DNA from: Oligoflexia bacterium
Lineage (GTDB): Bacteria > Bdellovibrionota > UBA1018
Length of the DNA stretch: 64,000 bases
NCBI GenBank assembly: GCA_903895855.1
Contig: CAITVN010000076.1
Span: 7,124 to 71,123, forward strand
Direction of reading: 5' to 3'
The position numbers and the translations under genes are program-made. Below are positions 1 to 64,000 of the stretch, piece after piece. Numbering within the stretch: the stretch's first letter is position 1; the number at the start of each line of letters is the position of its first letter. A model generated the notes under the pieces. The model did not search any database. It saw only the letters and a program-made list of their open reading frames with translations, and was not told the DNA's origin.

Positions 1-393
1 AATGAGTTGCACTTGCGCTTGTTCGATTTCGACAACCCGAGCTTCAAATTTTTTAAACTCTTCAGACGATTTCGATTGTCCTGAATTGTCTGCTTGAAGT
101 TTTCGCTCTAGGTCTTCAATTCGTCCGGTCAGGCGGGTGATCTCTTGTTTGATTTCATCAAGCACGTACGAGTCGCCTTTGACCTCGCCACTCGGTTCGC
201 CCGGTGCGCCTTTTTTTGCAATCACGGTGGGTTCTTTTTCGGCGCCTGGGTCAGCTTGAGCTTGGCTGCCGCCTTCATCTCGCAATTGAGCTCGGCTCTT
301 GAGACAACCCGAGTTCAAGGCTGCGATGACGCAGATCAGTAAAAGATTAGGGATGAAGGTTACAAAAACGAGTTTTGAAAAATTCTTGATCAT
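1..393 (-). CDS. lipoprotein with coiled-coil region, partial (3' end outside window)
   Basis: My own translation from the minus-strand ATG at 393-391 stays open to the window edge. It reads MIKNFSKLVFVTFIPNLLLICVIAALNSGCLKSR (lipobox LNSGC), then the heptad-like DEIKQEITRLTGRIEDLERKLQ. It is co-directional with and downstream of pal. It is absent from the ORF track because there is no stop codon in the window. Confidence 0.5.
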   Translation of the reverse strand, partial: MIKNFSKLVFVTFIPNLLLICVIAALNSGCLKSRAQLRDEGGSQAQADPGAEKEPTVIAKKGAPGEPSGEVKGDSYVLDEIKQEITRLTGRIEDLERKLQADNSGQSKSSEEFKKFEARVVEIEQAQVQLI

Positions 394-454
394 GATGCAA
401 AAGACTATGACATCGACGACTTAAAGACAAGAGTTGGGAGGAGTCGGTTAGCAG

Positions 455-943
455 TTATTTGCCCGGAGCCGGGGCTCCGCCGCCACTCGAGTCTGAACCT
501 TTTGGGTTGGGATCAAAGGGCGTTGCCGTCGGAGTGGGGTATTCGTAGGGAGTCGCAGGCTGAGTCGCTAGTGGGTCTGGGGCAATGACTTCAGCGCGGG
601 TAGCTCCATTTTTCAACGACTCGAACTCGGCCATTTCGGCAAAGCGCCTAGCCTTGTCGGCGTATTCTTTGGCTAAGTCAAAATTTTTGAGTTTGTACTC
701 ATTTTTGGCTCTAAAGAACCATTCGTTTGATTGGCGGTAGAGCTCAGGGGCGAGGGTTTCGGCTTGCACTTCTTTGGCTGCCTTGATGGCCGCCTGGGTG
801 TCAGACATGGTTTGTACGGGTCGAGTCGCGACCAGTGAGCAGCTGACGGTGGCTGATAAAAAAAGAGGAAGCCAGCGATAGATCACCGGCTTCCTCAAAA
901 GAAACTTCAGGTCGAAGATCGATGCTCGACCCATAGATTTCAT
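455..943 (-). CDS. DUF4398-like lipoprotein
   Basis: 162-aa ORF with a hydrophobic N-terminus ending ATVSC. The helical A/K/E-rich core (AAIKAAKEVQAETLAPELYRQSNEWFFRAKNEY, LAKEYADKARRFAEMAE) is typical of DUF4398 proteins found next to OmpA-family genes. The start codon overlaps the pal stop by 1 nt. Confidence 0.6.
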   Translation of the reverse strand: MKSMGRASIFDLKFLLRKPVIYRWLPLFLSATVSCSLVATRPVQTMSDTQAAIKAAKEVQAETLAPELYRQSNEWFFRAKNEYKLKNFDLAKEYADKARRFAEMAEFESLKNGATRAEVIAPDPLATQPATPYEYPTPTATPFDPNPKGSDSSGGGAPAPGK

Positions 944-1470
944 TATTTTGCTGTAATCACGAAGTTAGCGCGACGATTTTTTGCGTGTGCATCGTCTGCA
1001 GTGCCTTGGTCTAGGAGGCGCTCTTTGCCGTAGCTAATGGTGGTGATGCGCTCAGCAGCAATGCCCATGTCTTGAAGGTATTTCTTCACGGCATTAGCGC
1101 GCTTCTCGCCAAGAGCCAAGTTGTACTGAATTCCACCGCGAACGTCGCAGTGACCTTCAACTTGAATCTTGAGACCAGCGTTGTCTTTCAAGGTCTGCGC
1201 GTTGGTCTTCAGTTTGCCTTTGCCTTCAGCGGTTAGGGCAAATGAATCGTAAGCAAAATTAACGGTTTGAAGACCAGCGGCCTTGCCTGAATCAGAATCG
1301 CCAAGGGTTGAGCCAGTGTCGACGGCAGCGCTTGGTGAGTTCCCGGCAGGAGCTCCTTCATCGGCTTTCTTTTCTTTTGAGCAGCCAGTGACTAGTGCAG
1401 CGGCTAAGGCTAAAGCGGCAAGCAAAGAAAGAGCTGTTTTGAATTGTGTACCTGTTTTTGTATTAGACAT
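943..1470 (-). CDS. pal: peptidoglycan-associated lipoprotein (OmpA-family C-terminal domain)
   Basis: 175 aa with lipobox LVTGC. The OmpA-like peptidoglycan-binding domain shows NFAYDSFALT, VEGHCDVRGGIQYNLALGEKRANAV and NRRANFVI. Confidence 0.9.
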   Translation of the reverse strand: MSNTKTGTQFKTALSLLAALALAAALVTGCSKEKKADEGAPAGNSPSAAVDTGSTLGDSDSGKAAGLQTVNFAYDSFALTAEGKGKLKTNAQTLKDNAGLKIQVEGHCDVRGGIQYNLALGEKRANAVKKYLQDMGIAAERITTISYGKERLLDQGTADDAHAKNRRANFVITAK

Positions 1471-1580
1471 TAAATTTCTCCTAAATAGATCTGTTGTGAG
1501 GCTACAAAATACTCAAAGCATTTGAAATTGCAATGGGAAATGTACTTGCGCATTCGACACCTCCGTTTCACAATTGGCCT

Positions 1581-2474
1581 ATGTTCAAGATTCGGCTTAT
1601 TTTTCTCGTATTATCGGTGATTTTGTTCATTTCTTCACCCGCGATTTATTCAGCGCAAAATGCTTGGGTTGGGGCTGAAGGCTCGGTCTATGCTCAGGCA
1701 GAAGAGACCGGCACTCCGGTCTATGTTTTTAAGCCTGGCGAGCAGGTTCGAATCGGAAATGAGCCAAAGAATGGTTGGTATGCGGTGTTGTTGCCGCCGG
1801 GAGCCAAGGTCAAAACGGGTTGGATTTCGTCTTCAAATATTCTGACCCAGCAACAAAAGTCAGACATGCGTGGCGGTGGCCTCTCGCAGGTCGCCCCGGT
1901 TTCTCGAAAAGCGGCCTTTCGGCAGTGGTCAATTGAAGGTGAGTACAATGTTCTCTTGGTCGGGGCAAACGACTTTCAAGACAAGCTCGGTCTCGTGCCC
2001 ACGGCTTTTTATGCCAGTATGCCGGGGGGGCTGATTGGTTTTCGTCCGACCCTCGACTGGAATCTCGGCATTCGCGTCGGAATGATCGCGTTCACCGGGG
2101 TATTTTCGAACGCTGAAGCAGGCCTAGTGGGTTCGTATGTTGGTAAAGGCACTTATGTTGGGGCATTGTTTCAGTACCTGTTGTGGAATAGTCGGCCCTG
2201 GGCCTTAGATATTGGCTTTGGTGGCGGCATGCTTGTGGGAGGGGGTCTGACTGCGGTTTTGAATGGCGTGACTTTGGTCGGTTCGTCTTTTTCTGCCCCC
2301 GGATTTGATGGTAATCTTACGTTTCGGCTTTATCCCTTTGGCGACATGGTGGGGCTCTATGCCAGGGCCGGGTACCTTTACCTTTTGCAAAAGACGACGA
2401 CAATTAATGCAGTGGCTGCGGGAGCCAAATACGGTGGCCCGGTCTTTGGCGGCGGGTTGATGGTCGATTTGTAA
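1581..2474 (+). CDS. secreted SH3b-domain protein with Gly-rich C-terminal region (possible beta-barrel)
   Basis: The ATG at 1581 gives the signal peptide MFKIRLIFLVLSVILFISSPAIYSAQNA. An SH3b-like segment follows (VYAQAEETGTPVYVFKPGEQVRIGNEPKNGWYAVLL...GWISSSNI). The track ORF begins 48 nt upstream at an alternative start. Confidence 0.6.
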   Translation: MFKIRLIFLVLSVILFISSPAIYSAQNAWVGAEGSVYAQAEETGTPVYVFKPGEQVRIGNEPKNGWYAVLLPPGAKVKTGWISSSNILTQQQKSDMRGGGLSQVAPVSRKAAFRQWSIEGEYNVLLVGANDFQDKLGLVPTAFYASMPGGLIGFRPTLDWNLGIRVGMIAFTGVFSNAEAGLVGSYVGKGTYVGALFQYLLWNSRPWALDIGFGGGMLVGGGLTAVLNGVTLVGSSFSAPGFDGNLTFRLYPFGDMVGLYARAGYLYLLQKTTTINAVAAGAKYGGPVFGGGLMVDL

Positions 2475-2625
2475 TGGCGAGTTGGGGTCTGTGGGGGGAG
2501 GTCGGGTGGTGGTTGGCTTGAGCCGCTAGCCTTGAGCCGCTAGCCTGTCCGGCTATTGCGATTTGCTACCACGATTTTTCAATTCTCGGATTTTTGAGCC
2601 ACTCCGGAGTGTTGGTTTTCTGAGT

Positions 2626-2643
2626 AACTCCGGCGCCGGAGTT
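2626..2643. repeat. REP-like 18-nt palindrome AACTCCGGCGCCGGAGTT, copy A
   Basis: Perfect 18-mer between convergent genes (2474 and 2814). A shorter palindrome CACTCCGGAGTG lies at 2600-2611. Confidence 0.6.
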
Positions 2644-2813
2644 CGGGGCGACTGGCTCGAGTAGCGAATGATAAGCGGCGAGCGTAGAACGTCGAGCGGC
2701 GAGTGATGACTGATGGGCGTAGAGTTGTGACCGTAAACTGATGAATGATGAAACCCATCGTACAAAGACACGAATCTATTCTAGAGGCGAGACCCTAGCC
2801 AACAGACGCGAAC

Positions 2814-4520
2814 CTAACCTACGTAGACTTCATCTTGTTCGATTTTGCTCAGCACCCAGTCGAACTCACCTGATACGATTCTCGACTGGCAATAAGTGCA
2901 AGTGCCAGCCATGCTGATGTTGAGTTCTGCTCCGCACGCTGGGCAGCAGGTCGCGCTTTCTTTAACTGGGGGTTTGAAGTGGTTGCTTCGAATAAGGGTC
3001 CAGTATTCACTGAATTGCCGAACTTTAGTTGCGTTGCCCGACACAATGTTCTTGGTTGACTGGTTGATGGTGTAGTCAAGCATTCGGGCGTAAACTCTCA
3101 CCGTCACGCTCTGATAATGCAAATCGACGGTGACCTTAACGGGTTTGAATTTTTCAACCGTGATTTGCTCGATGACATTTCGTAGATTTTGTTTTTTGTA
3201 GTTATTGATCCAGTACAAATGAGATTCAAATAGTGCATCGGTTTCAAAGGGGCGCGCTTTTTGCCATTTCTGTGAGCTCCACGCTTCTTGTAGTTGCAGA
3301 AAAATTTGATTGATTTTGACGATCACCGAATTCAAATCAACTAAGGTGCTGTTTTTCTCGAAATCGGGATCAACCAGCGAAGGTAGGTTGGTACCCACTT
3401 CGACATCTCCGCCATCGATTGCGGGTGGTTTGGCCGTTTCACTGTGAGATATGCGCGTGACCAGCCAATCGAATTCGCCATTGCGATTAACTTGTTGGCA
3501 CGATTTGCAGGCTCCTCGTTCATCGCATTCACCACTCGCTCCACATGCCGGGCAACTCAGTTGCCGTATATTTTTCGGTGGTTTAGTTTTCGCGCCCGGG
3601 CTTCTAAACAGGTTCCATTTTTCAACAACGTAAAGCTCCTGGCCATTTTGGCGGTAGTTCGCCTCAAAAGAAACTGCGGCCTCGTAGCCTTTGCTAGAAT
3701 GTGCGGTGATGCGTTCAATGACCATTGCGCCGATAATGATTTCGTCTGCGGTGGTGGGGGTTGAAGCCTGCGTCGGTGTGAGTGGTTGCGTCGGTGCCGT
3801 TTGGTTTGGTACTTGCCCCAAAAGGTCGGGAGCAAAGTAATGTTGTAGGGCGCTTGGATTTTTCGAGTTGGCGTGTGTATGAAACTGATGAAAAAGAAGG
3901 TTCAAAAAATCTTCTAGTAGCACTATCGAGAAGCCTGGGTCGAGTTTTCGGACTTGCTGAATTTGAGATGAAAGGGTTGATGAACGCACTAAGGCACGGT
4001 CTGGCGATTTCAAAGAGCCCATCGAGAGAGTCGATCGGTTAGATGTTTTGCTTCGACTGCGGGTAATCAAGACGGCGATGCCGATCAACCCAAGGTCAAT
4101 CGGAATGCCGACTTTTGGATGCTCGATAGTCAACTCAATTAGCGCTTGGGCCAAGTTGAGCAAAACTTCAATTCCCACTTCGGCAAGAAATTCGACTAGC
4201 GCACCGGCGATATCGTCTGAGCCTCCGCCACTGCCTCCACCGGGGCTTGAGAATCCTCCACCCCCGCCCAATCTGGCCCACGATTGTGAGCTTGACAGTG
4301 AGATGACTGCCGCGACGCTGCCCATGACAGCTGTGAAAAATAGTGGTGAAGTCCAAATGTGCTGGCTGTTGAGCAGCCATGAGCGCAAGCGTGCCGATGA
4401 TCGAGTTGAAAAACTGAGAATCGAATGCAGTCGAATGCTGGGTTGGGTGATCGTGCTTCGCGCGTGGGGGGCTAGTTGCCGATTTTTACGTGTCATTTGA
4501 ATCACCAGATTCACTGCCAA
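2814..4520 (-). CDS. membrane-anchored protein with two zinc-ribbon plus Tim44-like modules
   Basis: There is a Gly-rich stretch GGGGGFSSPGGGSGGGSDD after an N-terminal hydrophobic segment. Two repeats of a CxxC...CxxC ribbon are each followed by GEFDW (CPACGASGECDERGACKSCQQVNRNGEFDWLVTRI; CCPACGAELNISMAGTCTYCQSRIVSGEFDWVLSKI). The start is uncertain: the first 35 nt overlap the upstream gene, and an alternative ATG lies at 4496. Confidence 0.65.
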   Translation of the reverse strand: MAVNLVIQMTRKNRQLAPHARSTITQPSIRLHSILSFSTRSSARLRSWLLNSQHIWTSPLFFTAVMGSVAAVISLSSSQSWARLGGGGGFSSPGGGSGGGSDDIAGALVEFLAEVGIEVLLNLAQALIELTIEHPKVGIPIDLGLIGIAVLITRSRSKTSNRSTLSMGSLKSPDRALVRSSTLSSQIQQVRKLDPGFSIVLLEDFLNLLFHQFHTHANSKNPSALQHYFAPDLLGQVPNQTAPTQPLTPTQASTPTTADEIIIGAMVIERITAHSSKGYEAAVSFEANYRQNGQELYVVEKWNLFRSPGAKTKPPKNIRQLSCPACGASGECDERGACKSCQQVNRNGEFDWLVTRISHSETAKPPAIDGGDVEVGTNLPSLVDPDFEKNSTLVDLNSVIVKINQIFLQLQEAWSSQKWQKARPFETDALFESHLYWINNYKKQNLRNVIEQITVEKFKPVKVTVDLHYQSVTVRVYARMLDYTINQSTKNIVSGNATKVRQFSEYWTLIRSNHFKPPVKESATCCPACGAELNISMAGTCTYCQSRIVSGEFDWVLSKIEQDEVYVG

Positions 4521-5169
4521 AATCGGGAAGATTGCTCAGTCGAGAAACCTCGTTAGTGGGGGGGAGTACTTGACCCAAGAAGACTCCAAATGTGCCGAAA
4601 AATTCTGCTAGGTGTTTGGCTGCGTTTTTTCGGAGTCTCGGACGGCAGGCCCGATTGAATTGGCGGGAATAGCGATCCCAGTGAGGGCCGATTGCGTTTC
4701 GTGCGCCTTCATCTGCGAGCATGAGGCCTGATCTTTCAGTGATTGAATAATACAGGAGTATGCCGGCGTTTGCCCGCGCGGTGTGAATTTGCTTTTCGTA
4801 AAATTGGCGGTGGGCAGATTTCTCGACCTGCAGGCGTTTTCGTTTTCGGGTCGCTAGTATTTTTTCGAACCGAAAAAGTTTTGCCAATCCAACTCCGAGA
4901 ATGAAGGCAAACAGTTGAGTTAAAACGACAGCGGTCGCAGAAAGAGGGCGAGTTGAAGCGTGAAGGCCGATAACTGAGAGTAGGGTGGTGGCAAGGCCCG
5001 CGAGATAGTGAAGGTCTTGATAGGTTCCAGAAAAATCTTTGATTACCAGCACCACTTCTGCGCAGGTGTGGGCTTCGAGTCTATCGATAGTTTTTTCGAG
5101 TGTGGCAATTTGAGATTTCGTTAAGCGCATTTGTTGTGAATTGTCTGGCCGATATCGTGGGGCTGTCAA
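4486..5169 (-). CDS. TPM (TLP18.3/Psb32/MOLO-1)-like domain membrane protein
   Basis: 227 aa. The N-terminal LTKSQIATLEKTIDRLEAHTCAEVVLVIKDF resembles the start of a TPM phosphatase-like domain and is followed by TM segments. It lies directly upstream of the Tim44-like gene on the same strand. Confidence 0.55.
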   Translation of the reverse strand: MTAPRYRPDNSQQMRLTKSQIATLEKTIDRLEAHTCAEVVLVIKDFSGTYQDLHYLAGLATTLLSVIGLHASTRPLSATAVVLTQLFAFILGVGLAKLFRFEKILATRKRKRLQVEKSAHRQFYEKQIHTARANAGILLYYSITERSGLMLADEGARNAIGPHWDRYSRQFNRACRPRLRKNAAKHLAEFFGTFGVFLGQVLPPTNEVSRLSNLPDFGSESGDSNDT

Positions 5170-5282
5170 TGTTTAGATTTAATTCTGTGGCTATTCTGAT
5201 TTCGCCTATTGCATAGAAAGGTTGAATTGCTGTGGCTCGATTGTGGTGAAAACCGAGAGAGCTGCTGACTGCTGAGACTAGT

Positions 5283-6245
5283 GTGATTGAAAAAAATGCA
5301 AATGAAAGCAATGCAATTGGAGGCGATGTAAATGAAAAAAATTCGAAGTCGAGTCATTTTTGGTGGGCTGTTTCGTGTATTGTCACTTATGTCTTTGGTT
5401 ACTATTCGGCTCAATTATTCGGTTTTGCCTCTACTTCTGTTGGGCCGATGCCCGCAAATGGCTCAATAAAAGAAAAAAAGAGACAGTTTGTGATTGAGCA
5501 AGGAAGGGTATATTCACGCCAATTAGACCACAGCGGCGAGGTTAATTTTGAGGGGCCGGGATTGAAGCCGAGTCACGCGAGAAAATTAAGGGATCTCCCT
5601 TTGCTGGTGCTGCAGCAGGCATACGAACAAAAGAAAGAGGAAGTAGAGGATGAGGCGATTGACCCTGTTTTTCGAAAAATCACTAGTCTTGATGAAAAAA
5701 ATGCTCGGCTACAGGATGACTTTGCCCGCCTCACTCCCAGTTTTATCAGAAGTACTTATTGGTTGTCTAAAACTGAAGTTGAATTGGGGGGAGTAGCGAG
5801 CGTTGTCCGGTTTTTTTTGCGGTTCTATGGCAGCGATCAAGCTGAACATTCAAACCCTTTGGCGAGAGCTCAAGGAGGTTTTCATTCGGATGGGCCGGCA
5901 AATTCTTTAGGGTCATCTGTCGAACCAGCCAATCTAGCGGTCCATCTCGGAGTCAGTTTCTCATTGCGATCTTATCGCACTTGGGAGGGGATGGATCCGC
6001 ACCTTGAACACCTTCGGGAAAAAGATGGGCGTTTATTTGGAGTCGTGTTTGTCGACGATTTCAAAGCAAAAAGGCATTTTAGCCATATAGCGATCTCTTT
6101 ACCAATTAGCGGAAGTACGGAGGGTGTTGTTCAGCTACTCAATGCTCAAAACTTGAAGTGGTCCGAAATTTTGACTATTCGATGGGCTTCGGTTTCTCGA
6201 GCAGAATACGAAAGTGAACAGAATGCTTTAGGTAAAATTCGTTAG
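5283..6245 (+). CDS. hypothetical membrane-anchored protein
   Basis: 320-aa ORF with one predicted TM helix (FWWAVSCIVTYVFGYYSAQLFGF). I recognised no motif. The GTG start is uncertain. Confidence 0.45.
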   Translation: MIEKNANESNAIGGDVNEKNSKSSHFWWAVSCIVTYVFGYYSAQLFGFASTSVGPMPANGSIKEKKRQFVIEQGRVYSRQLDHSGEVNFEGPGLKPSHARKLRDLPLLVLQQAYEQKKEEVEDEAIDPVFRKITSLDEKNARLQDDFARLTPSFIRSTYWLSKTEVELGGVASVVRFFLRFYGSDQAEHSNPLARAQGGFHSDGPANSLGSSVEPANLAVHLGVSFSLRSYRTWEGMDPHLEHLREKDGRLFGVVFVDDFKAKRHFSHIAISLPISGSTEGVVQLLNAQNLKWSEILTIRWASVSRAEYESEQNALGKIR

Positions 6246-6279
6246 AGTTGGGTAGTCTATGTTGATGTTTTGTTTATCT

Positions 6280-7461
6280 CTAGTTTCTCTTGAGCTCAGA
6301 TTCAATCTTGCCTAATCCAAAAATCTGCGTAGCAAAGAATAAATTGTGAGCGCGGCAAGTCGTTCGAAGTTCTTTTAGTTCGTCTGAGCCTCCCATGCTT
6401 TTCGGAAAAATGTGGTCAATTTGTAAAAGTGATTGCGAATCGCACCTTCGGCCAGTCTTTTGGCTGACGAATGTGCAGCGGTAGCCGTCGCGCTGTAGGA
6501 CTTGCTTGCGGATTTGTTGCGTGAGGGATTTTCTTGGTTGAGGTTGAGGTTGAGGTTGAGGTTGAGGTTGAGGTTGAGGTTGAGGTTGAGGTTGAGGTGT
6601 CTCGGATCCGGGTGATTGTTGAAGTTGGGCTTTAGGTGTTTTGCTCATCAACTCCGGCGCCGGAGTTGACTTCACAACTGCGCTTTGGCTCTTTTCGTTG
6701 GCGTTGGCGTTGGCGTTGGCGTTGGCGTTGGCGTTGGCGTTGGCGTTCGTGAGGCCAAAATTTTCCTCTCCTTCTTTGCCCGCGCTGTCTTTTTTTGTAG
6801 GTCTGGGTTGTCTGTTTTTTCTAAATTGCACGAGGGCTTCTTTAGTCAGGATTTTAAAAAGGGTACCAAAATTCGGATTTGCGTCTTTATTCGAGACCAG
6901 TTGACGAGCTTCAGTCAGAAGAGTCATTAATTCTTTGTCAGCGGTGAACGTGATTTGAGTGAGCTCGCCGCTAATCATGCGTTCACGGTCTGGTGGTGGG
7001 GCCAAGGGCGAAAGGGTCGCGAAAATTCGCTGACATTCTCTGGTTGATTTCGATTTTATTTGATTAAATAAGGTTGTCTTTACATTTTCAGGGATTTCTT
7101 TCCGATTTCTTTTCTTTTCAGATCGGATGAAGTGGTGTAGCTGGCTCAGATTGCTGATATTCGTTTCTCCCGATTTAAGGGTATCCTCGATTGAAACGTG
7201 TTTCTCTAGCTCTCGCATCGCTCGCATTGAGGCAACACGTCGTCCTGCCGCGCCCTCAGATAGTTTCAATTGCAGTGTACAAAATTGAAACAGTGAGCTG
7301 TAGCCCAACTCTGCATAAAGCCGCCGTCGCTCAACTTCGCAAAGGTGTTTTAGAAGTTCAGTCGTAATTCGACGTTCTTCGGCCGCAAGATTTTCAGTCT
7401 GTGTAATGAGGTCTTTTTTTGAAAGCGATTGGAGGTAGTTCATTCTGAATGTGATTATCAC
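6280..7461 (-). CDS. HNH endonuclease with long N-terminal domain and low-complexity repeat linker
   Basis: The C-terminal HNH motif region is RDGYRCTFVSQKTGRRCDSQSLLQIDHIFPKSMGGSDELKELRTTCRAHN. The linker contains (NA)8 and (PQ)10, each encoded by a hexanucleotide array. Confidence 0.75.
   Translation of the reverse strand: MIITFRMNYLQSLSKKDLITQTENLAAEERRITTELLKHLCEVERRRLYAELGYSSLFQFCTLQLKLSEGAAGRRVASMRAMRELEKHVSIEDTLKSGETNISNLSQLHHFIRSEKKRNRKEIPENVKTTLFNQIKSKSTRECQRIFATLSPLAPPPDRERMISGELTQITFTADKELMTLLTEARQLVSNKDANPNFGTLFKILTKEALVQFRKNRQPRPTKKDSAGKEGEENFGLTNANANANANANANANANEKSQSAVVKSTPAPELMSKTPKAQLQQSPGSETPQPQPQPQPQPQPQPQPQPQPRKSLTQQIRKQVLQRDGYRCTFVSQKTGRRCDSQSLLQIDHIFPKSMGGSDELKELRTTCRAHNLFFATQIFGLGKIESELKRN
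6535..6597. repeat. hexanucleotide tandem repeat (TTGAGG)n, about 10 units, encodes (PQ)10
   Basis: Direct reading of 6535-6597. The array is in frame within the HNH gene linker. Confidence 0.9.
6650..6667. repeat. REP-like 18-nt palindrome, copy B (inside HNH gene linker)
   Basis: Perfect AACTCCGGCGCCGGAGTT lying between the two hexamer arrays. It is translated in frame as part of STPAPELMS. Confidence 0.6.
6697..6747. repeat. hexanucleotide tandem repeat (GTTGGC)n, about 8.5 units, encodes (NA)8
   Basis: Direct reading. The array is in frame within the HNH gene linker. Confidence 0.9.
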
Positions 7462-7586
7462 AATGATGTTAAAAGTGAAGCCAAAAACAGGTAGTTTTTT
7501 ATTAATAATGATTTATTGGAAATCGAAAAATTGGTAAATATTTGAGTGATTTTTAGTTTGACTGTGTGTCTTTTTTCGCGTCAACC

Positions 7587-7653
7587 CCGCACGACCGCAC
7601 GACCGCACGACCGCACGACCGCACGACCGCACGACCGCACGACCGCACGACCG
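7587..7653. repeat. octanucleotide tandem repeat (CCGCACGA) x8 plus CCG
   Basis: Perfect 8 units read directly. The array is intergenic, 126-192 nt upstream of the HNH start codon (7461) and downstream of ssb. Confidence 0.9.
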
Positions 7654-7854
7654 AAAATAAAATCACCCACCGCGCACTTCGAAAAATCAAGGGGGGTTGA
7701 TCAATTGAAAATGCCCACGGCGGGTGACTGCAAGAGACAAATAGTTCTTAGCGAATTTCAGATTTACATGAAATTTGTGATTGGCTGAATTTGCTGATGG
7801 CTATTAAAGTCTTTCGGCTTATTTCTAGGTTGGGTATCTACTTCGTCGTAGTTC

Positions 7855-8436
7855 TTACGCGCTCATGGCACTCGCTGAAAAGCGCTCGGCTGTATCACCA
7901 GCACCACCAGAACTACCGTCACCTTCAGCATGACCTGCATCAGCGACATGACCAACGACTTCACCGGCCAGCGCATCAGCTGTTGCTCGTTTGAAATCAA
8001 ACCGACTCGCATCAAGAAAATTGATGCGATCGGCGTGAATTTCGAAACTAGTGCGGTTGACTTTCTCTGAGTCACTCCACCGACTGCTTTTGATTCGACC
8101 CTCGACAAAGATTTTAGCACCTTTGGCGAGCCGGTCAGCGCAAGTGTCACCCAATTTGCCCCAAACAATAATTCGGTGCCATTGAGTGATTTCGTCGTAG
8201 TCGCCTCCCGGAGATCGAGGTTGAGCCGAATTTGCCCTATCAGCACCCCCAGTTCCAGCATTGCCGCCGCTATCAGTGCTGGTTGCGCCACCCGGCGCCG
8301 ACCTCACTAGTTCTATTTTCTTACGATAATTAGTCGCAAGGCTCAGTTGAACCACGGAAGTGCCATTTTTTGTTTCTCTTCTAATCGGATCGGCACCGAG
8401 TCTTCCGACTAGAAGTACTTTATTCATATCGCGCAT
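7855..8436 (-). CDS. ssb: single-stranded DNA-binding protein, atypical
   Basis: OB-fold signature MNKVLLVGRLGADPIRRETKNGTSVVQLSLAT ... TQWHRIIVWGKLGDTCADRLAKGAKIFVEGRIKSSRW. The ATG at 8436 is preceded by AAGGAG with 9-nt spacing. The track ORF extends 84 nt further upstream. Confidence 0.8.
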   Translation of the reverse strand: MRDMNKVLLVGRLGADPIRRETKNGTSVVQLSLATNYRKKIELVRSAPGGATSTDSGGNAGTGGADRANSAQPRSPGGDYDEITQWHRIIVWGKLGDTCADRLAKGAKIFVEGRIKSSRWSDSEKVNRTSFEIHADRINFLDASRFDFKRATADALAGEVVGHVADAGHAEGDGSSGGAGDTAERFSASAMSA

Positions 8437-8577
8437 TGAAATACGCTCCTTTCGAGAAGAGAGCGTAATGCGAGAACGGTGCCATATTTCAGAAAAGTAA
8501 ATTAACGGCGAGAGGGCCAATCACGGTTGATCTCCGTGTTGACCCTCTCGCTGTTGTTAGCTGATGAGAAAGCAGTG

Positions 8578-8985
8578 TCAGTTCAGTCGAATGATATCGC
8601 CCACCATCACTGCGCGCGGGCCTGTGACTGGTGTTTGATCAAGTGGCAACAATTGTTCGACCCGTGCGATGCCGGCATTTTCTTCAACGTGAATGACTTT
8701 CATTTTGGCGAATGCAAACGTTAAGTCTTTGTAGAGCTTTTGGTTTGCGACGTCATAACTAGCCACTTTTCGGTAAACGTTGACAACGGCTCCTTTGCGT
8801 AAGCCATGGTTACTTCCCATATTAATGTAGAAATCTTTAATTTGGGGTTCGCCCGCATTGCCAAGATCAACCGGCCGGTAAACGCTGTAAACTGTGAACT
8901 CAGCCGCTCCCACTTTTGGTGCGTAGGTTAGCCAAGCGATAGTCCAGGTAATGGTCAGGATAAATCCTAAGATCATGGTTTTCAC
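8578..8985 (-). CDS. hypothetical secreted protein
   Basis: 135 aa with signal peptide MKTMILGFILTITWTIAWLTYAPKVGA. The GTG start is preceded by GAGGGA. No motif recognised. Confidence 0.55.
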   Translation of the reverse strand: MKTMILGFILTITWTIAWLTYAPKVGAAEFTVYSVYRPVDLGNAGEPQIKDFYINMGSNHGLRKGAVVNVYRKVASYDVANQKLYKDLTFAFAKMKVIHVEENAGIARVEQLLPLDQTPVTGPRAVMVGDIIRLN

Positions 8986-9288
8986 GGGTAATCCCTCTAG
9001 TTTTCACATCCGTTTGTGGTTTCATTTAGCTGCCTCCTTGCAGTTTGTTTTTACTTCCATGAGTCCTATCGGCAGACTTGGGTGGGTACTTTATGACCGG
9101 TGTGAACCGTTTGGCCTAGTGGGTAGGCAGATTTGGCCGGTTCAGATTCTGCGGCATTCGCCTGCTCTGCTACCACAAAATGAACTTTAGCGAGCCTAGG
9201 CAACTCATGGCCCACCAAGCCCACCCGGCAAATTCACTATTAGGGTTTTTGACGCCGAAGCCGATAAGAAGTTGAGGGCCTAAAGGGT

Positions 9289-9651
9289 ATGTCAGACGTT
9301 GATTTGAGCAAAGTTCACGAGCAGGTGTGGAGAAAATGCACTACCTGTAAACGTGAAATTAAATACAATGCGGCTTACTGGGTATGTAATGTTTCGACCT
9401 GCAATCGCAAGCGCACTGATTTGGTATTTTGTACGGTTGATTGTTGGGATGCCCATGTGCCCGTACTGAATCACCGTGAGAGTTGGGCTGAAGATCGAAA
9501 GGCACCGTCACGCGAAGCTTGGATTTCTGAATTGTCAGGAGAGAACAAGAAGCCGCGAACGAGAAAGTCCGTTGAAGCTGACCCCAACGCAGGACTCACG
9601 CGAGTCGTCGATACCAGTCCTAAAGTCATTTTGAGGAGAACACCGAAGTGA
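9289..9651 (+). CDS. Cys-rich putative zinc-binding protein
   Basis: 120 aa with the cysteine pattern CTTC...CNVSTC...CTVDCWDAH and a basic C-terminal half. The stop overlaps the start of the next gene (GTGA). Confidence 0.55.
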   Translation: MSDVDLSKVHEQVWRKCTTCKREIKYNAAYWVCNVSTCNRKRTDLVFCTVDCWDAHVPVLNHRESWAEDRKAPSREAWISELSGENKKPRTRKSVEADPNAGLTRVVDTSPKVILRRTPK

Positions 9652-10634
9652 GCGACCCAACCCAAACGTCACTCAAATACATTTCGATACCTTTACAGTC
9701 ATTGAAGACTGGGAATCGAGAAATCGATTTCGACATCTATATTAAATTATCTGAAGATAACTATGCGCACTTGTTCTCACGAACGACGGGCATCGATTAC
9801 AAACGACTTTTTCAGTACGCCCAAAAAGGAGTGACTGAACTTTATATTCGCCCCGAAGATGAGCTACTTTATCAAAAATTTAGCGGTGAGACGGCCGAAG
9901 TCATCATGAATAACCCATCGCTCGCCAGTGAGAAAAAAGTGGCGTGCATCATTAATATGACTGAGCAGACGATGGTTGAAATCTTTTCAAAATTTAGCAT
10001 CGATGATCAAGTGGCTGACTCAACGAAGAAGGTCGTCAATAACTATGTCGAGCTTTTGCATTCAGATCCCAAGTCACTCGTGATGTTGATGCGCCTGGTT
10101 TCTCACGGCGAATACCTTTATTATCACTCAATAGCGGTGGCCATATTTAGCATATTTTTGTCAAAAGCCTCGGGCCTTTTCAATCGTCGCTTAATTGAGA
10201 CGATCGGGCTCGGCGCTTTTTTGCATGATTTGGGGTGTGTGCACATTCCTAGAGAAATCACTGAGAGCCCGCATGATCTGACTGCGGCTCAGTGGAAGGT
10301 CATGCGCGCCCATCCAAAAGTGGGTCTGCAAATGTTAGAAAAAGCGACCACGATTCCTGATGAAGTTCGCTACATTGTTTACCAGCACCACGAAGAACCT
10401 GGCGCACAAGGGTATCCTAATCAAATTGGGGGTAACGCGATCTATTATCCCGCAAAGATTGTCTCGGTGGCTGATGGTTTTAGTGCTCTGATCAGCAAAC
10501 GACCCTTTCGCGCAGCTTTTTCGACTGAGCAAGCCATGCACATCATTCAAAGTGATCCGGGCAAATTTGACCGTGAAATTGTACGCTTACTGATCACGCT
10601 CTTCACAAAGAAGGCAGAAAAAAAAGCAGCCTAG
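9648..10634 (+). CDS. HD-GYP domain protein (probable c-di-GMP phosphodiesterase)
   Basis: HD motif region HSIAVAIFSIF...GAFLHDLG, plus HHEEPGAQGYP and the following VADGFSALISKRPFR. Confidence 0.75.
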   Translation: MSDPTQTSLKYISIPLQSLKTGNREIDFDIYIKLSEDNYAHLFSRTTGIDYKRLFQYAQKGVTELYIRPEDELLYQKFSGETAEVIMNNPSLASEKKVACIINMTEQTMVEIFSKFSIDDQVADSTKKVVNNYVELLHSDPKSLVMLMRLVSHGEYLYYHSIAVAIFSIFLSKASGLFNRRLIETIGLGAFLHDLGCVHIPREITESPHDLTAAQWKVMRAHPKVGLQMLEKATTIPDEVRYIVYQHHEEPGAQGYPNQIGGNAIYYPAKIVSVADGFSALISKRPFRAAFSTEQAMHIIQSDPGKFDREIVRLLITLFTKKAEKKAA

Positions 10635-10792
10635 GGGTGTCGGCGCAGTCAGACGTCTCGTGCCGAATGCGACCACCCTGTGCTTGCTGCCCCTCTGGCG
10701 TAGCCCCTAAGGCCTGAGCCATGAGGCCTGAGACATCAATTTCATAACAAACCTTGAATGCCGACTAAAATCCAGATAGGTTTTTTTCACCT

Positions 10793-12664
10793 GTGAATCT
10801 TTCTCAAATACTCAACGACCGTTTCAAACATGCTGAGTTTCGCCCAAATCAAGAAGCGATCTGTCAGGCTGTGGCTGAGGGGCACGATACTTTGGTGGTG
10901 ATGCCAACCGGTGCCGGAAAAAGTCTGTGTTATCAACTACCAGGTCTAGCCCGGGGGGGCGCCACGTTAGTGATCAGCCCGTTGATTGCTTTGATCGAAG
11001 ATCAGGTTCAAAAATTGCGAAGCCAAGGCATGCGCGCCGAGCGCATTCACTCGGGGCGTGATCGAGCGAGTTCTCAAGAAGTGTTTCGACGGTACTTAAA
11101 AGGTGAGTTAGAGTTTTTGTTTATTGCACCTGAGCGCCTGGCAGTGCCTGGTTTTGTTGAAGCCCTAGAACGAGTCAAGCCCACGTTGATCGCGGTTGAT
11201 GAAGCTCACTGCATCAGCCAGTGGGGACATGATTTTCGGCCCGACTACCGATTGGTCGGCGAACGCCTCAGTCAGTTGAAAGTTCCGTGTGTGGCGTTAA
11301 CGGCAACGGCAACGAAATTAGTTCAAGACGATATTTGTAAACAGTTAAAACTCAATTTGCCCAAACGGTTTGCGCATGGTTTTCGAAGGTCAAACCTGGC
11401 GATTTCTGTTTTAGATGTGCCACCCAGCGGTCGAAATGAAATCATTCAATCGATGCTTTTAGAAAAAGGCCGATTGCCTGCGATCGTTTATGCTCCGACC
11501 CGAGCGGCGTGTGAAGAACTCGCGAAGTTATTGGCCAAGAAAGTAAAAGCGCGAGCCTATCATGCGGGACTTAAGCCTGAAGATCGCGAACAAGCCCAGA
11601 AGTTATTCATTGATTCTGAGGTCGATGTTGTTGTCGCAACGATTGCCTTCGGAATGGGCATCGATAAAGCCAATATTCGCACCGTGATTCATGGGGCACT
11701 ACCGGCAAGCATCGAAGGATATTACCAAGAAATTGGCCGAGCCGGGCGTGACGGATTAAATTCTGAAGTGATCTTGTTTCATTCATACGGTGACCTTCGT
11801 ACCCACCAATTTTTTAGGCAGCGCGATTATCCTGATGAGGCCGTACTCGTGCGGGTGCTCGATCGCATTGACCTCATGCCAAAAGAAGTTGAGCCACTGT
11901 TGAGTGCGTTTTCGAGTTTAGAGAGTTCTGAAGTTGAAAAGGCCCTTGGACATTTGCAAATTCACGGCGCGATTCAGGTGACTCCGGCCGGAGTTTCTAG
12001 AACTCCAACTGGAGCCTCGGCCAGTGAACTCACTAGAGGCCAGGCTGGAACTTCTCATGATACGCAAAAAAAATGGTTAGAGTCTTATCGAGCTCGAATC
12101 AGGGCGCGAGAAAAACAGCTCGATTCGATGCAAAAATTCACCGAGTCGATGAATTGCCGTATGTGCACATTAGTGGCCCACTTTGGTGACACGACTGACT
12201 CGAATGTGAAGTGTGGGCACTGCGATCGTTGTGCGCCTAAAGCGACGGCTCGTCGCGATTTGGAGTCGTCTGAGTTGAAAATTGTCAAGGCGATTTTAGA
12301 TCAGCTTGCCGAAAATACTTACGAAAATGGAATTGCACTGGGCACTTTATTTGAGTCATTAGAGAAACGATTTGTGAGTCTGACTCGGCCCCGGTTTGAG
12401 GTTTTTTTAAAAGCTCTGTTGGTCGATGACTGGGTGAAAATTTATTACGATGAATTTGAAAAGGCCGGAAAGCGCATTCAGTATCGTCGGGTTTCGCTGA
12501 CCGATAAAGCTCTGGTGAATCAGTTTAAAGCCGCGTCGGTTCTCAGTCTTGATTCGGGTGCGTTAGCTCCAAAAAAGCGAAAGGCGGCCCCGAGTGGCAG
12601 CCGGCGCAAGAAAAAAACTAGGCGCGCGCCTCAGTCCAAATTCCAGGCTAAATCTCATTTTTAG
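10793..12664 (+). CDS. recQ: ATP-dependent DNA helicase, RecQ family
   Basis: Walker [19 protein letters not shown] box [18 protein letters not shown], the ARAYHAGL motif, [17 protein letters not shown] and [10 protein letters not shown]. The zinc-binding [12 protein letters not shown]...CGHCDRC is present and the tail is basic. Confidence 0.85.
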
Positions 12665-12705
12665 TGCTCATACCCATTCCCGGTTGAATTTTCGCTGAAC
12701 GGTTA

Positions 12706-14337
12706 CTATTTATACAATCCTGATTGAAGAATGTATGCTAAAACCCCGTCGTCAATTTCGTCGGTACTCGGAGTTTCACTACGGCGAAGGGCTTCGCGAA
12801 TTTTGGTTGAGCTCAATCCCTTTGCGTCTTTGGTGATTGAAATCTTGACGAAAGGGCGAAGGGGCTCAGGTACAAAAATGTGGTTTACCTGTTCAGCTTT
12901 TCGGGCAAACACGAGGTACTCTAAGTCAGTGCTAGGCAAGACGTCGCCTCCCGCGATTGAAGATACAAACGAATCATCACCCATCACCCGAATGAGGCGG
13001 TTGGTTCCGTAGGTTTGCCGGATACGTTCGAGTAGTGGTTCGCGTCCATAAGTATTCATGAGCAGTGACGAATCGCCCGTATAAAGGTTAATTTTTGGCT
13101 CTCGCTCGAGGCGTTTAGCTAACATCGCAATTCGGTCTTCGGCCGAACTTGCGCCCGGCTTGTGGGGCGCTGAGAAATTGGGAATGATGACGAGTTCATC
13201 GAGTCCGGCCTCAATGATCGCTTGCTTGGCAACGGCAATGTGACCCTCGTGTATAGGATCAAAGGTTCCGAAATAGACTCCGACTTTTGGCTTTGTGGCC
13301 GCGGTGTTTGTTGCCAATTTGCCAATCGTGTTTCTCGAGCCTAAGTTGAAATTTGAAAGTGCGCCTGTGACTGAAAGCGTACCGACGCGAATTTCGCCGC
13401 CAGCTTCGACGGGTAGGGTGTTGCGAATCGAATCGAGGTCAAGCCCGGCTGATGGAAGGTAGTGGGTCCAAGATTCGCCTTCTGCTGTTCTGCCGTTTAC
13501 TAAAATCTTAATATTGTGCGCCGGAATTTCTTTAAGCGAATGGTAGCCGGCATCGAGGTACGCAACCAGCCGGTGGTGGGCATTCCAAAGGTCGACGCTT
13601 TTGAGAGAACCGTCGGGGCCTGTTACCAAATTGATGAGAATCGGGTCGTGAGTGAAATTGCCACCACCGGATTCGCGAATGTATTGGGTGAGTGCTTTTA
13701 CCTGTCTGGGGTTTCTCAAAGCGCGGTGCCCAGGGGCAGCGATCACTTTCGAAATTTTAAAATTGGCGAGCCTAGCCAAAACCTCTGGTTGATTGAAAGT
13801 TTTCTGAAACGCCGGAAACAGGCCAGGGCTTGAAAATTCGATGGGCACCAAAACTGATGAAGTGGTGAGGTCGCTCAGAAAGTCATTGCGAGACGCGAGC
13901 GGTTTCTTGAGAAACTGGTATCTGAGAAAACTGTCGTCACTTTCGTGCAGTGTGAATTCGAAAGCGCCGCCAGGAAGTTTCGCGAGGTCGGCTTCGAGTT
14001 TCTCGGCGATAGTTGGTCTTTTTTTCAGCTCAGCAATCAGTAACGGCATTTCGCCAGTGTGTTCGAGTTCTCGGCCAAGCAATTTGATAGCGAGTTCTTT
14101 GCCTTCGACGGCTTCTAGAAAGTAGTAGCGACCCGCTTGGCTCATCAGAAGTTCTGTCAATCTTGACGAGCCAGCGAACGATGGGCTTGCGAGAATGAGC
14201 ACGAGAGCGAACGCGGCGAGGGGCAAAGGCCTCAAAACGTAGCGCAAAAGGTTACCCAAATCGTTACCCCAATTGTTACCCCAATTGTTAAATGAGGCTT
14301 GGATGAATTTCTTGATTGGGGGTCTGGTTGAGTTCAT
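12706..14337 (-). CDS. fusion protein: N-terminal signal/anchor, ParB/Srx-like domain, C-terminal NadD-type nucleotidyltransferase
   Basis: The C-terminus carries VGVYFGTFDPIHEGHIAVA (GxFxPxHxGH) and LSSTKIREAL (SxTxxR), which are NadD hallmarks. The middle region has NPRQVKALTQYIRESGG...DPILINLV...WNAHHRLVAYLDAG, resembling ParB/sulfiredoxin-fold motifs. The N-terminus LRPLPLAAFALVLILASPSFAGSS looks like a signal peptide. The start is placed at the ATG at 14337. Confidence 0.65.
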   Translation of the reverse strand: MNSTRPPIKKFIQASFNNWGNNWGNDLGNLLRYVLRPLPLAAFALVLILASPSFAGSSRLTELLMSQAGRYYFLEAVEGKELAIKLLGRELEHTGEMPLLIAELKKRPTIAEKLEADLAKLPGGAFEFTLHESDDSFLRYQFLKKPLASRNDFLSDLTTSSVLVPIEFSSPGLFPAFQKTFNQPEVLARLANFKISKVIAAPGHRALRNPRQVKALTQYIRESGGGNFTHDPILINLVTGPDGSLKSVDLWNAHHRLVAYLDAGYHSLKEIPAHNIKILVNGRTAEGESWTHYLPSAGLDLDSIRNTLPVEAGGEIRVGTLSVTGALSNFNLGSRNTIGKLATNTAATKPKVGVYFGTFDPIHEGHIAVAKQAIIEAGLDELVIIPNFSAPHKPGASSAEDRIAMLAKRLEREPKINLYTGDSSLLMNTYGREPLLERIRQTYGTNRLIRVMGDDSFVSSIAGGDVLPSTDLEYLVFARKAEQVNHIFVPEPLRPFVKISITKDAKGLSSTKIREALRRSETPSTDEIDDGVLAYILQSGLYK

Positions 14338-14387
14338 GGGGGAGCTATATTTCAAATTGACGCAATGCACAAAGTAATTATGTGCGG

Positions 14388-14413
14388 TGCAATGGGCTGC
14401 AATCACCTGCAAT
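14388..14413. promoter_or_regulatory. three TGCAAT motifs phased at exactly 10 bp
   Basis: TGCAAT occurs at 14388, 14398 and 14408. These lie 50-75 nt upstream of the proposed start of the ParB-like/NadD gene, in the divergent intergenic region. Confidence 0.2.
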
Positions 14414-14675
14414 ACGTGAGGGGTCAGCTCTACGCCGAGAGTGAGTTATAGTCGATCTTATGCACAATTGTTGTGTTTCATTCAGCAGTTAACTGACCGG
14501 TGGCTAATTGAATCCGTGGAAGATGCTGAGTATTAGTTGACTTATTTTGTCAGAATTAAGGCCTACTTTGAAGTTCCTGAGTCGAGCGAAGGTGTCGCCA
14601 TTTTTTTCCCGTATTTTTCTATCTGGCTTCTTTCACCTCTTCTCATTTTTCAGAGAATCGAAGAAGCTCTGTTTA

Positions 14676-15830
14676 ATGATCGACCATACCTCAATTGAAG
14701 TTTCAGACATTAAGCGCTCGAAAACGTTCTATAAAGCCGCACTTTCACAACTTGGCTATAAAATTCTTTCTGAATTTCACACGCCAGAAGGCAAGCAAGT
14801 GATCGGCTTTGGGCAACCTAGCAAACCCGATTTTTGGATTTCAGAGGGGCCCACGCGAAATGAAATTCATCTGGCGTTTCGGGCCGCAGATCGCGAAGCA
14901 GTCAGGCGTTTCTACGATTTTGCCCTGAAATTAGGGGGTGCCGACGATGGTGCACCAGGGTTGCGCCCGCAATACCACGAGAACTATTATGGCGCGTTTG
15001 TGCTCGATCCTGATGGCAATTCAATCGAAGCGGTTTGTCATGACGCCGAAAAAAGCGAATCAGACACGGCACCAAGTGGCTTGATGACTGATTTTCCAAA
15101 AGTGCAATGCCCTTATATTAGAAAACTTTTTGATGTCGACAGTGCCGATTTTAAAAAAGCCGGCTCACGCTATAAGCTCAAATCGCCTCGTGCGTACCTG
15201 GTCACCAATCAGGTGAATCCAGGTTACGAATGGGTTTTTGAAGACGCCGATGTCATCGCTGTCGAAAAACTCGATGGCAGCAATGTGAAGATTCGAACCC
15301 AAGGCGGGCGACTTGAAGCGATTCAAAATCGGCTCAATGTGATTGATCCGCTTCAAGTGATGAAAGGAAAAACTTTTTTACTCGAAGGTATTTTTCAATC
15401 AATTGATAAAGAATACGTCAAACCTGATGGTGAACAAGTCGGCGAGCTCATTGGGCCGAAACTTCAAGGTAATCCGTACGAGCTCGATCGACACGAGTGG
15501 TATCCTTTTGAAAAGGCCGAAAAAGACCTTACTTATCGATCGTTTCTCGAACACCCGCGCACGTTTGAAAACCTGAGTGTGTGGTTTAAAGATCACTTAC
15601 ACAGTCGGTATTTTACTAAACGGGCTTCGAAGCTAGGTCTTGATAAAAAAGTATTTGCCGAAGGCGTGATTTTTTACAGCCCCAATCGTCGCGCGCAGAA
15701 AAAAACCTACATGGCGAAACTCAGGCGCGACATGTTTGATTGGTATTACACACCCGAGATTAAAGTGATTGGTTACGACTCTACGGGCGTGAATGGCATT
15801 TTGCCGCAAGACCTTGAACTTTGGGATTGA
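14676..15830 (+). CDS. fusion protein: VOC (glyoxalase/bleomycin-resistance fold) domain plus ATP-dependent RNA ligase-like domain
   Basis: The N-terminal MIDHTSIEVSDIKRSKTFYKAAL...GAFVLDPDGNSIEAV is VOC-like. The C-terminal part carries nucleotidyltransferase motifs: I VEKLDGSN, III-like GELIGPKLQGNPY, IV EGVIF and V AKLRRDMF. The start is placed at the ATG at 14676. Confidence 0.6.
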   Translation: MIDHTSIEVSDIKRSKTFYKAALSQLGYKILSEFHTPEGKQVIGFGQPSKPDFWISEGPTRNEIHLAFRAADREAVRRFYDFALKLGGADDGAPGLRPQYHENYYGAFVLDPDGNSIEAVCHDAEKSESDTAPSGLMTDFPKVQCPYIRKLFDVDSADFKKAGSRYKLKSPRAYLVTNQVNPGYEWVFEDADVIAVEKLDGSNVKIRTQGGRLEAIQNRLNVIDPLQVMKGKTFLLEGIFQSIDKEYVKPDGEQVGELIGPKLQGNPYELDRHEWYPFEKAEKDLTYRSFLEHPRTFENLSVWFKDHLHSRYFTKRASKLGLDKKVFAEGVIFYSPNRRAQKKTYMAKLRRDMFDWYYTPEIKVIGYDSTGVNGILPQDLELWD

Positions 15831-15871
15831 GGTGCGATCGCGGTTGCGAATTCAGTGGAATATGGTCGAAT

Positions 15872-16468
15872 CTATGAGTGCATGAAGTCGGCAAGGCCTT
15901 TGTAATTTCGTGTATTCCGTGCCTCATTCAAAGCTGAAATGTAGTTCTTTCTGCGATCGCTTGGGATATTTTTCAGCGCGGCTCCCCAGGTTGGAATGGC
16001 CCAGTTCTGCTTTTTACAGAAATGCTCGACTACTATTCTGCCAAACCGGCCGTTTCCGTTTACAAAGGGATGTATGGTTTCAATCTGCTCATGAAACCGT
16101 GCCGCTATTTCTTGTTCTGAGAAAGATCTATCCTTTAGCCAATAGGCGAGATCTCCTTCGAGCTGCCTAAGGGCTGTCCAAATTTGATGAGGTTGAAGAA
16201 AATACGGATTGTGCAATTCGTGAGTCCGGACTTGGCCAGCCCATTCCCAAACGTCATGAAAGAGCTTTTTATGAAGCTTGAGCCAAAAGTTGTGGGAGAT
16301 GCCGGCATCGTTCTGGTTCGCTAACCACATCATACCAACGGCAATATTTTGTTCCTCGTATTCATCCAGTTCTCTGACTGTCTGGATGTGTTTTGGTTTA
16401 AGTCCTTTTTGAAGTTCTGGAGGTAGGGGAGTTTGACCGTCGCGATCTTTAAATAAGAAATTACTCAC
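15872..16468 (-). CDS. Fic family protein (mobile mystery protein B type)
   Basis: Fic motif HPFVNGNGRFGRIVV (HPFxxGNGRxxR). 198 aa. The start overlaps the stop of the upstream HTH gene by 4 nt. Confidence 0.85.
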   Translation of the reverse strand: MSNFLFKDRDGQTPLPPELQKGLKPKHIQTVRELDEYEEQNIAVGMMWLANQNDAGISHNFWLKLHKKLFHDVWEWAGQVRTHELHNPYFLQPHQIWTALRQLEGDLAYWLKDRSFSEQEIAARFHEQIETIHPFVNGNGRFGRIVVEHFCKKQNWAIPTWGAALKNIPSDRRKNYISALNEARNTRNYKGLADFMHS

Positions 16469-16911
16469 CAGATGTCACCTTTCTTCAGGAGCTTGTTGGC
16501 CAGAAGTTCTATTCGTTCTTGCATGGATTGCTCGACGCGCTGGTCTTCTAACGTCATGTGTACGTCTGCAGATGCCAAGGTGCGCTTCGCCTTTTCTCGT
16601 GCCGCATGTTTCATAACCTCTTCGAGGTCGGTCTTAGAAACGAACGCATAGACAAATTCGCATTCCATGGCGTTGGCCATTTTCTTGAGGGTTGCGATTG
16701 AGATTCGACCGGCAGCCTCGCTACGTTCGGCTTGCGCTATAGATGGCAGCGAAAGCTTGGTTCTTTCTGCCAGCTGTTTGAGTGTCATGCCAAGTGAGTT
16801 GCGAATATAGCGTATCCACCCAGGCCGCACTTTGGTGTCTGGGATTATCTTTCTGATGGCTTTCAATCGGCGGTTCGCCTGGGCGATGGTGAGTGAGTCT
16901 TGTGGTTTCAT
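16465..16911 (-). CDS. XRE-type HTH protein (mobile mystery protein A type), probable partner/antitoxin of the Fic protein
   Basis: HTH segment LGMTLKQLAERTKLSLPSIAQAERSE. The gene is translationally coupled to the Fic gene. Confidence 0.75.
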   Translation of the reverse strand: MKPQDSLTIAQANRRLKAIRKIIPDTKVRPGWIRYIRNSLGMTLKQLAERTKLSLPSIAQAERSEAAGRISIATLKKMANAMECEFVYAFVSKTDLEEVMKHAAREKAKRTLASADVHMTLEDQRVEQSMQERIELLANKLLKKGDIW

Positions 16912-16919
16912 CTGTTTTC

Positions 16920-16949
16920 CTTGATGTCATTGTGTATAAGAACATCAAG
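16920..16949. promoter_or_regulatory. inverted repeat CTTGATGT-N14-ACATCAAG just upstream of the HTH gene start
   Basis: Arms of 8 bp, read directly. The repeat sits 9 nt from the start codon next to the AAGGAAA Shine-Dalgarno, in a very AT-rich region (16912-17050). It is a candidate autoregulatory operator. Confidence 0.3.
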
Positions 16950-17146
16950 TTGGTCAATATTATTGTATGTTAAGATATAATATATACTTACAATTTAGTG
17001 TTTGTATACATAAAATTTTTAACACTAAGTCTGTAATTGCGAACAGTTATGATATTTGGGTGGAGGTGATTGACGGTTTTGTTGGGTCAGGCTTAGGGGT
17101 CTATCCGGTTGATCGCGATCTTCTTGGTTTGGTGTTTGGGGTGCCG

Positions 17147-17164
17147 AACTCCGGCGCAGGAGTT
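17147..17164. repeat. REP-like 18-nt palindrome, copy C (one mismatch) plus two extra CCGGAGT half-sites
   Basis: AACTCCGGCGCAGGAGTT, within the 24-nt near-palindrome CCGAACTCCGGCGCAGGAGTTCGG. CCGGAGT recurs at about 17172 and 17184. The copy lies immediately downstream of the stop of the 17194-17883 gene. Confidence 0.55.
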
Positions 17165-17193
17165 CGGCGGGCCGGAGTACCCCCGGAGTTCGA

Positions 17194-17883
17194 TCAAGGC
17201 ACTTCGCAGGTTAGCCCCGTTCCGTCGCCACTACACTTTTGATAAGTATTAAACCAAACGGTGAAAAACTTGTCGCCTTGCGAGTTCGAAGGTGCACCAT
17301 AGTCTAAGTTGGGCTTGTCAGTGTTTCCTCCCCCAAATGAACCTGTTAGAGTGAGCGAATAAGACGGAATTAAATTGCGAGTCGCCATCATTTTGTTGAG
17401 GTCAGCGTTTCCCGTGAGGGTAGCCGTTGTACCGATCGCTAGGGTCGGTGGGTTAAGGGTCAGAGGGTAAGTGACTGGAATCGGGTCTAGACGTATTTGC
17501 ACTCCATCTTTTTTGATTTTGAGTTTCCAAGGTTTTGAGTCTGAGTAAAGGGCTCCGACTTCACCGTTTGTTAGAGGCTTCGTGAAGGTCAAATTATCGG
17601 TGGTATAGGTGCAGTGAATCGTAGTGACTTGCGGTTTGAGGTCGAGTCCATAGCCGACGCGAACCCCAGCGGGAGCGAGTTTGCCGATAACGGTGAGCAC
17701 ATTAGGATCAGCACCCAGTCTCTTGGGTTGCACGGGTCCGACCCAACCCGGCTGGGGGGTGATGCCATTGGTGAAGTAGATGTTTGGGGGGCAGGCCACT
17801 TTTACGGTGGCTGACCAAGCAGTGGCTGAAGTGAGAAGTGCGAATAAACTAATGGTCAATCGGGTAGTAGTTTTGTGAGTCAT
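17194..17883 (-). CDS. hypothetical secreted protein
   Basis: 229 aa with signal peptide MTHKTTTRLTISLFALLTSATAWSA. The composition is beta-rich and no motif was recognised. Confidence 0.6.
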   Translation of the reverse strand: MTHKTTTRLTISLFALLTSATAWSATVKVACPPNIYFTNGITPQPGWVGPVQPKRLGADPNVLTVIGKLAPAGVRVGYGLDLKPQVTTIHCTYTTDNLTFTKPLTNGEVGALYSDSKPWKLKIKKDGVQIRLDPIPVTYPLTLNPPTLAIGTTATLTGNADLNKMMATRNLIPSYSLTLTGSFGGGNTDKPNLDYGAPSNSQGDKFFTVWFNTYQKCSGDGTGLTCEVP

Positions 17884-18057
17884 CGAGTTTCCTTTTTAAT
17901 AATTGTTGATGAATGACATGAATTTGACAAGCTAAGAATTTTGACTTTTTTAACGAAAAAAGCAGTGTACAAAATAGTTATGCCAATTTAGAATTTTTAC
18001 AAATGAGACATTTTTCAAGGCATTCTATGGGTTTTTTTTGACTCACCCGAAGAGGAA

Positions 18058-18816
18058 GTGAGTCTTTTGAGAGAGTACTTTCTGGCCGCTAAGAACAGTG
18101 GTAATCAGTGTGCCCTTTTTTTGGATGGTCAAGATCGAGAGCAGTACTTGAGCCGTCTTGAGTGTTCAGACTTAAATCTCGGGCGGGGATTGTCTGAAGG
18201 CTGGTTTATTTGTAGCGAGGCTCGTGAGCTGTATCGCTCAGGTGGGAGTTTTGTGGTTTCTGAAGTGCATCAGCGGGTTGAGACCGCCGCAACGCTTGCG
18301 GTTGCCTCGGGGTATTCGGGGGTGAGTGCAGCGGTGCAAATGAGTTGGTCTCGCGACTCAAAAATTGATCCGGTCATTTTGGCAGAGCATGAATACGGAT
18401 TGAATTCTCTTTTTGAACGCGTGACCAAGCTTCAGGGGCTTTGTTTGTACTCTCGTGCAGTTTTTGACGTGCAAGAGATGGCCCTTCAGTGTGTTTGTCA
18501 TCCGACAGTGGTTACTCCAGAGCAAATTTTGGTAAATCCCCTTTCTGGGTTCGATCATTCAAGTAAGCGAGCTGATGAAATCAAAAATTATTGGGATCAC
18601 ATTGCGAACGTGGGCGGGGCTTTGGCGCACCTTTCTGGTGCAAAAGCGAGTTTTGCCAAAACGATTCTAGAGAAGGCTCTCAGCTCTATTTATATCAGGT
18701 ATGTAGAAGTGAGCGATAGAGAATCTAAGAATGATTTGCTCCGTCAAGTTGAGTTACTCACCTCAAAAATTGAGCAACTGGGCTTCAGAGAACAGATCGG
18801 TAGTGCGCAGTTTTAG
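18058..18816 (+). CDS. hypothetical protein, possible MEDS-type sensory domain
   Basis: 252 aa with a GTG start. The pattern GYSGVSAAVQMSW...EHEYGLNSLF...GLCLYSRAVF...HPTVV resembles MEDS domains, but the resemblance is weak. Confidence 0.5.
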   Translation: MSLLREYFLAAKNSGNQCALFLDGQDREQYLSRLECSDLNLGRGLSEGWFICSEARELYRSGGSFVVSEVHQRVETAATLAVASGYSGVSAAVQMSWSRDSKIDPVILAEHEYGLNSLFERVTKLQGLCLYSRAVFDVQEMALQCVCHPTVVTPEQILVNPLSGFDHSSKRADEIKNYWDHIANVGGALAHLSGAKASFAKTILEKALSSIYIRYVEVSDRESKNDLLRQVELLTSKIEQLGFREQIGSAQF

Positions 18817-18908
18817 TTGCTCTCGAACGACCTGTTCACACGCGCACGAAGCGGTTTTAGCCGAAACGATTGGCGCGTTGAGGTCGCTCAACTCCGGGGC
18901 TTGCGCCC

Positions 18909-18926
18909 AACTCCGGCGCCGGAGTT
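18909..18926. repeat. REP-like 18-nt palindrome, copy D
   Basis: Perfect 18-mer between the MEDS-like gene and the SNF2 gene. A half-site CAACTCCGGGG lies about 20 nt upstream. Confidence 0.6.
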
Positions 18927-18968
18927 CGCCTCGAGGTTCTTCTCTCGAAGTTCCTCATTGACCCACTG

Positions 18969-21752
18969 TTGCAGAAATGTAATTACCCAGACAAAATGAA
19001 AAGCGACTGGCAAAATCAGACTACCGTTGCGCTCTCACCTGAGGGTTCACTGTATTTACTTCCCGAATCAACAACCGAGTTGCCATCGGCCATTGTTGAT
19101 GCTTTTCAACAGTCGCCTGCGCAGGGGGTACTGCACTTAGGGCTTTCTGAGCTTGAGGCGACACTACCCGTTGATCTTGGTTTTTGGCGCGACCTTGGTC
19201 GCCTGTATTTTTCAAAAATTTGTGCCATACCGGGTCTTTCCGAAGTCAAAAATCTTGAATCAATCGGCATGCCATTAATCAGCTACGATGAGACCGCTCA
19301 ATTCATTGCTTCAGCTCCGCCTCTCATTGGGGGCGAATACCTGTCGTCTGACGGAGTCAAAAAATTATGGGCTAAATTGCACGCGGCTTTTGGCGAAATT
19401 CTCGAAGCCAGTCGCGAATCAGTCGGTTCATTTTTTGCGGCACGAAATGTACCGTGGAATTTAGTCGGGCGGGTGTGTTTTCATTTGGTCGAAAATAAAA
19501 TTGACGAAAATGCACCTTTCGCGTTCATGGCGACCTACACTCATCAACTTTCAAATCAAGGCAAAGCCCAGCATTTGCCTTTGGGGCGAGCACTTCAAGA
19601 ATACGCTGGAGAACGAAACAAAACGCAGCTTCTGCAATTGCTTTTACCGGTACAAAAAGGCTCGCAAAAGAGCGATTTTTTAAAGGCCCTGGTCGAGAAT
19701 GGTGAAATTTATCATCCGCTAGCGTGGACCCCAGCCGACGCTTATCAGTTTCTAAAAGACATTCCGGTCTTTGAGAGTTCGGGCATTGTGGTGAGAGTGC
19801 CGAATTGGTGGAATTCGAAAAACCCCAGGCGCGCCAAAGTGTCGCTAACCGTTGGCGGTCGAAGCGCTTCGGTTTTAGGGGTGTCTTCACTGCTGAATTT
19901 TTCGGTGGGTGTCACGCTCGGTGGCGAGCAGTTGACCGAAGCCGAATACGAAACCATTTTGAAGGCGACCTCTGGTTTGGCTTTGATTCGAGGTCAATGG
20001 GTAGAAATTGATCGAGACAAGTTATCGCAGGTTCTTGCGCACTGGAAACGAATTGAGCGATCGGTAAAAAATGAAGATGGAATGTCATTTATCGATGGCA
20101 TGCGCTTGCTGGCCGGGGCTTCGTTCGGGTCAGCTCGGGGCGACGCCGAGGGTGACGACAACCACGAATGGGTTCAGGTTCAAGCCAGTGAAAAACTGTC
20201 GGAGCTGCTTGAACAGCTGCGAGACCCTGATGGAAATGATAAAGATTCGGCTCAGTTTGATCACTTACCGATTAAGGCCACGCTGAGGCCGTATCAAAAA
20301 ACTGGGGTGCGCTGGCTTTGGTTGTTGAATCGATTACAGTTGGGTGGGTGCTTGGCAGATGACATGGGTTTGGGTAAGACGATTCAAGTCATTGCATTGC
20401 TTTTGTTGATTAAGCAGGCGAAAAAAGAAAGACAGCCTCCGAGCCTATTGGTGGTTCCTGCTTCTTTGATTGCGAATTGGAAATCAGAGCTAGAGCGATT
20501 TGCGCCAACGCTGACGTTCTCGATTGCGCATCCTTCTGCGGGCGTTTCATCGGGCCTTTCATCGGGGGCTTTCGCCGCGAGTGCTGACAAAACCCGTTCG
20601 CTGCTGGGCGACTTTGAAGCGGCTGATTTGGTGATCACGACTTATGGGTATCTGATTCGTTTGCCTCAGTTGATTGAAACTCAGTGGAACTGTGTCGTCA
20701 TTGATGAAGCGCAGGCCATCAAGAATTCTGGTTCTAGACAAACTCGAGCCGTGAAGTCACTTAAAGGTAGCCAAAAAATTGCGCTCACCGGTACCCCGGT
20801 TGAAAATCGGTTGTCAGATCTTTGGTCGCTCTTTGATTTTTTAACGCCGGGATTGCTGGGTAACGGCAGCCAGTTTGGTCAATTTGTGAAACGCGCCGAA
20901 AAAGACGTGACCCACACCGGCTATGGTGCCCTGAAAAATTTAGTGAAGCCCTACCTTTTACGGCGTTTAAAGACCGACAAGACTATCATCAGTGATTTGC
21001 CTGATAAAACTGAGGTGTCAGCGTACTGTCAATTATCAAAAGTGCAGACTGCGCTTTATCAACAGTCGGTCACCGAGTTGGCAGAGAAGATTGTAAAAGT
21101 TCAGGGCATTCAGCGACGGGGTCTAGTGCTCTCGTTTTTGATGCGCTTCAAACAGATTTGCAATCACCCTTCTCAGTGGTTAGCCGATGGGCGCTACGAT
21201 GCCGCTGACAGTGGTAAGTTTAGCCGTCTGGGTGAACTCGCTGAAGAAATTGCCGCCAAACAAGAAAAGGTTTTAGTCTTCACTCAATTTCGCGAAATGA
21301 CCGATTCGCTAGCAAAGTTTCTAGAAACGATTTTCGGTCGGCCGGGTTTGATTCTTCACGGCAACACCCCAGTAAAAAAGCGAAAAGAATTGGTTGATGC
21401 GTTTCAAGACGAGCGTGGGCCCCCGTTTTTTGTGCTCTCGCTTAAAGCAGGGGGTACTGGATTGAATCTCACTGCCGCCAGCCATGTGATTCATTTTGAT
21501 CGGTGGTGGAATCCGGCAGTTGAGAATCAGGCTACCGATCGAGCGTTTCGAATTGGGCAAAAGAAGAACGTACTCGTGCACAAGTTCGTCTGCCAAGGCA
21601 CCATCGAAGAAAAAATTGACGAAATGCTTTTGTCAAAACAGGCGTTGTCAAAAGAAGTTTTAGACGGTAGTGGTGAGGCGATTCTGACTGAACTGTCTAA
21701 TGCCGAGTTGATTCAGCTGGTGTCGCTTGATCTAAAGAGTGTTCTTGAATAA
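18969..21752 (+). CDS. SNF2-family helicase/ATPase
   Basis: Motif I LADDMGLGKT, motif II VIDEAQAIKN, motif III ALTGTPVENRL, and motifs V-VI GGTGLNLTAASHVIHFDRWWNPAVENQATDRAFRIGQ. Confidence 0.9.
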   Translation: MQKCNYPDKMKSDWQNQTTVALSPEGSLYLLPESTTELPSAIVDAFQQSPAQGVLHLGLSELEATLPVDLGFWRDLGRLYFSKICAIPGLSEVKNLESIGMPLISYDETAQFIASAPPLIGGEYLSSDGVKKLWAKLHAAFGEILEASRESVGSFFAARNVPWNLVGRVCFHLVENKIDENAPFAFMATYTHQLSNQGKAQHLPLGRALQEYAGERNKTQLLQLLLPVQKGSQKSDFLKALVENGEIYHPLAWTPADAYQFLKDIPVFESSGIVVRVPNWWNSKNPRRAKVSLTVGGRSASVLGVSSLLNFSVGVTLGGEQLTEAEYETILKATSGLALIRGQWVEIDRDKLSQVLAHWKRIERSVKNEDGMSFIDGMRLLAGASFGSARGDAEGDDNHEWVQVQASEKLSELLEQLRDPDGNDKDSAQFDHLPIKATLRPYQKTGVRWLWLLNRLQLGGCLADDMGLGKTIQVIALLLLIKQAKKERQPPSLLVVPASLIANWKSELERFAPTLTFSIAHPSAGVSSGLSSGAFAASADKTRSLLGDFEAADLVITTYGYLIRLPQLIETQWNCVVIDEAQAIKNSGSRQTRAVKSLKGSQKIALTGTPVENRLSDLWSLFDFLTPGLLGNGSQFGQFVKRAEKDVTHTGYGALKNLVKPYLLRRLKTDKTIISDLPDKTEVSAYCQLSKVQTALYQQSVTELAEKIVKVQGIQRRGLVLSFLMRFKQICNHPSQWLADGRYDAADSGKFSRLGELAEEIAAKQEKVLVFTQFREMTDSLAKFLETIFGRPGLILHGNTPVKKRKELVDAFQDERGPPFFVLSLKAGGTGLNLTAASHVIHFDRWWNPAVENQATDRAFRIGQKKNVLVHKFVCQGTIEEKIDEMLLSKQALSKEVLDGSGEAILTELSNAELIQLVSLDLKSVLE

Positions 21753-21773
21753 AAAGTGTAGAGAAAGGGTTAA

Positions 21774-22682
21774 TTGATGGGATATCGAAGCACTTGGGGC
21801 CGTTATGTGAGTGTCGCTGAACGAAAGCAAAACGCTGGACGCACCGTCGAGAAGATGAAAAAAAAGGGCCAAGCCGCGAACCCAGTGGTGATCAACGGGC
21901 GCGAGATTGCTCGCTCATTTTGGGGTAAAGCTTGGTGTCAAAATCTCGAAGCTTATAGCGATTTTGCAAATCGCTTACCTCGGGGGCGCACTTATGTTCG
22001 CAATGGTTCGGTGATCGACCTTCAGGTATCGCCTGGGCAAGTGAAAGCTCTTGTCATGGGCTCGTCTTTGTACACTGTCAAAATTGAGATACAGGCCCTT
22101 GCTACCGCCCGCTGGAAAACGGTACTTGATCACTGTTCAGGGCAGATCGATTCGCTCGTTGAGCTTCTGCAAGGTAAGTTTTCAAAAGGGGTGATGGAAG
22201 TCATTACCAGCCCCGAGCGGGGTTTGTTTCCGGTGCCGAGCCACATTTCGATGAACTGTTCGTGCCCCGATTGGGCGACGATGTGCAAGCATGTGGCGGC
22301 CGTTTTGTATGGCGTAGGGGCTCGGCTCGATGAACAACCTGAATTGTTTTTTCAATTACGCAAGGTTGACCACCTTGAGCTTCTCACCGCTGCTAGCGCC
22401 GCCAGTCTGAACGTGAGTGGTAATCAATCGAAGAAGATCATTCAATCGGGCGACCTTTCTGGGCTCTTTGGTATTGATCTGGGAGATGCTGCTGAGGGTG
22501 GCGCAGAGCTCGGCGCGAAGGTTAAAGGTAAGTCAGAGACCGTTGCAAAAACCGGGGTGAGGGGGGCAAAGTCGCGCGCCAAAAAGGCGGCGACGAAAGT
22601 GGCGACGCGGGTGAAAAAAGTGGCGAAGTCAACGTTGAGAGTGACGAAGAAAAAGCCAGTCAAGCGACCAAAAAAAGGTTGA
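21774..22682 (+). CDS. SWIM zinc-finger protein with Lys-rich C-terminal tail
   Basis: SWIM signature CSCPDWATMCKHVAAVLYGV. The tail is KAKKAATKVATRVKKVAKSTLRVTKKKPVKRPKKG. The gene starts 22 nt after the SNF2 stop. Confidence 0.85.
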   Translation: MMGYRSTWGRYVSVAERKQNAGRTVEKMKKKGQAANPVVINGREIARSFWGKAWCQNLEAYSDFANRLPRGRTYVRNGSVIDLQVSPGQVKALVMGSSLYTVKIEIQALATARWKTVLDHCSGQIDSLVELLQGKFSKGVMEVITSPERGLFPVPSHISMNCSCPDWATMCKHVAAVLYGVGARLDEQPELFFQLRKVDHLELLTAASAASLNVSGNQSKKIIQSGDLSGLFGIDLGDAAEGGAELGAKVKGKSETVAKTGVRGAKSRAKKAATKVATRVKKVAKSTLRVTKKKPVKRPKKG

Positions 22683-22729
22683 GCGCATTTGGATAGTGTC
22701 AGCAAGAAGGTAAATACGGTGTGAGCAGC

Positions 22730-22747
22730 AACTCCGGCGCCGGAGTT
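22730..22747. repeat. REP-like 18-nt palindrome, copy E, inside a larger imperfect palindrome
   Basis: GTGAGCAGCAACTCCGGCGCCGGAGTTGCTCAACTGACTGCTCAC (22721-22765), lying between the convergent SWIM and substrate-binding-protein genes. Confidence 0.6.
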
Positions 22748-22761
22748 GCTCAACTGACTGC

Positions 22762-24540
22762 TCACCTGCCGTTTATTTTGATCCACTTAAAGGATTGAGA
22801 AACAAATCCCGTGGGCTCGAAAAACTTAGCCCAGGGGTGAATAAGCCACACTTGGCTACTGTGATACAGCGGAATGACTAGCTCATTATCGATGATGAAT
22901 TGTTCGAGCGGTTCTTTTTTCTGATCGGCAAAATATTGGGTGAAAAGAGTTTTCCACTGCGAGCGCAGATCAAAAGTTTTGATACCCGCTCTCGTGAGGG
23001 CTTCTGTTTCTAGAAGCTCACTAATGATTGAGTATTCAGCAATAGGGTCTGGATAGTCGGTTTGCCATTGGTAAAAGGCTAGCTGAAAATCACCTGCTTT
23101 TAGCCGTTTCTGATACTCTTCGAGGGTTTGAAATCGCGCTTGAATTTTTAGGCCGATCAGGCCCAATCTTTTTTTGAAGTATTCAAAAACTTGATGGCTA
23201 GTTTCGTCTGAATTTGGAAAGTCAATGGTCAGAGTCGGAACCCCGTCGCCTTCGGGGTATCCTGAAGAAGTCAGAAAGTTTTTTGCTTTGGCCTCTGATG
23301 ATTCAACTGACCACTGATGCTTTAGTTTTAAGTCTTTTACATTCTCTCTTGAAAGAGCAGCGAAGCTAACCATTGCAATGCTGTGTGGATTCGCGGCGAG
23401 TTGAATCAGTTCAGCTTTATTGATGATTTCACCGATCGCTTTTCTTAAAGAGGGATTCGAGGCACCGACAATTCGATCACTGAAGTTGGGAGCCAAGAAA
23501 AAATTTTCGGTGGGGTACGAAACGGCTACCTTGATGAATTTTTCACGAAGCTCAGGCTTGAGTTCGGTATTGCTGGTGATGTTTTGCTTTGCCTCAAGCG
23601 AACTGAGCGGGTAGGCATCGGTATCTTCTTCGATAAAATCGCTCAGGGCAGGTTTTGAGCTAGCGTAAATCTGAAAGGTGAGTTCTTCATTCATCGGAAG
23701 CAGAACGCTAGCCGATTCTCTTTCGTGGGCGAGCGTTGGAAAAAAACTCGGCGGATATTTTGGGCGTTGGACCAATACAATTTTTTTGCCGATGTTGTGG
23801 TCTTTCAGTATATAGGGGCCCGACTCGCAAGGTAATGATTTTAAGAAGGGGGGTTTACCGTCGAAATAGGCATCAAAACATTCTCTCGGAATGGGGGCCG
23901 TTTTCAGGTGGGTGAGGATTTGAGAAAACCCCTTGAATGGTTTTTTCAAAGTGAAGACGACCGTTGTCGGGTCTTTTGCCATCACGCTTGCTAAGGGTTT
24001 GTCGATGAGTTGCCTTTGTGTTTTCAAAGGTGCTTTTTTTAGTTCATCGCGAAGTGTTTCGAATCCTTCAATGAGAAAACTGAGTTCTTTTGGTGGAGAA
24101 AATTGCGGCAACGCTAAGCGCTTTATCGAGTAGACAATGTCTAAGGCGTCGATCATTCTTTCGCCATTCGGGGTTCGAAAGCGGTAATCTGGCCTAATCT
24201 TGATGGTGAGTTTTGATGTCTTTGCATCAAAGCTCGGAAGGGCCGCTGCAATGAGGGGCTGGTGGGTGAACTTGCCACCCAGGTAACGAGTTTCGTAAAG
24301 CGTGTCGTATAATTGAGTCAATACGATCGCGGTTGTCGCGTCATCGGCAGCGGCCGGGTCAAGTGAAAGAATTTCGCTAAACAGCGGCAGTCGAAGGGCA
24401 TCGGGGTCGACCAATAGCCGATTCTTGCAGCCAGTTAAAATCACCGAAGCCGCCACAGTAATTGCTACAGCAGTGGCCACAGCGGTGACCCGTGATATCG
24501 CCGCCGTTGATGAACGAAAGCCGAACGCGATTTTTTTCAT
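22762..24540 (-). CDS. ABC transporter substrate-binding lipoprotein (family 5, peptide/nickel type), orphan
   Basis: 592 aa with lipobox ILTGC. Size and overall pattern resemble SBP family 5. There is no adjacent permease. The start overlaps the alaS stop by 4 nt. Confidence 0.55.
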   Translation of the reverse strand: MKKIAFGFRSSTAAISRVTAVATAVAITVAASVILTGCKNRLLVDPDALRLPLFSEILSLDPAAADDATTAIVLTQLYDTLYETRYLGGKFTHQPLIAAALPSFDAKTSKLTIKIRPDYRFRTPNGERMIDALDIVYSIKRLALPQFSPPKELSFLIEGFETLRDELKKAPLKTQRQLIDKPLASVMAKDPTTVVFTLKKPFKGFSQILTHLKTAPIPRECFDAYFDGKPPFLKSLPCESGPYILKDHNIGKKIVLVQRPKYPPSFFPTLAHERESASVLLPMNEELTFQIYASSKPALSDFIEEDTDAYPLSSLEAKQNITSNTELKPELREKFIKVAVSYPTENFFLAPNFSDRIVGASNPSLRKAIGEIINKAELIQLAANPHSIAMVSFAALSRENVKDLKLKHQWSVESSEAKAKNFLTSSGYPEGDGVPTLTIDFPNSDETSHQVFEYFKKRLGLIGLKIQARFQTLEEYQKRLKAGDFQLAFYQWQTDYPDPIAEYSIISELLETEALTRAGIKTFDLRSQWKTLFTQYFADQKKEPLEQFIIDNELVIPLYHSSQVWLIHPWAKFFEPTGFVSQSFKWIKINGR

Positions 24541-27281
24541 TGCCCCAGTTGCTCTTCAATTTTTTTGAATGCGGCGCCCAGCCCCTTGGCGTTGGTGCCA
24601 CCGGCTTGAGCAAAGTCAGGTTTTCCGCCGCCTTTGCCATCAATGAGCGCTGCCGCTTGTCGAATCAGTGCGCCAGAGTCCCATTTTTTAGGTGACGACG
24701 GGCCAACTCCCACGACAAGAGAAACCTTGCCAGAGTCAGGTTCAATCATGCTGAGAACAACTACTGCGTCTGGAGCCTTTTGTTTCAATCGGTCGCAAAG
24801 ATCACGCAATTTTTTTAACCCCTGGGCGTCGGGTTGGCATTCGCCACAGATCAGTCGAGTGCCCCCAATGAGCTTTGATGCGGCGAGTAGGGTATCGACT
24901 TCTGATCCGGCGGCTTTTGACTGCCACTGTTCAAGCTGGCGCTTGAGGTCTTTTTCGTGCGCAGTCATTTTTTCGAGTTTCGCCGAAATATCTTCAACTG
25001 AGCTGGCTTTCAGGCGATCTCTTAAACGGTCAATTTCTAAACTTCTTTCATTGAAAAATACGAAGGCACCCTTTGAGGTGAGTGCGGTTAAGCGGCGCAC
25101 GCCGGCTGCGATGCCAGTTTCGCTGGTAATTTTGACCAAATGAATGTCGCTGGCTTGGTCGACATGGGTACCGCCACAGAGTTCAACAGAAAAATCGCCG
25201 ACCGAAATCACACGTACTGAGTCACCGTATTTTTCACCGAAAAAGGCGATGGCTCCAGCTTCAATGGCTTTTTCTTTAGCGAGCACTTGTTTTTTGACAG
25301 GGGCGCCGGCCCAGACGCGCTCATTCACGAGAGCCTCAACTTGCGCCAGCTCTTCGGCAGAAAGAGCTTGAAAATGGCTAAAATCAAATCGAAGTAGGTC
25401 GGCGCTTACCATTGATCCGGCTTGTTTCACGTGCTTGCCGAGCACTTCTCGCAAAGCCCAATGAAGCAAGTGAGTGGCGGTGTGATTTCTCGCGGTGAGG
25501 GCCCGCAACTCTTTGTCGGTCTCTTGGTCGCAGGTGTCGCCAGTATTCAAGACGCCTTTAATGGGTCGAAGGTGGCACACAATGAGGTCAGGGGTTGGCC
25601 GCTGCACATCGATCACCTCTGCTTCAAAACCGTGGGCGGTTTTGATTCGACCTCGGTCACCGACTTGACCGCCGCTTTCACCGTAGAAAGGGGTTTTGTT
25701 GAAAACTGCCTCAATAATTTGCCCCTTTTCTTGGCTGTCTGCCGATGCCGCTAAACTTGGGGTCTGGTAGGTGGTGATTTTTTTGAGATCGGTTTCTGAT
25801 TGGGCTAAGATGGCAACACACTTGCCAATGTCGTGTTGTTTTTCGTAGCCCGTGAATTCAGGCAACGTACCGGCTTGTTTGAGTTCAGCCGCGAGATCAA
25901 AGTACACCTTATCAACGGTGCCTTGGCCTGAACCCTTCCAGTGCTTACGGCTTTCTGAGCGTTGACGATCCATCGCCCTTTCAAAGCCCGCTTCGTCGAT
26001 GGTCAAGCCCTTTTCTTGGCAGATCACTCGCGTCAGGTCGAGCGGAAATCCGTAGGTGTCGTAGAGTTTGAATGCGCTTTCGCCAGAAAATAGTTTATTT
26101 CCGCTCGGTAATTTAGCCGCTTCTTCATCAAGAAGCAAAAGGCCACGCTCGAGTGTTTTGAAAAATTGTTCTTCTTCGGCCAGTACTGCTCGCTCAAGGA
26201 ATGCTCGTTTTTCGGCCAGGTCAGGATAGGCTGCCTTCATTTGGTCAATCACAAATCCAGTTGTTTTATGTAAGAATGGCCCAGTAAAACCGAGTTTCTT
26301 GCCGTGGCGAATGGCTCGACGCATGATTCGGCGAAGTACGTAGCCTCTGCCCTCATTTGAGGGCATGACGCCGTCTGCAATTAAGAAAGCAGTGGCTCTA
26401 GAGTGGTCGGCGATGACTCTGAATGAAGCTTTGAGTTCACCAGAATAAGTTTGGCCCGAAAGTGCCTGGATTTTAGCAATGATGTCTGCAAAACCATCGG
26501 TGTCGTAATTGGTTTCAGATTCTTGCAGAATCGACGCAATTCGTTCTAGGCCTGCGCCGGTATCAACGCTGGGTTTGGGTAGTGGGTTGAGCTTTCCATC
26601 AGCCGAACGCTCGTATTGCATGAACACGAGATTCCAAAATTCCATGTAACGATCGCAATCACAACCCATCGCGCAAGTGGGTTTTTGGCAACTATACTGA
26701 GCCCCACGATCAATAAAAATTTCACTGCAAGGTCCGCAAGGGCCCGTGTCGCCCATCGACCAAAAATTGTCTTTCTCGCCAAAACGGTAAATGCGATCTT
26801 TCGGTACCCCTTCTTGTTTGTGCCAAATTTCGGCTGCTTCATCGTCAGTTTCGAAAACGGTTACATACAAGCGATCTTTGGGTAGTTTGAGTTCTTGTGT
26901 GACGAACTCCCAGGCGTATTTGATGGCTTCTTTTTTGAAATAGTCTCCGAACGAAAAATTTCCGAGCATTTCAAAAAAAGTGTGGTGTCTTGCGGTGAAA
27001 CCGACGTTTTCGAGGTCATTGTGCTTTCCGCCAGCTCTGACGCACTTTTGTGAAGAAACGGCGCGAGTATAGGCTCTTTTTTCTTTTCCCAAGAAACAAT
27101 CTTTAAATTGATTCATACCGGCATTGGTAAAAAGTAGAGAGGGGTCATTTTGTGGTACAAGCGATGAGCTTTCAACGATAGTATGGCCTTGGCGCTGAAA
27201 ATAATTGAGAAATCGCGTTCGAATTTCTGCAGTGCTGATGCTTATTTGAGGAACTCTCGATGAAAAATTTGATGTCGACAT
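24537..27281 (-). CDS. alaS: alanine--tRNA ligase
   Basis: 914 aa. N-terminal AEIRTRFLNYFQRQGH, FTNAGMNQFK, and class II core motifs. The editing-domain motifs HTATHLLH and CGGTHV are present, as is the C-terminal DHHA1-like GGGKPDFAQAGG. Confidence 0.95.
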   Translation of the reverse strand: MSTSNFSSRVPQISISTAEIRTRFLNYFQRQGHTIVESSSLVPQNDPSLLFTNAGMNQFKDCFLGKEKRAYTRAVSSQKCVRAGGKHNDLENVGFTARHHTFFEMLGNFSFGDYFKKEAIKYAWEFVTQELKLPKDRLYVTVFETDDEAAEIWHKQEGVPKDRIYRFGEKDNFWSMGDTGPCGPCSEIFIDRGAQYSCQKPTCAMGCDCDRYMEFWNLVFMQYERSADGKLNPLPKPSVDTGAGLERIASILQESETNYDTDGFADIIAKIQALSGQTYSGELKASFRVIADHSRATAFLIADGVMPSNEGRGYVLRRIMRRAIRHGKKLGFTGPFLHKTTGFVIDQMKAAYPDLAEKRAFLERAVLAEEEQFFKTLERGLLLLDEEAAKLPSGNKLFSGESAFKLYDTYGFPLDLTRVICQEKGLTIDEAGFERAMDRQRSESRKHWKGSGQGTVDKVYFDLAAELKQAGTLPEFTGYEKQHDIGKCVAILAQSETDLKKITTYQTPSLAASADSQEKGQIIEAVFNKTPFYGESGGQVGDRGRIKTAHGFEAEVIDVQRPTPDLIVCHLRPIKGVLNTGDTCDQETDKELRALTARNHTATHLLHWALREVLGKHVKQAGSMVSADLLRFDFSHFQALSAEELAQVEALVNERVWAGAPVKKQVLAKEKAIEAGAIAFFGEKYGDSVRVISVGDFSVELCGGTHVDQASDIHLVKITSETGIAAGVRRLTALTSKGAFVFFNERSLEIDRLRDRLKASSVEDISAKLEKMTAHEKDLKRQLEQWQSKAAGSEVDTLLAASKLIGGTRLICGECQPDAQGLKKLRDLCDRLKQKAPDAVVVLSMIEPDSGKVSLVVGVGPSSPKKWDSGALIRQAAALIDGKGGGKPDFAQAGGTNAKGLGAAFKKIEEQLGQ

Positions 27282-28699
27282 GGTTTTCGCCCTTTGAACC
27301 CGTTTTACCGAGGCTTCGCGCTTTCATCAATCGAATAGCGCGGCCGGCAATCACTTTAGTCTTTGTCGCCACCTGGTTAAGTTTGACCGCTCACGAATCT
27401 ACGGCTTGGAGCTTACATTACCTCATCACTGATCAGTCGCTTACAGAATTTCAATCGCCTTCACTTAATTTGGCAGAAGTGACCGTTGTAAAGCCTTTTG
27501 ATGAGTTTCTTAAGAGCTCTCCGCAAGATCTGAAACTCGTTTTCGATCGCTTTTATGACTGGCTCGATTCGAGGCCCCTGAAACGCTACAAGAGGCAGAC
27601 CTTTGATGCCGCACACCCGACCCAAGCAGAGTTTCTCAAGGCGGCCAGACTGAATCCCAAAACACAATTGAAGCTCGTGACCCGAGTGCTGCCGAGTGAG
27701 CCGCAAAACTCCAAAGAGATACCGGGGGCGTTGCATCAGGTGGTTGGGGCTTCGAAGACTGAAAATCCTGAGTTTGAGTACCGATTTGCTGAAGTTCAAA
27801 AGAATCAAACGGTGAGTGTGCGTTCAGAATTGATTACTTTTTGTGACGAGCCAGATTGGGGAATGGATCAAGACCTTTTTCAAATTGCCGAATATGGTTA
27901 CGGAAAAATTCCTTACGGAGGTGAAACCGGCATACCGAGTCAGGCGCCTTTTCACATGCTTTTTTTGACTGAAAATTTTATTGTAAAATTTGCGGCCCCT
28001 GAGGCTCTTGAAGGAATGGGTAGAGAGCGAGTTGAACTTTTTTCAAGGCTCTCTCAGTTCGCATTTGCCCACAATGAGCGCTACTGGGGTTTTCGTTTTG
28101 CCGGTTGGGCTTTACACTACCTGCAAGACTTAGGGCAGCCTTATCACTCGAGAGCGATGCCTCACTGGACGATCACAGACTACTTAAAATTTGCGGTATC
28201 GTCAGAAAAAGAGAAAATAAAAAAAGACGCGACACAGCTCGTAAAAAACCGGCATTTTGCTTATGAAGATCTGGTGGCTCATGCGCTACAGGCAGCCTAC
28301 TTCAGCGCAGGCGAGTTTGAAAAGGCGTTGGCGGTTTCAACCCGGGCCGAGGCTAAAGATTTTTCGGTAAACCCAGGGCCTTCAGAAAAACAATCGCTTG
28401 CAGTCAGTTTGGTTGAAATCATGTCTCGCACAGCAGGAGCTCACTCGCATGTGATTGATGCCGTCTTAGTCGATACCCTAGGACAAAAATACACGAATGA
28501 CCCTGCCTATGATTTGCAGACAGATAAAGACTATCAAATCAAGACGCTGCTACCTCGCTTAGATCAGAAAAAATTGAATCATCTACTGCAAGAGACTCAG
28601 GTTGATTTTTCGCGAGTCGGCGCAATTACTAGGGCTTGGGTCGAGTCTTTGGTGAGCTTTTCGGGTGCCGCTTCATCAAATTCTCGTTCAGATAAATAG
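27260..28699 (+). CDS. secreted protein, possible zinc-dependent phospholipase C / P1-nuclease fold
   Basis: A signal-like segment ITLVFVATWLSLTAHESTA is followed by W. Later HYLQDLGQPYHS resembles the metal-binding helix of the PLC/P1 family. The start is uncertain: both candidate ATGs (27260, 27272) overlap the divergent alaS start codon at 27279-27281. Confidence 0.45.
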   Translation: MKNLMSTWFSPFEPVLPRLRAFINRIARPAITLVFVATWLSLTAHESTAWSLHYLITDQSLTEFQSPSLNLAEVTVVKPFDEFLKSSPQDLKLVFDRFYDWLDSRPLKRYKRQTFDAAHPTQAEFLKAARLNPKTQLKLVTRVLPSEPQNSKEIPGALHQVVGASKTENPEFEYRFAEVQKNQTVSVRSELITFCDEPDWGMDQDLFQIAEYGYGKIPYGGETGIPSQAPFHMLFLTENFIVKFAAPEALEGMGRERVELFSRLSQFAFAHNERYWGFRFAGWALHYLQDLGQPYHSRAMPHWTITDYLKFAVSSEKEKIKKDATQLVKNRHFAYEDLVAHALQAAYFSAGEFEKALAVSTRAEAKDFSVNPGPSEKQSLAVSLVEIMSRTAGAHSHVIDAVLVDTLGQKYTNDPAYDLQTDKDYQIKTLLPRLDQKKLNHLLQETQVDFSRVGAITRAWVESLVSFSGAASSNSRSDK

Positions 28700-28874
28700 G
28701 TACCAAAATCGGACACCAAAAGAGGTTTCTTTGTTCATTCAGTACTTTTATCGAGTCAGTGAGCTAAATTGTCTCTGCGGTGGTGCCAAAATAAAACTAC
28801 CTTGATAAAACTTTCGCCGCTAAAATCCTTCTGCGTTCTTGCATCTACCGCAGTTTTGTTGTTCAACTGTGGTT

Positions 28875-30677
28875 ATGGCAAATTACTATACTGATTCAGC
28901 TGAATGGAAATATCATTTCAAAAATTCAATCAACTGGGATGCGATTCTACCGCTTTATTACCCTACTTTTCCGACCGCCGATGGATTTCAAAATAGAGAT
29001 GAAGTGTTGCAGTTTTTAGAAGAATTACTGACCACGACTGGTAAGTGGGCGGCTGAATCACTAGCGCCTAGATCAAAAGAACTCGACAAACAAGGTGCTG
29101 GCACGCTCTTGAATGGGGTGTTCACACCGTCAGAGGCTTTGAATAAAACCTACCAAGAAGCTAAAGAGCTCGATTTGTTTGGGCTGTGCATGGCCCCCCA
29201 CCATGGTGGCATGGGCGTTCCGACGATTGTGGGCCTTCTTGCGCTCGAGCAAATTTCAAAAACCTGCGTCTCGACCATGAGCCAACTGGGCTTTTTTACC
29301 AGCATTGCCGACATGATTGAACGATTCTGCGACAAAGATATTCAAGATAAATACATACCCATGATTCGTAACGGTGAAATCAGCGGCTGTATGTGCATGA
29401 CTGAGCCCGATGCCGGTTCAGATGTGGGTTCGTTGCGTACGACTGCAAAAAAACAGCCTGACGGGTCGTACTTAGTTAATGGCGTGAAAATTTTCATCAC
29501 CAACGGCGGCGGTGGTCTCGCCTTCGTGCTGGGTCGAATCGACGGGGCGCCAAAAGGTCTTGAAGGGTTGTCGCTGTTTTTCATAGAGCAGTGGCCCAAT
29601 GCTGATCGAAGTGCGAAGCCGAACTATTTAGTCACTAAGCTTGAAGAAAAAATGGGCATGCACGGTTCGGCAACTTGCGAACTCGTTTTTGAGAATTCAA
29701 AGGCTCGGTTAGTCGGTGGCGAGAACGAAGGCTTCAAGGTCATGCTACATTTGATGAACGAGGCCAGAATCTGTGTGGGCTTGCAAGGTCTAGCAATTAC
29801 CGAAGGCGCTCTCGCGGCTGCGAGAACTTATGCCGAAGGCCGTCAGCAGTTTGGTAAACCTTTGATGGAGTTGCCTTTGTTTAAGCGCAATTTTAACGAG
29901 TGGGAAACTGAGCTCGATGCGTTCAGAGCGCTCATGGCTGACACCTTTACTTATTTTGATATCTACACTCGCCTGGATTTGAAGAAGCGAAGAACTGATG
30001 ATTTGACGGCAGACGAAGTCAAGCTTCAGCAAAAAGCCGGAAGACGAGTGAGAAGGCGAACTCCGTTAGTAAAATACTACGGCGCCGAGATGTCGGCTAC
30101 GTTAACGCAACGAGCGATTCAAGCGCTCGGTGGTTACGGCTACATGGCTGAATATGAAGTCGAGCGTTTTCATCGCGATTGTTTCGGGCCGTTGTTATAT
30201 GAAGGCACTTCACAAATTCAAGCCCTCATGTCGATGAAAGACCTCGTGAAGTTCATGATGAAAGAACCCGCTCGCTTCATTCAAAGTATTGTGGGTAACC
30301 ACCCGTTGACGACGATTGGCGACTCTTCGGTGAAAAAAGCGCTGACGAGTTCACTTTATGAATACCGAAAGCACGTCACCATGCTCGTGGTTCGCTGCTT
30401 TAGACCTGATTTGCAGTTGAGTGAGATGAATTTCACGCAAACACTTGGCCAGCTAAAATCGATCATTCGCGGTGATTTTTGGCAAGAAGAGGGTCGATTT
30501 GATAAATTAATGACCCACGCTGAAACCATGTGCCAGGCTCTTTCATACATTGAAACGCTGAAGGTCTTGGCTAAGCACGCTGCAAAAGACAGTTCAAGAG
30601 TGGCGCTGTTTGATCGTTATCATAAGCTCATTCAACCACGTTTTGCTGCAATTTTCGCTGACTGGAAACTCGGATAG
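28875..30677 (+). CDS. acyl-CoA dehydrogenase, long form
   Basis: ISGCMCMTEPDAGSDVGS, FITNGGG, LGGYGYMAEYEVERFHRD and YEGTSQIQ. The start is placed at the ATG at 28875 (MANYYTD). Confidence 0.85.
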   Translation: MANYYTDSAEWKYHFKNSINWDAILPLYYPTFPTADGFQNRDEVLQFLEELLTTTGKWAAESLAPRSKELDKQGAGTLLNGVFTPSEALNKTYQEAKELDLFGLCMAPHHGGMGVPTIVGLLALEQISKTCVSTMSQLGFFTSIADMIERFCDKDIQDKYIPMIRNGEISGCMCMTEPDAGSDVGSLRTTAKKQPDGSYLVNGVKIFITNGGGGLAFVLGRIDGAPKGLEGLSLFFIEQWPNADRSAKPNYLVTKLEEKMGMHGSATCELVFENSKARLVGGENEGFKVMLHLMNEARICVGLQGLAITEGALAAARTYAEGRQQFGKPLMELPLFKRNFNEWETELDAFRALMADTFTYFDIYTRLDLKKRRTDDLTADEVKLQQKAGRRVRRRTPLVKYYGAEMSATLTQRAIQALGGYGYMAEYEVERFHRDCFGPLLYEGTSQIQALMSMKDLVKFMMKEPARFIQSIVGNHPLTTIGDSSVKKALTSSLYEYRKHVTMLVVRCFRPDLQLSEMNFTQTLGQLKSIIRGDFWQEEGRFDKLMTHAETMCQALSYIETLKVLAKHAAKDSSRVALFDRYHKLIQPRFAAIFADWKLG

Positions 30678-30720
30678 GAATGGGGTGCGACTGCGGTGTT
30701 CGAGAAGAGCCTGCTTTCGT

Positions 30721-30990
30721 GCGGCTCTTGCTGACCTGAGGATCAATGAAACAATGTCCGCAGACACCCTTTCTTGATCTTTTTTGGTTTTAATTGGGCT
30801 ACCAAACTCAAACTAGTTTTGAGGCCTCCCGCAAGCGTGACGCGTTCGCGCCGTAGGCGCGATGCGGGCGAGGCACGGATGCCGCGCCGAGAAAATGAGT
30901 TTGAGTTTGGTAGCCCAATTAAAACCAAAAATATCACTATGGGTGGCGAGGACTTTGTTTCATTGATCCTCAGGTCAGCAAGAGCGCCGC
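30721..30990. repeat. nested-hairpin intergenic element, copy E1
   Basis: The outer helix 30724-30754 pairs with 30955-30985 (31/31 bp). The inner helix 30780-30814 pairs with 30898-30931 (34 bp). The motifs TGTCCGCAG (30755-30763) and GGCGAGGAC (30945-30953) and the apical GCGAGGCACGGATGCCG are shared with E2 and E3. Confidence 0.85.
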
Positions 30991-30997
30991 AGTGGCC

Positions 30998-32314
30998 TTA
31001 TCGATAAGTGCTCTGGTGAAATAGGCAGTTCCAGAGGGTTTTCGCTTTGAGCGGAATATTGGGGTATTTCGGTGGCGTGAAGTCGGGGTGTTCGAAGTCA
31101 AACATATCGGCCATCGAGTTGGCGTTAGCGTCGCGCCGACTGAGCGCAGGAATATTGTACTTGTCTTCGATGAATCGCAAAATCGAGGTGTGGTCGTAGG
31201 TGGTGTGTGAGACGAAGTGGCGCTTAGCGTACGGTGAAATGACGAGAGCCGGAACTCTAAATCCGAGGCGCTCAAAGCCTTCTTGTTTGTTTTCGACGTT
31301 GGGTAAAATTTCATCGGGGGCACACGCTTTTGGCGGCGCCACGTGATCATATCCCCCGTCGCCTTCGTCGTAGCTGAGAAAAACGGCTGAGTTTTTCCAT
31401 GAAGCGCTTTTGCTGAGGGCTTTGAGGCGAGTGGCAAGTTGCCGCTGGTTAATGTCAAAGACAAACGGTGGGTGTTCTTCTCCAAAAATGCTCGAATTTT
31501 CGACAAAAACCACTTGGGCAAGTTTGTTGTGTTTTGCGTGATAGTCAAAGAGTTTGGCTGGTTTAAAGTGTTTGATGTTTTTCAAATAAAATTTTTCATA
31601 AAACTGAATGATCGAGACGTCTGAGATGTAGAATGTCCAGCTCACGCCGGCTTGAGTGAGTGATTCAAAAATGGTGGGTTCTGACCAACCGCCGTGAAAG
31701 AGATCTGAGTTGGTATTTGACGTTTGCCCTGCTGAAGTGCCCGCATAGGCGTATCGACGATTGGGTTGAGTGGCGCCCATCACTGACGCGAAGTAACGGT
31801 CACCCACTGAGAACTGATTAGCCAGAGCATACATTAAGGGGTAATCGCGTTCGTCATAGTAGCCCATCGCGCGATCACCGTTGAGTTTTGACGACGTATT
31901 TGAGATCACAAACTGGTCATTTTTTCCTAAATTGTAGGCTTCGTGTGAACCATCCCAGCCGTGATTCATGCTCTTGATGCAGTGGTTGGTGAGGTGAAAG
32001 GGTACAACGGGAGTGCCATCGGCCGCGGGGTTATACAGATCGGCCGTGATGCCATCGACTTCGTTTCCGTAGAATTCTGGTTTATTTAATTTTCCAAATA
32101 CATTATCGAAACTATGGTTTTCCATCATGAAGACGATGGTGTGTTCGATGGGGTTAGTGTGATCAGGTAGTCCGATGGGATCGTTGGGCCTGGCAAGAGA
32201 CCCTTTGGGTTGAGAGCAGTTGGGTTCTTCGGCCTGCAAACTAGAACAGCACAATAGACTCGCTGCGCTTAAGATCGATAAAAAGCTGACGGTATTTGCC
32301 TTCATGTATCCCAC
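30998..32314 (-). CDS. phosphoesterase-family protein (non-hemolytic phospholipase C / acid phosphatase type)
   Basis: 438 aa with a signal peptide. IEHTIVFMMENHSFDNVFG, SWTFYISD, LSYDEGDGGYDHV and the RVPALVISPY pattern are typical of the phosphoesterase family. Confidence 0.8.
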   Translation of the reverse strand: MGYMKANTVSFLSILSAASLLCCSSLQAEEPNCSQPKGSLARPNDPIGLPDHTNPIEHTIVFMMENHSFDNVFGKLNKPEFYGNEVDGITADLYNPAADGTPVVPFHLTNHCIKSMNHGWDGSHEAYNLGKNDQFVISNTSSKLNGDRAMGYYDERDYPLMYALANQFSVGDRYFASVMGATQPNRRYAYAGTSAGQTSNTNSDLFHGGWSEPTIFESLTQAGVSWTFYISDVSIIQFYEKFYLKNIKHFKPAKLFDYHAKHNKLAQVVFVENSSIFGEEHPPFVFDINQRQLATRLKALSKSASWKNSAVFLSYDEGDGGYDHVAPPKACAPDEILPNVENKQEGFERLGFRVPALVISPYAKRHFVSHTTYDHTSILRFIEDKYNIPALSRRDANANSMADMFDFEHPDFTPPKYPNIPLKAKTLWNCLFHQSTYR

Positions 32315-32352
32315 CCTTTGGTTTAGGATTCGGCAATAGCGGTTTGCGACAT

Positions 32353-32377
32353 AAGAAAAATTTGCCTAGTTGGCAAA
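32353..32377 (-). terminator. weak intrinsic terminator candidate
   Basis: On the minus strand, a TTTGCC-loop-GGCAAA hairpin is followed by ATTTTTCTT. It lies 37 nt downstream of the stop of the 32414-32884 gene. Confidence 0.3.
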
Positions 32378-32413
32378 AGTGCGAAGACAGTTGTGCGTCA
32401 ATCAGTGCGAACT

Positions 32414-32884
32414 TTAGAGCCCGACTCTGACTTCAAAGCCGATGAAATTTTCAGGAACTTTTGCAATTGAACCTTGAAACTCAGGACCAGGCTTTACAGG
32501 CTTTTCAATGGCCTGAAGTTCAATGCTCTTACCTGTTTTCGAGCTTTCGAGAAGAGTGATCGCCATTTTTTCGGGTTTAGTGCCCTTCAAGGTGATGACA
32601 TAAACATTGATCTGACCAGTGGCGCGGTCAACTTGAACTTCGAGTTCTTCTTCGTGGCCTTTGGCTCCGCGTTTGACGAGCCAGCCACCGTGGGGACCCA
32701 GATTTTTTGTCGCGTTGGGTTCGATCAAGGCTTTGAATGGTTTTTTCTTTTGGCTAGTGCCTTGGTTGGCCGCTGGTTGTGAAGCTTGCGGTGTTTCGGC
32801 TAGTGCCATGAGTTCACTTGACAGCAGTACTAATGATGAAGCGAGAACAATGATTGAAACCGTTACTGCATTTAAATTTTTCAT
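32414..32884 (-). CDS. hypothetical secreted protein
   Basis: 156 aa with signal peptide MKNLNAVTVSIIVLASSLVLLSSELMALA. No motif recognised. Confidence 0.6.
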   Translation of the reverse strand: MKNLNAVTVSIIVLASSLVLLSSELMALAETPQASQPAANQGTSQKKKPFKALIEPNATKNLGPHGGWLVKRGAKGHEEELEVQVDRATGQINVYVITLKGTKPEKMAITLLESSKTGKSIELQAIEKPVKPGPEFQGSIAKVPENFIGFEVRVGL

Positions 32885-33034
32885 GGCGCATCGATATTTT
32901 CTCTAAATGGCGAGAAAGACAAGAGAAAAAAATTACCGCGAAAGCCAGCTGTCCACACCAATACGGGGCGTAAAGTCGCCTCTTTCTAGAAGATCACTTG
33001 TTTCGCAGACCCTCCCACGCTAGATTTCTTCATC

Positions 33035-36000
33035 ATGCAGAATTTTCAGTCATTCACCCTCTCTCTCATCGACTACTGGACAAAACAAGGCTGTCTATGG
33101 ACCCAGCCTTACGATCACCCCATGGGTGCAGGTACGTTTCATCCCCACACGTTTTTGAAGGGCCTGGGGCCAGAACCGTGGAGAAGCGTTTACGTTCAGC
33201 CGTGTCGAAGACCCGTTGACGGGCGTTACGGTGAAAACCCTTATCGTTTTCAACACTACTATCAACTGCAGGTGTTACTCAAACCCGCACCCTCGAATAT
33301 TATCGATGTGTTTCTAAAATCTCTTGAGCACGTGGGCATTCGACTTGAAGAAAATGACATTTCATTACTTGAAGACGATTGGAAAGGCCCGACTCTCGGA
33401 GCCTGGGGGCTGGGGTGGGAAGTTCGGGCCAACGGGCAGGAAGTCACTCAGTTCACTTATTTTCAGCAGTTGGGTGGCCTTGATCTTGATGTCATTTCTG
33501 GCGAGATCACTTACGGCTTAGAGCGGCTGTACTTGTATCGTTACGGCCTAAAGAGTGCCCTTGATATTCCGTACAACGATCAGTTTACTTACGGCGATAT
33601 TTATAAACAAAATGAATTTGAGTTTTCTCATTTTAATTTCAAGCAAGCGACGGTGAGTGAACTCTTAGAAACGTTCTCTCGATCAGAAGAAAACGTGAAA
33701 CGCTTGTGTGAGCAAAATCTGGTGCTTCCGGCTTACGATTATGTTTTACAGGCATCGCATGCGTTTAATTTACTCGACGCGAGAGGTGCGATCTCGGTCG
33801 CAGAACGCCAACGCTACATTGGGCGGGTGCGTGATTGTGCGCGCCTTTGCGCCCAAGTGTACCGTGCTGAACGAGAAGCGCGTGGGTTTCCGCTGATGAA
33901 TCGGGTGGCAAGTCAGTCAGTAGTCGGGGGGGCTGCACCGATGGGTTCGGGGCTTCAGGTGTCGAGTGCGAGTTCTTCGCGCGATTGGACTGCGCCCACA
34001 GAGGTGGGGGCTAAACCCGTTGATGTTTTACTCGAGCTTGGGGTTGAAGAGATTCCGCCAGCCTTTCAGGTTGCTGCCCAAGAGCAAATTGAGTCGTCAC
34101 TAAAGGCGTGGAGAGAAAAAACGGCAAAAACCTTTGCTGGTAGCGAAGTGTTTCTATCGCAATTGCGTGCGACAAAATTTCAGGTGCTCACATCGGCAAG
34201 ACGCATCTCGCTTTTATGCGAAGGCCTACCTTGTCGCGAGCCTGATTTGAAAAAAGAAAATTGGGGGCCAGCTGAGAGAATTGCCAAGGCTGCTGATGGC
34301 AGTTTTAGTCAAGCCGCATTGGGGTTTGCAAAAAAATCAGGAATCGACCCGAGCGCGTTGCAGTTTAAATCTAAGAGTGATGGAACCTTTCTTTACTTCG
34401 AAAAAAATGAACCCGGTCGAGATTTTCCGAAACAGGTGGCCGAAGAGTTCTTCACTTGGGTTGAGGCGATTGAGTCTGGGCTAAAGATGAAGTGGTCGGT
34501 TCCTGGTTTAGCCGATTTCTTTTCTTTTGTGCGCCCCGTTCGCACAATCTGCGCGATGGTGGGTAACCAGAGGTTAGCAGTCACTCGATTTGGGGTTGAA
34601 TCCGGCAAAACCACTTTTGGGCAGCGAGTTCTCTCGCCTCAGTCGATCGAACTAAAAGGGGCTGCTGAGTATGAGCATGCCCTGACTCAAGCTGGGGTGA
34701 TGGTCGACACGAAGAAGCGTCAGGCGCTCATCTTAGATACCGCTCGTAGCCTAGCTGAATCAAAGAAAGGAATGCTCGGGGCATTTTCTGAAAAATTAGC
34801 TGAAAAGACCGCAGGACTGACCGAAAGCCCCGTCGTGTTTTTGGGCAAAATGGACTCTAAGTATTTGCGGCTTCCGGCTCGTTTGATTTCAAGTGCTTTG
34901 CGTGAGCACATGAATTATTTTTCGGTGCTAGCGCCAGATGGGCTAACCACTTTGCCTTACTATATCGGTGTGGCTGGGTATCAGTGCACGCAGTTTGAGA
35001 AGATGGTCGAAGCGACTTCGGTCGTCGTAACCGGACGGCTCGAAGATGGTGCGTTTTATTTTGACCAAGACCTTCAAACATCTGTCGAAGAATTTCATGA
35101 CCGCCTCGGAAGCCAAACGTTTCAAGCGGGAATGGGAACCCTCAAGCAAAAAGCCCAGCGGGTTTCGCTTTTGGCTTCACGTTTAGCTAAAGTTTGGCCA
35201 AGAAATGGTGCCGACTCTTCGGTAGATTTCGCAGAAATCGCCGGGCTTGCGGGGTTGTATTCAAAGGCCGATCTGAGGTCGGGTTGCGTTCAAGAGTTTC
35301 CTGACGAAATGCAAGGAGTGATGGGCGGAATTTTGATCAACCACCAAAAACCTTTTGGTGACAAGTCAGCTCGAATAGCTGAGGCAGTCTCAGAGCACTA
35401 TTCGCCCGCAGGGGCAGCCGATTCATTGCCAAAATCGCAATTAGGCAAGCTCGTTTCTTTGGCAGATAAATTAGATTCTTTGGTATTTTTGTTAGGCTCT
35501 GGAAATGAAGTGAAAGGCAATAAAGATCCTTTCGGATTACGTCGAATGGCCGTGGGTGTGGTTCGAATTCTAGGGTTGGACGGTGAGCTAGATACCGCGT
35601 CGGTTGGATTTTCTGAGCTTTCGAGCTCAGCATTGGCCGTCATTGAAGGGCAGGGTTTTTCATTAGCAAAAGACACGTTAACAAAAGTGAATGAATTTCT
35701 TTTGGGTAGGGTCAAGGCCGCCTGGAAGAACGAATTCAATCCTGGCGCTATTGAAGCGGTCTCTAAGCGAATTGAAGCGCAGTCTATTGTGGTTTCAAGA
35801 AACCTCGTTCGTTCACTATCGAAGGCGCTTGAGTCGAAAACGAGTGGTCTTGCAGAGTCGTTAACCCCGTATAAAAGGTGTGTCTCTCTGACCGATCCGA
35901 TATTGGGTCGGGCGAGCGAGTTCGTGGTTGATGCGCAATTGATTGAACAGGCAGAAGAACGAGCACTTTTTGAAGTGGTGAAGCAAGTCGAACTGCGAGC

Positions 36001-36202
36001 AGAGCAGACTGTGCGAGACTTGAAGTTTGATGAGTACTTTGCCTTGCTCGCTTCAGTAGGCGCGCCGCTTGGACTATTTTTTGATAAGGTTTTAGTGAAC
36101 CACGATGATGTGAAATTGAAAAATAACCGGTTGGCGCTTTTGCTCAAGATTAGAAAACTCTATGACCACGTGGCTGATTTCTCGAAGATTCAACTGAAGT
36201 AG
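33035..36202 (+). CDS. glyQS: glycine--tRNA ligase, fused alpha and beta subunits
   Basis: The N-terminal ~290 aa is GlyQ-like (FQSFTLSLIDYWTKQGC, YVQPCRRPVDGRYGENPYRFQHYYQLQV, TYFQQLGG). A linker of ~45 aa follows. The rest is GlyS-like (LLELGVEEIPPAF ... DPFGLRR). Total length is 1055 aa in one frame. Confidence 0.9.
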   Translation: MQNFQSFTLSLIDYWTKQGCLWTQPYDHPMGAGTFHPHTFLKGLGPEPWRSVYVQPCRRPVDGRYGENPYRFQHYYQLQVLLKPAPSNIIDVFLKSLEHVGIRLEENDISLLEDDWKGPTLGAWGLGWEVRANGQEVTQFTYFQQLGGLDLDVISGEITYGLERLYLYRYGLKSALDIPYNDQFTYGDIYKQNEFEFSHFNFKQATVSELLETFSRSEENVKRLCEQNLVLPAYDYVLQASHAFNLLDARGAISVAERQRYIGRVRDCARLCAQVYRAEREARGFPLMNRVASQSVVGGAAPMGSGLQVSSASSSRDWTAPTEVGAKPVDVLLELGVEEIPPAFQVAAQEQIESSLKAWREKTAKTFAGSEVFLSQLRATKFQVLTSARRISLLCEGLPCREPDLKKENWGPAERIAKAADGSFSQAALGFAKKSGIDPSALQFKSKSDGTFLYFEKNEPGRDFPKQVAEEFFTWVEAIESGLKMKWSVPGLADFFSFVRPVRTICAMVGNQRLAVTRFGVESGKTTFGQRVLSPQSIELKGAAEYEHALTQAGVMVDTKKRQALILDTARSLAESKKGMLGAFSEKLAEKTAGLTESPVVFLGKMDSKYLRLPARLISSALREHMNYFSVLAPDGLTTLPYYIGVAGYQCTQFEKMVEATSVVVTGRLEDGAFYFDQDLQTSVEEFHDRLGSQTFQAGMGTLKQKAQRVSLLASRLAKVWPRNGADSSVDFAEIAGLAGLYSKADLRSGCVQEFPDEMQGVMGGILINHQKPFGDKSARIAEAVSEHYSPAGAADSLPKSQLGKLVSLADKLDSLVFLLGSGNEVKGNKDPFGLRRMAVGVVRILGLDGELDTASVGFSELSSSALAVIEGQGFSLAKDTLTKVNEFLLGRVKAAWKNEFNPGAIEAVSKRIEAQSIVVSRNLVRSLSKALESKTSGLAESLTPYKRCVSLTDPILGRASEFVVDAQLIEQAEERALFEVVKQVELRAEQTVRDLKFDEYFALLASVGAPLGLFFDKVLVNHDDVKLKNNRLALLLKIRKLYDHVADFSKIQLK

Positions 36203-36209
36203 ATTTCAG

Positions 36210-36534
36210 CAACTGCAGTTGACTGAACCTAAACTAATTGAGAATATTTTCTCCGGTTTCTTTGGCCTTCGTAAAAAGACATTCCGCAGCCGCAGTATCG
36301 GCATCTCTATTTTTTAAGAGTAGACTGCAGTTATCCCCTTATTTTTACTCCTCAAACATCCTATTTTCTTGCTTTCGGCATCCTGCCTCGCAAGAGTCGC
36401 AAAAATAAGGGGATAACTGCAGTCTACTCTTAAAAAATACTCGCCGATACAAAAGCGAGGACGTCTTTTTACGAAGGCCAAAGAAACCGGGGAAAATATT
36501 CTCAACAGTAGCCAGGTTAGTTCAACTGCAGTTG
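36210..36534. repeat. nested-hairpin intergenic element, copy E2
   Basis: Helix 36240-36280 pairs with 36463-36503 (41 bp, one T:G pair). Helix 36309-36346 pairs with 36401-36438 (38/38). The apical segment is 54 nt (36347-36400). The 12-nt palindrome CAACTGCAGTTG occurs at both ends. Confidence 0.9.
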
Positions 36535-36555
36535 TAGGATAGCCTCTTTAAAGTT

Positions 36556-37770
36556 TTACTCGATTTCAAATCGCACTGATTGAATTCCGCGCTTTGCACT
36601 ACTGAGAGCCTCATCAAATGATGATCCTACTGAGATGCAAGCACCCAGACGGTTCATTGATCCGTGTTGTAGAGTGGTGAAGTGGCCTTCACTGGCAAAT
36701 AAAAATAGGCGGGTCTCAGGTGCAAATTCGGCAGAGTTGAATTGATTTTCAATTTGGGTGATTTTTCCTTCTTTGTTTGGATAGCCATACGAGATCGCTG
36801 AAAAACGGTTGTTTTTCGGGTTCACCAGGCAAGACTGATCAATCGGAAGACCGAGGGTTTTGTTGACCATCAGTTCAACCAGGTCAATGCCAAACGCAAG
36901 TTTCACAAGCGCGGGTATGAAGTCACCGGCCAAGCGGCAGTGCGTTTCGACTAGTCGGGGTCCAGAGGGAGTCAGAAAAACTTCTGAGTGTGCAGGGCCG
37001 TCAGTGACACCTAGTTCGGTCAGAACTTTCGAAATAAAGGTGAAGGTTTCGGATCTTTGAAGTTCAGAAATATTGGCAGGCATGGCGTGCCCAATTTCGA
37101 CCGCATCAGCTTGGTTTTTGTATTTCTGGGTGACCGTGATGGGGTAATGTTGGCCATCAATAGAAAAAGATTCGATGCTGTATTCGTTTCCTTCTAAAAA
37201 CTCTTCAGCAATGTAGCCGAGGCCCCCGAAAGCTTGTGAACCTTTTGAAATTTCAGTTTCTAGATCTAGAACGGCTGCTTCTAACTGTTGGGTTGAGTGA
37301 ATCTGAAAAATTTGACGGCTGCCAAGTCCCGCACGAGGTTTGACCACAATGCCCGTTGATGACTGGCTATAGAATTCGCGAATTTGGCTAACAGAGGTGA
37401 GCGTGATTGATCGGGTAGGATCAAGGCCGGCACGGCGCAGCTGATCTCGTGTCTTGTATTTATCGCTCATCAGTTCGACGGTATGGTGAGAAACATACGA
37501 TTTTAGACCCAAGTCTTTTCCGATGCGAGCTAACCATTCTTGCTTTTGGTCACAGCAAAGATCGACGGCGTCAAGCTGGTGTTCTTGATGAATCTTGATC
37601 GCCGCCGCTTTGAAATCTTCAAAAGACGACTCTTCATTGAGTGGAGTGATGTTTTTATAAAGGTGATCATCACTGTAATGGCCATAAGGCTTGAGTAGAA
37701 AAAGCTCGTGCCCCAGTTTATGAAATTTTTCGTGATTGATGGTGATTGGATTGATTGCTAATATTTTCAT
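36556..37770 (-). CDS. ATP-grasp domain protein
   Basis: VVKPRAGLGSRQIF, IAEEFLEGNEYSIESF and HSEVFLTPSGPRLVETHCRLAGD. The start is placed at the ATG at 37770 (MKILAINP), 9 nt after the stop of the upstream gene. Confidence 0.7.
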   Translation of the reverse strand: MKILAINPITINHEKFHKLGHELFLLKPYGHYSDDHLYKNITPLNEESSFEDFKAAAIKIHQEHQLDAVDLCCDQKQEWLARIGKDLGLKSYVSHHTVELMSDKYKTRDQLRRAGLDPTRSITLTSVSQIREFYSQSSTGIVVKPRAGLGSRQIFQIHSTQQLEAAVLDLETEISKGSQAFGGLGYIAEEFLEGNEYSIESFSIDGQHYPITVTQKYKNQADAVEIGHAMPANISELQRSETFTFISKVLTELGVTDGPAHSEVFLTPSGPRLVETHCRLAGDFIPALVKLAFGIDLVELMVNKTLGLPIDQSCLVNPKNNRFSAISYGYPNKEGKITQIENQFNSAEFAPETRLFLFASEGHFTTLQHGSMNRLGACISVGSSFDEALSSAKRGIQSVRFEIE

Positions 37771-37778
37771 AGGGTGGT

Positions 37779-39155
37779 TTACCAAAAAGATATCGGTTTG
37801 GCGGGATAGGTTTGAGTCAGTGCACGTTTGTGAATTTCCTGAATGTGACCAGAAAGTGAACACATGAGGTTAGTTTGGTCTAAATTGTAGTAGACAAAGC
37901 CCGGCAGGGTTGAATCCCAGAACTCGACATAACAATCGACAAAGCCCATGGTGTGTCCAATTTCGTGAGCCAGAGTGGCTTGGTTGATCTTTAGCGAATG
38001 GTCTGCATTTTTGTCGAGGGTGATCTGATTTCCACCAATGGCAGATGTTTTTGTGAGTGCACCTGGTATTGAGGTAAAATTGATTACGGCACTTTGCTTG
38101 AAGGTGTCATAAAATAGCGGGTTCACAGTGAGTGTCTCTAGTTTGTTCCAGTAAGTTGCGATGCTTCGGCTAACTGAATTTGTGAGGGTTTCTGAAACAT
38201 CTGCAAACGGAATTGTCAACAGAGTCGTGTTGTCGGCATTTATAGCAGCAGCAATGATGGGATTCTTAACTGAAATTTGAAAAAGCGATTGGTATTTTTT
38301 TTCGCCGCGCAACAGCACGGTGTGCACCCAGTTCACCAAGCCTTCAATACTCTGATTTTCGATGAGTTGTTGAATTTCGAGATCACAAACGTGTTCAGTG
38401 GTGACCCCCAGTGAACACGCATCGAAGGCTAGTTCTCGGGCATGTATCGCTGCAGGGCTGTCAAACGCAATCTGATTGATGAGGTCAGAGAACAGGTGTT
38501 GTTGTTCGGCTCTGAGTTTTAACCATGGTCTGATGTCACGGGTGGCTGCGCCCATGGCAGCCTTGATGGGGAGGTTGCTGATGAAGCGCGAGGCTTCGCT
38601 ATAGATGGCTTTGCATTGGGTCAAAAATTCTTTGGCTGTCTTTGTTGGAATTTTTACAAATTGTTGAGAGGTAAGTTTTTCGATTTCTGGAATGCTAAGT
38701 GCCATGATTGCGTTCAGTTCTGTGGGCACCGCCTTCGAGTTGAGCTGAAATCGTTGAAGGATGTCGGCCTCTACAAAAAATCTTGGATTTTCTGGCGTAA
38801 AATCATGAAAGGTAGCGGGGTCAGAGTCGGTCATTTGCTTATCGGTGGTTAGGCGGTTACTGATGGCTAGGCATCGGCTTCCGGTTTCTACTATTTCAGC
38901 GAGGATTTTTGGCTTGCTCACGGTACCCTCGCGTGCCGCCGAGTTTAGAACTGGAAAAGCTGACGCTGAGCTCAAATACGAGATTTCACTGAGGTGTGGC
39001 GTGTGAAGTGGCGCGGTCAGTGAAACTGAGACCACGGCTTCAGCTACGTCAGGGGCGGTGGGCCCACACCCGACCACAAATTCAAGCGAGGAGAGTCCGA
39101 GGAGGGTCAGACCGAGAGCGATAGAGAGAGTGTGATGAAAAGTGAAACGTCTCAT
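37779..39155 (-). CDS. lipoprotein zinc metalloprotease (HExxH)
   Basis: Lipobox FVVGCG and zincin motif LAHEIGHTMGFVDCY near the C-terminus. The start is placed at the ATG at 39155 (MRRFTFHH). Confidence 0.65.
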   Translation of the reverse strand: MRRFTFHHTLSIALGLTLLGLSSLEFVVGCGPTAPDVAEAVVSVSLTAPLHTPHLSEISYLSSASAFPVLNSAAREGTVSKPKILAEIVETGSRCLAISNRLTTDKQMTDSDPATFHDFTPENPRFFVEADILQRFQLNSKAVPTELNAIMALSIPEIEKLTSQQFVKIPTKTAKEFLTQCKAIYSEASRFISNLPIKAAMGAATRDIRPWLKLRAEQQHLFSDLINQIAFDSPAAIHARELAFDACSLGVTTEHVCDLEIQQLIENQSIEGLVNWVHTVLLRGEKKYQSLFQISVKNPIIAAAINADNTTLLTIPFADVSETLTNSVSRSIATYWNKLETLTVNPLFYDTFKQSAVINFTSIPGALTKTSAIGGNQITLDKNADHSLKINQATLAHEIGHTMGFVDCYVEFWDSTLPGFVYYNLDQTNLMCSLSGHIQEIHKRALTQTYPAKPISFW

Positions 39156-39238
39156 TCCTGGGTTCTCTATCACCGATGGCGCACTGAGTCAATTTTGAGT
39201 GATCAGTATCTCATGGAGCGTTTAACTATCGATAAATA

Positions 39239-40477
39239 CTAAGGTTTAACCTCGACACCTTCCCACCTGGCAACTACGGCTGTCGCAAGGCAGTTGCCAA
39301 ATAGGTTAACAGCCGTTCGGGCCATGTCCATGAACTCATCGACCGCAAGAATCAGGGCGATTCCTTCAAGGGGTAGTCCGAAGGTTGTCAAGGTTCCAGA
39401 CAGCACCACGATCGAAGCGCGAGGTACTGCGGCCACTCCCTTGGTCGTGAGCATTAGAGTCAGCATCATCACGATCTGAGTGCCGATTGAAAGTTCAATT
39501 CCGGCCGCCTGAGCAACGAAAACAGACGCGATGGCCAGATAGAGAGTTGAGCCGTCTAGATTGAACGAATAGCCCATGGGTAGCACGAAGCTGGTGATTC
39601 TTCGCGGAATACCCATTTTCTCTAGCGCGCTAATGGCCATGGGGTAGGCTGATTCGCTTGAGGTGGTGGCAAATGCCAAAACAATGGCACTTTTCAGGGC
39701 ACCCAAGAAACGAAACAGAGGGATTTTGAATATTTTAAATAACGGAAATAGACAAAATACCACGAATATCAGAAGTGCGGCGTACAGTGACCCGACCAAA
39801 CGAAGCAGCGGAAAAATAACTTGCCAGCCGTGCTCAGCCACACTCGCTGCCATGGCAGCGCCGACTCCTAATGGCGCAAGGGCCATGATGTATCTCGTAA
39901 ATTGAAACATGGCTTCAGCCAATGACTCGCAAAGGTGAACGATGGGGCGGGCCTTTTCACCGATCGCAAGAAGCGCGAATCCTAAGAGCGTTGCAAAAAT
40001 GACAATCTGTAAAACGTCGCCGCGTGCAATGGCGTCAACAATATTTGTCGGCAGCAGGTGTTCTATGAATCCAGACATGGTCATTTTAGTTGCGGCAGCT
40101 TTGGCGGCCGATTCGCTGAGAGCGGCGCCCTGTAGGTGAATGCCATCACCTGGTCGAAACAGATTCACCGCACCCAGTCCGACACCCAAAGCGGCAGTGG
40201 TTGCGACTTCAAAATAGATGAATGCCCTGATTCCCATGAGGCCCAACTCTTTGAAAGAACCCGAGCCAGCGATACCAGTGATGAGCGTTGAGATGATGAG
40301 CGGCGCAATAATCGATTTGATTCCGTTTAAGAAAAGCCCTCGAAATGGCTTAATTAAGCCTACCGTTTCAGGAGAAACGATGCCCCAGGTAAAGCCGCCA
40401 ATCAAGGCGATGAAGATCCATTGAGTGAGAGAAATTCTTGCAAAGAACTTGATGATCGATGTGAAAATTTGTTTCAT
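39239..40477 (-). CDS. dicarboxylate/amino acid:cation symporter (DAACS family)
   Basis: 412 aa and polytopic. The motifs SSESAYPM, LDGSTLY and the AAVPRASIVVL pattern are typical of the GltP/DctA family. Confidence 0.85.
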   Translation of the reverse strand: MKQIFTSIIKFFARISLTQWIFIALIGGFTWGIVSPETVGLIKPFRGLFLNGIKSIIAPLIISTLITGIAGSGSFKELGLMGIRAFIYFEVATTAALGVGLGAVNLFRPGDGIHLQGAALSESAAKAAATKMTMSGFIEHLLPTNIVDAIARGDVLQIVIFATLLGFALLAIGEKARPIVHLCESLAEAMFQFTRYIMALAPLGVGAAMAASVAEHGWQVIFPLLRLVGSLYAALLIFVVFCLFPLFKIFKIPLFRFLGALKSAIVLAFATTSSESAYPMAISALEKMGIPRRITSFVLPMGYSFNLDGSTLYLAIASVFVAQAAGIELSIGTQIVMMLTLMLTTKGVAAVPRASIVVLSGTLTTFGLPLEGIALILAVDEFMDMARTAVNLFGNCLATAVVARWEGVEVKP

Positions 40478-40502
40478 GATTAATCAATAGTATTGCATTA
40501 TT

Positions 40503-40979
40503 GTGCTTGTGGAAATCATTGTTTGGATACTTTACATTGCAGTGGCGCTTTTCTTGTTTTGGTTGGGTTATCGGCAGATCAAAAATATGGGTCACTCCGC
40601 CAAAAATAAGACAGCGCCCCGACTTCCAGAGAAGCCTCTGAAAACTCACAAAAGGCAGGACGGTTTGCAGTCTGACATTTTTCAAGAAGGCTCAGGCCCC
40701 GGAGCCAAGAATAAAGACATGCTGACGGTTCACTACTCAGCTTTTTTGACGAGTGGTGAAAAAGTAGATTCTTCTTACGATCGGGGTCGAAGCCTCACCT
40801 TTAAGTTGGGTTCGGGCAAAGTTATCTTTGGGTGGGATGAAGCACTGGTGGGGGCGAAGGTTGGTGAACGCCGAAAAATAACGGTGCCGCCGGAGTATGC
40901 CTACGGAAAAAAGGGAACCGAAAAAGTGCCGCCCAATGCGACGGTTATTTTTGAGGTTGAAGTTCTGCAGATTGACTAG
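40503..40979 (+). CDS. membrane-anchored FKBP-type peptidyl-prolyl isomerase
   Basis: An N-terminal TM helix is followed by an FKBP domain (VHYSAFLTSGEKVDSSYDRGRSLTFKLGSGKVIFGWDEALVGAKVGERRKITVPPEYAYG). Confidence 0.85.
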   Translation: MLVEIIVWILYIAVALFLFWLGYRQIKNMGHSAKNKTAPRLPEKPLKTHKRQDGLQSDIFQEGSGPGAKNKDMLTVHYSAFLTSGEKVDSSYDRGRSLTFKLGSGKVIFGWDEALVGAKVGERRKITVPPEYAYGKKGTEKVPPNATVIFEVEVLQID

Positions 40980-41079
40980 AGTCGGTTACCTCAATAGAAT
41001 TGTAACTATCCGAAATTAAAGATAAATTATATAGGTAACTCTTCCTAAAGATCAGCCTCGGCCATCCCGATAAGTATCA

Positions 41080-43509
41080 GTGATGAAAAATTTCGAACTC
41101 GATACGTCTGAAGGCTCGGTTACACTCAATCAGAATAGTAAGTTGCTGGTCTATGCGCTCAATGCCAACTCCCGGCTCGACCCCGACGAGATGCAACTGG
41201 TGCTTCAGGCTTTTTCGACACTCTACAAGAGCAAGTCGACTTATAAAGAGCACCCTCTTCAAAACGAGAAATTCTCTATTGTTCTTGATTTAAAGGCTGC
41301 GGGCACCTCTATTGCTCTTGAATCCATTAGCATGCTTTTGAATTCCGAACTCATTTCTGAAATCAAGAAAGTTGCGTGTGTCACGAGCGTGGTTGAAACC
41401 CATGCACTTTGGCGTCTTGGGGTCATTTCAAGCGCCGAAGCAAAGAAATTTAGAAGTTTTAGTTCGCTTGCCCGAGCGACGGCTTGGATCGCGCTAAAGA
41501 ACTTCGAGGCAAACGAATGTGGCCATTTAGTTTCAATCGTTGAACAAAAACTTTTGACGATCAGAGTCTATCGAAACGAAATTTTCGAGATTGAGTGGAA
41601 ACCGTTAAGTGATTCGGTCACTTTAGAGGTAGCCAAAGAAATTGTTCATGAATTGAAACTACTTCGGAATCGATTTCAATTTACTCATTCTCCATCGATG
41701 CTGATTATTCTGGCCGAAGGAGTTCATGTCGGCGCCGATGTGAGAAACTATTTTGCTCAGATTGATAAAGAATTTGGAGTCAAAAGAATCGCCATGGTAG
41801 TGCCTGCTCGATTCGTCTCGGTGGTTGCAAATGCCATTCAATATTTCACACGCACTTCGGTCAAAACCCGAATCTATGCTAATCGGTTGTCGGCCAAAAA
41901 ATGGCTTGATAGAGCCGCCCACTCTGAAGATAATCGATCGGTAGAAGTCGATGATGAAAGCCTCGAATTGTGGGAAAAAACCACAAGAAACGTCAATGCG
42001 TTCGCGCATCACGTTTCAAATTTTCAGCTCTTTGTTCCTACCGCTATCGGGTTAACAGCGGTCTTGGTCGGTCTCCCGATTCCGTTCGCTTTGTTTGGTG
42101 ATCATGCATTGACTGCGATTGAATCGAGAGGGCTCGCTTATCTATTTTTGATCGCAACGTCTCTGGCAGTCGTGGCCATTTTTCGATACCAGGGCAATCA
42201 GCAGAGGCTGAAAAAATCAATTGATCAGTGGCGAAGAGATTCTCTGTTTAAGTTTGAAAAAGTCATCAAGGTTCTTGGACAATTCACCGCCGGAAACTTT
42301 TCAATGGACGAGTTGGTTGATGGGACCGAGAAAGCGGCAAAAATTCGAGATGAATACGACCAAATATTGCTGCATGCGAGGGTTCTAGGTTCAGAGTTGA
42401 GGCACTCGACCGTGAGTTCAGACTATTTCAAATCCGTGACTGACTCGCTACCTGAATCTTTGATTATTCTCGATAATACGTTTAGAATTTCACACCTCAA
42501 CGAAACAGCTCTAGATATTATTGGTATGTCACGCATTGATTTGGTTCGAAAAGAGGCGACCCTACTGTTTAGAAACCTTTCGAAGGGCGACTTGATCGAC
42601 CGGCTCGAAAAACAAGGTGAGGCTTTTGAGTGCGAGCTCAATTCGATGACTGAAAACTTTGTGCCTGTGATGGTTCGTGCTTCGCCTTTACAAGTCGATG
42701 GAGTGCATCACGGATTTTTGATTGTGGCTTCAGATTTACGTGAGCAGAAAGAGCGCGAAAAAGAGCGCGAAAAACTCAATGAAAAACTTTATCACACGGG
42801 CAAGCTCGCGTCGCTGGGCACCATTTCAGTTGGAATTGCACACGAGTTGAATAATCCACTTGCCGTCATTACCACCGCCGAGTCGGTTTTGCGAAAATCA
42901 CTCAAAGAACCTCAAGATTTGAAATTGCTCGGCATGATTCAAAAATCTGCTGACCGTCTTAAAAAGATCACCACTCACATGCGTGTTTTCGGAAGAAACG
43001 ACTCTTCGATGGAGCGTGAGGTGGTGACGATTCGTAAAGTGATCGACGATGCGATGATTTTCTTAGAAACACAGCTGCGAAATCGCAGCGTCAAAATTGA
43101 ACTCACCGTTCCTGAAAATCTTTGGGTGAACGTGAATTCAACCAGCATGGAAAGTGTTTTTCAGAACCTATTGTCAAATTCACGAGATGCGTTTGAAGAC
43201 TTGAAAGATGAGCGACCTCGACTGATTAAGATCTTTGCCGAAGAGGCTGCAGGGTTTGTGCAGATTAGTTACACTGATAATGCAGGTGGTATGCCTGAGG
43301 CGGTGAAGGAAAAGATGATGGATCCTTTCTTTACGACCAAACCGAAGGGCAAAGGAACAGGCCTTGGTATGTCGATTATCTATGGCACGGTTTCTAATCA
43401 CCAGGGCATGGTGACGATGGATTCAAGAGAAGGCGAAGGGGTGCAGTTTACGATTTTATTGCCGGCCGCCGACCAGACAGCGCTTCAAGAAGAAGATAAG
43501 GCGAGCTAA
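41080..43509 (+). CDS. sensor histidine kinase with PAS domain and long N-terminal region
   Basis: A PAS-like segment ([24 protein letters not shown]) is followed by the HisKA H-box [10 protein letters not shown]. HATPase motifs [10 protein letters not shown] and GTGLGMSI are present, with two TM helices mid-protein. Confidence 0.85.
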
Positions 43510-43955
43510 GTAGCTTCAAGCCCCGGATTCATGACGCGAGTGTAGAGCTCTACCATCTCGATCGTTTCGACAGCACCAATGTAGTCTGGCAAATCAGCAA
43601 AAAGGTGTTTCTCGTCTGGGTGAAAGGGCCAAGAAACCTGACCTGATGGCAAATTAACGACCACTATTGAGTCATCGGTCTTACCTACAGAGTAGCCCGA
43701 CTTTTCTGCAAGTTTGGCAATGAGGCTGGTGCAAGAATCTCGCTCTACCATCAGCGCGTCTTTGACTGCGAGCAACCTAGAATTTTCGCGAGCAAAAAGC
43801 TCGAGATTTTCTTCAAGAATTTTCAATTTTTGTTCAACGACGCGAGTATATTGCGAAGTTTCGAGTTGCAGCCGGTCGACCTCAGTCACCAGTTTTGCGA
43901 CTTCTTCGTGCGTGAACTGCCCTTTTACCTGCTCAACTTGATCGTTACCCATCAT
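43506..43955 (-). CDS. hypothetical coiled-coil protein
   Basis: 149-aa ORF with a coiled-coil N-terminal half. No motif recognised. The stop overlaps the kinase stop (convergent genes). Confidence 0.5.
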   Translation of the reverse strand: MMGNDQVEQVKGQFTHEEVAKLVTEVDRLQLETSQYTRVVEQKLKILEENLELFARENSRLLAVKDALMVERDSCTSLIAKLAEKSGYSVGKTDDSIVVVNLPSGQVSWPFHPDEKHLFADLPDYIGAVETIEMVELYTRVMNPGLEAT

Positions 43956-44131
43956 TGTTCAATTGTACGATTGATCCAATTCAGATGTCGAGGACTCTCA
44001 GGACTCAAAACTCACTTTCCCTGATCGCTGGCTAGGCAAAATGTGCCAAAAACCTTGCCGTACTCGGAATACGTCAAAAGAACCGTCAAAAAGTTTGCGA
44101 CAAACCCCCCTTTTTCTGGCAGAACCAACGC

Positions 44132-45760
44132 ATGATTCATATCAGCAATATTACAAAGCAGTACGGCCAGCAGGTGTTATTTGATCGGTGTGGTTTTCAG
44201 GTTCGGCCTGGCGACAAAATTGGGCTAGTCGGGCCCAACGGTGCGGGCAAGACCACTTTGTTTCGGGTCATCATGAAAGAAGAGGGCGTTGATTCGGGCG
44301 AAGTGAATATTGCCGATAAGACCGTGATTGGTTACTTTTCGCAAGATATCGGTGATATGAAAGGCCGCTCGGCTTTAGAAGAAGTCAAAGCGGGTGCTGG
44401 CAGGGTTTCAAAGTTGGCTATTCAAATTGCCGAGATGGAAAAGCGGTTGACCGATTCAGCCGAGAATCCGCTTGATGACGATGCGATGGCAACTTTGCTC
44501 GAACGGTATGGCGAGGCCCAAATCGAATTTGAGCAGCGTCTCGGTTATGATCTTGAGTCACGGGCTCAGGCGATTTTGACGGGCTTGGGTATCGGCCCAG
44601 ATGATTACAATCGGCCAGTTGAGACATTCAGCGGTGGCTGGAAAATGCGAATCGCGCTGGCTCGAATCTTAGTGTTAAATCCAGATGTCTTGCTGATGGA
44701 CGAGCCGACCAATCACCTTGACATCGAATCGATTATTTGGCTCGAGGAGTGGTTAAAAACGTATAAAGGGTCATTGGTAATGACCAGCCATGATCGCGAA
44801 TTCATGAATCGGGTCATCAATCGAATTGTCGAAGTTTTTCATAAGGCAGTGACTTCGTTTACTGGAAATTACGATTTCTACGAAAAAGAACGAGCGATTC
44901 GGCACGAGCAGCTAATTGCATCGCATAAAAAGCAGCAAGAGATGCTAGCAAAAGAAGAAGAGTTCATCGCTCGGTTTGCGGCCCGCGCTTCGCACGCGGC
45001 TCAGGTTCAGTCGCGGGTGAAAAAATTAGAGAAAATTGACCGCATTGAAATTCCGCCAGAAGAACGCGTGATGCAGTTTGAATTTCCGGTTTCGCCTCGA
45101 AGCGGCAATGACGTCATTAAGATGGTCGGTTTGGCTAAAGAGTGGCCTCACCCAAAACTGGGAGTTAAAAAAGTTTTTTCAGCAGTCAACGGTGTTGTAT
45201 CCAGGCTAAATAAAATAGCACTCGTGGGCGTGAATGGTGCCGGTAAATCAACATTGTTAAAGATCATGGCTGGTCAAGTTGAGCCCACTCAAGGTGAATG
45301 CACGATTGGTGCTAACGTGAAAATAGGTTACTTCTCTCAGCACTCGCTTGAAATCTTACAGGGTTCAAAAACCATCTATGACGAAATACACGATCGCATC
45401 CCTGATGCGACCATTGGTTATGTCAGAAACCTTCTTGGTGTTTTTTGTTTTAGCGGTGACGATGTTTATAAAAAAATTGGGTCACTTTCAGGTGGTGAAA
45501 AAAGTCGGGTGGTTTTAGCGACCATTTTGGCGACTCCTGTTAATTTGCTGATTCTCGATGAACCGACCAATCACCTCGACATCAAGTCACGCGAAGTGCT
45601 TCTTGATGCGGTCAAGAAATTTGATGGTACGGCAATCATTGTGAGCCATGACCGTTTCTTTCTGAAGCAAGTGGTTAATCGCGTGTTAGAAGTTGATCAT
45701 GGCGAATTGCGAATGTATGAGGGCGATTACTCGTATTATCAGTCAAAAAGGCCTCATTAG
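44132..45760 (+). CDS. ABC-F family ATPase (two ABC domains, no TM domain)
   Basis: Two Walker A motifs (GPNGAGKTT, GVNGAGKST), two signature motifs (FSGGWKMR, LSGGEKSR) and two Walker B motifs (LLMDEPTNHLD, LILDEPTNHLD). The inter-domain linker is charged. Confidence 0.9.
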   Translation: MIHISNITKQYGQQVLFDRCGFQVRPGDKIGLVGPNGAGKTTLFRVIMKEEGVDSGEVNIADKTVIGYFSQDIGDMKGRSALEEVKAGAGRVSKLAIQIAEMEKRLTDSAENPLDDDAMATLLERYGEAQIEFEQRLGYDLESRAQAILTGLGIGPDDYNRPVETFSGGWKMRIALARILVLNPDVLLMDEPTNHLDIESIIWLEEWLKTYKGSLVMTSHDREFMNRVINRIVEVFHKAVTSFTGNYDFYEKERAIRHEQLIASHKKQQEMLAKEEEFIARFAARASHAAQVQSRVKKLEKIDRIEIPPEERVMQFEFPVSPRSGNDVIKMVGLAKEWPHPKLGVKKVFSAVNGVVSRLNKIALVGVNGAGKSTLLKIMAGQVEPTQGECTIGANVKIGYFSQHSLEILQGSKTIYDEIHDRIPDATIGYVRNLLGVFCFSGDDVYKKIGSLSGGEKSRVVLATILATPVNLLILDEPTNHLDIKSREVLLDAVKKFDGTAIIVSHDRFFLKQVVNRVLEVDHGELRMYEGDYSYYQSKRPH

Positions 45761-45802
45761 GACTCTTGAGTGATAACCTCGCATGCCCAATTGATTCTAA
45801 TT

Positions 45803-46087
45803 GCTGATTATTGAGTTTTTTCAGGCCGTCTAGAATCTGTGCAACCAAGACGTCCTCGCCCTTATTTTAGGGTTTATTTTTTAGGAGGAAAGCAAAGCGG
45901 TTCATTCTTTTTTTGTGACTCTTGCGAGGCAGGATGCCGAAAGCAAGAAAACAAGATGTTTGAGGAACAAAAAAAGAATGAACCGCTTTGCTTTCCTCTT
46001 AAAAAATACAATCACCGAAATAAAGGGCTGCGGAATGTCTTTGTTGCACAGATTCTAGACGGCCTGAAGAAACTCAATAATGAGCAG
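45803..46087. repeat. nested-hairpin intergenic element, copy E3 (inverted relative to E2)
   Basis: Helix 45807-45845 pairs with 46043-46081 (39 bp, one T:G pair). Helix 45885-45914 pairs with 45969-45998 (30/30). The apical 54 nt (45915-45968) match the reverse complement of the E2 apex at about 49/54 positions. Confidence 0.9.
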
Positions 46088-46141
46088 GTGATGACCAGTG
46101 CATAGGAAGTTAATCCACCAGACGAAAGGTAACTGAAAAAA

Positions 46142-47482
46142 ATGGCAGCTAATCAGAATGAGAATGGCTTTAAGCTTCGACTATTTTCGTTAGTTCTAGT
46201 TATTTTTTGCCTCTTGAACAGTGGCGGCTTGTCTTGGGTGTTTGCCGAAAATGGTGAATGGAAGACTGATTTGTCTCTGCAATTGATTGGTGGTGTCGGT
46301 GGCAAGACGAGCAACGATACGCCGCTAAACTATGCTAATAAAGTAATGCAGATTCCAAGTTATCAAGCGGTACTTGAGCTCAGGCCTGAACTCAAAAGCG
46401 AGAGGGGTATGTTTAGCCTTCGCGCCAGACCTCGTTTTATTAGAGAGTTTTCGAAATCGAGAATCAATTCGAATTGGGAGCCCTTCGAGAGTCTCGGTAA
46501 ATTTCAGTGGAGCGAGGCTTACGTCGAAGCGAGCATCGGCCCTGATGTCTTGTTTAGTTACGGTCTTCAAAATTTACAGTGGGGCCAGACTGAGACCCTA
46601 AGTCCAAGTAATCGAATTTTTCGCGATTCGATTCAAGTGAAAGATACCCTTTATGATGTGCGAGGCCGCCATTCGTTTAAGTTGAATTACAGCCCTTCAA
46701 AAGATTGGTCTGTCATCGGATTTGCTGAAATTGCTGAGACCGGCGAAATGGGGAGCACTGAGTTCGAGGCTGAAGAGGCGTTTGGCAAAAAAGCCGTGCT
46801 GAAGGCTGAAAAGAACTTTTCAGGTGGGGCTCACACCCTGGGATTTGTGGCTGGCTTGCGTGAACGGCATGGCGGTTGGTTTGGCAGTTACGGGTCAGCC
46901 GAGGTGTTAGATGGTTTGACTCTTTTTGGTGACCTGGGGGCAGAGGTGGGGAGTGCCAATTGGTATCCGGTATTTGATAAGCAAACAGGTTTGACGACAC
47001 TTTCTCAGATTTATCGAAATTCAGGCAGAGTTTCGACCTCATCAGTACTCGGTGCGAGGTATTCGTTTACTGGGGGAACTGATTTTCGCGTCGAGTGGAT
47101 TTTTCAAGAGCTAGGCTATACTGCGAGCCAGATTGAGACCATTTACGATGCTGCGAGCAGTCGATCGCCCATCCAGCAAGCCAAGAATATTGAGTTGCTA
47201 CCTCGATTAATCAAGAGCGGTTTAGAGCTTCCGGGTAGGCAGTATTTGATGGCTTCGTTAAGAATTCCTGATGTGTTTGAGTTTCAAAAAACTCTCGTCT
47301 ATTCACGCATACTCTTCTCGCCTCGAGACTACTCGGCAACCGCCTATTTGACCGTCGAAATTCCGGTTTCTAGTTATGGCACTAGTTTCGTTGAACTGTA
47401 TCAAAGTTTTGGTGAAAACCAATCTGAACTAAAAGGCTTCGTGGGCTCAAGTTTTCTTGCGGGATATCGACAATACTTTTAA
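46142..47482 (+). CDS. putative outer-membrane beta-barrel protein
   Basis: Signal peptide LRLFSLVLVIFCLLNSGGLSWVFA. The sequence shows an alternating beta-strand-like pattern and ends in an aromatic residue (YRQYF). It is the first gene of the ABC/FtsX cluster. Confidence 0.6.
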   Translation: MAANQNENGFKLRLFSLVLVIFCLLNSGGLSWVFAENGEWKTDLSLQLIGGVGGKTSNDTPLNYANKVMQIPSYQAVLELRPELKSERGMFSLRARPRFIREFSKSRINSNWEPFESLGKFQWSEAYVEASIGPDVLFSYGLQNLQWGQTETLSPSNRIFRDSIQVKDTLYDVRGRHSFKLNYSPSKDWSVIGFAEIAETGEMGSTEFEAEEAFGKKAVLKAEKNFSGGAHTLGFVAGLRERHGGWFGSYGSAEVLDGLTLFGDLGAEVGSANWYPVFDKQTGLTTLSQIYRNSGRVSTSSVLGARYSFTGGTDFRVEWIFQELGYTASQIETIYDAASSRSPIQQAKNIELLPRLIKSGLELPGRQYLMASLRIPDVFEFQKTLVYSRILFSPRDYSATAYLTVEIPVSSYGTSFVELYQSFGENQSELKGFVGSSFLAGYRQYF

Positions 47483-47493
47483 GATCTGACTCT

Positions 47494-48228
47494 ATGAGTA
47501 ATCGACCTGGTGTCAGTGCCGTGCCCATCATTGAGTTGAAAAATGTCGTCAAGTCTTACCGCTTGGGCGAAGTGGTGATTACGGCCGTAAAAAAAGCTAA
47601 TTTGCAGCTGCACCTTGGCGAATTTACGGCCCTAATTGGGGCCTCTGGCTCAGGTAAGAGCACCTTATTGAATATCATCGGATGCATTGATCAAGCCGAT
47701 TCTGGAATCGTCACCATTGGCGGCTCTGATGTCAAGCAACTCAGTGATAACGAAAAAAGTGACCTGAGAAATCAAAAAATTGGATTTATTTTTCAGAACT
47801 TCAATTTGATACCAGTTTTAGATGTTTATGAAAACGTTGAGCTGCCGTTGTTGGTTAATGGCACCGTCGAAAGTGCGCGTGAGCGAAACGATCGTGTCTT
47901 AGAAGCGATCAATGACGTTGAGTTGAGTTCAGTGATTCATCACCGGCCTGATCAATTGAGCGGTGGACAGAGGCAAAGAGTAGCCATTGCAAGGGCACTC
48001 GCGGGTCGGCCTTCGCTGGTGCTTGCCGATGAACCGACGGCAAATCTCGATTCTGAAACTTCTTCAAAAATTATTGACCTGATGATCGCCCTTAACGAAA
48101 AGAAAAAGGTGACCTTTCTTTTTTCAACTCACGATGAACGCCTGATGAGTCGGGTGAAGCGAATCATTCACATCAAAGATGGTCTGCTCGACTCAGATTC
48201 GGGGCCCGCTCATGAAAGTGGTACTTGA
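47494..48228 (+). CDS. ABC transporter ATP-binding protein (MacB/LolD type)
   Basis: Walker A GASGSGKST, signature LSGGQRQR and Walker B LVLADEPT. Confidence 0.9.
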   Translation: MSNRPGVSAVPIIELKNVVKSYRLGEVVITAVKKANLQLHLGEFTALIGASGSGKSTLLNIIGCIDQADSGIVTIGGSDVKQLSDNEKSDLRNQKIGFIFQNFNLIPVLDVYENVELPLLVNGTVESARERNDRVLEAINDVELSSVIHHRPDQLSGGQRQRVAIARALAGRPSLVLADEPTANLDSETSSKIIDLMIALNEKKKVTFLFSTHDERLMSRVKRIIHIKDGLLDSDSGPAHESGT

Positions 48229-49599
48229 ATGCCGAATTCTTTTTGGGGCCTAGCAAGAAAAAATTTGCGGCGAAATTTGAAGCGAAATTTGACGACAGGT
48301 TCGGCGATCGCCTTTGGTTTTGCCGGTATCATTCTGTTGGGCGCCTACTCTAATCGCGTAGACAATTACATTCGCGTGTACACGATTTATGCTGCACATA
48401 CAGGGCATGTCGCTCTTTTTGCAAAAAATGGACTCGATAAATTTGGTTTTGAGCCCAAGAAACACAGTTTTTCGAAGCAACGGCAGCTCGAGATCGAGGG
48501 CCTGCTCAAGAACGATTCTCGAGTTGAGATGTTTGAACCCAGATTCTCTGGAGTTGGCTTAATCAGCAATGGCTGCAAGTCGATTCCGTTCAGCGCAGTC
48601 GGGATTGATCCTCAAATTGAAGAAAAATTGATGATTCACCCAGAAGTGAAACGCTGGACTCCGCAAATTGAATCGATCAAAAAGGGCGTCAAACTCGTTG
48701 ATGCGGTGAAAATATCTTCTGTTGCCGTCGTGTCGATCACTCAAAAAGTGGCGAGCGCACTGGGTAAAGAAAAAGTAAAAACAGAGTTCGACACGGGCGC
48801 GGCAGTCAAAGTCGTCGATTGCGAGAGTTCAGTGGCCTTGCCTCAAAGTGACGCCAGCGTGCAGTTTTTGGGTAATTCTTGGCAAGGTGGCATGGCAGCC
48901 CTTGATGCTGACGTGGTCTCAATCTTTTCGACGGGGTTTGATGAAACTGATTTTTCAGCCATTCGAATGCCCCTTTCGGTACTTCAGAGCTTTTATGATA
49001 CTGAGCGGGTAGCGGGTTATTCGGTTTGGTTGAAAGAGGCTTCACAGTTAAAAAGTTTTATTCAAACATTTTCTGCGGCATTGAATGGCCCCTCACTGGC
49101 GCCTGAGCCGATCGATTTGATACCGTGGTATGACGAATCGTTGTCACCTTATTATGCCGGCACGATTCAATTTTTGAATGCAATGGTGGGTTTCGTCTCT
49201 TCTGTACTGGCCCTGGTCGTCTTATTTTCAGTTTTGAATTCGACAACCCTCACCGTTCTTGAGCGAACCTCAGAAATTGGCATGTACCGTTCTATTGGGT
49301 TTAGAAAACGGCAGATTCAAACGCTATTCATACAAGAGTCAATTTGGCTTTCGGGGTTTTCTCTCGGGATCGGTCTCATTTCGGGTTTCGTTTTCGTCGA
49401 GATGATCAATCGAATGAAAATTGTTTATCACCCACCGGGCGCATCGGGGGGATTGCAACTCGTGCTGGTTGCGAATGTTTCGGCGATTTTTGTTTGGGCA
49501 GTGGTTCTGTTGTTGCTGACTATTTGGTCAACTCGTTTTTCGGTGGTCAATAAATTGAAGTGGCAGATTTCAGACTTATTAGGAGGGTCGGGCAGATGA
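48229..49599 (+). CDS. ABC transporter permease, FtsX/MacB-like
   Basis: 456 aa with one N-terminal TM helix, a large periplasmic domain and a C-terminal FtsX-like 3-TM bundle (ERTSEIGMYRSIGF). The start abuts the ATPase stop. Confidence 0.8.
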   Translation: MPNSFWGLARKNLRRNLKRNLTTGSAIAFGFAGIILLGAYSNRVDNYIRVYTIYAAHTGHVALFAKNGLDKFGFEPKKHSFSKQRQLEIEGLLKNDSRVEMFEPRFSGVGLISNGCKSIPFSAVGIDPQIEEKLMIHPEVKRWTPQIESIKKGVKLVDAVKISSVAVVSITQKVASALGKEKVKTEFDTGAAVKVVDCESSVALPQSDASVQFLGNSWQGGMAALDADVVSIFSTGFDETDFSAIRMPLSVLQSFYDTERVAGYSVWLKEASQLKSFIQTFSAALNGPSLAPEPIDLIPWYDESLSPYYAGTIQFLNAMVGFVSSVLALVVLFSVLNSTTLTVLERTSEIGMYRSIGFRKRQIQTLFIQESIWLSGFSLGIGLISGFVFVEMINRMKIVYHPPGASGGLQLVLVANVSAIFVWAVVLLLLTIWSTRFSVVNKLKWQISDLLGGSGR

Positions 49600-50345
49600 T
49601 TAAGAAAGTTAAGTTACTAATAGGTGTGGGTCTTTTTGTGGCGAGCAGCCCGGTGCAGGCGTCACCCTCAGCAGAGCAGTTACTCAAAGATTCAGATCGC
49701 TCGCGGGGAGCACTTTTAGAAGTTGGCGGAATGACCTGGCAGGCATCAGTCATCACACTTGAGAATGACGACAAAATCGAACTGGGTTATTTGATCAAGA
49801 TTCGTGATGACGATGCCGTCGCGGAGGTGAGTTCTCCGCCTAGGCAAAAAGGCGAGCGTATTTTATTCAATGATCGAATTTTGTGGTTCTATAAACCGGG
49901 TCTTCGCAAGCCCATTAGCATTTCTCCTCGGCAAAGGCTTTCGGGTCAAGCCGCCAACGGTGACATCGCGTCAACTCGTTACGCTCGCGATTATGAGGGA
50001 GTGGTGAAGGGCGAAGAGTTAGTTGAGGGCTCGCCAACATTTGTGCTTGAGTTAAAGGCGAAGGGCAAGAACGTTACCTATGATCAGATTAGGTATTGGG
50101 TTTCAAAGCAAGATCACCTTGGAGTCAAAGCAGAATTTTTAACCTTGTCTGGTCAGATATTTAAGCGGGCTTGGTTTAAGTACGCTAATCAATTGACAGT
50201 CAAGGGGGTTCAGTACCCTTTTGTGAGCGAGATGAAAATTCAAGACGCGTTGAACGATAAAAATCTGACAACGATACGGTATTTTTCTCCAAAAATTGAA
50301 AATCACCCAGCCGGGCTCTTTAATGTGAACAACCTGGTGAAGTGA
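49596..50345 (+). CDS. LolA-like outer-membrane lipoprotein-sorting protein family member
   Basis: Signal peptide MIKKVKLLIGVGLFVASSPVQA. The pattern RILFNDRILWFYKPGLRKPISISPRQRLSGQAANGDIA matches my recollection of LolA-like proteins encoded in FtsX clusters. It overlaps both neighbouring genes by 4 nt. Confidence 0.6.
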   Translation: MIKKVKLLIGVGLFVASSPVQASPSAEQLLKDSDRSRGALLEVGGMTWQASVITLENDDKIELGYLIKIRDDDAVAEVSSPPRQKGERILFNDRILWFYKPGLRKPISISPRQRLSGQAANGDIASTRYARDYEGVVKGEELVEGSPTFVLELKAKGKNVTYDQIRYWVSKQDHLGVKAEFLTLSGQIFKRAWFKYANQLTVKGVQYPFVSEMKIQDALNDKNLTTIRYFSPKIENHPAGLFNVNNLVK

Positions 50346-51697
50346 TGGCGAACCAAAACAGCCGCCTGATTCGAATTCGAACGATAGTCAAGCTCAGCAT
50401 CAAGAATGTGAAGACCAATTGGCGGCATAGCCTAGCCACCTTGCTGGCGATTGTCATGGGCTTCACGGCAGTTTCACTTTTTGATGGTTTTATTGAGAAC
50501 ATGAAATTGCTCATCGAAGATGGCAGCATTCATCGTGGAATGATGGGCCATGTGGTGATCGAGCGAAAAGGGGCGAAACAAAAAATTCTCGAAGATTTGT
50601 GGAGATATTCGATCGATGAAAGAGTGCAAGAAAAGCTGACGGCCTTACTAAAAGCAGATGCGCGTGTCGAAACCTTTGTTCGTTTCTTGATTTTGAATGG
50701 AATGGTTGCAAACTCAAATACCCAGGCTCTTTTTGTGGGGATTGGTTTTGACCTTGAGAGCGGAGCTCAAATGCGGGGGCCAAAGTGGCAGTGGAATGTT
50801 GTGGCCGGTAAACCGTTGCGACAAGTAGATGGCAAAGATCCTGGTGTGGTGGCTCTGGGTTGGGGTCTTGCTTCAAAGATGGGATGCCAGTTTGACCTGA
50901 AGGGGGCTTTGAATTCTGATGGATCTTACAAGCCCGTTGATCGAAAATTCGAGTGTCGCTCGCGTACCGTTCAATTGTCTGTGAGCACTGAGCATTCGCA
51001 AATCAATGCGGCGAGTTTCGAGGTTCAGTCGTTAGTTGACATGCAGTTGCGAGATTTTAATGACCGTTTTGTGATGTTACCACTCAGCACTTCGCAAACT
51101 CTCTTAGATACGAAACGCATTTCGCGCGTGGGTGTTCTTTTGAAAGATGGCAAAGACCAATTATCGATTATTGCAGACTTGTCAAAGAAGGCCGATGAAC
51201 TAGGTCTTGACCTTGAATTTTTGCCGTGGATTGAACACCCGGCTTCTGCAACTTCTCGCGGAAGTCTTGAGTTGCTCACGGTCTTTCGAAATCTATTTTT
51301 GTGCGTGGTGGCTCTAATTGCTGCGATGTCTGTAGCGAATTCGATGATGAAAAGTATCAATGAGCGCACCCGAGAAATCGGAACGCTGCGAAGTCTAGGT
51401 TTTTACCGCAGCGATATTAGCCTTCTGTTTGCGATTGAGGGGTTTTTTCTGGGCCTTTTTTCTTGCTTGGTGGGTTGGGTATTTGCGGTCGCTGTAGGCG
51501 TATTGCTGTCTCGTCTGGGGCTGACATTTAAGGGGGGCGTTCTCTCAAGCCCGATACCTGTTCAAGTAAACGTGCCGCTGTTTACGCCGCTGATGAGCTT
51601 GTTGGTGTTGACTTCAATTACTGCGGTGACTTCTTATTTGTTAGCCAGGCGCGCTGCAAATTCAAATGTTTCAGACATGCTCAGGCATGTAGCCTGA
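50342..51697 (+). CDS. ABC transporter permease, FtsX/MacB-like (second copy)
   Basis: 451 aa with the same architecture as 48229-49599 (ERTREIGTLRSLGF). Confidence 0.8.
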   Translation: MMANQNSRLIRIRTIVKLSIKNVKTNWRHSLATLLAIVMGFTAVSLFDGFIENMKLLIEDGSIHRGMMGHVVIERKGAKQKILEDLWRYSIDERVQEKLTALLKADARVETFVRFLILNGMVANSNTQALFVGIGFDLESGAQMRGPKWQWNVVAGKPLRQVDGKDPGVVALGWGLASKMGCQFDLKGALNSDGSYKPVDRKFECRSRTVQLSVSTEHSQINAASFEVQSLVDMQLRDFNDRFVMLPLSTSQTLLDTKRISRVGVLLKDGKDQLSIIADLSKKADELGLDLEFLPWIEHPASATSRGSLELLTVFRNLFLCVVALIAAMSVANSMMKSINERTREIGTLRSLGFYRSDISLLFAIEGFFLGLFSCLVGWVFAVAVGVLLSRLGLTFKGGVLSSPIPVQVNVPLFTPLMSLLVLTSITAVTSYLLARRAANSNVSDMLRHVA

Positions 51698-51721
51698 TCA
51701 GATGAGAGTCTGGCTATTCGA

Positions 51722-52870
51722 CTATTTGGTCCACTGAGTTTGTGTCTTAATGCCAGTGTCATGGCAATACAGACAACCTTGGTTTTCGTAGCCCACTGGC
51801 GACATCAATCGTTTGTAATCGGTGTGGCATTTCACACAGGCATTTTTCGGATTGGCTGCGACCGATTGAGTCTCGCCCGCTGGTTTATCGTAGTGGTTTT
51901 CTTCGAAAGGCTCAGGGTGAGGCATTGAGATGTGACATTGGTCGCATTTCACGTATTGGTTAGGGTTACGTGTACCGAAACCCGATTTTTCTGTGTGACA
52001 GTTTTCACAAGTGACTGCAGGTCGTGCCGACTCATTCGTATCGCTCATGGCTATGAATTGGGCACCGTGGTTTTCAGGTTTGCTCCATTTAGTAACGTGA
52101 GGATATCCGTGGCAACTGGCGCAAGCGGGTGCCGCAGACGGTGCAGGGTCAGTAGGATTTTTCTCAACAATTTGAGTGGAGTGGCAAACGGTACATTGTT
52201 TTTGGTCGGTGAAGTATAACTTTGCGTGGTCTTTAGATTTTGAGAACTCAGCCGCGTGAGGGTATTGAGCGTGGCAAGCGTTACAGCTGACTGCGACTTT
52301 ACCGCCCTTCAGGTCTTCACCGTGGCAGGTCTGGCAAGTGACTGCTGGTTTTTCAGTCGCTGAAACTTGTTTTAGATATTCTTGGCCGTGAATGATGCCT
52401 GCGCCGTCGGTGGCTTTCACCCAACCCGATGAGTGCGGATAACTGTGGCAAGAAGTGCAAGCTGGCGGACCTTTTGCGTCAGCGGCACCATTAGTTGTTT
52501 TTAGTGTGTGGCACATTAAGCAAGTCTTTGGCTTATCTTTGTAATCTGCTGCATGTAAGCCTGAAGTTTTGAAATCAGCGGGATGCGGAAAATTACCATG
52601 ACATTGGCTGCAAGCAGGGGCCGCGTTTTGGCCTTTGAGGTCAGTACCGTGGCAGGTCATGCAACTGGTGGCGTCGCTGAGGTAATGAATTCCATGATTG
52701 CCGGTAATTCTGAAAATGGTGGTGTGAGGATAAACAGCTGCGTTCTTTTGTGCTTCAGTGAGATACGAATCGCCGACGGGTTTTGAAGCCTTGTTGCATG
52801 AAGCGAGTAATGAAACAGTTAAAATTGAAACGAGCATCAATGCCAGATTTTTGTATTTTGAGTTCTTCAT
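51722..52870 (-). CDS. dodecaheme c-type cytochrome lipoprotein
   Basis: Lipobox LLASC and 12 CXXCH motifs (CMTCH, CSQCH, CLMCH, CTSCH, CQTCH, CNACH, CTVCH, CASCH, CENCH, CDQCH, CVKCH, CLYCH). They are arranged as repeated paired modules CxxCHG.DLKG...CxxCH..PH. The start is placed at the ATG at 52870. Confidence 0.9.
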   Translation of the reverse strand: MKNSKYKNLALMLVSILTVSLLASCNKASKPVGDSYLTEAQKNAAVYPHTTIFRITGNHGIHYLSDATSCMTCHGTDLKGQNAAPACSQCHGNFPHPADFKTSGLHAADYKDKPKTCLMCHTLKTTNGAADAKGPPACTSCHSYPHSSGWVKATDGAGIIHGQEYLKQVSATEKPAVTCQTCHGEDLKGGKVAVSCNACHAQYPHAAEFSKSKDHAKLYFTDQKQCTVCHSTQIVEKNPTDPAPSAAPACASCHGYPHVTKWSKPENHGAQFIAMSDTNESARPAVTCENCHTEKSGFGTRNPNQYVKCDQCHISMPHPEPFEENHYDKPAGETQSVAANPKNACVKCHTDYKRLMSPVGYENQGCLYCHDTGIKTQTQWTK

Positions 52871-52947
52871 TCCTATTTCATCCTCATCTTTTGGATAACC
52901 GACCATCGATAAACGAAAACTAATCACAGATTTTCGTTACAATAACC

Positions 52948-52967
52948 GTTCACCAACTGTTCACCAA
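52948..52967. promoter_or_regulatory. direct repeat GTTCACCAA-N2-GTTCACCAA (11-bp period) upstream of the dodecaheme cytochrome gene
   Basis: Two perfect 9-mers at 52948-52956 and 52959-52967, lying 78-97 nt upstream of the start codon. The geometry is typical of winged-helix response-regulator sites. Confidence 0.3.
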
Positions 52968-53231
52968 TGTTCCTATTTGACAGGTAATTTTTAATGGTTC
53001 TTATGGCACTGAGGGGCACACTTGATCAATAGAGAAAACAAGGTGACCGCCAAATTGACATGCAAACACTCAAACGACCTTCAAATTAGGACGAATGACA
53101 CATAGCGTAAACTCCAATCACTGTAAAGTCCTATTCTAATTCACTGATAAAACAAAGGCTTGGGTGAGTTAAAACCACCCCCGAGCGCGGGCTGAAACGG
53201 CTTCAATTTTGGCCTCTTTAAGATTTTATCT

Positions 53232-54191
53232 TCAAAATGTGTAAAACAAGTTGATGAAAGACAGAATCAGCGGAATCGACGCAAACGAAATGAGTGTTGA
53301 TAACAGAATCGTGCGAGCCAGGGTCTCGGTGTGTAAGCCGAATTTTTCAGAGATGACGATGGGTAAAATCATCGAGGGCATGCCCGTTTCAATGATCGTC
53401 GCGCTCATCATAGGTTCGCTCATTCGAAGCCAGGGGCTGAAGTGAGTCACTCCAATAGATACCAAGGGTTCAAAAATCAGTTTCAAGGCGATAGCCGGCA
53501 CAGAAATCATCATGAGGGCAAGCGAGTTCAGTGAAAAGTCGAGTTTCATTGCCAGGCCGACGCAAAAGATCATGATGGGGGCTACGGCGCTGCCAATAAA
53601 CCCGAGGGCTTTGTCGAGGTCAGTCGGCAACTTGATCGAAAACGCACCCAGTATGACGGCCAAGATAATTGCCCAAAATGGCGGAAGTCTCAGCAGAGCG
53701 GTCAACGCAGAATGTGACGGCTCTTTCTTGGTGCCATAGGCTAGACCAATCGAGGTGCCAACGGTGAATAAAAGTGGGGTTAGGCATAGCATGTCGATCA
53801 GGGCTGGAACTCGTGTGACGGATTCTCCGAAAAGTGAAGTGATCATGGGCAATCCAAAGTAGGTCACATTTGGCCAGGCCGACCCCAGCAATAGAGCACC
53901 CACCTTGGGGCGGTCTTCTGGTTGTTTGAGTAAAACCCGGTGAATTAGCCAGCTGATCAGAAGCGTCACGAGACAACTGATCGCGCCGATTACCGGAATT
54001 TTGATGAAATCACTAGACAGCGGAGCACTCATGACTGCGCGAAAAAATAGGGCCGGCAAAAACACCCAAAGCACAGCGGTACTCAGGTTCGAGCGAAGGG
54101 AGACGCGGTCAGGTAACGTGGGAATGAACTGCCAGGTCATTCCGGCGACTAAAAGTAAAATAAAGGAAAGTAGCACTTGGTTCGGAGTCAT
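53232..54191 (-). CDS. AEC (auxin efflux carrier) family permease
   Basis: 319 aa counted from the ATG at 54191 (MTPNQVLLSFILLLVAG), which is preceded by AGGGG. About 10 TM helices. The track ORF extends 372 nt further and overlaps the divergent cytochrome gene, so I shortened it. Confidence 0.7.
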   Translation of the reverse strand: MTPNQVLLSFILLLVAGMTWQFIPTLPDRVSLRSNLSTAVLWVFLPALFFRAVMSAPLSSDFIKIPVIGAISCLVTLLISWLIHRVLLKQPEDRPKVGALLLGSAWPNVTYFGLPMITSLFGESVTRVPALIDMLCLTPLLFTVGTSIGLAYGTKKEPSHSALTALLRLPPFWAIILAVILGAFSIKLPTDLDKALGFIGSAVAPIMIFCVGLAMKLDFSLNSLALMMISVPAIALKLIFEPLVSIGVTHFSPWLRMSEPMMSATIIETGMPSMILPIVISEKFGLHTETLARTILLSTLISFASIPLILSFINLFYTF

Positions 54192-54383
54192 TTCGGAGCC
54201 CCTTTTTTGATCAAAGGTATCACGACTGAATGAAAAGAGAGAACAACTGGATTGGCCTTGCGAGTTTTTTTGTCCCGAATTGAAATGAGTAGTTTTTGCC
54301 AGCCCGCCGAGGGGCGATCTCGCGCAAGTTTCGCACGCTGATTTTGTTGCATTTGACTCTAACCTGGGGCAGAAAACAAACCT

Positions 54384-54686
54384 ATGCAAATAGGTAAACG
54401 GGGTTTCTTGTCGATCGCTTTGATCGCGAATCTTTTGCTTTTCTCGGGTTGTGGTGACAGTCATCAAAATGATGATTACGGCATCACTGATGTGAATAAG
54501 ATTGCACTCACTGTTGACAATCATCCTCATGGCTATGGTCGAAGTCAGTGCTTTACCTGTCACCTACCTGATAATATTCACCAAGAAAATCGGGTGAATA
54601 GTTTCTTGGTCGATACAGCGCGTGACCTAGTAAAAACTGAAGGAACCAATCGTTGTTACGCCTGTCACGGTACCAACGGATTATGA
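54384..54686 (+). CDS. small diheme c-type cytochrome lipoprotein
   Basis: 100 aa with lipobox LFSGC and the heme motifs CFTCH and CYACH. Confidence 0.75.
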   Translation: MQIGKRGFLSIALIANLLLFSGCGDSHQNDDYGITDVNKIALTVDNHPHGYGRSQCFTCHLPDNIHQENRVNSFLVDTARDLVKTEGTNRCYACHGTNGL

Positions 54687-54697
54687 GAGGCAAGGTA

Positions 54698-55813
54698 ATG
54701 TTGAAATCAGTTTTCGCTCTTCATATCACTCTCTTTGTGATTCTCTTTGTGATTCCTTGCGGGGGTCATTTTGTTTCGACTGATGCGCTTGCCGCACCTC
54801 CAGCTAAACAGACCTGTGTGACCTCGGCTTGCCATTCTGGCTATTCTAAAGTTCAGTATAAGCATGGGCCGATTGAAGCAAAAGGTTGCACCGTTTGTCA
54901 CTACTTGGGTGAAGGTGGAATGCGCCTGCCACCTGATCATCCTGCCATCAAGCCGATTGATCGAAAGAGTATCAATGAGTCTTGTTTAGTTTGTCACGAT
55001 GAATTTGGCGAGAAAATGGCCAAGAAACAGTTTATTCATAAAGCCACGACGAAAGAAAACTGTACGGGTTGTCATGATGCCCACGGATCGAATCATAAAT
55101 TTTTGTTGAAAGAAAAAGCAGCGCCCGACCTTTGCCTGACTTGCCATAATAAAATTCAAAAGGCGATGGGTTTATCGGCGGCGCACCACGGGCCGGTCAC
55201 GACCGGCGATGCCTGCATGACCTGTCACGAAGTGCATGCCTCGAATTTAAAAAATTTGCTTAAGAAGCCAGAAAAAGAGCTTTGTTTGAAATGCCATTCG
55301 AAAGAATTGAAAACCGCAACTGGTGCCGTTCTCGCGAACATTCAAAAGGCGTTAGAAGAAGGAAAAGTGCATCACAAGCCTATTGACGATGGCGAGTGCA
55401 CTGCATGCCACGCTACGCACGGTTCTGCTAAGCCGAGCTTGCTTAAGCACGAATATGACGGTGAGTTCTATCAAGAAATCACTGAAAAAAGTTTTGACCT
55501 TTGCTTTAGCTGTCACAAACCTAAGTTAGTTGAAATGAGTCACGTAGCCGACGAAACCGGGTTTAGAAATGGGCAAATCAATTTGCACTACTTGCACCTT
55601 CGGGGTCAGAAAAAACAGCGGGGCTGCGCGGCTTGCCACGCTGTGCATGCGTCTCGTCAGCCTAAATTGATTGCTGATTGGGTTTCGTTTAACGATTATC
55701 AATTTCCAATCAAATTTCAAAAGGTGAAAGATGGCGGTACTTGTCTGACAGCCTGTCATGGAGCAAAAACCTATGATCGAATTCGAGGATTTAAAAATGC
55801 GCCAGGTCGGTAA
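54698..55813 (+). CDS. multiheme c-type cytochrome (9 CXXCH plus CX4CH and CX3CH variants)
   Basis: Canonical motifs CTVCH, CLVCH, CTGCH, CLTCH, CMTCH, CLKCH, CTACH, CFSCH and CAACH, plus the variants CVTSACH and CLTACH. The ATG at 54698 is preceded by GAGAGG. A possible lipobox is VIPCG. Confidence 0.85.
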   Translation: MLKSVFALHITLFVILFVIPCGGHFVSTDALAAPPAKQTCVTSACHSGYSKVQYKHGPIEAKGCTVCHYLGEGGMRLPPDHPAIKPIDRKSINESCLVCHDEFGEKMAKKQFIHKATTKENCTGCHDAHGSNHKFLLKEKAAPDLCLTCHNKIQKAMGLSAAHHGPVTTGDACMTCHEVHASNLKNLLKKPEKELCLKCHSKELKTATGAVLANIQKALEEGKVHHKPIDDGECTACHATHGSAKPSLLKHEYDGEFYQEITEKSFDLCFSCHKPKLVEMSHVADETGFRNGQINLHYLHLRGQKKQRGCAACHAVHASRQPKLIADWVSFNDYQFPIKFQKVKDGGTCLTACHGAKTYDRIRGFKNAPGR

Positions 55814-57083
55814 AAGGTTTTTTACAAGTTGCGTTCTCGTCACGTTAGCTTTGCTTTCGATCGTGAGCCATTCAAGCCAAGCAGGATTGGTTAGGGTTGA
55901 GTCTGAGAGTTATCTTTCGGGTCGAGCTGGCTATTTTGATTCGAAATTAGAACTGCCTGTGCGTGAGTTCATGGCGGGTTCGTTTGAAACCGACGATAAG
56001 CGACTGTCGGTAAATACGAGTTTTAGTCTTTTTGCTGATCCGATCAGATTGAAGACTGATTCTACACAAAAAGATGCGAACCTGTACACCGGCGAGCTCA
56101 ACTACCGTTTGATTCCAGATTTTTTGAAAGTTCGAGTGGGTCGTTCATTTGACATGCACTACTCAATTGGCGCCAATGCCGTTGATGCAGTCGCTGGCGA
56201 GATCTCGCTTTTTGAAAATATGTTCAACGTGGGTGGTTTTTATGGCCTTGAACGAAAGCCTGAAATTCATAGTGACGGAAATTACGGCGATATCGGCGGA
56301 TTTCATGTCAGGTTGACCCAAGCGAGCATGTACCCCTGGAGTTTGACTGGTAAAGTTCAGCAGCGCTTTTTGTTGAAAACTCCCCCCACTGAGAGCGAGC
56401 GCCTGGCACAGTTTGCGGTCTCAAAGCCACTCGACTGGGTGTTGAGTCCAACACTTCTGGCTGATGCGACGATGAATATTGATTCAAAGCATCTCGATCG
56501 TCTAGATGTTGAAGCTGATTTGTATCCTTCACTTTTTTCTTCTGTTCGCATGAAGGCCATGAGTTTTGAGTTGTTGCACGAAGAAGGAAGTACCGAGCCT
56601 CCGGTTTATTCGATGTTTGCTCGCGGTCGGCTTTATGAAGGTCTGTTGCAGCTAGAGACTCAAGTGACTTCTCGTCTGATTTTTGGTCTTGCCACGGCTT
56701 ATGACGATTATCAGTCAACCCTTTCGACTCGGCAGCATGGTTACCGTGTCGAGTTCGAAACGCGTTATACGCGGGCTCCTTATGGTTTATCAAACGTAGC
56801 CTATCTCTTTAAAAGTTATGGTGGCGATGCCTACGGTGACCGCATTCGCCTGAGTCGAAAATTTAATTTGCAGAATGAAATCTACGGCGAGAGTGACGTG
56901 ACTTACTATGAGAAGATCACGGCGTCAAAACGGTTTGCCACTCACTTTGAAGCTGGGTACAGTCGTTGGTTTGCCAATCAGCTAAAACTCGATAGCTTCG
57001 GCGAATTCAATAGCAATAATTTTCTCAAATATGACTTTCGAATGGTCTTCAAGCTGACCTATTTTCTTTGGGCGGAGACATGA
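55797..57083 (+). CDS. porin-like outer-membrane beta-barrel protein within the cytochrome operon
   Basis: About 428 aa with signal peptide MRQVGKRFFTSCVLVTLALLSIVSHSSQA. It contains many short amphipathic Y/F/G-rich strands and overlaps both flanking cytochrome genes. Confidence 0.6.
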   Translation: MRQVGKRFFTSCVLVTLALLSIVSHSSQAGLVRVESESYLSGRAGYFDSKLELPVREFMAGSFETDDKRLSVNTSFSLFADPIRLKTDSTQKDANLYTGELNYRLIPDFLKVRVGRSFDMHYSIGANAVDAVAGEISLFENMFNVGGFYGLERKPEIHSDGNYGDIGGFHVRLTQASMYPWSLTGKVQQRFLLKTPPTESERLAQFAVSKPLDWVLSPTLLADATMNIDSKHLDRLDVEADLYPSLFSSVRMKAMSFELLHEEGSTEPPVYSMFARGRLYEGLLQLETQVTSRLIFGLATAYDDYQSTLSTRQHGYRVEFETRYTRAPYGLSNVAYLFKSYGGDAYGDRIRLSRKFNLQNEIYGESDVTYYEKITASKRFATHFEAGYSRWFANQLKLDSFGEFNSNNFLKYDFRMVFKLTYFLWAET

Positions 57084-57706
57084 TGAAAAAAACGGTGTTT
57101 TTAATTTTGATGGTGTCTCTTTTAGTGGGATTGAGCTCGATGCCTAGTGGCCAGTTGGGTCGCACCGCTTTCGCCACTGAAATCAGCGATCATTTTGATC
57201 ATGACCTTCACTTAGCGAAGGTGTTTAAGCCGAATAAGGTCGAGTGCTCACACTGTCACCTTTTTTCTCTCGACGCCGCTTCAGGTAAAGTCACGATTGA
57301 ATCGCAAGCCAAAGAGACCATTTTGCGGCTGACTACCAAGCAAATTTGTCACGAGTGCCATCAAAGCCCAGAAACGAAGTACGTCAATGCACCAAAGGGT
57401 TGTTTTACTTGTCACCGTGGCCTTGAGAGTTTGAATCTCATCATGCCGCTCAATCACAAGAACGTGACCTGGAAAACATCGCACTCAACCGTAGCTCGCG
57501 TACAAGGTGACAAGTGCTTAGATTGCCACAACCCATCGAGTTGTACGAAATGTCACTTTCAACGAAATGACATTCAGATGCGCAATCATACCCGCAACTT
57601 TAGATTCTATCACTCGATCGATGCGCGCTTGCAGCCGCAAAAGTGCACGACTTGCCATGCCGTGAATTTCTGTATTAGTTGTCACTTGGCGAAGCCTTAT
57701 AAATAA
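57080..57706 (+). CDS. heptaheme c-type cytochrome
   Basis: Signal peptide MMKKTVFLILMVSLLVGLSS. Heme motifs CSHCH, CHECH, CFTCH, CLDCH, CTKCH, CTTCH and CISCH. The ATG overlaps the stop of the barrel gene (ATGA). Confidence 0.85.
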   Translation: MMKKTVFLILMVSLLVGLSSMPSGQLGRTAFATEISDHFDHDLHLAKVFKPNKVECSHCHLFSLDAASGKVTIESQAKETILRLTTKQICHECHQSPETKYVNAPKGCFTCHRGLESLNLIMPLNHKNVTWKTSHSTVARVQGDKCLDCHNPSSCTKCHFQRNDIQMRNHTRNFRFYHSIDARLQPQKCTTCHAVNFCISCHLAKPYK

Positions 57707-57976
57707 CTACGACACTAAGTTGTTGACGGTTGTGGGCACGGCGACGGCAGAGGTAAGGGGTCTCGTGCAATCTGCCAGTGTGACCTCTTCATTAGGGCCG
57801 AGTAGGTAATACTCGCTTCCCGATCTCTTAGCAGAGCGCAGGCCGAAATAGAGGTTGAGATAGTTGTATCCCCAACACTGCACCTTGCCGCTTTGAAAGG
57901 CGGCGCAAGTGACATATGAACTGTCGCTCGGATCTATCGAGACAGCAGTCTGATCGGCGTTTGAAGCGTCGAATAG
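57707..57976 (-). pseudogene. possible remnant of an RCC1-repeat protein gene
   Basis: My own translation of a start-less open frame reads LFDASNADQTAVSIDPSDSSYVTCAAFQSGKVQCWGYNYLNLYFGLRSAKRSG... The segment YVTCAAFQSGKVQCWGYN resembles an RCC1 blade. It has no ATG and is bounded upstream by a stop codon. Confidence 0.25.
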
Positions 57977-58045
57977 TCACCGCCGGTGAGTTGCGCAGCC
58001 GAGGTACCCAATTCTTAAGACGCATCACGTCAGAAGATGAATCGG

Positions 58046-59194
58046 TTACTTTGCCAAGTTTTCCCAGGGTTCGACAGAAATGTTAGCGTCTTTCCAGCCC
58101 AGATTAATGGGAGCCAAAAGACTGCATTGTGCAGTTTTGTTTTTTTTCTTAAATGCCTTTAGGCGCTCAAGGTCGGGAATTTTGACTACTTCTCTGTTAA
58201 AAAGTTGATATGCCACTACTCCATCATCAATATCATCTTCGATCAGGTGAATGATTTGCTTTCCGCTCGAGCGATAATAAAAATACCGATTTCTCTTTTT
58301 TCCAAAATAGCTGTTTTTCGCCATTTTTTCGTTCACAAGTAGTATGTGAAGGCGTCTTTCGAGATTCGCTCCAAGAAAATGGGCGATACCAGCATCAAGT
58401 AAAAGGTAAATGCTCTTACCAGTACCGGAGGGGTGTGGATCAATTCGGTTGACTACAAAAAGTTCACAAAGTGCATTTAAATGCGTACCGATTCGTCGCG
58501 AATCGGTGTTCAATTTTCGGGCAATATTTGCCTGAGTAGGAAAATCTTGAACCGCACATTCGCGAAGAATCGAATAGGCTAGGTTGCTGTCCAATTTTAG
58601 TTTTTTGAATTGATGAATGTCACGACTGCAAGTTAAATCGACCCAGTCTTGGATGAGGTCAGACCGGGCTTGTGGGTCGCGGACAAAAGCGATGGCTGGC
58701 ATTCCGCCATGTTCTGAATATTTTAATAGAAAATTACGGTCAAGAACCTGTTTTTTTTCTGAATTCAAAAGTTCAGCAGAGATGAGGGGGTAGAGGCGTA
58801 CCCTTCCCATTCTTCCGGTGAGTGATTCTCTTATGTTTTGTAAGTGCGAAAATTCAGTTGAGCCCAACAGAAGGTACTGTCCAGGTACACGGCTACGATC
58901 AACTAGATATTTAATTGCGTCAAATAGCGCTGGGGATTTTTGAGCCTCATCGATGATTAATGGGTGGGCCCCCGCGAAGCGGGCTAAGAAGGTTTGAGGA
59001 GCTATCTGAGCCAGGTTTTGTTCAGACAAAACATCTAATGAGATCTCTACTGCTTGGGGTAATACGGCCTTTAAGAGTTCTCTTGCTAGAATACTTTTTC
59101 CAGTTTGTCTGGCGCCCTGAATTGCCACGATTGGGCTGTGCTTAAGTCGTTTTAGAGCTAGTGGTAAAACTTGGCGTGAGCGAACGTGGGGCAT
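58046..59194 (-). CDS. AAA+ ATPase with DUF4143-like C-terminal domain (COG1373 type)
   Basis: Walker A GARQTGKS and Walker B LIIDEAQ. Length is 382 aa, with a C-terminal region typical of the standalone DUF4143 ATPases. Confidence 0.7.
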   Translation of the reverse strand: MPHVRSRQVLPLALKRLKHSPIVAIQGARQTGKSILARELLKAVLPQAVEISLDVLSEQNLAQIAPQTFLARFAGAHPLIIDEAQKSPALFDAIKYLVDRSRVPGQYLLLGSTEFSHLQNIRESLTGRMGRVRLYPLISAELLNSEKKQVLDRNFLLKYSEHGGMPAIAFVRDPQARSDLIQDWVDLTCSRDIHQFKKLKLDSNLAYSILRECAVQDFPTQANIARKLNTDSRRIGTHLNALCELFVVNRIDPHPSGTGKSIYLLLDAGIAHFLGANLERRLHILLVNEKMAKNSYFGKKRNRYFYYRSSGKQIIHLIEDDIDDGVVAYQLFNREVVKIPDLERLKAFKKKNKTAQCSLLAPINLGWKDANISVEPWENLAK

Positions 59195-59198
59195 TAAG

Positions 59199-59255
59199 CT
59201 ATTAAACCCCTATCGATTAACGCAGTCAACGTAAAAATCGATAGGGGTTTAATAG
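59199..59255. promoter_or_regulatory. perfect 20-bp inverted repeat with 17-nt loop, 5 nt upstream of the AAA+ ATPase start codon
   Basis: CTATTAAACCCCTATCGATT (59199-59218) pairs with AATCGATAGGGGTTTAATAG (59236-59255). On the mRNA strand the 3' arm contains the only Shine-Dalgarno-like AGGGG. Confidence 0.6.
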
Positions 59256-59260
59256 CAGGC

Positions 59261-59298
59261 AAAAAAAACGGGCCCAAAGCCGATTAGCCTTGAGCCCG
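59261..59298 (-). terminator. intrinsic terminator downstream of recA
   Basis: The minus strand reads CGGGCTCAAGGCTAATCGGCTTTGGGCCCG followed by TTTTTTTT. It lies 65 nt after the recA stop. Confidence 0.7.
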
Positions 59299-59362
59299 TA
59301 ATGAACGTTCATTTTAGTCGTTTTCGTTAACGACTGTTTAGGCAACTATTTTTCTGAGCTGA

Positions 59363-60568
59363 CTATTTTTTCGCCGAAGTCATGCCGGGTTTATTGGCTG
59401 ACATCATCGTCTTGGCTTGCATAGCTGATCCGGCCATCGCCGCGCCTGCGTGAACAGGGTTGCTCGCTTGTGCGCCAGGTGCCATGGGTTTGCCATCATT
59501 AGCAGGTTTTTGTTCAACGGCGTGACCGCCGCTAGCTTGAGTGCCGACGCCAGATTTGACGAGCACTTCTTTACGAATTTGCTCCATCATCTCTGGGTGT
59601 TCTTTCAAGTAGTTGCGTGCATTCTCGCGTCCTTGGCCGATGCGTTCATCTTTGTACGCATACCAAGTACCACTTTTTTCAACGACGTTGAGATTAGCGG
59701 CTAGGTCGAGAATATCGCCTTCTTTTGAAATGCCTTGGCCGTAAATGATGTCGAATTCGACTTCTTTAAACGGAGGCGCCATTTTGTTTTTGACCACTTT
59801 CACGCGCGTGCGATTTCCGATCACATTCTCACCATCTTTGAGGGTTTGAATTTTTCGAATGTCGAGACGTACTGAAGCGTAGAACTTCAAGGCGTTACCA
59901 CCAGAGGTGGTCTCAGGGTTTCCGAACATCACACCGATCTTCATTCTAATTTGGTTAATGAAGATGAGTAGAGTTTTACTTCGGCTGATTGAACCGGTGA
60001 GTTTTCGAAGCGCCTGACTCATCAAACGAGCTTGTAAGCCCATGTGTGAATCGCCCATTTCGCCTTCGATCTCGGCTTTAGGTACGAGTGCGGCGACTGA
60101 GTCGACCACGACCATGTCAACTCCGCCTGAGCGAACGAGCATGTCAGCGATCTCGAGAGCCTGCTCGCCGGTGTCTGGTTGCGAGATCAACAGGTCGTCT
60201 GTGCGGACGCCCAATTTTCTCGCATAGATCACGTCGAGTGCGTGCTCAGCGTCTATGAATGCGGCCACTCCGCCTTGTTTCTGGACTTCAGCAATAGCGT
60301 GAAGCGTGAGAGTGGTTTTACCAGAAGCTTCTGGTCCATAGATTTCGCAGATTCGGCCGCGGGGTAAACCGCCGATTCCGAGTGCGATATCAAGTGAGAG
60401 TGAACCGGTCGGTACGCTCGCAATGTCTTGTCCAACCAGGGTATCAGCGTTTCCAAGGCGCATAATTGAGCCTTTTCCGAACTGTTTTTCAATGGCCTGA
60501 ACCGCGAGTTCAATTGCCTTTGCCTTTTGGGCGTGATTTTGGGGAAGATTATCCATCGTTTTTTCCAT
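59363..60568 (-). CDS. recA: recombinase RecA with extended non-acidic C-terminal tail
   Basis: [12 protein letters not shown], Walker [28 protein letters not shown] and the L2-like region [34 protein letters not shown] lies 11 nt upstream of the ATG at 60568. Confidence 0.95.
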
Positions 60569-60909
60569 TCTAGTGATTGCTCCTTTGTATGCGGCTTAAC
60601 AGCACAGACCGTACCATAAGGATTCTTGAAAAAAAAAGCGCCGGTTTTGCCTGGGTGATGATTTTTTCAGTGCAAGCGGGCGCGTCAGAAGGGCCGCTGG
60701 TCGAGGGTCTTGGCAGCTTCGGACTGGACTTGGCAACTGTCGATTTTCGGACGTTATCCCTCGAACGTTGGCCGCGTCACGCCATAAAAGTTCGTTTTTC
60801 GATAGTTCGCAAATTCGCCCTCGAAGTTCGCAATTTCGTCATCGCAGACGAGCAGCACTAGACCGAGAAGGCTGGCTTTTGAAAACGCGCTTTCGGACCT
60901 TTGAGTGAG

Positions 60910-62139
60910 CTAATTTTTCTGAGGGGCGTTGTCGTGTCTCAATGAGCCGGTTTGAATGGCGATCGAAACTTTGGTCATGATTGAAAAGAGTAGTGCGCCC
61001 AGGCAAAGAATTGAAAGCGAGAGTACCACTTCGTGCCACGAAGGAGAGTATTCCATGTAGGTTCCGAGGGGCGAGGGAATAAATCCTGGAAAAATGAGGC
61101 CCATTCCTTTTTCAATCCAGATGCCAATAATGATAAAGACACAGGCCACACGCAAGGCGTAGCGGTGCTTGAACTCGGTTCGCTGAAGCGTGAGTAGTCC
61201 GAAAGCAATGCATTGCATGACCAACGAAGACCAGATCAATGCGCGAAGATTGCCTTTGCCGTTAAATCCGAAGAGTAGGTAATCGGCTGAAGCTGCGTGC
61301 CAGGTGTTTGTGTACAACTCTTTGAAAATTTCACAACCAAATAAGAACAAGTTCATGAGAAGTGTGTAGGTCATCACTCTGCGCATGGTCTCAAAAACTT
61401 TATCGCTCACTTTAAGAGCAGTATTGGCGCGAACCACACTGAAAATCAGAATCAGAAGCGCTGGGCCTGACGCAAACGCACTGATCAAAAAGCGAGGAGC
61501 CATGACAGCGGTATTCCAGAAATAGCGAACCCCGAGGCCTGACAGAAGAAACGCGGTGACGGTGTGAATGCTAACCGCCCAAACAATTGAAATGAGAGCA
61601 AACGGCAGGTAAAAAATCTTGCGGGGCGGTTTGTTCATGTACATTCGGTAAAGTAGGTAGCCAGGTACGTGCATATTGAGAAGCAAGTAGCCGTTAAAAA
61701 CCAAGACGTCCCAGGCAAGTAGTGATGAAGGAATATTGAGAATTCCGCCTACGCCTGGAATGAGGTGCCAGAAACGATCGGGTCTACCGATGTCGGTAAA
61801 AATGAACAGCAAGCACATCATGATCGCGACGACAGCCAGGAGTTCGCCAATTAGCACGACCTCTTTCAGTTCTTTATCGTGATAAACGTAAGACGGAAAA
61901 ACCAAAATCACCGCCGCCGCAGCAACCCCCACGAAATAAACGAAGTTCGCAATGCCGAGCCCCCAACAGACTTCGTTGGTCATGTGAGTGACGATCAAGC
62001 CTTCTTCTAATTGTTGTACGTAGACCACTCCGCCCAGTGCGACTACGACAGCAAGGGCAGCGAGCCAACTCAAGTACAGTTTCGAGCCGCTGAGGCCGCA
62101 TTTAATCATTCTGAACCAATAGACAATATAGGTAACCAT
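60910..62139 (-). CDS. NrfD/PsrC-like integral membrane quinone-interacting subunit
   Basis: 409 aa with about 10 TM helices. The N-terminal pattern WGLGIANFVYFVGVAAAAVILVF is typical of the NrfD family. The gene starts 3 nt after the upstream tetraheme gene. Confidence 0.7.
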   Translation of the reverse strand: MVTYIVYWFRMIKCGLSGSKLYLSWLAALAVVVALGGVVYVQQLEEGLIVTHMTNEVCWGLGIANFVYFVGVAAAAVILVFPSYVYHDKELKEVVLIGELLAVVAIMMCLLFIFTDIGRPDRFWHLIPGVGGILNIPSSLLAWDVLVFNGYLLLNMHVPGYLLYRMYMNKPPRKIFYLPFALISIVWAVSIHTVTAFLLSGLGVRYFWNTAVMAPRFLISAFASGPALLILIFSVVRANTALKVSDKVFETMRRVMTYTLLMNLFLFGCEIFKELYTNTWHAASADYLLFGFNGKGNLRALIWSSLVMQCIAFGLLTLQRTEFKHRYALRVACVFIIIGIWIEKGMGLIFPGFIPSPLGTYMEYSPSWHEVVLSLSILCLGALLFSIMTKVSIAIQTGSLRHDNAPQKN

Positions 62140-62141
62140 AA

Positions 62142-62771
62142 TTAGTGACTCTCACCTTTCGAATCAGAACCGTTGTCGTGATGTTCTGGTTTTGGAATGA
62201 CGTACGGAGATAAAACAGGATCTTCTACCGTTTGCATTGAAGGAAATTTTACTTTGTGCGGGTTGTGGCAATCGATGCAATGAAACTGAATCTTAGGTTG
62301 CATCCAGCCGCCGGTGCGCTTTCCGTGTAGCCCTTTTTTCCAACTGCGAAATTTCTCTAAATGGCACCTCGCACAAGTGGGTGATGGATTAGTGAAATCA
62401 GCTGGGTGGTCCTTGAAACCACGAAGAAAGTTGTGGTTATTGATGTCGTGGCACGAGTTGCAAGAAAGGTCGCGTGTGCCGTGAGTCGGTGAGATGCCTA
62501 CGTGCTCGAGAACCGTCGCCTTACTTTTTTTCGCAAAAAATCGGTCTTTTTTCACGTGGCAATAGGCGCACTCATTATACCTGTCTGGAAGCTCTCGGGG
62601 CTTTAGTTTTAATAGGCTCGTGTCACTTAAAATGGCGTTTTCTAGGGTCATCAATTCAGGTTTACTGCGGTCGGCGCAAAACGCGATGTTGTCCAGGTTT
62701 GCAATCAATAATAAATTTAGGCAAAGCCCAAGAGTCTCAAGAGTCTTTGGAAAAATTGGCAAGATAAACAA
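62142..62771 (-). CDS. tetraheme c-type cytochrome
   Basis: Heme motifs CAYCH, CNSCH, CARCH and CIDCH. The C-terminal pattern GLHGKRTGGW...CIDCHNPHKVKFPSM...IPKPEHH is paralogous to that of 62896-63387. Confidence 0.8.
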   Translation of the reverse strand: MFILPIFPKTLETLGLCLNLLLIANLDNIAFCADRSKPELMTLENAILSDTSLLKLKPRELPDRYNECAYCHVKKDRFFAKKSKATVLEHVGISPTHGTRDLSCNSCHDINNHNFLRGFKDHPADFTNPSPTCARCHLEKFRSWKKGLHGKRTGGWMQPKIQFHCIDCHNPHKVKFPSMQTVEDPVLSPYVIPKPEHHDNGSDSKGESH

Positions 62772-62895
62772 GATTAACCACCTTAACGAATAAATTTGCA
62801 GTTATTTTTATCTAAAGCTTTTTATGGCAAGAAGCAACGTTACTTTTACTGAGATTCGTTGATTTTGTGTTCGCTCTCAGTTAGGTTCGGACCTC

Positions 62896-63387
62896 ATGAT
62901 TTCACTTTTGCTCATTTTTCTATCTGTCTGCGCGCCCGCTCATGCCGGTAATGTGTTGGGTACTCTTTCACGAGAAGCGCACATGAAATTTTTTCCGTGT
63001 CTGAAATGTCATCAGTCGTACCGCGCAGATTTTTCCGAGAATTCGGCTGAAAAACACCCGAATATGGTGTTTAAGCACATGCCTGAGGTAAAAGAATGTC
63101 GCCTATGCCACAGCACGGTTAAACCAAATCAATTGAATCTTTTGGATGGCACGATCGTGAAGATCGATGAGATGTCTCAACTCTGTGGTCAGTGTCACGG
63201 AAAAATTGAGTACGATTGGGGTCGTGGTCTACACGGTAAAATTACTGGGTCATGGCGAGACAAAAGGTCTCGTCTGCTTTGTTCTGAATGTCATAATCCT
63301 CATGCCCCGAAATTTCCTTTTATGGAGGCGGTGAGTACTCCGTTTCAGTCTGAATACGTTATTCCTAAAGAAGGTCATAATAAATGA
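62896..63387 (+). CDS. tetraheme c-type cytochrome (paralog of 62142-62771)
   Basis: Signal peptide MISLLLIFLSVCAPAHA. Heme motifs CLKCH, CRLCH, CGQCH and CSECH, followed by GLHGKITGSW...CSECHNPHAPKFPFM...IPKEGH. Confidence 0.8.
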   Translation: MISLLLIFLSVCAPAHAGNVLGTLSREAHMKFFPCLKCHQSYRADFSENSAEKHPNMVFKHMPEVKECRLCHSTVKPNQLNLLDGTIVKIDEMSQLCGQCHGKIEYDWGRGLHGKITGSWRDKRSRLLCSECHNPHAPKFPFMEAVSTPFQSEYVIPKEGHNK

Positions 63388-64000
63388 AAAACGATAGCGA
63401 TACCAAAACCAAGAACCCAGCCGAGCCCGAGGCTGTGATTGCAACCGCCGCTGAGAGAGTTGGTAAGGCCATTGAGTCAAAACTGGCTGAACCGGTCGGA
63501 AGAAGAGGGTTTTTAAAGAAGAGTGCCACTGCAGCAGGTATGGTGTCTGCCATTGCCAGTGGTTTTGCATCGAGTAAAACAGCACAAGCATCGGGCCTGT
63601 CGTTTGAGGCGTTTTTTCAGAAACATTACAGAAAATTAACGGCTGAAGATAAGAAGAAGATTCTCGCCCGTTTGCAGCGTGAAGAAAAAGAAGACTACGG
63701 TGTGGATGCCACCATTGAAGATGTGCCGCCCCTAGATGGCGTGAAGTTCGGTTATTTTCTGAATTTGATGAAGTGCAATGGCAATCGTGCTTGCGTTGAT
63801 GCTTGCCGAAAAGAAAACAACCTTGATGAGTCGATTTCTTACATTAAAGTTTTAGAGATGGATCGCGGTAATTTCAATCTCGAGAAGTCAGACCGATTTT
63901 ATTCGGGTACGGTGCCGAAGGCCGGTAAGTTCTATCTGCCTGTGCAGTGTCAGCAGTGCGAGAACGCGCCATGCGTGAAAGCGTGCCCGATTCAAGCGAC
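63384..64000 (+). CDS. Tat-exported 4Fe-4S ferredoxin-type subunit (NrfC/PsrB/HybA-like), partial
   Basis: My own translation reads MKNDSDTK...VGRRGFLKKSATAAGMVSAIASG (twin-arginine signal), then KCNGNRACVDAC and PVQCQQCENAPCVKACP (FeS cluster motifs). The frame is open to the window edge. The ATG overlaps the stop of the previous gene (ATGA). Confidence 0.8.
   Translation, partial: MKNDSDTKTKNPAEPEAVIATAAERVGKAIESKLAEPVGRRGFLKKSATAAGMVSAIASGFASSKTAQASGLSFEAFFQKHYRKLTAEDKKKILARLQREEKEDYGVDATIEDVPPLDGVKFGYFLNLMKCNGNRACVDACRKENNLDESISYIKVLEMDRGNFNLEKSDRFYSGTVPKAGKFYLPVQCQQCENAPCVKACPIQA

Follow-up and report, generated by a model that had tools for sequence, protein, structure and literature searches.

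A family of intergenic quasi-palindromes in an uncultured Bdellovibrionota-like bacterium, with one member apparently inverted at its apex

Long perfect hairpins and the systems they resemble

How long, perfect hairpin stems originate and are maintained is a recognised puzzle, to which template switching has been proposed as an answer (PMC8794818). The products that this process can leave behind, namely perfect reverse-complement stems, multi-base compensatory changes without intermediates, inverted loops, copies of loop sequence in a stem and stem extension (Monttinen and Loytynoja 2022, PMC8794818), are all seen across four hairpins, E1–E4, of an uncultured Bdellovibrionota-like bacterium. 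E1, E2 and E3 lie in the window, by which we mean the whole 64-kb stretch of DNA analysed, and E4 was found on a different contig of the same organism. Together they are a small, low-copy, lineage-restricted family of intergenic quasi-palindromes, about 190–330 bp long, that has not been described before. The published work concerns a mutational process in RNA hairpins rather than a family or a function; its rRNA cases are far smaller than the E stems (31–68 bp) or the E1 apex (83 nt), and, whereas it draws on reconstructed ancestors, the E-family events are deduced from their products in paralogues.

In their habit, the E elements are closest to REP/BIME/REPIN sequences, ERIC elements and MITEs, which are likewise non-coding, multi-copy hairpins of intergenic regions, lying where genes end, frequently where two converge, and pointing either way. 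Those elements, however, have a consensus that runs through their entire length, including the stems, and usually occur in many copies, whereas the E family conserves only its loops and junctions and is apparently low-copy. An assignment to REP/REPIN failed, as the E elements have no conserved 5′ GTAG and no conserved stems, and no RAYT/Y1 transposase gene is present in the window. A weak Y1_Tnp (PF01797) match, in a protein of 191 aa, lies about 9 kb from E4. The MITE assignment failed too: the outer arms of E1, E2 and E3 are alike only at shuffle level, E4 lacks an outer stem altogether, and no direct repeats flank the elements in the sequences read.

Integron attC sites, which act as a folded single strand, resemble the E family in setting short conserved motifs and structural imperfections within palindromes of freely varying sequence. 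They differ in their length of 57–141 bp, their RYYYAAC/GTTRRRY boxes, their cassette arrays and their IntI integrase, none of which applies to the E family: its elements measure 186–325 bp, such boxes are absent from the bases of the E stems, the flanking genes are housekeeping genes, and no integrase was found. In invertons (fimS, hin), as among the E paralogues, inverted repeats bracket a segment that is found either way round between its flanks, but invertons also have a dedicated or adjacent recombinase, short arms, an internal promoter or coding end, and mixed orientations in the population, and we found none of these for the E family. Rho-independent bidirectional terminators share with it a very stable hairpin and a position directly past stop codons, between convergent genes. 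Unlike terminators, the E stems are not followed by a U-tract, the T-run and A-run that they do have are internal to the inner stem and the wrong way round (T-run 5′, A-run 3′), their helices, at 70–110 bp in total, greatly exceed the size of a terminator, and they carry at the apex an asymmetric 50-nt module that is conserved. No terminator-like site was detected at E1, and those at E2 and E3 were incidental sub-hairpins preceding the internal T-run. A retron msr/msd identity failed on the absence of a reverse transcriptase gene, both beside all the elements and elsewhere in the window.

Architecture of the family

E1 (30724–30985) is a two-tier hairpin situated between convergent genes for an acyl-CoA dehydrogenase and a phosphoesterase. 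Its outer helix joins 30724–30754 to 30955–30985 in 31/31 base pairs and lengthens to 36 nt with one T·T mismatch (arms 30724–30759 and 30950–30985); the inner helix joins 30781–30814 to 30898–30931 in 34/34 base pairs and lengthens to 40 nt at 95% (arms 30781–30820 and 30892–30931). Between them lies a short middle helix (CACCC at 30765–30769 with GGGTG at 30941–30945), and outside them a weak outermost tier of 15 nt at 80% (30687–30701 with 30982–30996). The outer and inner helices had been delimited in the same way by the first-pass annotation, save that the inner one begins a base later than the 30780 given there; the convergent genes and the length of the apex were also as it had described them. 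The apex spans 83 nt (30815–30897), is GC-rich (up to 80% GC) and is 29 nt longer than its counterparts in E2 and E3 (54 nt), and its folding is only marginally better than that of shuffled sequences (z −0.6 to −2.3). Close to the centre of symmetry of the entire hairpin, it holds a mini-palindrome, GCGCC-GTA-GGCGC (30848–30860), which occurs only once in the window; the GC-rich apical insert, sought as a repeated element, is unique, with no second copy. No promoter-like site was found inside E1.

The canonical form is that of E2 and E3. E2 (36210–36534, plus strand) has three tiers: an additional outermost one (36210–36230 with 36514–36534), an outer stem (36238–36280 with 36463–36505) and an inner stem (36308–36346 with 36401–36439) that closes on the core (36347–36400), the 5′ and 3′ junction motifs being located at 36281–36289 and 36455–36462, respectively. 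In E3 (45802–46086, minus strand), an outer stem (45802–45851 with 46037–46086) and an inner stem (45875–45914 with 45969–46008) surround the core at 45915–45968, and the junction motifs stand as reverse complements at 46028–46036 (5′) and 45852–45859 (3′). Across the family, optional outer helices of 21–50 bp are followed by a short, conserved and slightly imperfect junction helix (ATTCCGC/GCG-A-GGAC), a variable middle helix of 5–16 bp and an inner helix of 39–41 bp (40 nt in E1, 39 in E2, 40 in E3 and about 41 in E4, the last read off the sequence), which opens with a T-run in all four members (TATTTTTTAAGAG in E2 and E3). The apex is asymmetric, conserved and about 50–54 nt long, and consists of a single-stranded CCUCAAACAUC..UUUUCU followed by a small bulged hairpin, the reverse complement of which (GGC-AGGAU-GCC; GGCA-CGGA-UGCC in E1) resembles an A(N)GGA hairpin of the kind bound by CsrA/RsmE. 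From junction to junction the gap measures 182, 165 and 167 nt in E1, E2 and E3, respectively. All elements begin 8–46 nt 3′ of a stop codon.

Conserved blocks (the junction motif, the T-run/AAGAG base and the core) are interleaved with variable ones. The cores of E2, E3 and E4 are about 90% identical while their outer stems are alike only at shuffle level (z about 0.8), which implies selection on the apex. The stems of E1 bear no relation to the stems of E2 and E3 (z −1.1 to 1.8), as the first-pass annotation had stated; the same does not hold in full for E3 and E4, the inner stems of which retain a TCATTC...TTTTT stretch in common. This residual likeness indicates that the stems descended by changes in pairs and were not replaced wholesale. 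It also bears on the idea that the core is an orientation-free module that inserts or converts into the loops of pre-existing long hairpins either way round, E1 being an independent insertion. Near-identical cores amid unrelated stems are what such a module would leave, and the elements are indeed oriented at random relative to the transcription around them and to the replication strand (compare E3 with E4; skew −0.088 at L163). Nevertheless, the interleaving of blocks and the fixed inner stem of 39–41 bp speak for one unit evolving in place, as does the stretch common to E3 and E4, the E1 core is too diverged for a recent insertion, and neither target duplication nor a mobility gene was seen, so that we consider insertion of this kind quite unlikely.

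Searches for the family elsewhere were largely negative. Rfam gave no match at gathering thresholds across the whole window and, at E-value thresholds, matched E1 and E2 only to generic long-hairpin miRNA models, far below the gathering threshold. Neither E1, E2 and E3 against phages nor E2 against plasmids gave a blastn match. An exact scan of GTDB genomes for the core pattern also returned nothing, although such negatives are weak, as the E4 core departs from the scanned patterns at three required positions; matches to the pattern in JGI metagenomes (7) and IMG/VR (53) were dismissed as chance, being accompanied by neither flanking inverted repeats nor junction motifs. No comparable hairpins were present at the orthologous and neighbouring loci examined, which came from the nearest relatives (50–64% protein identity; L064–L067, L102, L144, L146 and L147) and from a further 13 kb or so of the same genome, and model R1 was blank in both. 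Probing of protein databases with core peptides yielded only the ORF of E3 itself in a word-indexed search and E4 in an exhaustive one, and peptides of E1 matched nothing. Among about 15 billion proteins only two ORFs run through cores, both of them spurious, which argues for a low copy number; these ORFs, 88 and 99 aa long and passing through E3 and E4, sit in public protein sets. Two further roles were considered and set aside. On present data the stems do not behave as guides or spacers, their arms being matched elsewhere in about 77 kb of the genome no better than shuffled sequences and having no match in phages, and a landmark of the replication origin or terminus, or a fork trap, is at odds with a GC skew that is positive throughout the window.

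Membership of E1 and the orientation of its core

The flanks of E1 follow the family. The junction pair (A/G)T(T/C)CCGCAG ... GCGAGGAC, found at the inner end of the outer stem, is present on the plus strand at the expected positions, exactly as first annotated: the 5′ motif TGTCCGCAG (30755–30763; family consensus ATTCCGCAG) sets the flank orientation as plus, and the 3′ motif GGCGAGGAC (30945–30953, plus strand) is the same as in E3. Compared with the family, these motifs score z 3.2 and 6.4 on the plus strand and have no match on the minus strand.

The core of E1 reads the other way. A 22-base core pattern, TTTTCT-N5-6-CGGCATCC-N0-1-TGCCTCGC, is matched in the window only by E1 (minus), E2 (plus) and E3 (minus), against a chance expectation of 0, and the complete E1 core, CTCAAAC-TC-ATTTTCT-CGGCG-CGGCATCCGTGCC-TCGCC-CGC, occupies 30864–30905 on the minus strand. 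The E1 apex resembles the E2 and E3 cores with z about 7 on the minus strand (reached by 0/2000 shuffles), as against only 1.2–1.9 on the plus strand. The closing stem of its small hairpin co-varies, with GGCG/CGCC in place of CTTGC/GCAAG, and a covariance model for which E2 and E3 were the only input finds E1 with 44.7 bits (E about 2e-9). On these comparisons E1 is a genuine but divergent paralogue and not a chance hairpin. The opposite case, that it is an unrelated hairpin sharing short GC-rich strings with the family, or that its apex was misassembled at an inverted repeat, could appeal to the GC-rich apex with its marginal folding and to the difficulty that E elements pose for assemblers. 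We find it scarcely credible in view of the 22-base pattern with its expectation of 0, the exact and rightly placed junction motifs, the agreement in geometry and the model match; moreover, three assemblies with two contig-naming styles are identical here, and arms of 34–40 bp are shorter than typical reads and final k-mers.

Sequence comparison has thus shown a complete apex module in E1 on the strand opposite to its junction motifs, unlike in E2 and E3, and the opposition of core and flanks noted in the first-pass annotation is borne out by the shuffle scores on both strands. By the rule that the core lies on the strand of the 5′ junction motif, E1 departs from the E2/E3 pattern, which we treat as an anomaly and not as grounds for exclusion. 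The GCGAGG motif, too, is present in two direct copies in E1 and is inverted in E2 and E3. The 'canonical' orientation itself rests on E2 and E3 among four known members, E4 having a symmetric junction that gives no orientation, and an inversion in the ancestor of E2 and E3 could equally account for the difference.

Traces of a second core in the orientation predicted by the flanks are suggestive only. The partial copy proposed in the first-pass annotation, GGCCTCCCGCAAGCG, is present in the apex at 30823–30837, but on its own it is not significant, its score being equalled by 137–329 of 2000 shuffles. Together with the adjoining top of the stem, the left half of the apex resembles the canonical core on the plus strand with z 4.5–4.65 against E2 and E3, a value partly non-independent of the stem pairing; the copy so delimited, CTCAAAC..GTTTT..GCCTCCCGCAAGCGTGAC, runs from 30807 to 30841. 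The top of the inner stem (CTCAAAC-TA-GTTTT, 30807–30820) is an inverted copy of the 5′ segment of the core, and that segment (CTCAAAC..ATTTT), single-stranded in E2 and E3, finds a 12/14 complement across the E1 apex.

Paired change in the stems and the origin of the E1 apex

Across the 269 arm positions, 96% are Watson–Crick paired. Between E2 and E3, 24 of the 90 pairs compared have changed on both sides, and among E2, E3 and E4 both sides have changed in 19 of 57 pairs, compared with at most 7 in slid controls; paired cells in this three-way comparison amount to 94.2%, as against 83.3% in shuffles (0/500). Within the inner stem of E2, E3 and E4, there are 16 two-sided changes and no one-sided change. 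The E4 junction is the canonical one in which the wobble pair, the bulge and the mismatch have each been repaired. Considering the Watson–Crick arms, the 16:0 ratio in the inner stem, the E4 repairs, the extra tier of E2, the missing outer stem of E4 and the paired core segment of E1, the stem pattern points to arm-to-arm copying rather than to slow, RNA-style compensation. What template switching predicts, namely perfect arms, two-sided changes without one-sided intermediates, an inverted apex and a paired core 5′ segment, was found here. Alternatively, near-perfect stems could result from strong selection that favours long dsRNA or the folding of both strands.

The covariation could also be that of a conventional structured RNA family, an sRNA or 3′-UTR element in which RNA-level selection keeps the pairing, with E1 as a dead copy whose apex was inverted by chance. 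Conserved unpaired motifs, the position of all elements 8–46 nt past a stop codon and the fact that every transition mismatch is G·U on the plus strand would agree with this, yet the elements have no Rfam match, promoter or U-tract terminator, the mRNA-sense strand bears the core itself in E4 but its reverse complement in E3, G·U pairs are nearly absent and one-sided inner-stem changes nil, which is unusual for RNA helices, and stems that are 96% paired are not expected in a dead copy. We therefore hold an ordinary RNA family to be unlikely. The transition mismatches number five G·T and no A·C on the plus strand, an excess that would fit selection on plus-strand transcripts and equally a G/T-rich leading-strand bias; as an indicator of the functional strand it was discarded as uninformative, being confounded by leading-strand composition.

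A segment bracketed by such arms might still be inverting in living populations, recombination between the inner arms flipping the apex of E1 and of other members as phase-variable DNA. Perfect inverted repeats of 34–40 bp bracket the apex, the paralogues display both relative orientations, and five independent contigs break at the arms of E3, although assemblers ordinarily break contigs at inverted repeats. In the assemblies read as DNA, however, orientation and sequence are constant: three assemblies agree on E1 at 100%, E2 (one further contig), E3 (three) and E4 (two) are invariant, and contig fragments that end inside E3 are all in the orientation of the window, bearing in mind that these are consensus assemblies, which would hide minority forms, and that the breaks at E3 could conceal heterogeneity. 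Indels between assemblies were only apparent and correspond to scaffold N-gaps. The 64-kb window revealed no gene for an invertase, transposase, integrase, recombinase, reverse transcriptase or defence system, and five unannotated neighbour proteins matched nothing in Pfam, NCBIfam, PADLOC or PHROGs. Added to this, the E1 apex differs greatly in sequence from the cores of E2 and E3, as after long independent evolution in one orientation, and its interior has no promoter-like site. Present-day switching thus appears decidedly improbable, and the first-pass description of the family as dynamic DNA rather than a static RNA gene would, on these assemblies, hold on evolutionary time only; because E1–E4 are identical across assemblies and the window has no recombinase gene, the rearrangement is best regarded as fixed.

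We consider it probable, if by no means certain, that E1 is a paralogue whose apex was rearranged by template switching or arm-to-arm copying, and that it is an old, fixed relic rather than a working switch. During DNA replication, template switching within the molecule or conversion of one arm by the other would keep the arms of the family complementary, and a similar event across the inner arms of 34–40 bp may have rearranged the E1 apex, either as a simple loop inversion or as a head-to-head inverted duplication, after which the original copy was partly lost. Inversion or snap-back duplication across these arms, already proposed in the first-pass annotation, remains the natural explanation, given the other marks of arm-to-arm copying in the family. 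Loop-to-stem copying would next have paired the normally single-stranded 5′ segment of the core. The event is presumably old and fixed, the apex having since diverged so that about 23 core positions are kept and a GC-rich insert is present. Because three of the four members share a 50-nt apex that is about 90% conserved, a function for it is implied; in the reading that we favour, the conserved apex would be the selected part, recognised by a putative protein or RNA partner, the 40-bp helix would serve as a spacer, and the working form would be RNA or single-stranded or cruciform DNA.

A bolder proposal, which we put forward only tentatively and think unlikely, is that the E elements are a new class of hairpin module, with an apex of about 50 nt on a 40-bp 'ruler' helix recognised regardless of chromosomal orientation. 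Its working form would be extruded single-stranded or cruciform DNA acted on by a hairpin-specific enzyme (Y1/HUH-type), or processed dsRNA, and template switching would keep, grow and now and then flip the structure. If this is true, E1 would be a still-functional variant, and the apex would work either way round.

At a practical level, E hairpins break metagenome assemblies and produce spurious 'genes'. For the question of how long stems evolve, E1–E4 offer an unusually legible natural example, in that each of four paralogues in one genome shows its own predicted signature, whether a junction made perfect, an additional tier, an apex that was inverted or duplicated, or changes on both sides of a pair that lack intermediates. 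A partner that binds the apex, if found, would establish a new structured element in a phylum that has received little study.

The E-type hairpins and their copy number

The intergenic space (30678-30997) between the convergent acyl-CoA dehydrogenase (28839-30677, + strand) and phosphoesterase (30998-32314, - strand) genes is nearly filled by the nested hairpin E1, with outer arms at 30724-30759/30950-30985 (36 nt at 97%, the first 31 bp perfect), inner arms at 30781-30820/30892-30931 (40 nt at 95%, the first 34 bp perfect) and a weak third tier at 30687-30701/30982-30996. The first-pass annotation had all its strings and coordinates for E1 right, save for an off-by-one at the start of the inner helix. 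For the 281-nt stretch 30715-30995, the predicted folding energy is -174 kcal/mol (z = -18 versus shuffles). Scanning the whole window for long inverted repeats of this type returned only E1, E2 (36210-36534) and E3 (45802-46086), and the elements have no Rfam match.

E2 and E3 lie as reverse complements of each other. Their 54-nt apex, the conserved hairpin tip or core, is identical at 49 of 54 positions, and so, in full, are the junction motifs at the inner end of the outer stem (5′ block ATTCCGCAGCC, 11 nt; 3′ block GCGAGGAC, 8 nt) and the 13-bp base of the inner stem, TATTTTTTAAGAG; the similarity of their outer stems (43-50 bp) is at shuffle level (z ~0.8). E2 has a third, outermost tier (36210-36230/36514-36534) containing the 12-nt palindrome CAACTGCAGTTG, and the palindromic octamer ACTGCAGT, centred on a PstI site, is found again in its inner stem (36325-36332/36415-36422); compare ACTGCGG in the weak outer tier of E1.

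Gene callers had placed an 88-aa ORF through E3, and its translation therefore served as the probe for an exhaustive protein search, which found the core peptide FCDSCEARCRKQEN in one further protein, P0122. The P0122 contigs, from the same samples, carry a fourth member of the family, E4 (L163:9058-9243; L164:4791-4976), a single hairpin with 68-bp arms and without an outer stem. Its apex is ~90% identical to the cores of E2 and E3, with which it also has the TTTTTTTAAGAG block in common; its inner stem measures ~41 bp, and its junction helix differs from the canonical one only in that Watson-Crick pairs replace the U.G wobble, the bulged A and the A.C mismatch. E4 lies between two co-directional genes, its right arm overlapping the called 3′ end of one. 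The predicted proteins P0121 (88 aa, 45839-46105, + strand) and P0122 (99 aa, L163:8943-9242), annotated in public assemblies and now in protein databases, read right across E3 and E4 and are almost certainly spurious ORFs.

Only two core-peptide ORFs turned up among ~15 billion predicted proteins, those from this organism's own assemblies included, in a single-frame search that sees only copies with a gene-caller-placed ORF, and a word-indexed search with four frames of the core peptides returned E3's own ORF only, which argues for a low-copy family. Negative exact-pattern scans of public collections are weaker than they first looked, because the patterns required three positions at which the E4 core differs.

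Starting ~70 nt past E4, L163:9313-9495 and L164:5046-5228 differ between the two samples at 27 of 183 positions, mostly with third-codon spacing, and the 5 kb on the opposite side hold only 2 differing positions; this step has the look of an allele or recombination boundary directly next to the hairpin. On an ERZ1426684 contig, 8-9.5 kb from E4, a 191-aa protein with a weak match to PF01797 Y1_Tnp (IS200/RAYT-like) neighbours a DDE_5 transposase, and a DDE gene also lies at L163:507-1934. Since DNA hairpins are substrates of Y1 enzymes, the Y1_Tnp-like protein is a candidate partner of the E elements.

The inverted apex of E1

E1 had been proposed to be a divergent member whose core is flipped relative to its flanks, and the flip is borne out. 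A 22-base core pattern, with 0 occurrences expected by chance, lies on the minus strand in E1 (30868-30895), on the plus strand in E2 and on the minus strand in E3. Local alignment matches the E1 apex to the E2/E3 cores on the minus strand only (z ~7; 0/2000 shuffles), and the E1 junction motifs match the family on the plus strand only (z 3.2 and 6.4); the apex is therefore inverted relative to the junction when compared with E2 and E3. Likewise, GCGAGG occurs as two direct copies in E1 (30868 and 30946), a pair that is inverted in E2 and E3.

The E1 core is otherwise divergent, keeping ~23 positions. The closing stem of its small core hairpin has co-varied, GGCG/CGCC replacing CTTGC/GCAAG, and a unique GC-rich insert (~36 nt, up to 80% GC) extends the apex to 83 nt. 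The core 5′ segment CTCAAAC..ATTTT, single-stranded in E2 and E3, finds a 12/14 complement across the E1 apex and makes the top of the inner stem. As for a second, opposite partial core, the left half of the apex does resemble, on the plus strand, the canonical core without its middle (z = 4.5-4.65 against E2/E3; 2.3 against the E4 core), but much of this score is due to the shared stem top, and the independent part of the likeness, GCCTCCCGCAAGCGTGAC versus GCCTCGCAAGAGTCAC, does not reach significance by itself. Two histories can therefore account for E1, and the data do not separate them: its loop was simply inverted, with loop sequence then copied into the stem, or its core was duplicated head to head in inverted orientation and part of the original copy was lost afterwards. 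Template switching (PMC8794818) yields products of either kind.

The first-pass interpretation is backed as history but not as present-day dynamics. Three further assemblies have E1 at 100% identity, and E2, E3 and E4 are invariant in every contig read as DNA, an invariance at the level of assembled contigs, minority orientations being visible in raw reads only. Five independent metagenome contigs break at the E3 arms (45845-46015), with ends at 45845, 45849 and 46014 and starts at ~45882 and 46015; breaking at inverted repeats is usual assembler behaviour, and the E hairpins fragment assemblies. The three ends, read as DNA, have the orientation seen in the window, and one of the two starts carries a partial ORF consistent with it. 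The 64-kb window encodes no recombinase, transposase or reverse transcriptase genes. The strong divergence of E1 implies that it has long been resident in the current orientation.

Pairing and covariation of the helices

The E2/E3 consensus fold comprises 90 pairs, 24 of them changed on both sides yet still paired. For E2, E3 and E4, the prediction over the junction-to-junction span is 57 pairs, for which 94.2% of cells pair versus 83.3% in shuffles and 19 pairs are changed on both sides versus 7.4 (0/500 shuffles reaching the observed value in each case); moving the partners by 1-3 columns yields at most 7 two-sided changes. Among the 39 inner-stem pairs of these three elements, 19 are invariant, 16 show two-sided changes and none a one-sided change, and in E1, E2 and E3 the seven long helices have 11 mismatches in 269 arm positions. 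RNA helices are usually rich in G.U pairs and one-sided changes. The pattern seen here is consistent with copying of one arm onto the other, or with selection that strictly demands Watson-Crick pairs on both strands. Inner stem length is constant in the family (39-41 bp). The apex is under purifying selection: it is ~90% identical among E2, E3 and E4, whose stems are saturated.

Genomic setting and possible function

The hairpins come from an uncultured Bdellovibrionota-like bacterium: the homologues closest to the flanking enzyme share 60-64% identity, and those at 55-59% are labelled Bdellovibrionia, Bdellovibrionales and Bacteriovoracaceae. The E-element neighbourhood is a housekeeping one (fused GlyQS, AlaRS, RecA, SSB, ABC transporters). 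The glycyl-tRNA synthetase alpha and beta subunits form one 1055-aa protein (33035-36202), and E2 begins 8 nt past its stop codon. Five proteins adjoining E elements (27260-28699, 32414-32884, 37779-39173, 43506-43955 and 46142-47482) have no Pfam, NCBIfam, PADLOC or PHROGs match.

Long intergenic hairpins unrelated to the family occur at 59198-59256, where a perfect 21-bp stem closely follows recA, and at 8504-8555, where a 17-bp stem adjoins the SSB gene; this genome seems to favour such structures at the ends of genes. A Pseudobdellovibrionaceae MAG has near-perfect hairpins of 33-36 bp that form another family, with the motif AAAGGTA...TACCTTT in common (L102:5763-5833 and 14444-14525). 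Three perfect short tandem repeats (6536-6598, 6696-6747 and 7587-7653) comprise GGTTGA x10.5 and CGTTGG x8.7, within an ORF with a weak HNH_5 match (6280-7461), and, in the intergenic space upstream of it, the 8-nt repeat CCGCACGA x8.4, which could be a slippage-prone contingency site; contig L149 ends inside the first array. The adjacent Fic/DOC and HTH_3 genes (15872-16911) look like a toxin-antitoxin pair. A multihaem cytochrome c cluster (51722-57706 and 60910-63387; Cytochrome_C7, Paired_CXXCH and MtrC-like, with NrfD-like and 4Fe-4S partners) suggests a versatile respiration, in our view unusual for a Bdellovibrio-like lineage.

E elements start 8-46 nt past a stop codon and almost fill their intergenic spaces, between convergent genes at E1 and E2 and co-directional genes at E3 and E4, and no promoter-like site or U-tract terminator was found at them. 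They are oriented at random relative to the replication strand and to flanking transcription, the mRNA sense carrying the core reverse complement at E3 and the core itself at E4. Three possible roles were tested and rejected: guide or spacer (on present data), landmark of the replication origin or terminus, and canonical terminator (no U-tract).

The family resembles intergenic palindromic repeats in location and attC sites in evolutionary pattern (conserved motifs and structure, free stem sequence), and it does not show the defining features of REP/REPIN, MITE, attC, invertons, retrons or intrinsic terminators. We regard it as a family of intergenic quasi-palindromic hairpins that template switching has shaped. 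The best reading is that of a structure-presenting module, with RNA or single-stranded/cruciform DNA as its working form, in which the apex would be recognised by a sequence-specific partner and the helices would act as spacers kept up by replication template switching.

Follow-up and report, generated by a model that had tools for sequence, protein, structure and literature searches.

A dispersed palindromic intergenic repeat with conserved islands and freely varying arms in an uncultured relative of Silvanigrellaceae

The 64-kb stretch of DNA analysed here (the window), from an uncultured relative of Silvanigrellaceae (Bdellovibrionota), contains three intergenic elements, E1, E2 and E3, of ~260–325 nt with three stacked helices each, in which short islands of sequence are kept from copy to copy while the long arms that enclose them are unrelated in sequence and yet remain complementary to their own partners. 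Judging by the nucleotide sequence, E1–E3 are an unusual form of the known type of palindromic repeat dispersed between genes, in which the customary pattern of conservation is inverted, the core islands being kept and the arms free. We tentatively favour the view that E1–E3 form a lineage-specific modular palindromic repeat acting at the DNA level, with the asymmetric junction and apex as recognition determinants and the arms as sequence-free spacers; we regard this as a possible rather than a probable account.

E2 lies between two convergent genes and, as the initial annotation reported, fills the 353-nt gap between the stop of glyQS at 36202 (33035–36202, + strand, encoding a fused 1055-aa GlyQS) and the end of the ATP-grasp gene at 36556 (36556–37863, - strand). 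The nested hairpin described there was reproduced in both its coordinates and its pairings. The outer arms (36238–36280 and 36463–36505, 43 nt) are 98% complementary, with a single T·G mismatch at 36252. The inner arms (36308–36353 and 36394–36439, 46 nt) are 93% complementary and include a mismatch-free 39-bp core (36308–36346 and 36401–36439), inside which lies the 36309–36346/36401–36438 helix of that annotation. The 12-nt palindrome seen at each end is likewise present. Along the + strand, the left half of E2 runs from the terminal helix through the variable outer arm, AAAGAC, ATTCCGCAGCC, the short variable middle helix, the clamp TATTTTTTAAGAG, the 21-bp variable core and the T5 run to the 54-nt apex; the mirror-image half follows and places GCGAGGAC opposite the junction ATTCCGCAGCC. 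The parts of E2 are as follows.

36210–36534, + strand (reference orientation, junction-left motif on the + strand): E2, whole nested palindrome
36210–36230: terminal imperfect helix, left half, pairing with 36514–36534; the 12-nt palindrome CAACTGCAGTTG occupies 36210–36221
36238–36280: outer arm, left, made of a variable part (36238–36274) and the conserved clamp AAAGAC (36275–36280); partner 36463–36505
36281–36291, + strand: junction, left strand, ATTCCGCAGCC; its core TCCGCAG (36283–36289) is kept in all three elements
36295–36302: middle helix, GTATCGGC, with its partner GCCGATAC at 36443–36450; the sequence differs between copies
36308–36346: inner arm, left, made of the conserved clamp TATTTTTTAAGAG (36308–36320), a variable 21-nt core (36321–36341) and a T-run (36342–36346)
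36347–36400, + strand: apex, with the mini-hairpin CTTGC-TTTC-GGCA-TCC-TGCC-TC-GCAAG at 36368–36394
36401–36439: inner arm, right, the perfect partner of 36308–36346
36455–36462, + strand: junction, right strand, GCGAGGAC, kept in all three elements, with the clamp GTCTTT next to it
36463–36505: outer arm, right
36514–36534: terminal imperfect helix, right half, with CAACTGCAGTTG at 36523–36534

With a minimum length of 25 nt, exactly six pairs of inverted repeats were found in the whole window, two each at E1, E2 and E3. The recurrence of the E2 motifs and apex in inverted orientation, claimed earlier for a second locus, was confirmed: exact matches to AAAGACATTCCGCAGCC, GCGAGGACGTCTT and the 27-nt apex hairpin number two each in the window, one in E2 and one, inverted, in E3, where 0–0.2 occurrences are expected. 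The partial third copy of the initial annotation corresponds to E1, a divergent member with the same nested architecture and the same TCCGCAG/GCGAGGAC junction. Three copies are known, all from one strain. The two further elements are made up as follows.

45802–46086, - strand: E3, the E2 architecture inverted, with outer arms 45802–45851 and 46037–46086 and inner arms 45875–45921 and 45962–46008
45921–45947: E3 apex hairpin
46042 to 46026 and 45859 to 45847: E3 motifs AAAGACATTCCGCAGCC and GCGAGGACGTCTT, respectively
30724–30985, + strand: E1, the divergent member, with outer arms 30724–30759 and 30950–30985 and inner arms 30781–30820 and 30892–30931
30757–30763 and 30946–30953: E1 junction, TCCGCAG and GCGAGGAC, respectively
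30821–30891: E1 apex, GC-rich, carrying GCGAGGCACGGATGCCG (30868–30884), which corresponds to the apex motif of E2 read from the other strand

When the left half of each element is aligned to the reverse complement of its own right half, every element appears as one long quasi-palindrome with few asymmetries. At the junction, where TCCGCAG stands opposite GCGAGGA, three pairs are followed by a G·A mismatch and a C:G pair, and then by a bulged A and one more pair, G:C; this asymmetry is preserved in all three elements, the divergent E1 included. The apex mini-hairpin GGCA-(C)GGA-TGCC is also common to E1–E3, being flipped in E1. E2 and E3 have exact blocks of 17, 13, 14 and 13 nt in common, their apices are 95% identical over ~57 nt, and their conserved blocks are ~98% identical overall; in the unpaired 14-nt stretch of the apex they differ by two transitions only. 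The initial annotation described conserved loops and varying helices, and this holds for the unpaired islands. It does not hold for all of the paired parts, since the clamps AAAGAC/GTCTTT, TATTTTTTAAGAG/CTCTTAAAAAATA and T5/A5 beside the apex are conserved too. Small ORFs within the elements, compared by inspection, show no conservation between E2 and E3.

The variable segments behave in the opposite way. Among E1–E3 the outer, middle and inner segments are no more similar than shuffled sequences (p 0.18–0.98; outer arms alone, p 0.18–0.75), yet pairing is kept at 190 of 192 positions (99%), which bears out the earlier claim that the arms are unrelated between copies and still paired. The borders between the variable inner core and the identical frame blocks are sharp, and the length of this core is nearly constant (21 bp in E2, 20 bp in E3); the outer variable arm ranges from 25 to 44 bp. 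Pairs were counted on ungapped blocks anchored at the clamps, a module alignment made with MAFFT having gapped the arms. With three sequences, changes on both sides of a pair were found in 49 of 64 columns, all three elements being paired there, compared with 0–9 when the partner was slid by 1–3 nt. With three copies, covariation produced by selection is not separable from maintenance of the palindrome by hairpin-templated copying, as both make the same prediction. Because the blocks are ~98% alike and the arms show no more than a random resemblance to one another, the arms seem to have been replaced rather than to have diverged slowly. As far as the sequences tell, they were either replaced or evolve by a much faster hairpin-specific process, and ordinary point divergence from a recent ancestor would be inadequate.

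The apices of E1 and E2 have one significant similarity, GCGAGGCA(C)GGATGCCG, which, with the junction motifs as reference, is on opposite strands in the two elements. The local score of this flipped apex is 28, as against 12.3±2.3 in shuffles (0 of 2000 reaching it), and the orientation of the junction is unchanged. Hairpin loops invert by intrastrand template switching or stem recombination, as in the minute inversions of chloroplast hairpins. We read the E1 flip as a trace of DNA-level hairpin dynamics. A flipped apex is neutral for duplex or cruciform DNA and awkward for a single RNA, which favours the DNA-level interpretation.

Both strands of E2 were folded, as the initial annotation had suggested, and rods were obtained on both. 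RNAfold gave -190.7 kcal/mol (z -23.8) for the + strand of E2 and -202.6 kcal/mol (z -26.1) for its - strand, -176.9 kcal/mol (z -21.9) for E3 and -189.8 kcal/mol (z -15.4) for E1; with DNA parameters E2 reached -120.4 kcal/mol (z -22.5). Each element folds as a single rod, none of 100 shuffles folds as well, and the rods fold equally well from either strand. The helices of 38–43 bp are perfect or nearly so. On the + strand the arm mismatches comprise three G·T and three non-wobble ones (G·G, C·T, T·T), with no A·C. These observations argue for a role in DNA: both strands fold alike with RNA as well as DNA parameters, the helices exceed those of selected RNAs in length and perfection, and the mismatches are not dominated by wobble pairs, unlike those of selected RNA helices.

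According to the favoured DNA-level reading, the elements are maintained, and probably act, in a folded state, either a hairpin or cruciform that is extruded or a hairpin that forms while the DNA is transiently single-stranded. The junction, with its G·A mismatch and bulged A, and the apex GGCA-(N)GGA-TGCC, together with their closing pairs, would be the recognition determinants, and the AT-rich clamps would bracket the variable inner core. By analogy with the extrahelical bases of integron attC sites and with the bulged hairpins bound by IS200/RAYT Y1 transposases, the reader may be a structure-specific DNA-binding or recombination protein encoded outside the window; any mobility of the elements would likewise be conjectural. 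The complementarity of the arms would be kept, and their sequence replaced wholesale, via intrastrand template switching (hairpin-templated copying) and not by selected point substitution; the same hairpin chemistry would account for the flipped apex of E1. Long perfect palindromes are normally unstable in bacteria, and the persistence of these elements despite such instability hints at a benefit to the host that the DNA model does not name. We count several points against this reading. There are three copies from one strain, and no candidate cognate enzyme is present in the 64 kb. In addition, the location 3' of a + strand gene in three of three cases and the restriction of transition mismatches to G·T are both predicted if the elements act as RNA.

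An action as RNA is in fact the main rival. It supposes a structured 3'-UTR in which a read-through transcript forms a ~300-nt rod that protects the mRNA 3' end, serves as an RNase III substrate or presents protein-binding loops as a sponge. We consider this unlikely, though clearly worth weighing. Each element lies directly downstream of a + strand gene, the genes immediately 5' of E1, E2 and E3 coding for an acyl-CoA dehydrogenase, GlyQS and an ABC-F protein. The transition mismatches of the arms are without exception G·T (G·U in RNA) on the + strand, with no A·C, the fold z-scores range from -15 to -26, and changes on both sides occur at 49 of the 64 helix positions, all of which would fit an RNA rod. 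On the - strand of E2 and on the + strands of E3 and E1, GGA lies exposed in the apex hairpin, as do purine-rich internal loops (GA/GAAA); this GGA-loop mini-hairpin presumably resembles CsrA/RsmA sites. However, the motifs of E2 and E3 lie on opposite strands relative to the upstream + strand gene, and the apex of E1 is flipped against its junction. E3 is inverted relative to E2, yet its sole upstream gene is on the + strand, which again favours DNA over RNA. Selected RNAs do not typically contain perfect helices of 38–43 bp in which G·U pairs are few. A leading-strand-like GC skew marks the + strand as the G-rich one, and C-to-T mutation bias on such a strand would give the same G·T excess. 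Terminator geometry and an Rfam family are lacking as well, and n is three. The proposal of the initial annotation that selection acts on a folded RNA is thus not established, given that both strands fold alike, non-wobble mismatches equal wobble ones in number, the E1 apex is flipped and E3 is inverted.

Another explanation would make E1–E3 ordinary long bidirectional terminator or insulator hairpins, the shared motifs reflecting common ancestry through local duplication; we think this improbable. Two of the three elements lie between convergent genes, and other long perfect hairpins or palindromes occur at gene ends in the same genome (59198–59256 and 22727–22750), as this explanation would have it. 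The geometry of an intrinsic terminator is nevertheless absent. On both strands T-runs precede and A-runs follow the inner helix, which is the wrong order for the inner hairpin, and no T-tract lies beyond the outer helix. The hits of a terminator scan were confined to small alternative hairpins, which lie in the middle region of the - strand of E2 and of the + strand of E3. Local duplication would leave arms that are alike, which is not what is seen: unrelated arms accompany blocks of ~98% identity. Moreover, even E1, divergent as it is, retains the asymmetric junction.

That E1–E3 are a classical MITE, REPIN or integron attC site is held to be of low probability. They are palindromic, intergenic and multi-copy, and a 12-nt direct repeat flanks E2. 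This flanking 12-mer, CAACTGCAGTTG, is itself palindromic and belongs to the CAACT...AGTTG class, which is over-represented in the window. However, neither the terminal inverted repeats nor the arms are kept from copy to copy (outer arms p 0.18–0.75), and a flanking duplication was found at E2 only, E1 and E3 having none. The initial annotation was right that the conserved termini of a MITE are missing, and consistent target-site duplications are absent too. The elements are two to five times the size of REPINs or attC sites. The ~40 window proteins scanned with Pfam are products of ordinary chromosomal genes, and no transposase, RAYT, integrase, reverse transcriptase or cas gene product was found among them. 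No attC R-box (GTTRRRY) is present at the ends of E2.

The initial annotation had also raised the possibility that the arms are exchangeable cargo. In this form, the inner cores of 20–21 bp and the outer arms of 25–44 bp would be acquired or guide sequences, used in an shRNA-like manner with processing by RNase III or as a palindromic memory of foreign DNA, and we assign it a very low probability. The sharp borders between frame and insert and the near-constant inner cores (21 bp in E2, 20 bp in E3) are what one would expect of inserts. Against this, the arms have no match in the rest of the window, in phages, in plasmids or in IMG/VR, so that the proposal has gained no positive support; the length of the outer arms varies between 25 and 44 bp, and no effector gene lies nearby. 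We know of no precedent for a guide fully sequestered in a perfect duplex. The inner core of E2 has ACTGCAGTT in common with the terminal palindrome of E2, and a guide function of the inner arm towards the flanks was considered on this ground; the match occurs in E2 only, nothing comparable exists in E1 or E3, and it was rejected as a rule. A more general version, quite improbable in our estimate, would have a programmable hairpin scaffold, i.e., a frame of junction, AT clamps and apex holding replaceable double-stranded inserts (the inner core of 20–21 bp and the longer outer arm) that are written by a dedicated hairpin-templated mechanism and read as processed small RNAs or as structure-specific recombination sites. 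If true, it would amount to an attC-like or shRNA-like system without a described bacterial counterpart.

An assembly artefact or chance palindrome is extremely improbable. Assemblers can create palindromes, and in other assemblies of this strain some contigs stop at the edge of an element (e.g., at E1), but such breaks are the expected behaviour of real long palindromes. Independent assemblies give an identical sequence (18,150 nt at 99.99% and 12,900 nt at 100%), exact motifs of 13–57 nt recur across three loci against 0–0.2 expected, and 0 of 100 shuffles fold as well.

Relatives of the elements were sought in several collections. In keeping with the initial annotation, which recognised no described RNA family in E2, Rfam 15 gave no match at gathering thresholds in the whole window. 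In E-value mode just miRNA-precursor, snoRNA and sRNA models appeared, with 13–90 bits against thresholds of 70–245. The best of these sub-threshold scores was 90.5 bits against a gathering threshold of 245, the models concerned being those of plant and animal miRNA precursors, and such scores are a generic signal of long hairpins. Relaxed searches of 36150–36600 (E up to 10) and 30600–46200 (E up to 1) gave no match to 6S RNA in either region. The junction was also scanned for as an exact IUPAC pattern, TCCGCAGMC-N-GCGAGGACKTYKTT, with a gap of 152–182 in the genome scan and 155–185 in the other scans. The pattern matched 37 times in GTDB species genomes and 33 times in JGI metagenomes, all by chance, and it was absent from IMG/VR, where the apex pattern gave six chance matches. 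Most of the chance matches to the junction pattern were G+C-rich, with values of at least 0.5 that reached 0.75, and a rod-like fold at the G+C content of the elements was seen in none of them. Absence elsewhere in these scans is weak evidence, as the exact pattern and fixed gap range are strict; a looser pattern was saturated with chance matches.

Loci from five relatives (L199, L208, L209, L210 and L211; ~97 kb) are not syntenic with the window and lack long inverted repeats, and the junction and apex motifs are absent from three of them (L199, L208 and L209). The nearest GlyQS among 5.8 billion proteins is 62% identical. Contigs of the same organism from other samples are identical or end at the elements and are thus uninformative about variation. 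The arms, searched by BLAST against phages and plasmids, gave only chance matches with E of at least 0.08; as exact 20-mers they had no match in IMG/VR. For an HNH ORF the best match was 35% identical, and no usable paralogue was found. Literature searches returned no description of such elements. As far as tested with these strict patterns, the family is restricted to this lineage.

Comparison with known palindromic and hairpin elements places these observations in context. CRISPR array features are absent, the repeats being inverted and nested with one unit per locus in a window without cas genes, and for retrons (msr-msd) no RT domain occurs among the ~40 window proteins scanned with Pfam. 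Long hairpin RNAs, i.e., those behind the miRNA-precursor models and 6S RNA, resemble E1–E3 in their rod-like fold. If transcribed, the elements would yield perfect dsRNA hairpins of a length unusual in a bacterium. The ssoA single-strand origins of rolling-circle plasmids resemble E1–E3 in being long imperfect hairpins (150–300 nt) whose stems are poorly conserved, while motifs outside the pairing, RSB and CS-6 in ssoA, are kept; they work only as folded ssDNA. They are, however, plasmid-borne, single-copy, orientation-dependent and known from Firmicutes, whereas E1–E3 comprise three chromosomal copies in both orientations. ERIC/IRU, Correia, RUP and BOX elements are similar in being imperfect palindromes of 100–300 nt in transcribed intergenic regions, BOX and BIME being modular as well. 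In those families the sequence is conserved along the unit or at terminal inverted repeats, many with target-site duplications, while E1–E3 have only internal islands in common.

REP, REPIN and BIME sequences are, like E1–E3, intergenic, often located at gene 3' ends, hairpin-forming and multi-copy. In REPs and REPINs the bulges and tags are protein recognition determinants, RAYT Y1 transposases mobilising REP doublets, and the setting of E2 resembles that of REPs in its two flanking small palindromes of the CAACT...AGTTG class. In REPINs the arms (the REPs) are conserved and the spacer varies, and E1–E3 show the reverse: conserved palindromic arms of 20–40 nt in inverted pairs are absent, the arms being variable and the internal islands conserved. 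A REPIN measures ~100 nt and has one helix, compared with 260–325 nt and three stacked helices here. The GTAG/CGTC tag of REPs is not conserved in E1, and no RAYT is encoded in the window.

Integron attC sites, such as the Vibrio cholerae repeats, are likewise imperfect palindromes whose stems vary freely while a few asymmetric or extrahelical bases are conserved. They are read as folded single strands and carry short conserved boxes at the helix ends, as E1–E3 conserve short boxes. In contrast to E1–E3, which are 2–5 times larger, attC sites measure 57–141 nt, have R and L boxes (RYYYAAC...GTTRRRY) and separate promoterless cassettes of one orientation beside intI. The neighbours of E1–E3 are housekeeping genes such as glyQS, with no integrase and no R boxes. 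The adjacent genes (acyl-CoA dehydrogenase, phosphoesterase, glyQS, ATP-grasp and ABC-F genes) are in mixed orientation, and neither intI nor a co-oriented cassette array lies beside the elements. By inspection, the ends of E2 read CAGCAAC... and ...GTTAGTT or GTTGTAG where R''/R' boxes would be sought, with no consensus and nothing in common with E1 and E3. By these resemblances, the layout of E1–E3 would be most like attC sites or RAYT-bound REP hairpins, although the features that define membership of either group are lacking.

Described palindromic repeats (REP, REPIN, ERIC, MITEs) are defined by their conserved arms, whereas here the islands are conserved and the arms are free. Should hairpin-templated copying indeed drive the turnover of the arms, E1–E3 would preserve a natural record of this mutational process. 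In general, free arms combined with a conserved asymmetric junction and apex would indicate recognition of shape plus a few unpaired bases, a principle so far documented for integron attC sites and IS200/RAYT hairpins, which would here take a larger, nested form in the little-studied Silvanigrellales-like Bdellovibrionota.

Besides the E elements, a family of three nested rod-shaped intergenic palindromes (E1, E2 and E3), the window contains a second repeat family, which is REP-like. Its unit is the 20-nt perfect palindrome CAACTCCGGCGCCGGAGTTG; the window has five copies that differ from it at 0-3 positions, where 0.01 would be expected:

2625-2644, CAACTCCGGCGCCGGAGTTG copy
6649-6668, CAACTCCGGCGCCGGAGTTG copy
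17146-17165, CAACTCCGGCGCCGGAGTTG copy
18908-18927, CAACTCCGGCGCCGGAGTTG copy
22729-22748, CAACTCCGGCGCCGGAGTTG copy

Additional copies of CCGGAGT often lie near these palindromes, and variable inverted repeats flank some of them. The class CAACT-N(0-20)-AGTTG has nine matches in the window (1.6 expected), and both terminal palindromes of E2 belong to it. The inner core of E2 has ACTGCAGTT in common with an E2 terminal palindrome; no such inner/terminal relation was found in E1 or E3. E2 also holds four of the window's 15 CTGCAG (PstI-type) sites, at 36213, 36325, 36417 and 36526.

Two small hairpins recur within the E elements:

36377-36387, minus strand, apex mini-hairpin of E2
45928-45938, plus strand, apex mini-hairpin of E3
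30872-30883, plus strand, apex mini-hairpin of E1
36440-36459, minus strand, alternative hairpin of E2, then TATTTTTT
45858-45873, plus strand, alternative hairpin of E3, then TATTTTTT

The apex mini-hairpin is conserved; with its loop exposing GGA (as GGCA-GGA-UGCC or as GGCA-CGGA-UGCC), it appears to resemble CsrA/RsmA binding hairpins. The alternative hairpin can arise from the variable middle region, on the same element-relative strand in E2 and E3, and together with TATTTTTT was terminator-like in a consensus scan; its counterpart in E1 is weak.

Further features of the window are the following:

59198-59256, solitary perfect hairpin (21 bp, 17-nt loop) between the recA terminator and the AAA_14 ATPase gene start
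33035-36202, fused alpha-beta glycyl-tRNA synthetase, 1055 aa
51700-64000, multihaem cytochrome cluster with an NrfD-like subunit
15872-16911, Fic + HTH pair
14547-15830, glyoxalase/RNA-ligase fusion

The solitary hairpin carries no E-family motifs. The fused synthetase is typical of a Silvanigrellales-like clade. The cytochrome cluster is joined by a 4Fe-4S protein encoded just beyond the window end (locus L201), and this gene set suggests respiratory or extracellular electron transfer.

In two independent assemblies a contig starts at the same position, about 28053, within a 479-aa ORF (27260-28699) that lacks a Pfam domain. The sequence at that position shows neither a repeat nor a palindrome; the position is possibly a strain-variable point.

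One CAACTCCGGCGCCGGAGTTG-family palindrome, the exact end point of one contig from another assembly, sits within an endonuclease ORF, at a locus with short tandem arrays:

6280-7461, minus strand, McrA-like HNH endonuclease ORF (closest homologues 35% identical)
6536-6598, tandem array, GGTTGA x10.5
6696-6747, tandem array, CGTTGG x8.7
7587-7653, tandem array, CCGCACGA x8.4

The hexamer arrays, both perfect, lie on either side of the palindrome, and the octamer array, likewise perfect, falls in the upstream intergenic region. In its arrangement of ORF, palindrome and hexamer and octamer arrays, the locus is similar to a contingency locus.

What the first reader, a model, noticed from the sequence alone, without database searches (positions are those of the whole stretch)
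45803..46087. E3: inverted copy with near-identical core and loop motifs but entirely different helices (wholesale compensatory change)
The apical 54 nt (45915-45968, GTGACTCTTGCGAGGCAGGATGCCGAAAGCAAGAAAACAAGATGTTTGAGGAAC) match the reverse complement of the E2 apex at about 49 of 54 positions. GGCTGCGGAATGTCTTT (46025-46041) is the exact reverse complement of the E2 motif AAAGACATTCCGCAGCC (17/17). AAGACGTCCTCGC (45847-45859) is the exact reverse complement of the E2 motif GCGAGGACGTCTT (13/13). The short C2 pair (ATTTTTTAAGAG / CTCTTAAAAAAT in E2) is also kept (CTCTTAAAAAAT at 45996-46007). By contrast, the E3 helices (45807-45845 with 46043-46081, 39 bp with one T:G; 45885-45914 with 45969-45998, 30/30) show no similarity to the E2 helices. 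E3 lies between co-directional genes (ABC-F and the OMP/ABC cluster), so the family is not restricted to convergent gene ends. In both E2 and E3 the single helix mismatch is wobble-compatible on the + strand even though their cores point in opposite directions. The functional strand therefore remains unresolved.
Basis: seen in the sequence. Interest (0 to 1): 0.8.

Follow-up and report, generated by a model that had tools for sequence, protein, structure and literature searches.

The report
Long hairpin element with protein-binding-like tip
E3 is a real, roughly 285-base near-perfect nested hairpin sitting just after a gene in a predatory-bacterium (Bdellovibrionota) genome, whose tip is a rearranged version of an orphan RNA motif (TwoAYGGAY) suspected to bind the regulator CsrA, and whose stems have been completely rewritten by paired mutations while the tip stayed constant.

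Summary
E3 (45802-46086) is a nested hairpin (RNA fold -181.7 kcal/mol, z = -20.8). It shares its apex (49/54) and two exact junction motifs with E2. The helix arms of E2 and E3 are no more alike than shuffled sequence.

The apex is not an IS end or a gene fragment. It is a two-hairpin module containing GAGGCAGGAUGCCGAAAGC. That 19-mer occurs 72 times in reference genomes against about 4 expected, across several phyla. The same module occurs in the seed sequences of the Rfam family TwoAYGGAY (RF01731), an orphan RNA proposed, but not shown, to bind CsrA. In E3 and its Bdellovibrionota relatives the two hairpins are in swapped order, and E3 does not score against the Rfam model.

The core fold covaries (score 0.432 versus 0.163 in shuffles). 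Related copies show the helices changing stepwise, with both arms changing together. G:U pairs favour the core strand (39 versus 19 overall; 12 versus 2 for E2 plus E3).

Most likely E3 is a multi-copy structured RNA at gene 3' ends that displays a protein-binding cap. A DNA-level palindromic repeat is the main rival. I rate it a new variant of a known kind. Its function is untested.

The parts
45802..46086 (+). E3, whole nested hairpin ('capped rod'); the core reads on the + strand
   Evidence: MFE -181.7 kcal/mol, z = -20.8; - strand -161.9
45802..45851 (+). Outer helix P0, 5' arm (variable sequence); pairs with 46037-46086
   Evidence: 50 nt, 3 non-WC positions including T:G at 45819:46069
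46037..46086 (+). Outer helix P0, 3' arm
45847..45859 (+). Conserved 5' junction motif AAGACGTCCTCGC (exact in E2; variant AAAGTCCTCGCC in E1 on the - strand)
46026..46042 (+). Conserved 3' junction motif GGCTGCGGAATGTCTTT (exact in E2; variant GTCTGCGGACATTGTTT in E1 on the - strand)
45858..45883 (+). Small local hairpin GCCCTTATTTTAGGGT plus T-run TTATTTTTTA. It is intrinsic-terminator-like on the core strand and is an alternative to pairing of 45858-45868 with 46018-46028. E2 has the equivalent at 36459-36430 (- strand) with a different stem sequence
45875..45914 (+). Inner helix P1, 5' arm: conserved base TATTTTTTAGGAG, variable middle of ~22 nt, conserved T-run
   Evidence: 40 bp with one G:T (45884:45999)
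45969..46008 (+). Inner helix P1, 3' arm
45915..45968 (+). Cap (core): GA / CTC closing helix, hairpin T, GA, hairpin S, GAG / GA. Scores 80.1 bits against my class-A covariance model R1
45922..45946 (+). Hairpin T: TTGC-GA-GGCA-GGA-TGCC-GAAA-GCAA. It has a tandem G.A internal loop, and its GGA loop is at 45932-45934. It contains the widespread 19-mer GAGGCAGGATGCCGAAAGC (45926-45944)
   Evidence: the same module occurs in a TwoAYGGAY seed sequence
45949..45961 (+). Hairpin S: AAACA-AGA-TGTTT. The loop is AAGAU in E3 and AGGAU in E2; the stem C-G in E3 is U-G in E2
36210..36534 (-). E2, sister copy with the core on the - strand (79.6 bits to R1), between convergent genes. It has a third, outermost helix 36210-36230/36514-36534
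30724..30985 (.). E1, same nested-rod chassis and a variant of the junction motifs, but a different 71-nt GC-rich cap (7.5 bits to R1, not significant). Its junction polarity is '-' while its GGA hairpin GGCACGGATGCC reads on '+'
44132..45760 (+). Upstream ABC-F gene; E3 starts 41 nt after its stop codon
46142..47482 (+). Downstream gene (446 aa, no Pfam family), first gene of an ABC/FtsX cluster; starts 55 nt after E3

Best explanation
E3 is one copy of a multi-copy structured intergenic element of Bdellovibrionota. It is a long, almost perfectly Watson-Crick nested hairpin (outer helix, conserved junction, inner helix) topped by a ~50-nt cap. The cap consists of two small hairpins held by tandem G.A pairs. 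One is the strictly conserved GAG-GCA-GGA-UGC-CGAAA hairpin, and the other is a short hairpin with an A-N-G-A-N loop. This is the two-hairpin module of the orphan RNA motif TwoAYGGAY with the hairpin order swapped.

Proposed mechanism:
- The element is transcribed on the core strand as part of the 3' region of the neighbouring gene, or by read-through.
- It folds into the rod. The cap then presents two GGA-type loops about 24 nt apart to a dimeric RNA-binding protein, most probably CsrA, which Bdellovibrionota possess.
- The long duplex serves as a stable stalk. It may act as a barrier to exonucleases or transcription from both directions, and it is a likely RNase III substrate that could release the capped hairpin.
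- Selection needs only pairing in the stalk, so its sequence drifts by paired substitutions. The cap and junction are held constant.

Shown here: the anatomy, conservation, covariation, stepwise compensation, strand bias, placement and taxonomic spread. Inferred, not shown: transcription, the protein partner and processing.
For: - Spread of the motif: the 19-mer of hairpin T occurs in 72 genome stretches against about 4 expected from collection size (my arithmetic). Hits span Bdellovibrionota, Gammaproteobacteria, Planctomycetota and Spirochaetes MAGs, often several per genome, and most sit in a hairpin context.
- Link to TwoAYGGAY: its seed sequences contain the same module, for example CUGAGGCA.GGAUGCC.GAA, next to a simple hairpin with an ACGGAU or AAGGAU loop. 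The original description notes a P1 that is 'often very large'. A Bdellovibrionota copy (L017) passes the Rfam gathering score, 45.4 against 43 bits.
- Covariation: in 19 class-A copies 84.5% of cells are paired and the covariation score is 0.432, against 0.163 in shuffles (0 of 500 reach it) and at most 0.141 when partners are slid. P2 is 100% paired, with both-sided changes at 3 of 4 pairs. The divergent copy L017:1754 carries compensatory changes in P2 and in the GGA hairpin stem.
- Helices turn over while the core persists: L078, L082 and L088 share an upstream block and the core but have unalignable P1 arms. In-register comparisons give E3-E2 20 compensated, 1 via G:U and 0 mismatches; L073a-b 11 compensated and 0 uncompensated; L017:6592-L017:1754 3 compensated, 1 G:U and 2 mismatches.
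- Strand: the core-strand fold is better in 16 of 17 copies (E3 -181.7 against -161.9). In the helices alone G:U is 39 on the core strand and 19 on the opposite strand, p = 0.012; for E2 plus E3 it is 12 to 2.
- Placement: copies sit directly after stop codons (gaps of 3-46 nt) in most cases.
- Partner: Bdellovibrionota encode functional CsrA and no sponge RNA is known there (PMC13443453). CAGGAUG is the CsrB repeat motif (my own knowledge). CsrA binding was proposed for TwoAYGGAY (PMC4333381).
Against: - There are no expression data, and no promoter-like site was found around E3.
- The orientation of the core relative to the abutting gene is inconsistent across copies. It is sense in E3, L052 and L030, and antisense in L017, L038a, L040 and L058.
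- A terminator-like hairpin plus U-run lies upstream of the cap on the core strand in both E2 and E3. If efficient, it would stop transcription before the cap.
- The second loop is not GGA in E3 (AAGAU) or in several relatives (ACGAC, ACGAA). That weakens two-site CsrA binding.
- The helices are 94% Watson-Crick with very few G:U pairs. This is more perfect than typical RNA helices and is what a DNA palindrome would show.
- In E1 the cap and junction are inverted relative to each other. That is a DNA-level rearrangement, and a single-strand RNA function would not obviously tolerate it.
- E3 itself does not score against Rfam TwoAYGGAY at E <= 10. Most of L017's score comes from its long helix: the reverse strand scores 32.9 bits, and the core alone gives no hit.
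Confidence: 0.5

Rival explanations
1. DNA-level palindromic repeat (REP/MITE-like). The element spreads or is maintained as DNA. The cap and junction are recognition sites for a DNA-binding or hairpin-binding enzyme such as a transposase or recombinase acting on single-stranded DNA. The arms stay perfectly complementary because hairpin-templated repair (quasipalindrome correction) copies each mutation from one arm to the other.
For: - Copies are numerous: 3 rods in 64 kb, 8 copies in three contigs of one MAG, and 7-8 hits in single gammaproteobacterial MAGs.
- Orientation relative to genes is inconsistent.
- Copies recur as oppositely oriented pairs 165-290 nt apart.
- The helices are 94% Watson-Crick. 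Differences between related copies are almost always already compensated, for example 11 to 0 in L073a versus L073b.
- In E1 the cap is inverted relative to the junction, as expected from recombination between inverted arms.
- Assemblies of the same population break inside E3.
Against: - MITE and REP copies normally share their arm sequences and differ inside. Here the arms are what differs.
- No target-site duplication is visible at E2 or E3.
- No transposase is seen next to any copy, and there are no matches in viral, plasmid or phage collections.
- The 4-5 bp helices of the cap covary, and such helices would not form in duplex DNA.
- G:U is favoured over A.C on one strand, which a purely DNA process does not predict.
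Confidence: 0.27
2. A passive gene-end structure. The rod is simply a strong, bidirectional transcription barrier or mRNA 3'-end stabiliser, and the cap is only a stable way of closing the hairpin, with no partner in trans.
For: - All three window copies fill the space after stop codons. E1 and E2 lie between convergent genes, where both strands would need to fold. That would explain the insistence on Watson-Crick pairs.
- Terminator-like hairpin plus T-run modules occur inside E2 and E3.
- A different capped long hairpin sits 10 nt after the orthologous ABC-F gene in a relative.
Against: - A loop closure would not need a 19-nt sequence that is invariant across phyla, nor a covarying two-hairpin architecture.
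- A 285-nt, -180 kcal/mol structure is far beyond what termination or 3'-end protection needs.
- There is no U-run after the full rod.
- Some copies lie in 5' regions between divergent genes (L073).
Confidence: 0.15
3. Programmable element: the variable helix sequences are guides or decoys that match other loci.
For: Sharp boundaries separate the 100%-conserved blocks from the unrelated ~22-bp helix segments in E2 versus E3.
Against: - The helix arms match only their own partner arm in the window and in all held loci. The best other matches are 10-14 nt at E > 0.02.
- Related copies show gradual, pair-by-pair divergence of the arms rather than cassette replacement.
- The arms of the MAG copies are T-rich on the 5' side and homologous to each other.
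Confidence: 0.03

Closest known systems
TwoAYGGAY RNA motif (Rfam RF01731, clan CL00106 with the Csr/Rsm sRNAs; Weinberg et al. 2010, PMC2864571; CsrA binding proposed by Gardner and Eldai 2014, PMC4333381)
   Same: - A long closing helix of poorly conserved sequence ('often very large').
- Two adjacent hairpins with GGA-type loops.
- Tandem G.A pairs flanking one hairpin.
- The module GAGGCAGGAUGCCGAA occurs verbatim in one seed sequence.
- A Bdellovibrionota relative of E3 (L017) passes the Rfam threshold.
- The function is unknown in both.
   Different: - The order of the two hairpins is swapped. In E3 the tandem-GA hairpin comes first; in the seeds and in the Rfam consensus it comes second, after a CAAG linker.
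- E3's loops are CAGGAU and CAAGAU, not AYGGAY.
- E3 has a second, outer helix joined through conserved junction motifs.
- E3 does not score against the Rfam model at E <= 10.
- The host phylum (Bdellovibrionota) and the multi-copy, gene-end placement are not part of the description.
CsrB/RsmY/RsmZ-type CsrA-sequestering sRNAs
   Same: They have repeated hairpins presenting (C)AGGA(U)G loops. Pairs of loops are spaced so that one CsrA dimer can bridge them (my own knowledge of the Csr/Rsm literature). The partner protein is present in the phylum.
   Different: - Those sRNAs are single-copy genes with their own GacA/UvrY-dependent promoters and a terminator, and they carry 4-22 GGA sites without a long rod.
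- E3 has at most two sites, one of them degenerate.
- E3 has no detectable promoter or terminator of its own.
- E3 is one of many dispersed copies.
- No Rfam Csr/Rsm family matches it.
Intergenic palindromic repeats: REP/BIME, ERIC, Correia/NEMIS elements and other MITEs
   Same: They are multi-copy and sit in intergenic regions, mostly at gene 3' ends in either orientation. They are co-transcribed hairpins that can affect mRNA stability and can be RNase III substrates (my own knowledge). They cause assembly breaks.
   Different: In those families the inverted-repeat arms are the conserved part and the copies are alignable throughout. In E2 and E3 the arms are unrelated and only the tip and junction are conserved. 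No target-site duplication or associated transposase was found.

Membership tests
TwoAYGGAY RNA (Rfam RF01731) | Scores at or above the curated gathering threshold (43 bits) of the Rfam covariance model | tested here: not met
   There is no TwoAYGGAY match in the window at the gathering threshold, nor in 45700-46200 at E <= 10. Relative L017 scores 45.4 bits, but its reverse strand scores 32.9 and its core alone gives nothing. Other class-A relatives give no match at E <= 0.01.
TwoAYGGAY RNA (Rfam RF01731) | Two terminal loops carrying AYGGAY | tested here: inconclusive
   E3's loops read C-AGGAU-G and C-AAGAU-G. E2's read C-AGGAU-G and U-AGGAU-G. Bdellovibrionota MAG copies have CAGGAUG and C-AUGGAU-G, the latter exactly AYGGAY. 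So there is one GGA loop without the Y, and in E3 itself the second loop has lost GGA.
TwoAYGGAY RNA (Rfam RF01731) | Long P1 helix of variable sequence closing the two hairpins | tested here: met
   E3's P1 is 40 bp with one G:U. P1 is 14-55 bp in the class-A copies. The original description reads 'often very large (e.g., 24 base pairs...)'.
TwoAYGGAY RNA (Rfam RF01731) | Tandem G.A pairs in the stem of one hairpin (GAG ... GAA around the GGA hairpin) | tested here: met
   E3 has GAG-GCAGGAUGC-CGAAA. The seeds have GAGGCA.GGAUGCC.GAA and GAGCCAUGGAUGGC.GAA (PMC4333381). This is a sequence-level match; the non-canonical pairs themselves cannot be tested computationally here.
TwoAYGGAY RNA (Rfam RF01731) | Order of elements: P1, simple hairpin, CAAG linker, tandem-GA hairpin, P1' | tested here: not met
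   In E3, E2 and all Bdellovibrionota class-A copies the tandem-GA hairpin comes first and the simple hairpin second. The canonical order is seen in the seeds, in the Rfam consensus, and in my 'class C' gammaproteobacterial and spirochaete hits.
CsrA/RsmA-sequestering sRNA (Csr/Rsm clan) | Binds CsrA through GGA loops and titrates it | not testable with these tools
   Only sequence resemblance (CAGGAUG loop) and the presence of CsrA in the phylum are available. No csrA gene lies in the held sequences, which is uninformative for 64 kb.
CsrA/RsmA-sequestering sRNA (Csr/Rsm clan) | Independent transcription unit with its own promoter and terminator | tested here: not met
   There is no promoter-like site in 45500-46400, and the only terminator-like site lies upstream of the cap. 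These are simple consensus scans, so the evidence is weak.
MITE / REP-type mobile palindromic repeat | Copies share terminal inverted repeats and are flanked by target-site duplications; presence/absence polymorphism at orthologous sites | tested here: not met
   The arms of E2 and E3 are unrelated, and no direct repeat flanks either element. Presence/absence could not be tested. The nearest relatives share only ~77% ABC-F identity and have lost synteny.

The most novel reading that the evidence does not exclude
Bdellovibrionota carry a previously undescribed class of modular 'capped rod' elements: dispersed, 150-325-nt near-perfect nested hairpins at gene ends. They have interchangeable structured caps (the permuted TwoAYGGAY cap of E2 and E3, the GC-rich cap of E1, and the cap seen in L092). 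Their stalks are kept Watson-Crick-perfect by a combination of RNA-level selection and DNA-level arm-to-arm correction. They act collectively as a genome-wide, 3'-UTR-embedded reservoir of binding sites for CsrA or another dimeric RNA-binding protein, possibly released by RNase III. That would couple bulk transcription to post-transcriptional control in these predators.
Probability: 0.15. Interest if true: 0.75.

Novelty: new variant of a known kind. Interest (0 to 1): 0.55.

Why it matters
TwoAYGGAY has been an orphan motif since 2010, with only an untested CsrA hypothesis. This finding does four things:
- It extends the motif's key module to Bdellovibrionota and, through the 19-mer, to Planctomycetota, Spirochaetes and many Gammaproteobacteria.
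- It shows that the two hairpins can occur in either order. That points to the hairpins, not their connectivity, as the functional units, as expected for two binding sites of a dimeric protein.
- It offers a very clean natural example of saturated compensatory evolution, in which about 115 bp of stem are rewritten while the 35-nt centre of the apex and both junction motifs are identical between E2 and E3.
- It identifies a cultivable host group for experiments (Bacteriovorax stolpii carries copies). CsrA regulation in predatory bacteria is essentially unexplored, and no sponge RNA is known there.

If the DNA-level reading is right instead, the elements would be an unusual palindromic repeat family whose arms, not interior, are free to vary.

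Tried and rejected
- **Rfam on the whole window at gathering thresholds:** nothing. At E <= 10 around E3, only long-hairpin plant and animal miRNA models matched, well below their thresholds. These are artefacts of any long perfect hairpin.
- **TwoAYGGAY on the L017 core with a short stem:** no hit. This showed that the family score depends mostly on the long helix.
- **Guide or decoy idea:** BLAST of each variable arm against the window and all loci gave only self and partner matches.
- **Known mobile or annotated elements:** viral contigs gave 0 hits. Plasmid and phage collections gave no match for E3, and the plasmid collection gave none for the gammaproteobacterial repeat unit.
- **Empty-site test:** the closest ABC-F orthologues (77-78% identity) have different downstream genes, so the site cannot be compared.
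- **Coding potential:** the 88-aa ORF 45839-46105, called as a gene in a metagenome annotation, has no Pfam family and lies wholly inside the palindrome. I treat it as spurious.
- **K-turn reading of the GAG/CGAAA loop:** considered by eye and rejected, because the order of bulge and G.A pairs does not fit the K-turn consensus (my own knowledge). The loop is better read as tandem sheared G.A with a 2-nt bulge.
- **csrA in held sequence:** tblastn found none. This is uninformative.
- **'Rhodopirellula-1' identity of the Planctomycete (class B) version:** the supplement search did not return a usable description, so this was left open.
- **Metagenome scan:** it returned only 12 loci, several of them the same MAG. 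No closer relatives of the window organism were obtained.

Full report
**1. The observation**

The region 45802-46086 is a nested inverted repeat. The outer arms are 45802-45851/46037-46086 (50 nt, 94% complementary). The inner arms are 45875-45921/45962-46008 (47 nt, 94%).

As RNA the + strand folds into one rod of -181.7 kcal/mol. Shuffles give -71.5 +/- 5.3, so z = -20.8.

The window holds three such rods and no other inverted repeat of comparable size:
- E1, 30724-30985
- E2, 36238-36505, which extends to 36210-36534 through a third helix
- E3

E2 and E3 share several exact blocks on opposite strands:
- AAGACGTCCTCGC and GGCTGCGGAATGTCTTT.
- The base of the inner helix, TATTTTTTA(A/G)GAG / CTCTTAAAAAATA.
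- 49 of 54 apex positions, including 35 identical in a row.

Their helix arms are no more alike than shuffled sequence.

**2. What the apex is**

A scan of one genome per species for the apex 19-mer GAGGCAGGATGCCGAAAGC returned 72 stretches. From the size of the collection I expect about 4 by chance (my arithmetic). A handful of hits lie in coding sequence and look like chance.

The rest fall into recognisable architectures:
- **Class A.** A long closing helix, then the conserved hairpin, then a second short hairpin. It is found in the window, in a Bdellovibrionota MAG with eight copies, in Bacteriovorax stolpii and related MAGs, and in an Oligoflexia MAG.
- **Class B.** Two tandem units, in Pirellulales and Kuenenia.
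- **Class C.** A simple hairpin, a linker, then the conserved hairpin. It is found in many Gammaproteobacteria and some Spirochaetes, often as multi-copy repeats.

ABC-F homologues place the window organism in Bdellovibrionota. The nearest relatives share only 77-78% identity.

**3. Relation to TwoAYGGAY**

One class-A copy (L017) passes the Rfam gathering score for TwoAYGGAY, 45.4 against 43 bits. That hit is not strong evidence by itself. The reverse strand scores 32.9 bits, and the core with a short stem gives nothing, so most of the score comes from the long helix.

Better evidence comes from the published seed alignment. The seeds read [simple hairpin with ACGGAU or AAGGAU loop]-CAAG-[stem-GAG-GCC or GGCA-loop with GGA-...-GAA-stem], and one seed contains CUGAGGCAGGAUGCCGAA. 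The original authors also noted a P1 that is 'often very large'. Later authors noted tandem G.A pairs and proposed, without testing, that the motif binds CsrA.

E3's cap therefore carries the two TwoAYGGAY hairpins, but in the opposite order. E3 itself does not score against the Rfam model. I file it as a variant related to that family, not as a member.

**4. Is the cap fold real?**

I built a covariance model of the class-A cap (R1).
- In the window it finds only E3 (80.1 bits) and E2 (79.6 bits). E1's cap scores 7.5 bits, which is not significant.
- In the other loci it recovers all pattern-selected copies plus two divergent ones that the exact pattern could not have found (L017:1989 and L017:1754).

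On the 19-copy alignment:
- 84.5% of cells are paired.
- The covariation score is 0.432, against 0.163 in shuffles (0 of 500 reach it) and at most 0.141 when partners are slid.
- P2 is always paired, as UUGC/GCAA, CGGC/GCCG, UCGC/GCGA or CGAC/GUCG.

The alignment was fitted to the model, and many sequences were ascertained through an exact 19-mer or 21-mer. The invariant hairpin therefore says nothing either way. The support comes from P2, from the closing helix, and from the divergent L017:1754 copy.

**5. How the helices evolve**

Three loci (L078, L082, L088) share an ~80-nt upstream block and the cap, but have unalignable P1 arms.

In the Bdellovibrionota MAG the arms are still homologous, at 50-81% identity in register. 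Counts of differences between copies, measured outward from the cap, are:

| Pair | Same | Compensated on both arms | Via G:U | One-sided mismatch |
|---|---|---|---|---|
| L073a vs L073b | 21 | 11 | 0 | 0 |
| L017:6592 vs L017:1754 | 26 | 3 | 1 | 2 |
| E3 vs E2 | 11 | 20 | 1 | 0 |

The 'wholesale' difference is thus the end state of pair-by-pair change under a very strict requirement for pairing. The arms match nothing else in the held sequence.

**6. Which strand, and RNA or DNA?**

- The core strand folds better than its complement in 16 of 17 copies.
- With the cap excluded, the helices contain 925 Watson-Crick pairs, 39 G:U on the core strand and 19 positions that would be G:U only on the other strand (p = 0.012). 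For E2 plus E3 the split is 12 to 2. The copies are not fully independent, so this p-value is indicative only.

This favours an RNA read from the core strand. However, 94% Watson-Crick pairing and the scarcity of uncompensated intermediates are also what arm-to-arm correction of a DNA palindrome would give.

Several DNA-level signs exist:
- In E1 the junction motifs have '-' polarity while the GGA hairpin reads on '+'.
- Copies occur as oppositely oriented pairs.
- Orientation relative to neighbouring genes is inconsistent.
- Assemblies break inside E3.

**7. Context**

All three window copies start 7-46 nt after a stop codon. Most class-A copies elsewhere also abut a gene 3' end. One pair (L073) lies between divergent genes.

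On the core strand, both E2 and E3 have a small hairpin followed by the conserved TATTTTTTA run just upstream of the inner helix. The two stems differ in sequence. This could terminate the incoming transcript before the cap, and it competes with the rod fold.

A relative has a different capped long hairpin 10 nt after its ABC-F gene. The nested two-helix layout with about 185 nt between the outer arms recurs in L052. The junction motifs are private to the window organism.

**8. Interpretation**

The best-supported reading is a multi-copy structured RNA element at gene ends, whose cap presents two GGA-type loops on a tandem-G.A scaffold to a dimeric RNA-binding protein. CsrA is the obvious candidate, because Bdellovibrionota have functional CsrA and no known sponge.

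The long duplex would act as a stalk, a barrier, and a probable RNase III substrate.

My confidence by level:
- About 0.85 that this is a genuine, selected structured element related to TwoAYGGAY.
- About 0.6 that it acts as RNA.
- About 0.35 that the partner is CsrA.

The main rival is a DNA-level palindromic repeat. A passive gene-end hairpin and a guide or decoy role are less likely.

**9. Verdict**

It is a new variant of a known but uncharacterised kind: a hairpin-order-swapped, nested, Bdellovibrionota form of TwoAYGGAY. It is moderately interesting in itself. It would be more so if the modular 'capped rod' idea or CsrA binding were confirmed.

Noticed in passing
window 30724-30985 (E1): E1 has the same nested-rod chassis and a variant of the E2/E3 junction motifs (AAAGTCCTCGCC / GTCTGCGGACATTGTTT on the - strand). 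Its cap is a different 71-nt GC-rich sequence in an otherwise AT-rich setting. Its only GGA hairpin (GGCACGGATGCC) reads on the + strand, so cap and junction are inverted relative to E2 and E3. Both strands fold about equally well (-174.1 and -172.3 kcal/mol).
   Followed up: partly
window 36210-36230 / 36514-36534: E2 has a third, outermost helix (21 nt, 86%), making it ~325 nt long. This helix and the inner helix both contain the palindrome ACTGCAGT (a PstI-like site).
   Followed up: no
L078:2390-2470, L082 (- strand) about 230-310, L088 (- strand) about 1650-1730: A conserved ~80-nt block (…GACCGAAAGAGGACGCCCACTTCGGACAACCCTGCTGTCGCAGGGAACTCGTGGGCG…CTCTTCCGGATC) precedes the class-A element in three metagenome contigs. 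It has internal complementarity and compensatory-looking differences. No Rfam family matches it at E <= 0.01.
   Followed up: partly
L083:983-1650: A canonical-order (class C) unit lies in a 16S-23S spacer just after tRNA-Ala. It is followed by a partial duplicate of the tRNA 3' half, which itself carries a hairpin insertion in the T-arm. This looks like an insertion footprint.
   Followed up: no
L092:5640-5804: A long hairpin (54-nt arms, 89% complementary) with a different 57-nt GC-rich cap starts 10 nt after the stop codon of the ABC-F orthologue (78% identity). Capped long hairpins at gene ends therefore seem general in this lineage, with several cap types.
   Followed up: partly
L017:1754-2058, L038:7183-7694, L073:6432-6899: In one Bdellovibrionota MAG, class-A copies occur three times as oppositely oriented pairs 165-290 nt apart, always with the '-' copy first and the '+' copy second. 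In L073 the pair lies between divergent genes, each copy in sense orientation to the gene it precedes.
   Followed up: partly
L006, L024, L027, L032, L037, L043, L048-L050, L056 (Pirellulales, Kuenenia, other Planctomycetota): A Planctomycete version (class B) has two tandem GAGG-hairpin-CCGNAG units inside a covarying helix (for example TGCTGAC/GTCAGCA versus GCTGGC/GCCAGC) and a closing stem of up to 22 bp. Whether it equals a described motif was not resolved.
   Followed up: no
L014, L026, L042, L059, L060, L063, L075 (one MAG, LNFF01); L020, L033, L035, L062, L072, L074, L076 (JANOOA01): Single gammaproteobacterial MAGs carry 7-8 copies of a ~90-nt repeat containing the canonical-order unit, preceded by an inverted partial unit. 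None reaches an Rfam gathering score.
   Followed up: no
window 45839-46105; L001:4906-5172: An 88-aa ORF lying entirely inside the E3 palindrome is called as a gene in a public metagenome annotation. It has no Pfam family and is almost certainly spurious.
   Followed up: partly
L002, L003, L005 (ends of contigs): Three metagenome contigs of the same population end inside E3: two in the outer 5' arm and one in the 3' junction. The element therefore breaks short-read assemblies.
   Followed up: no
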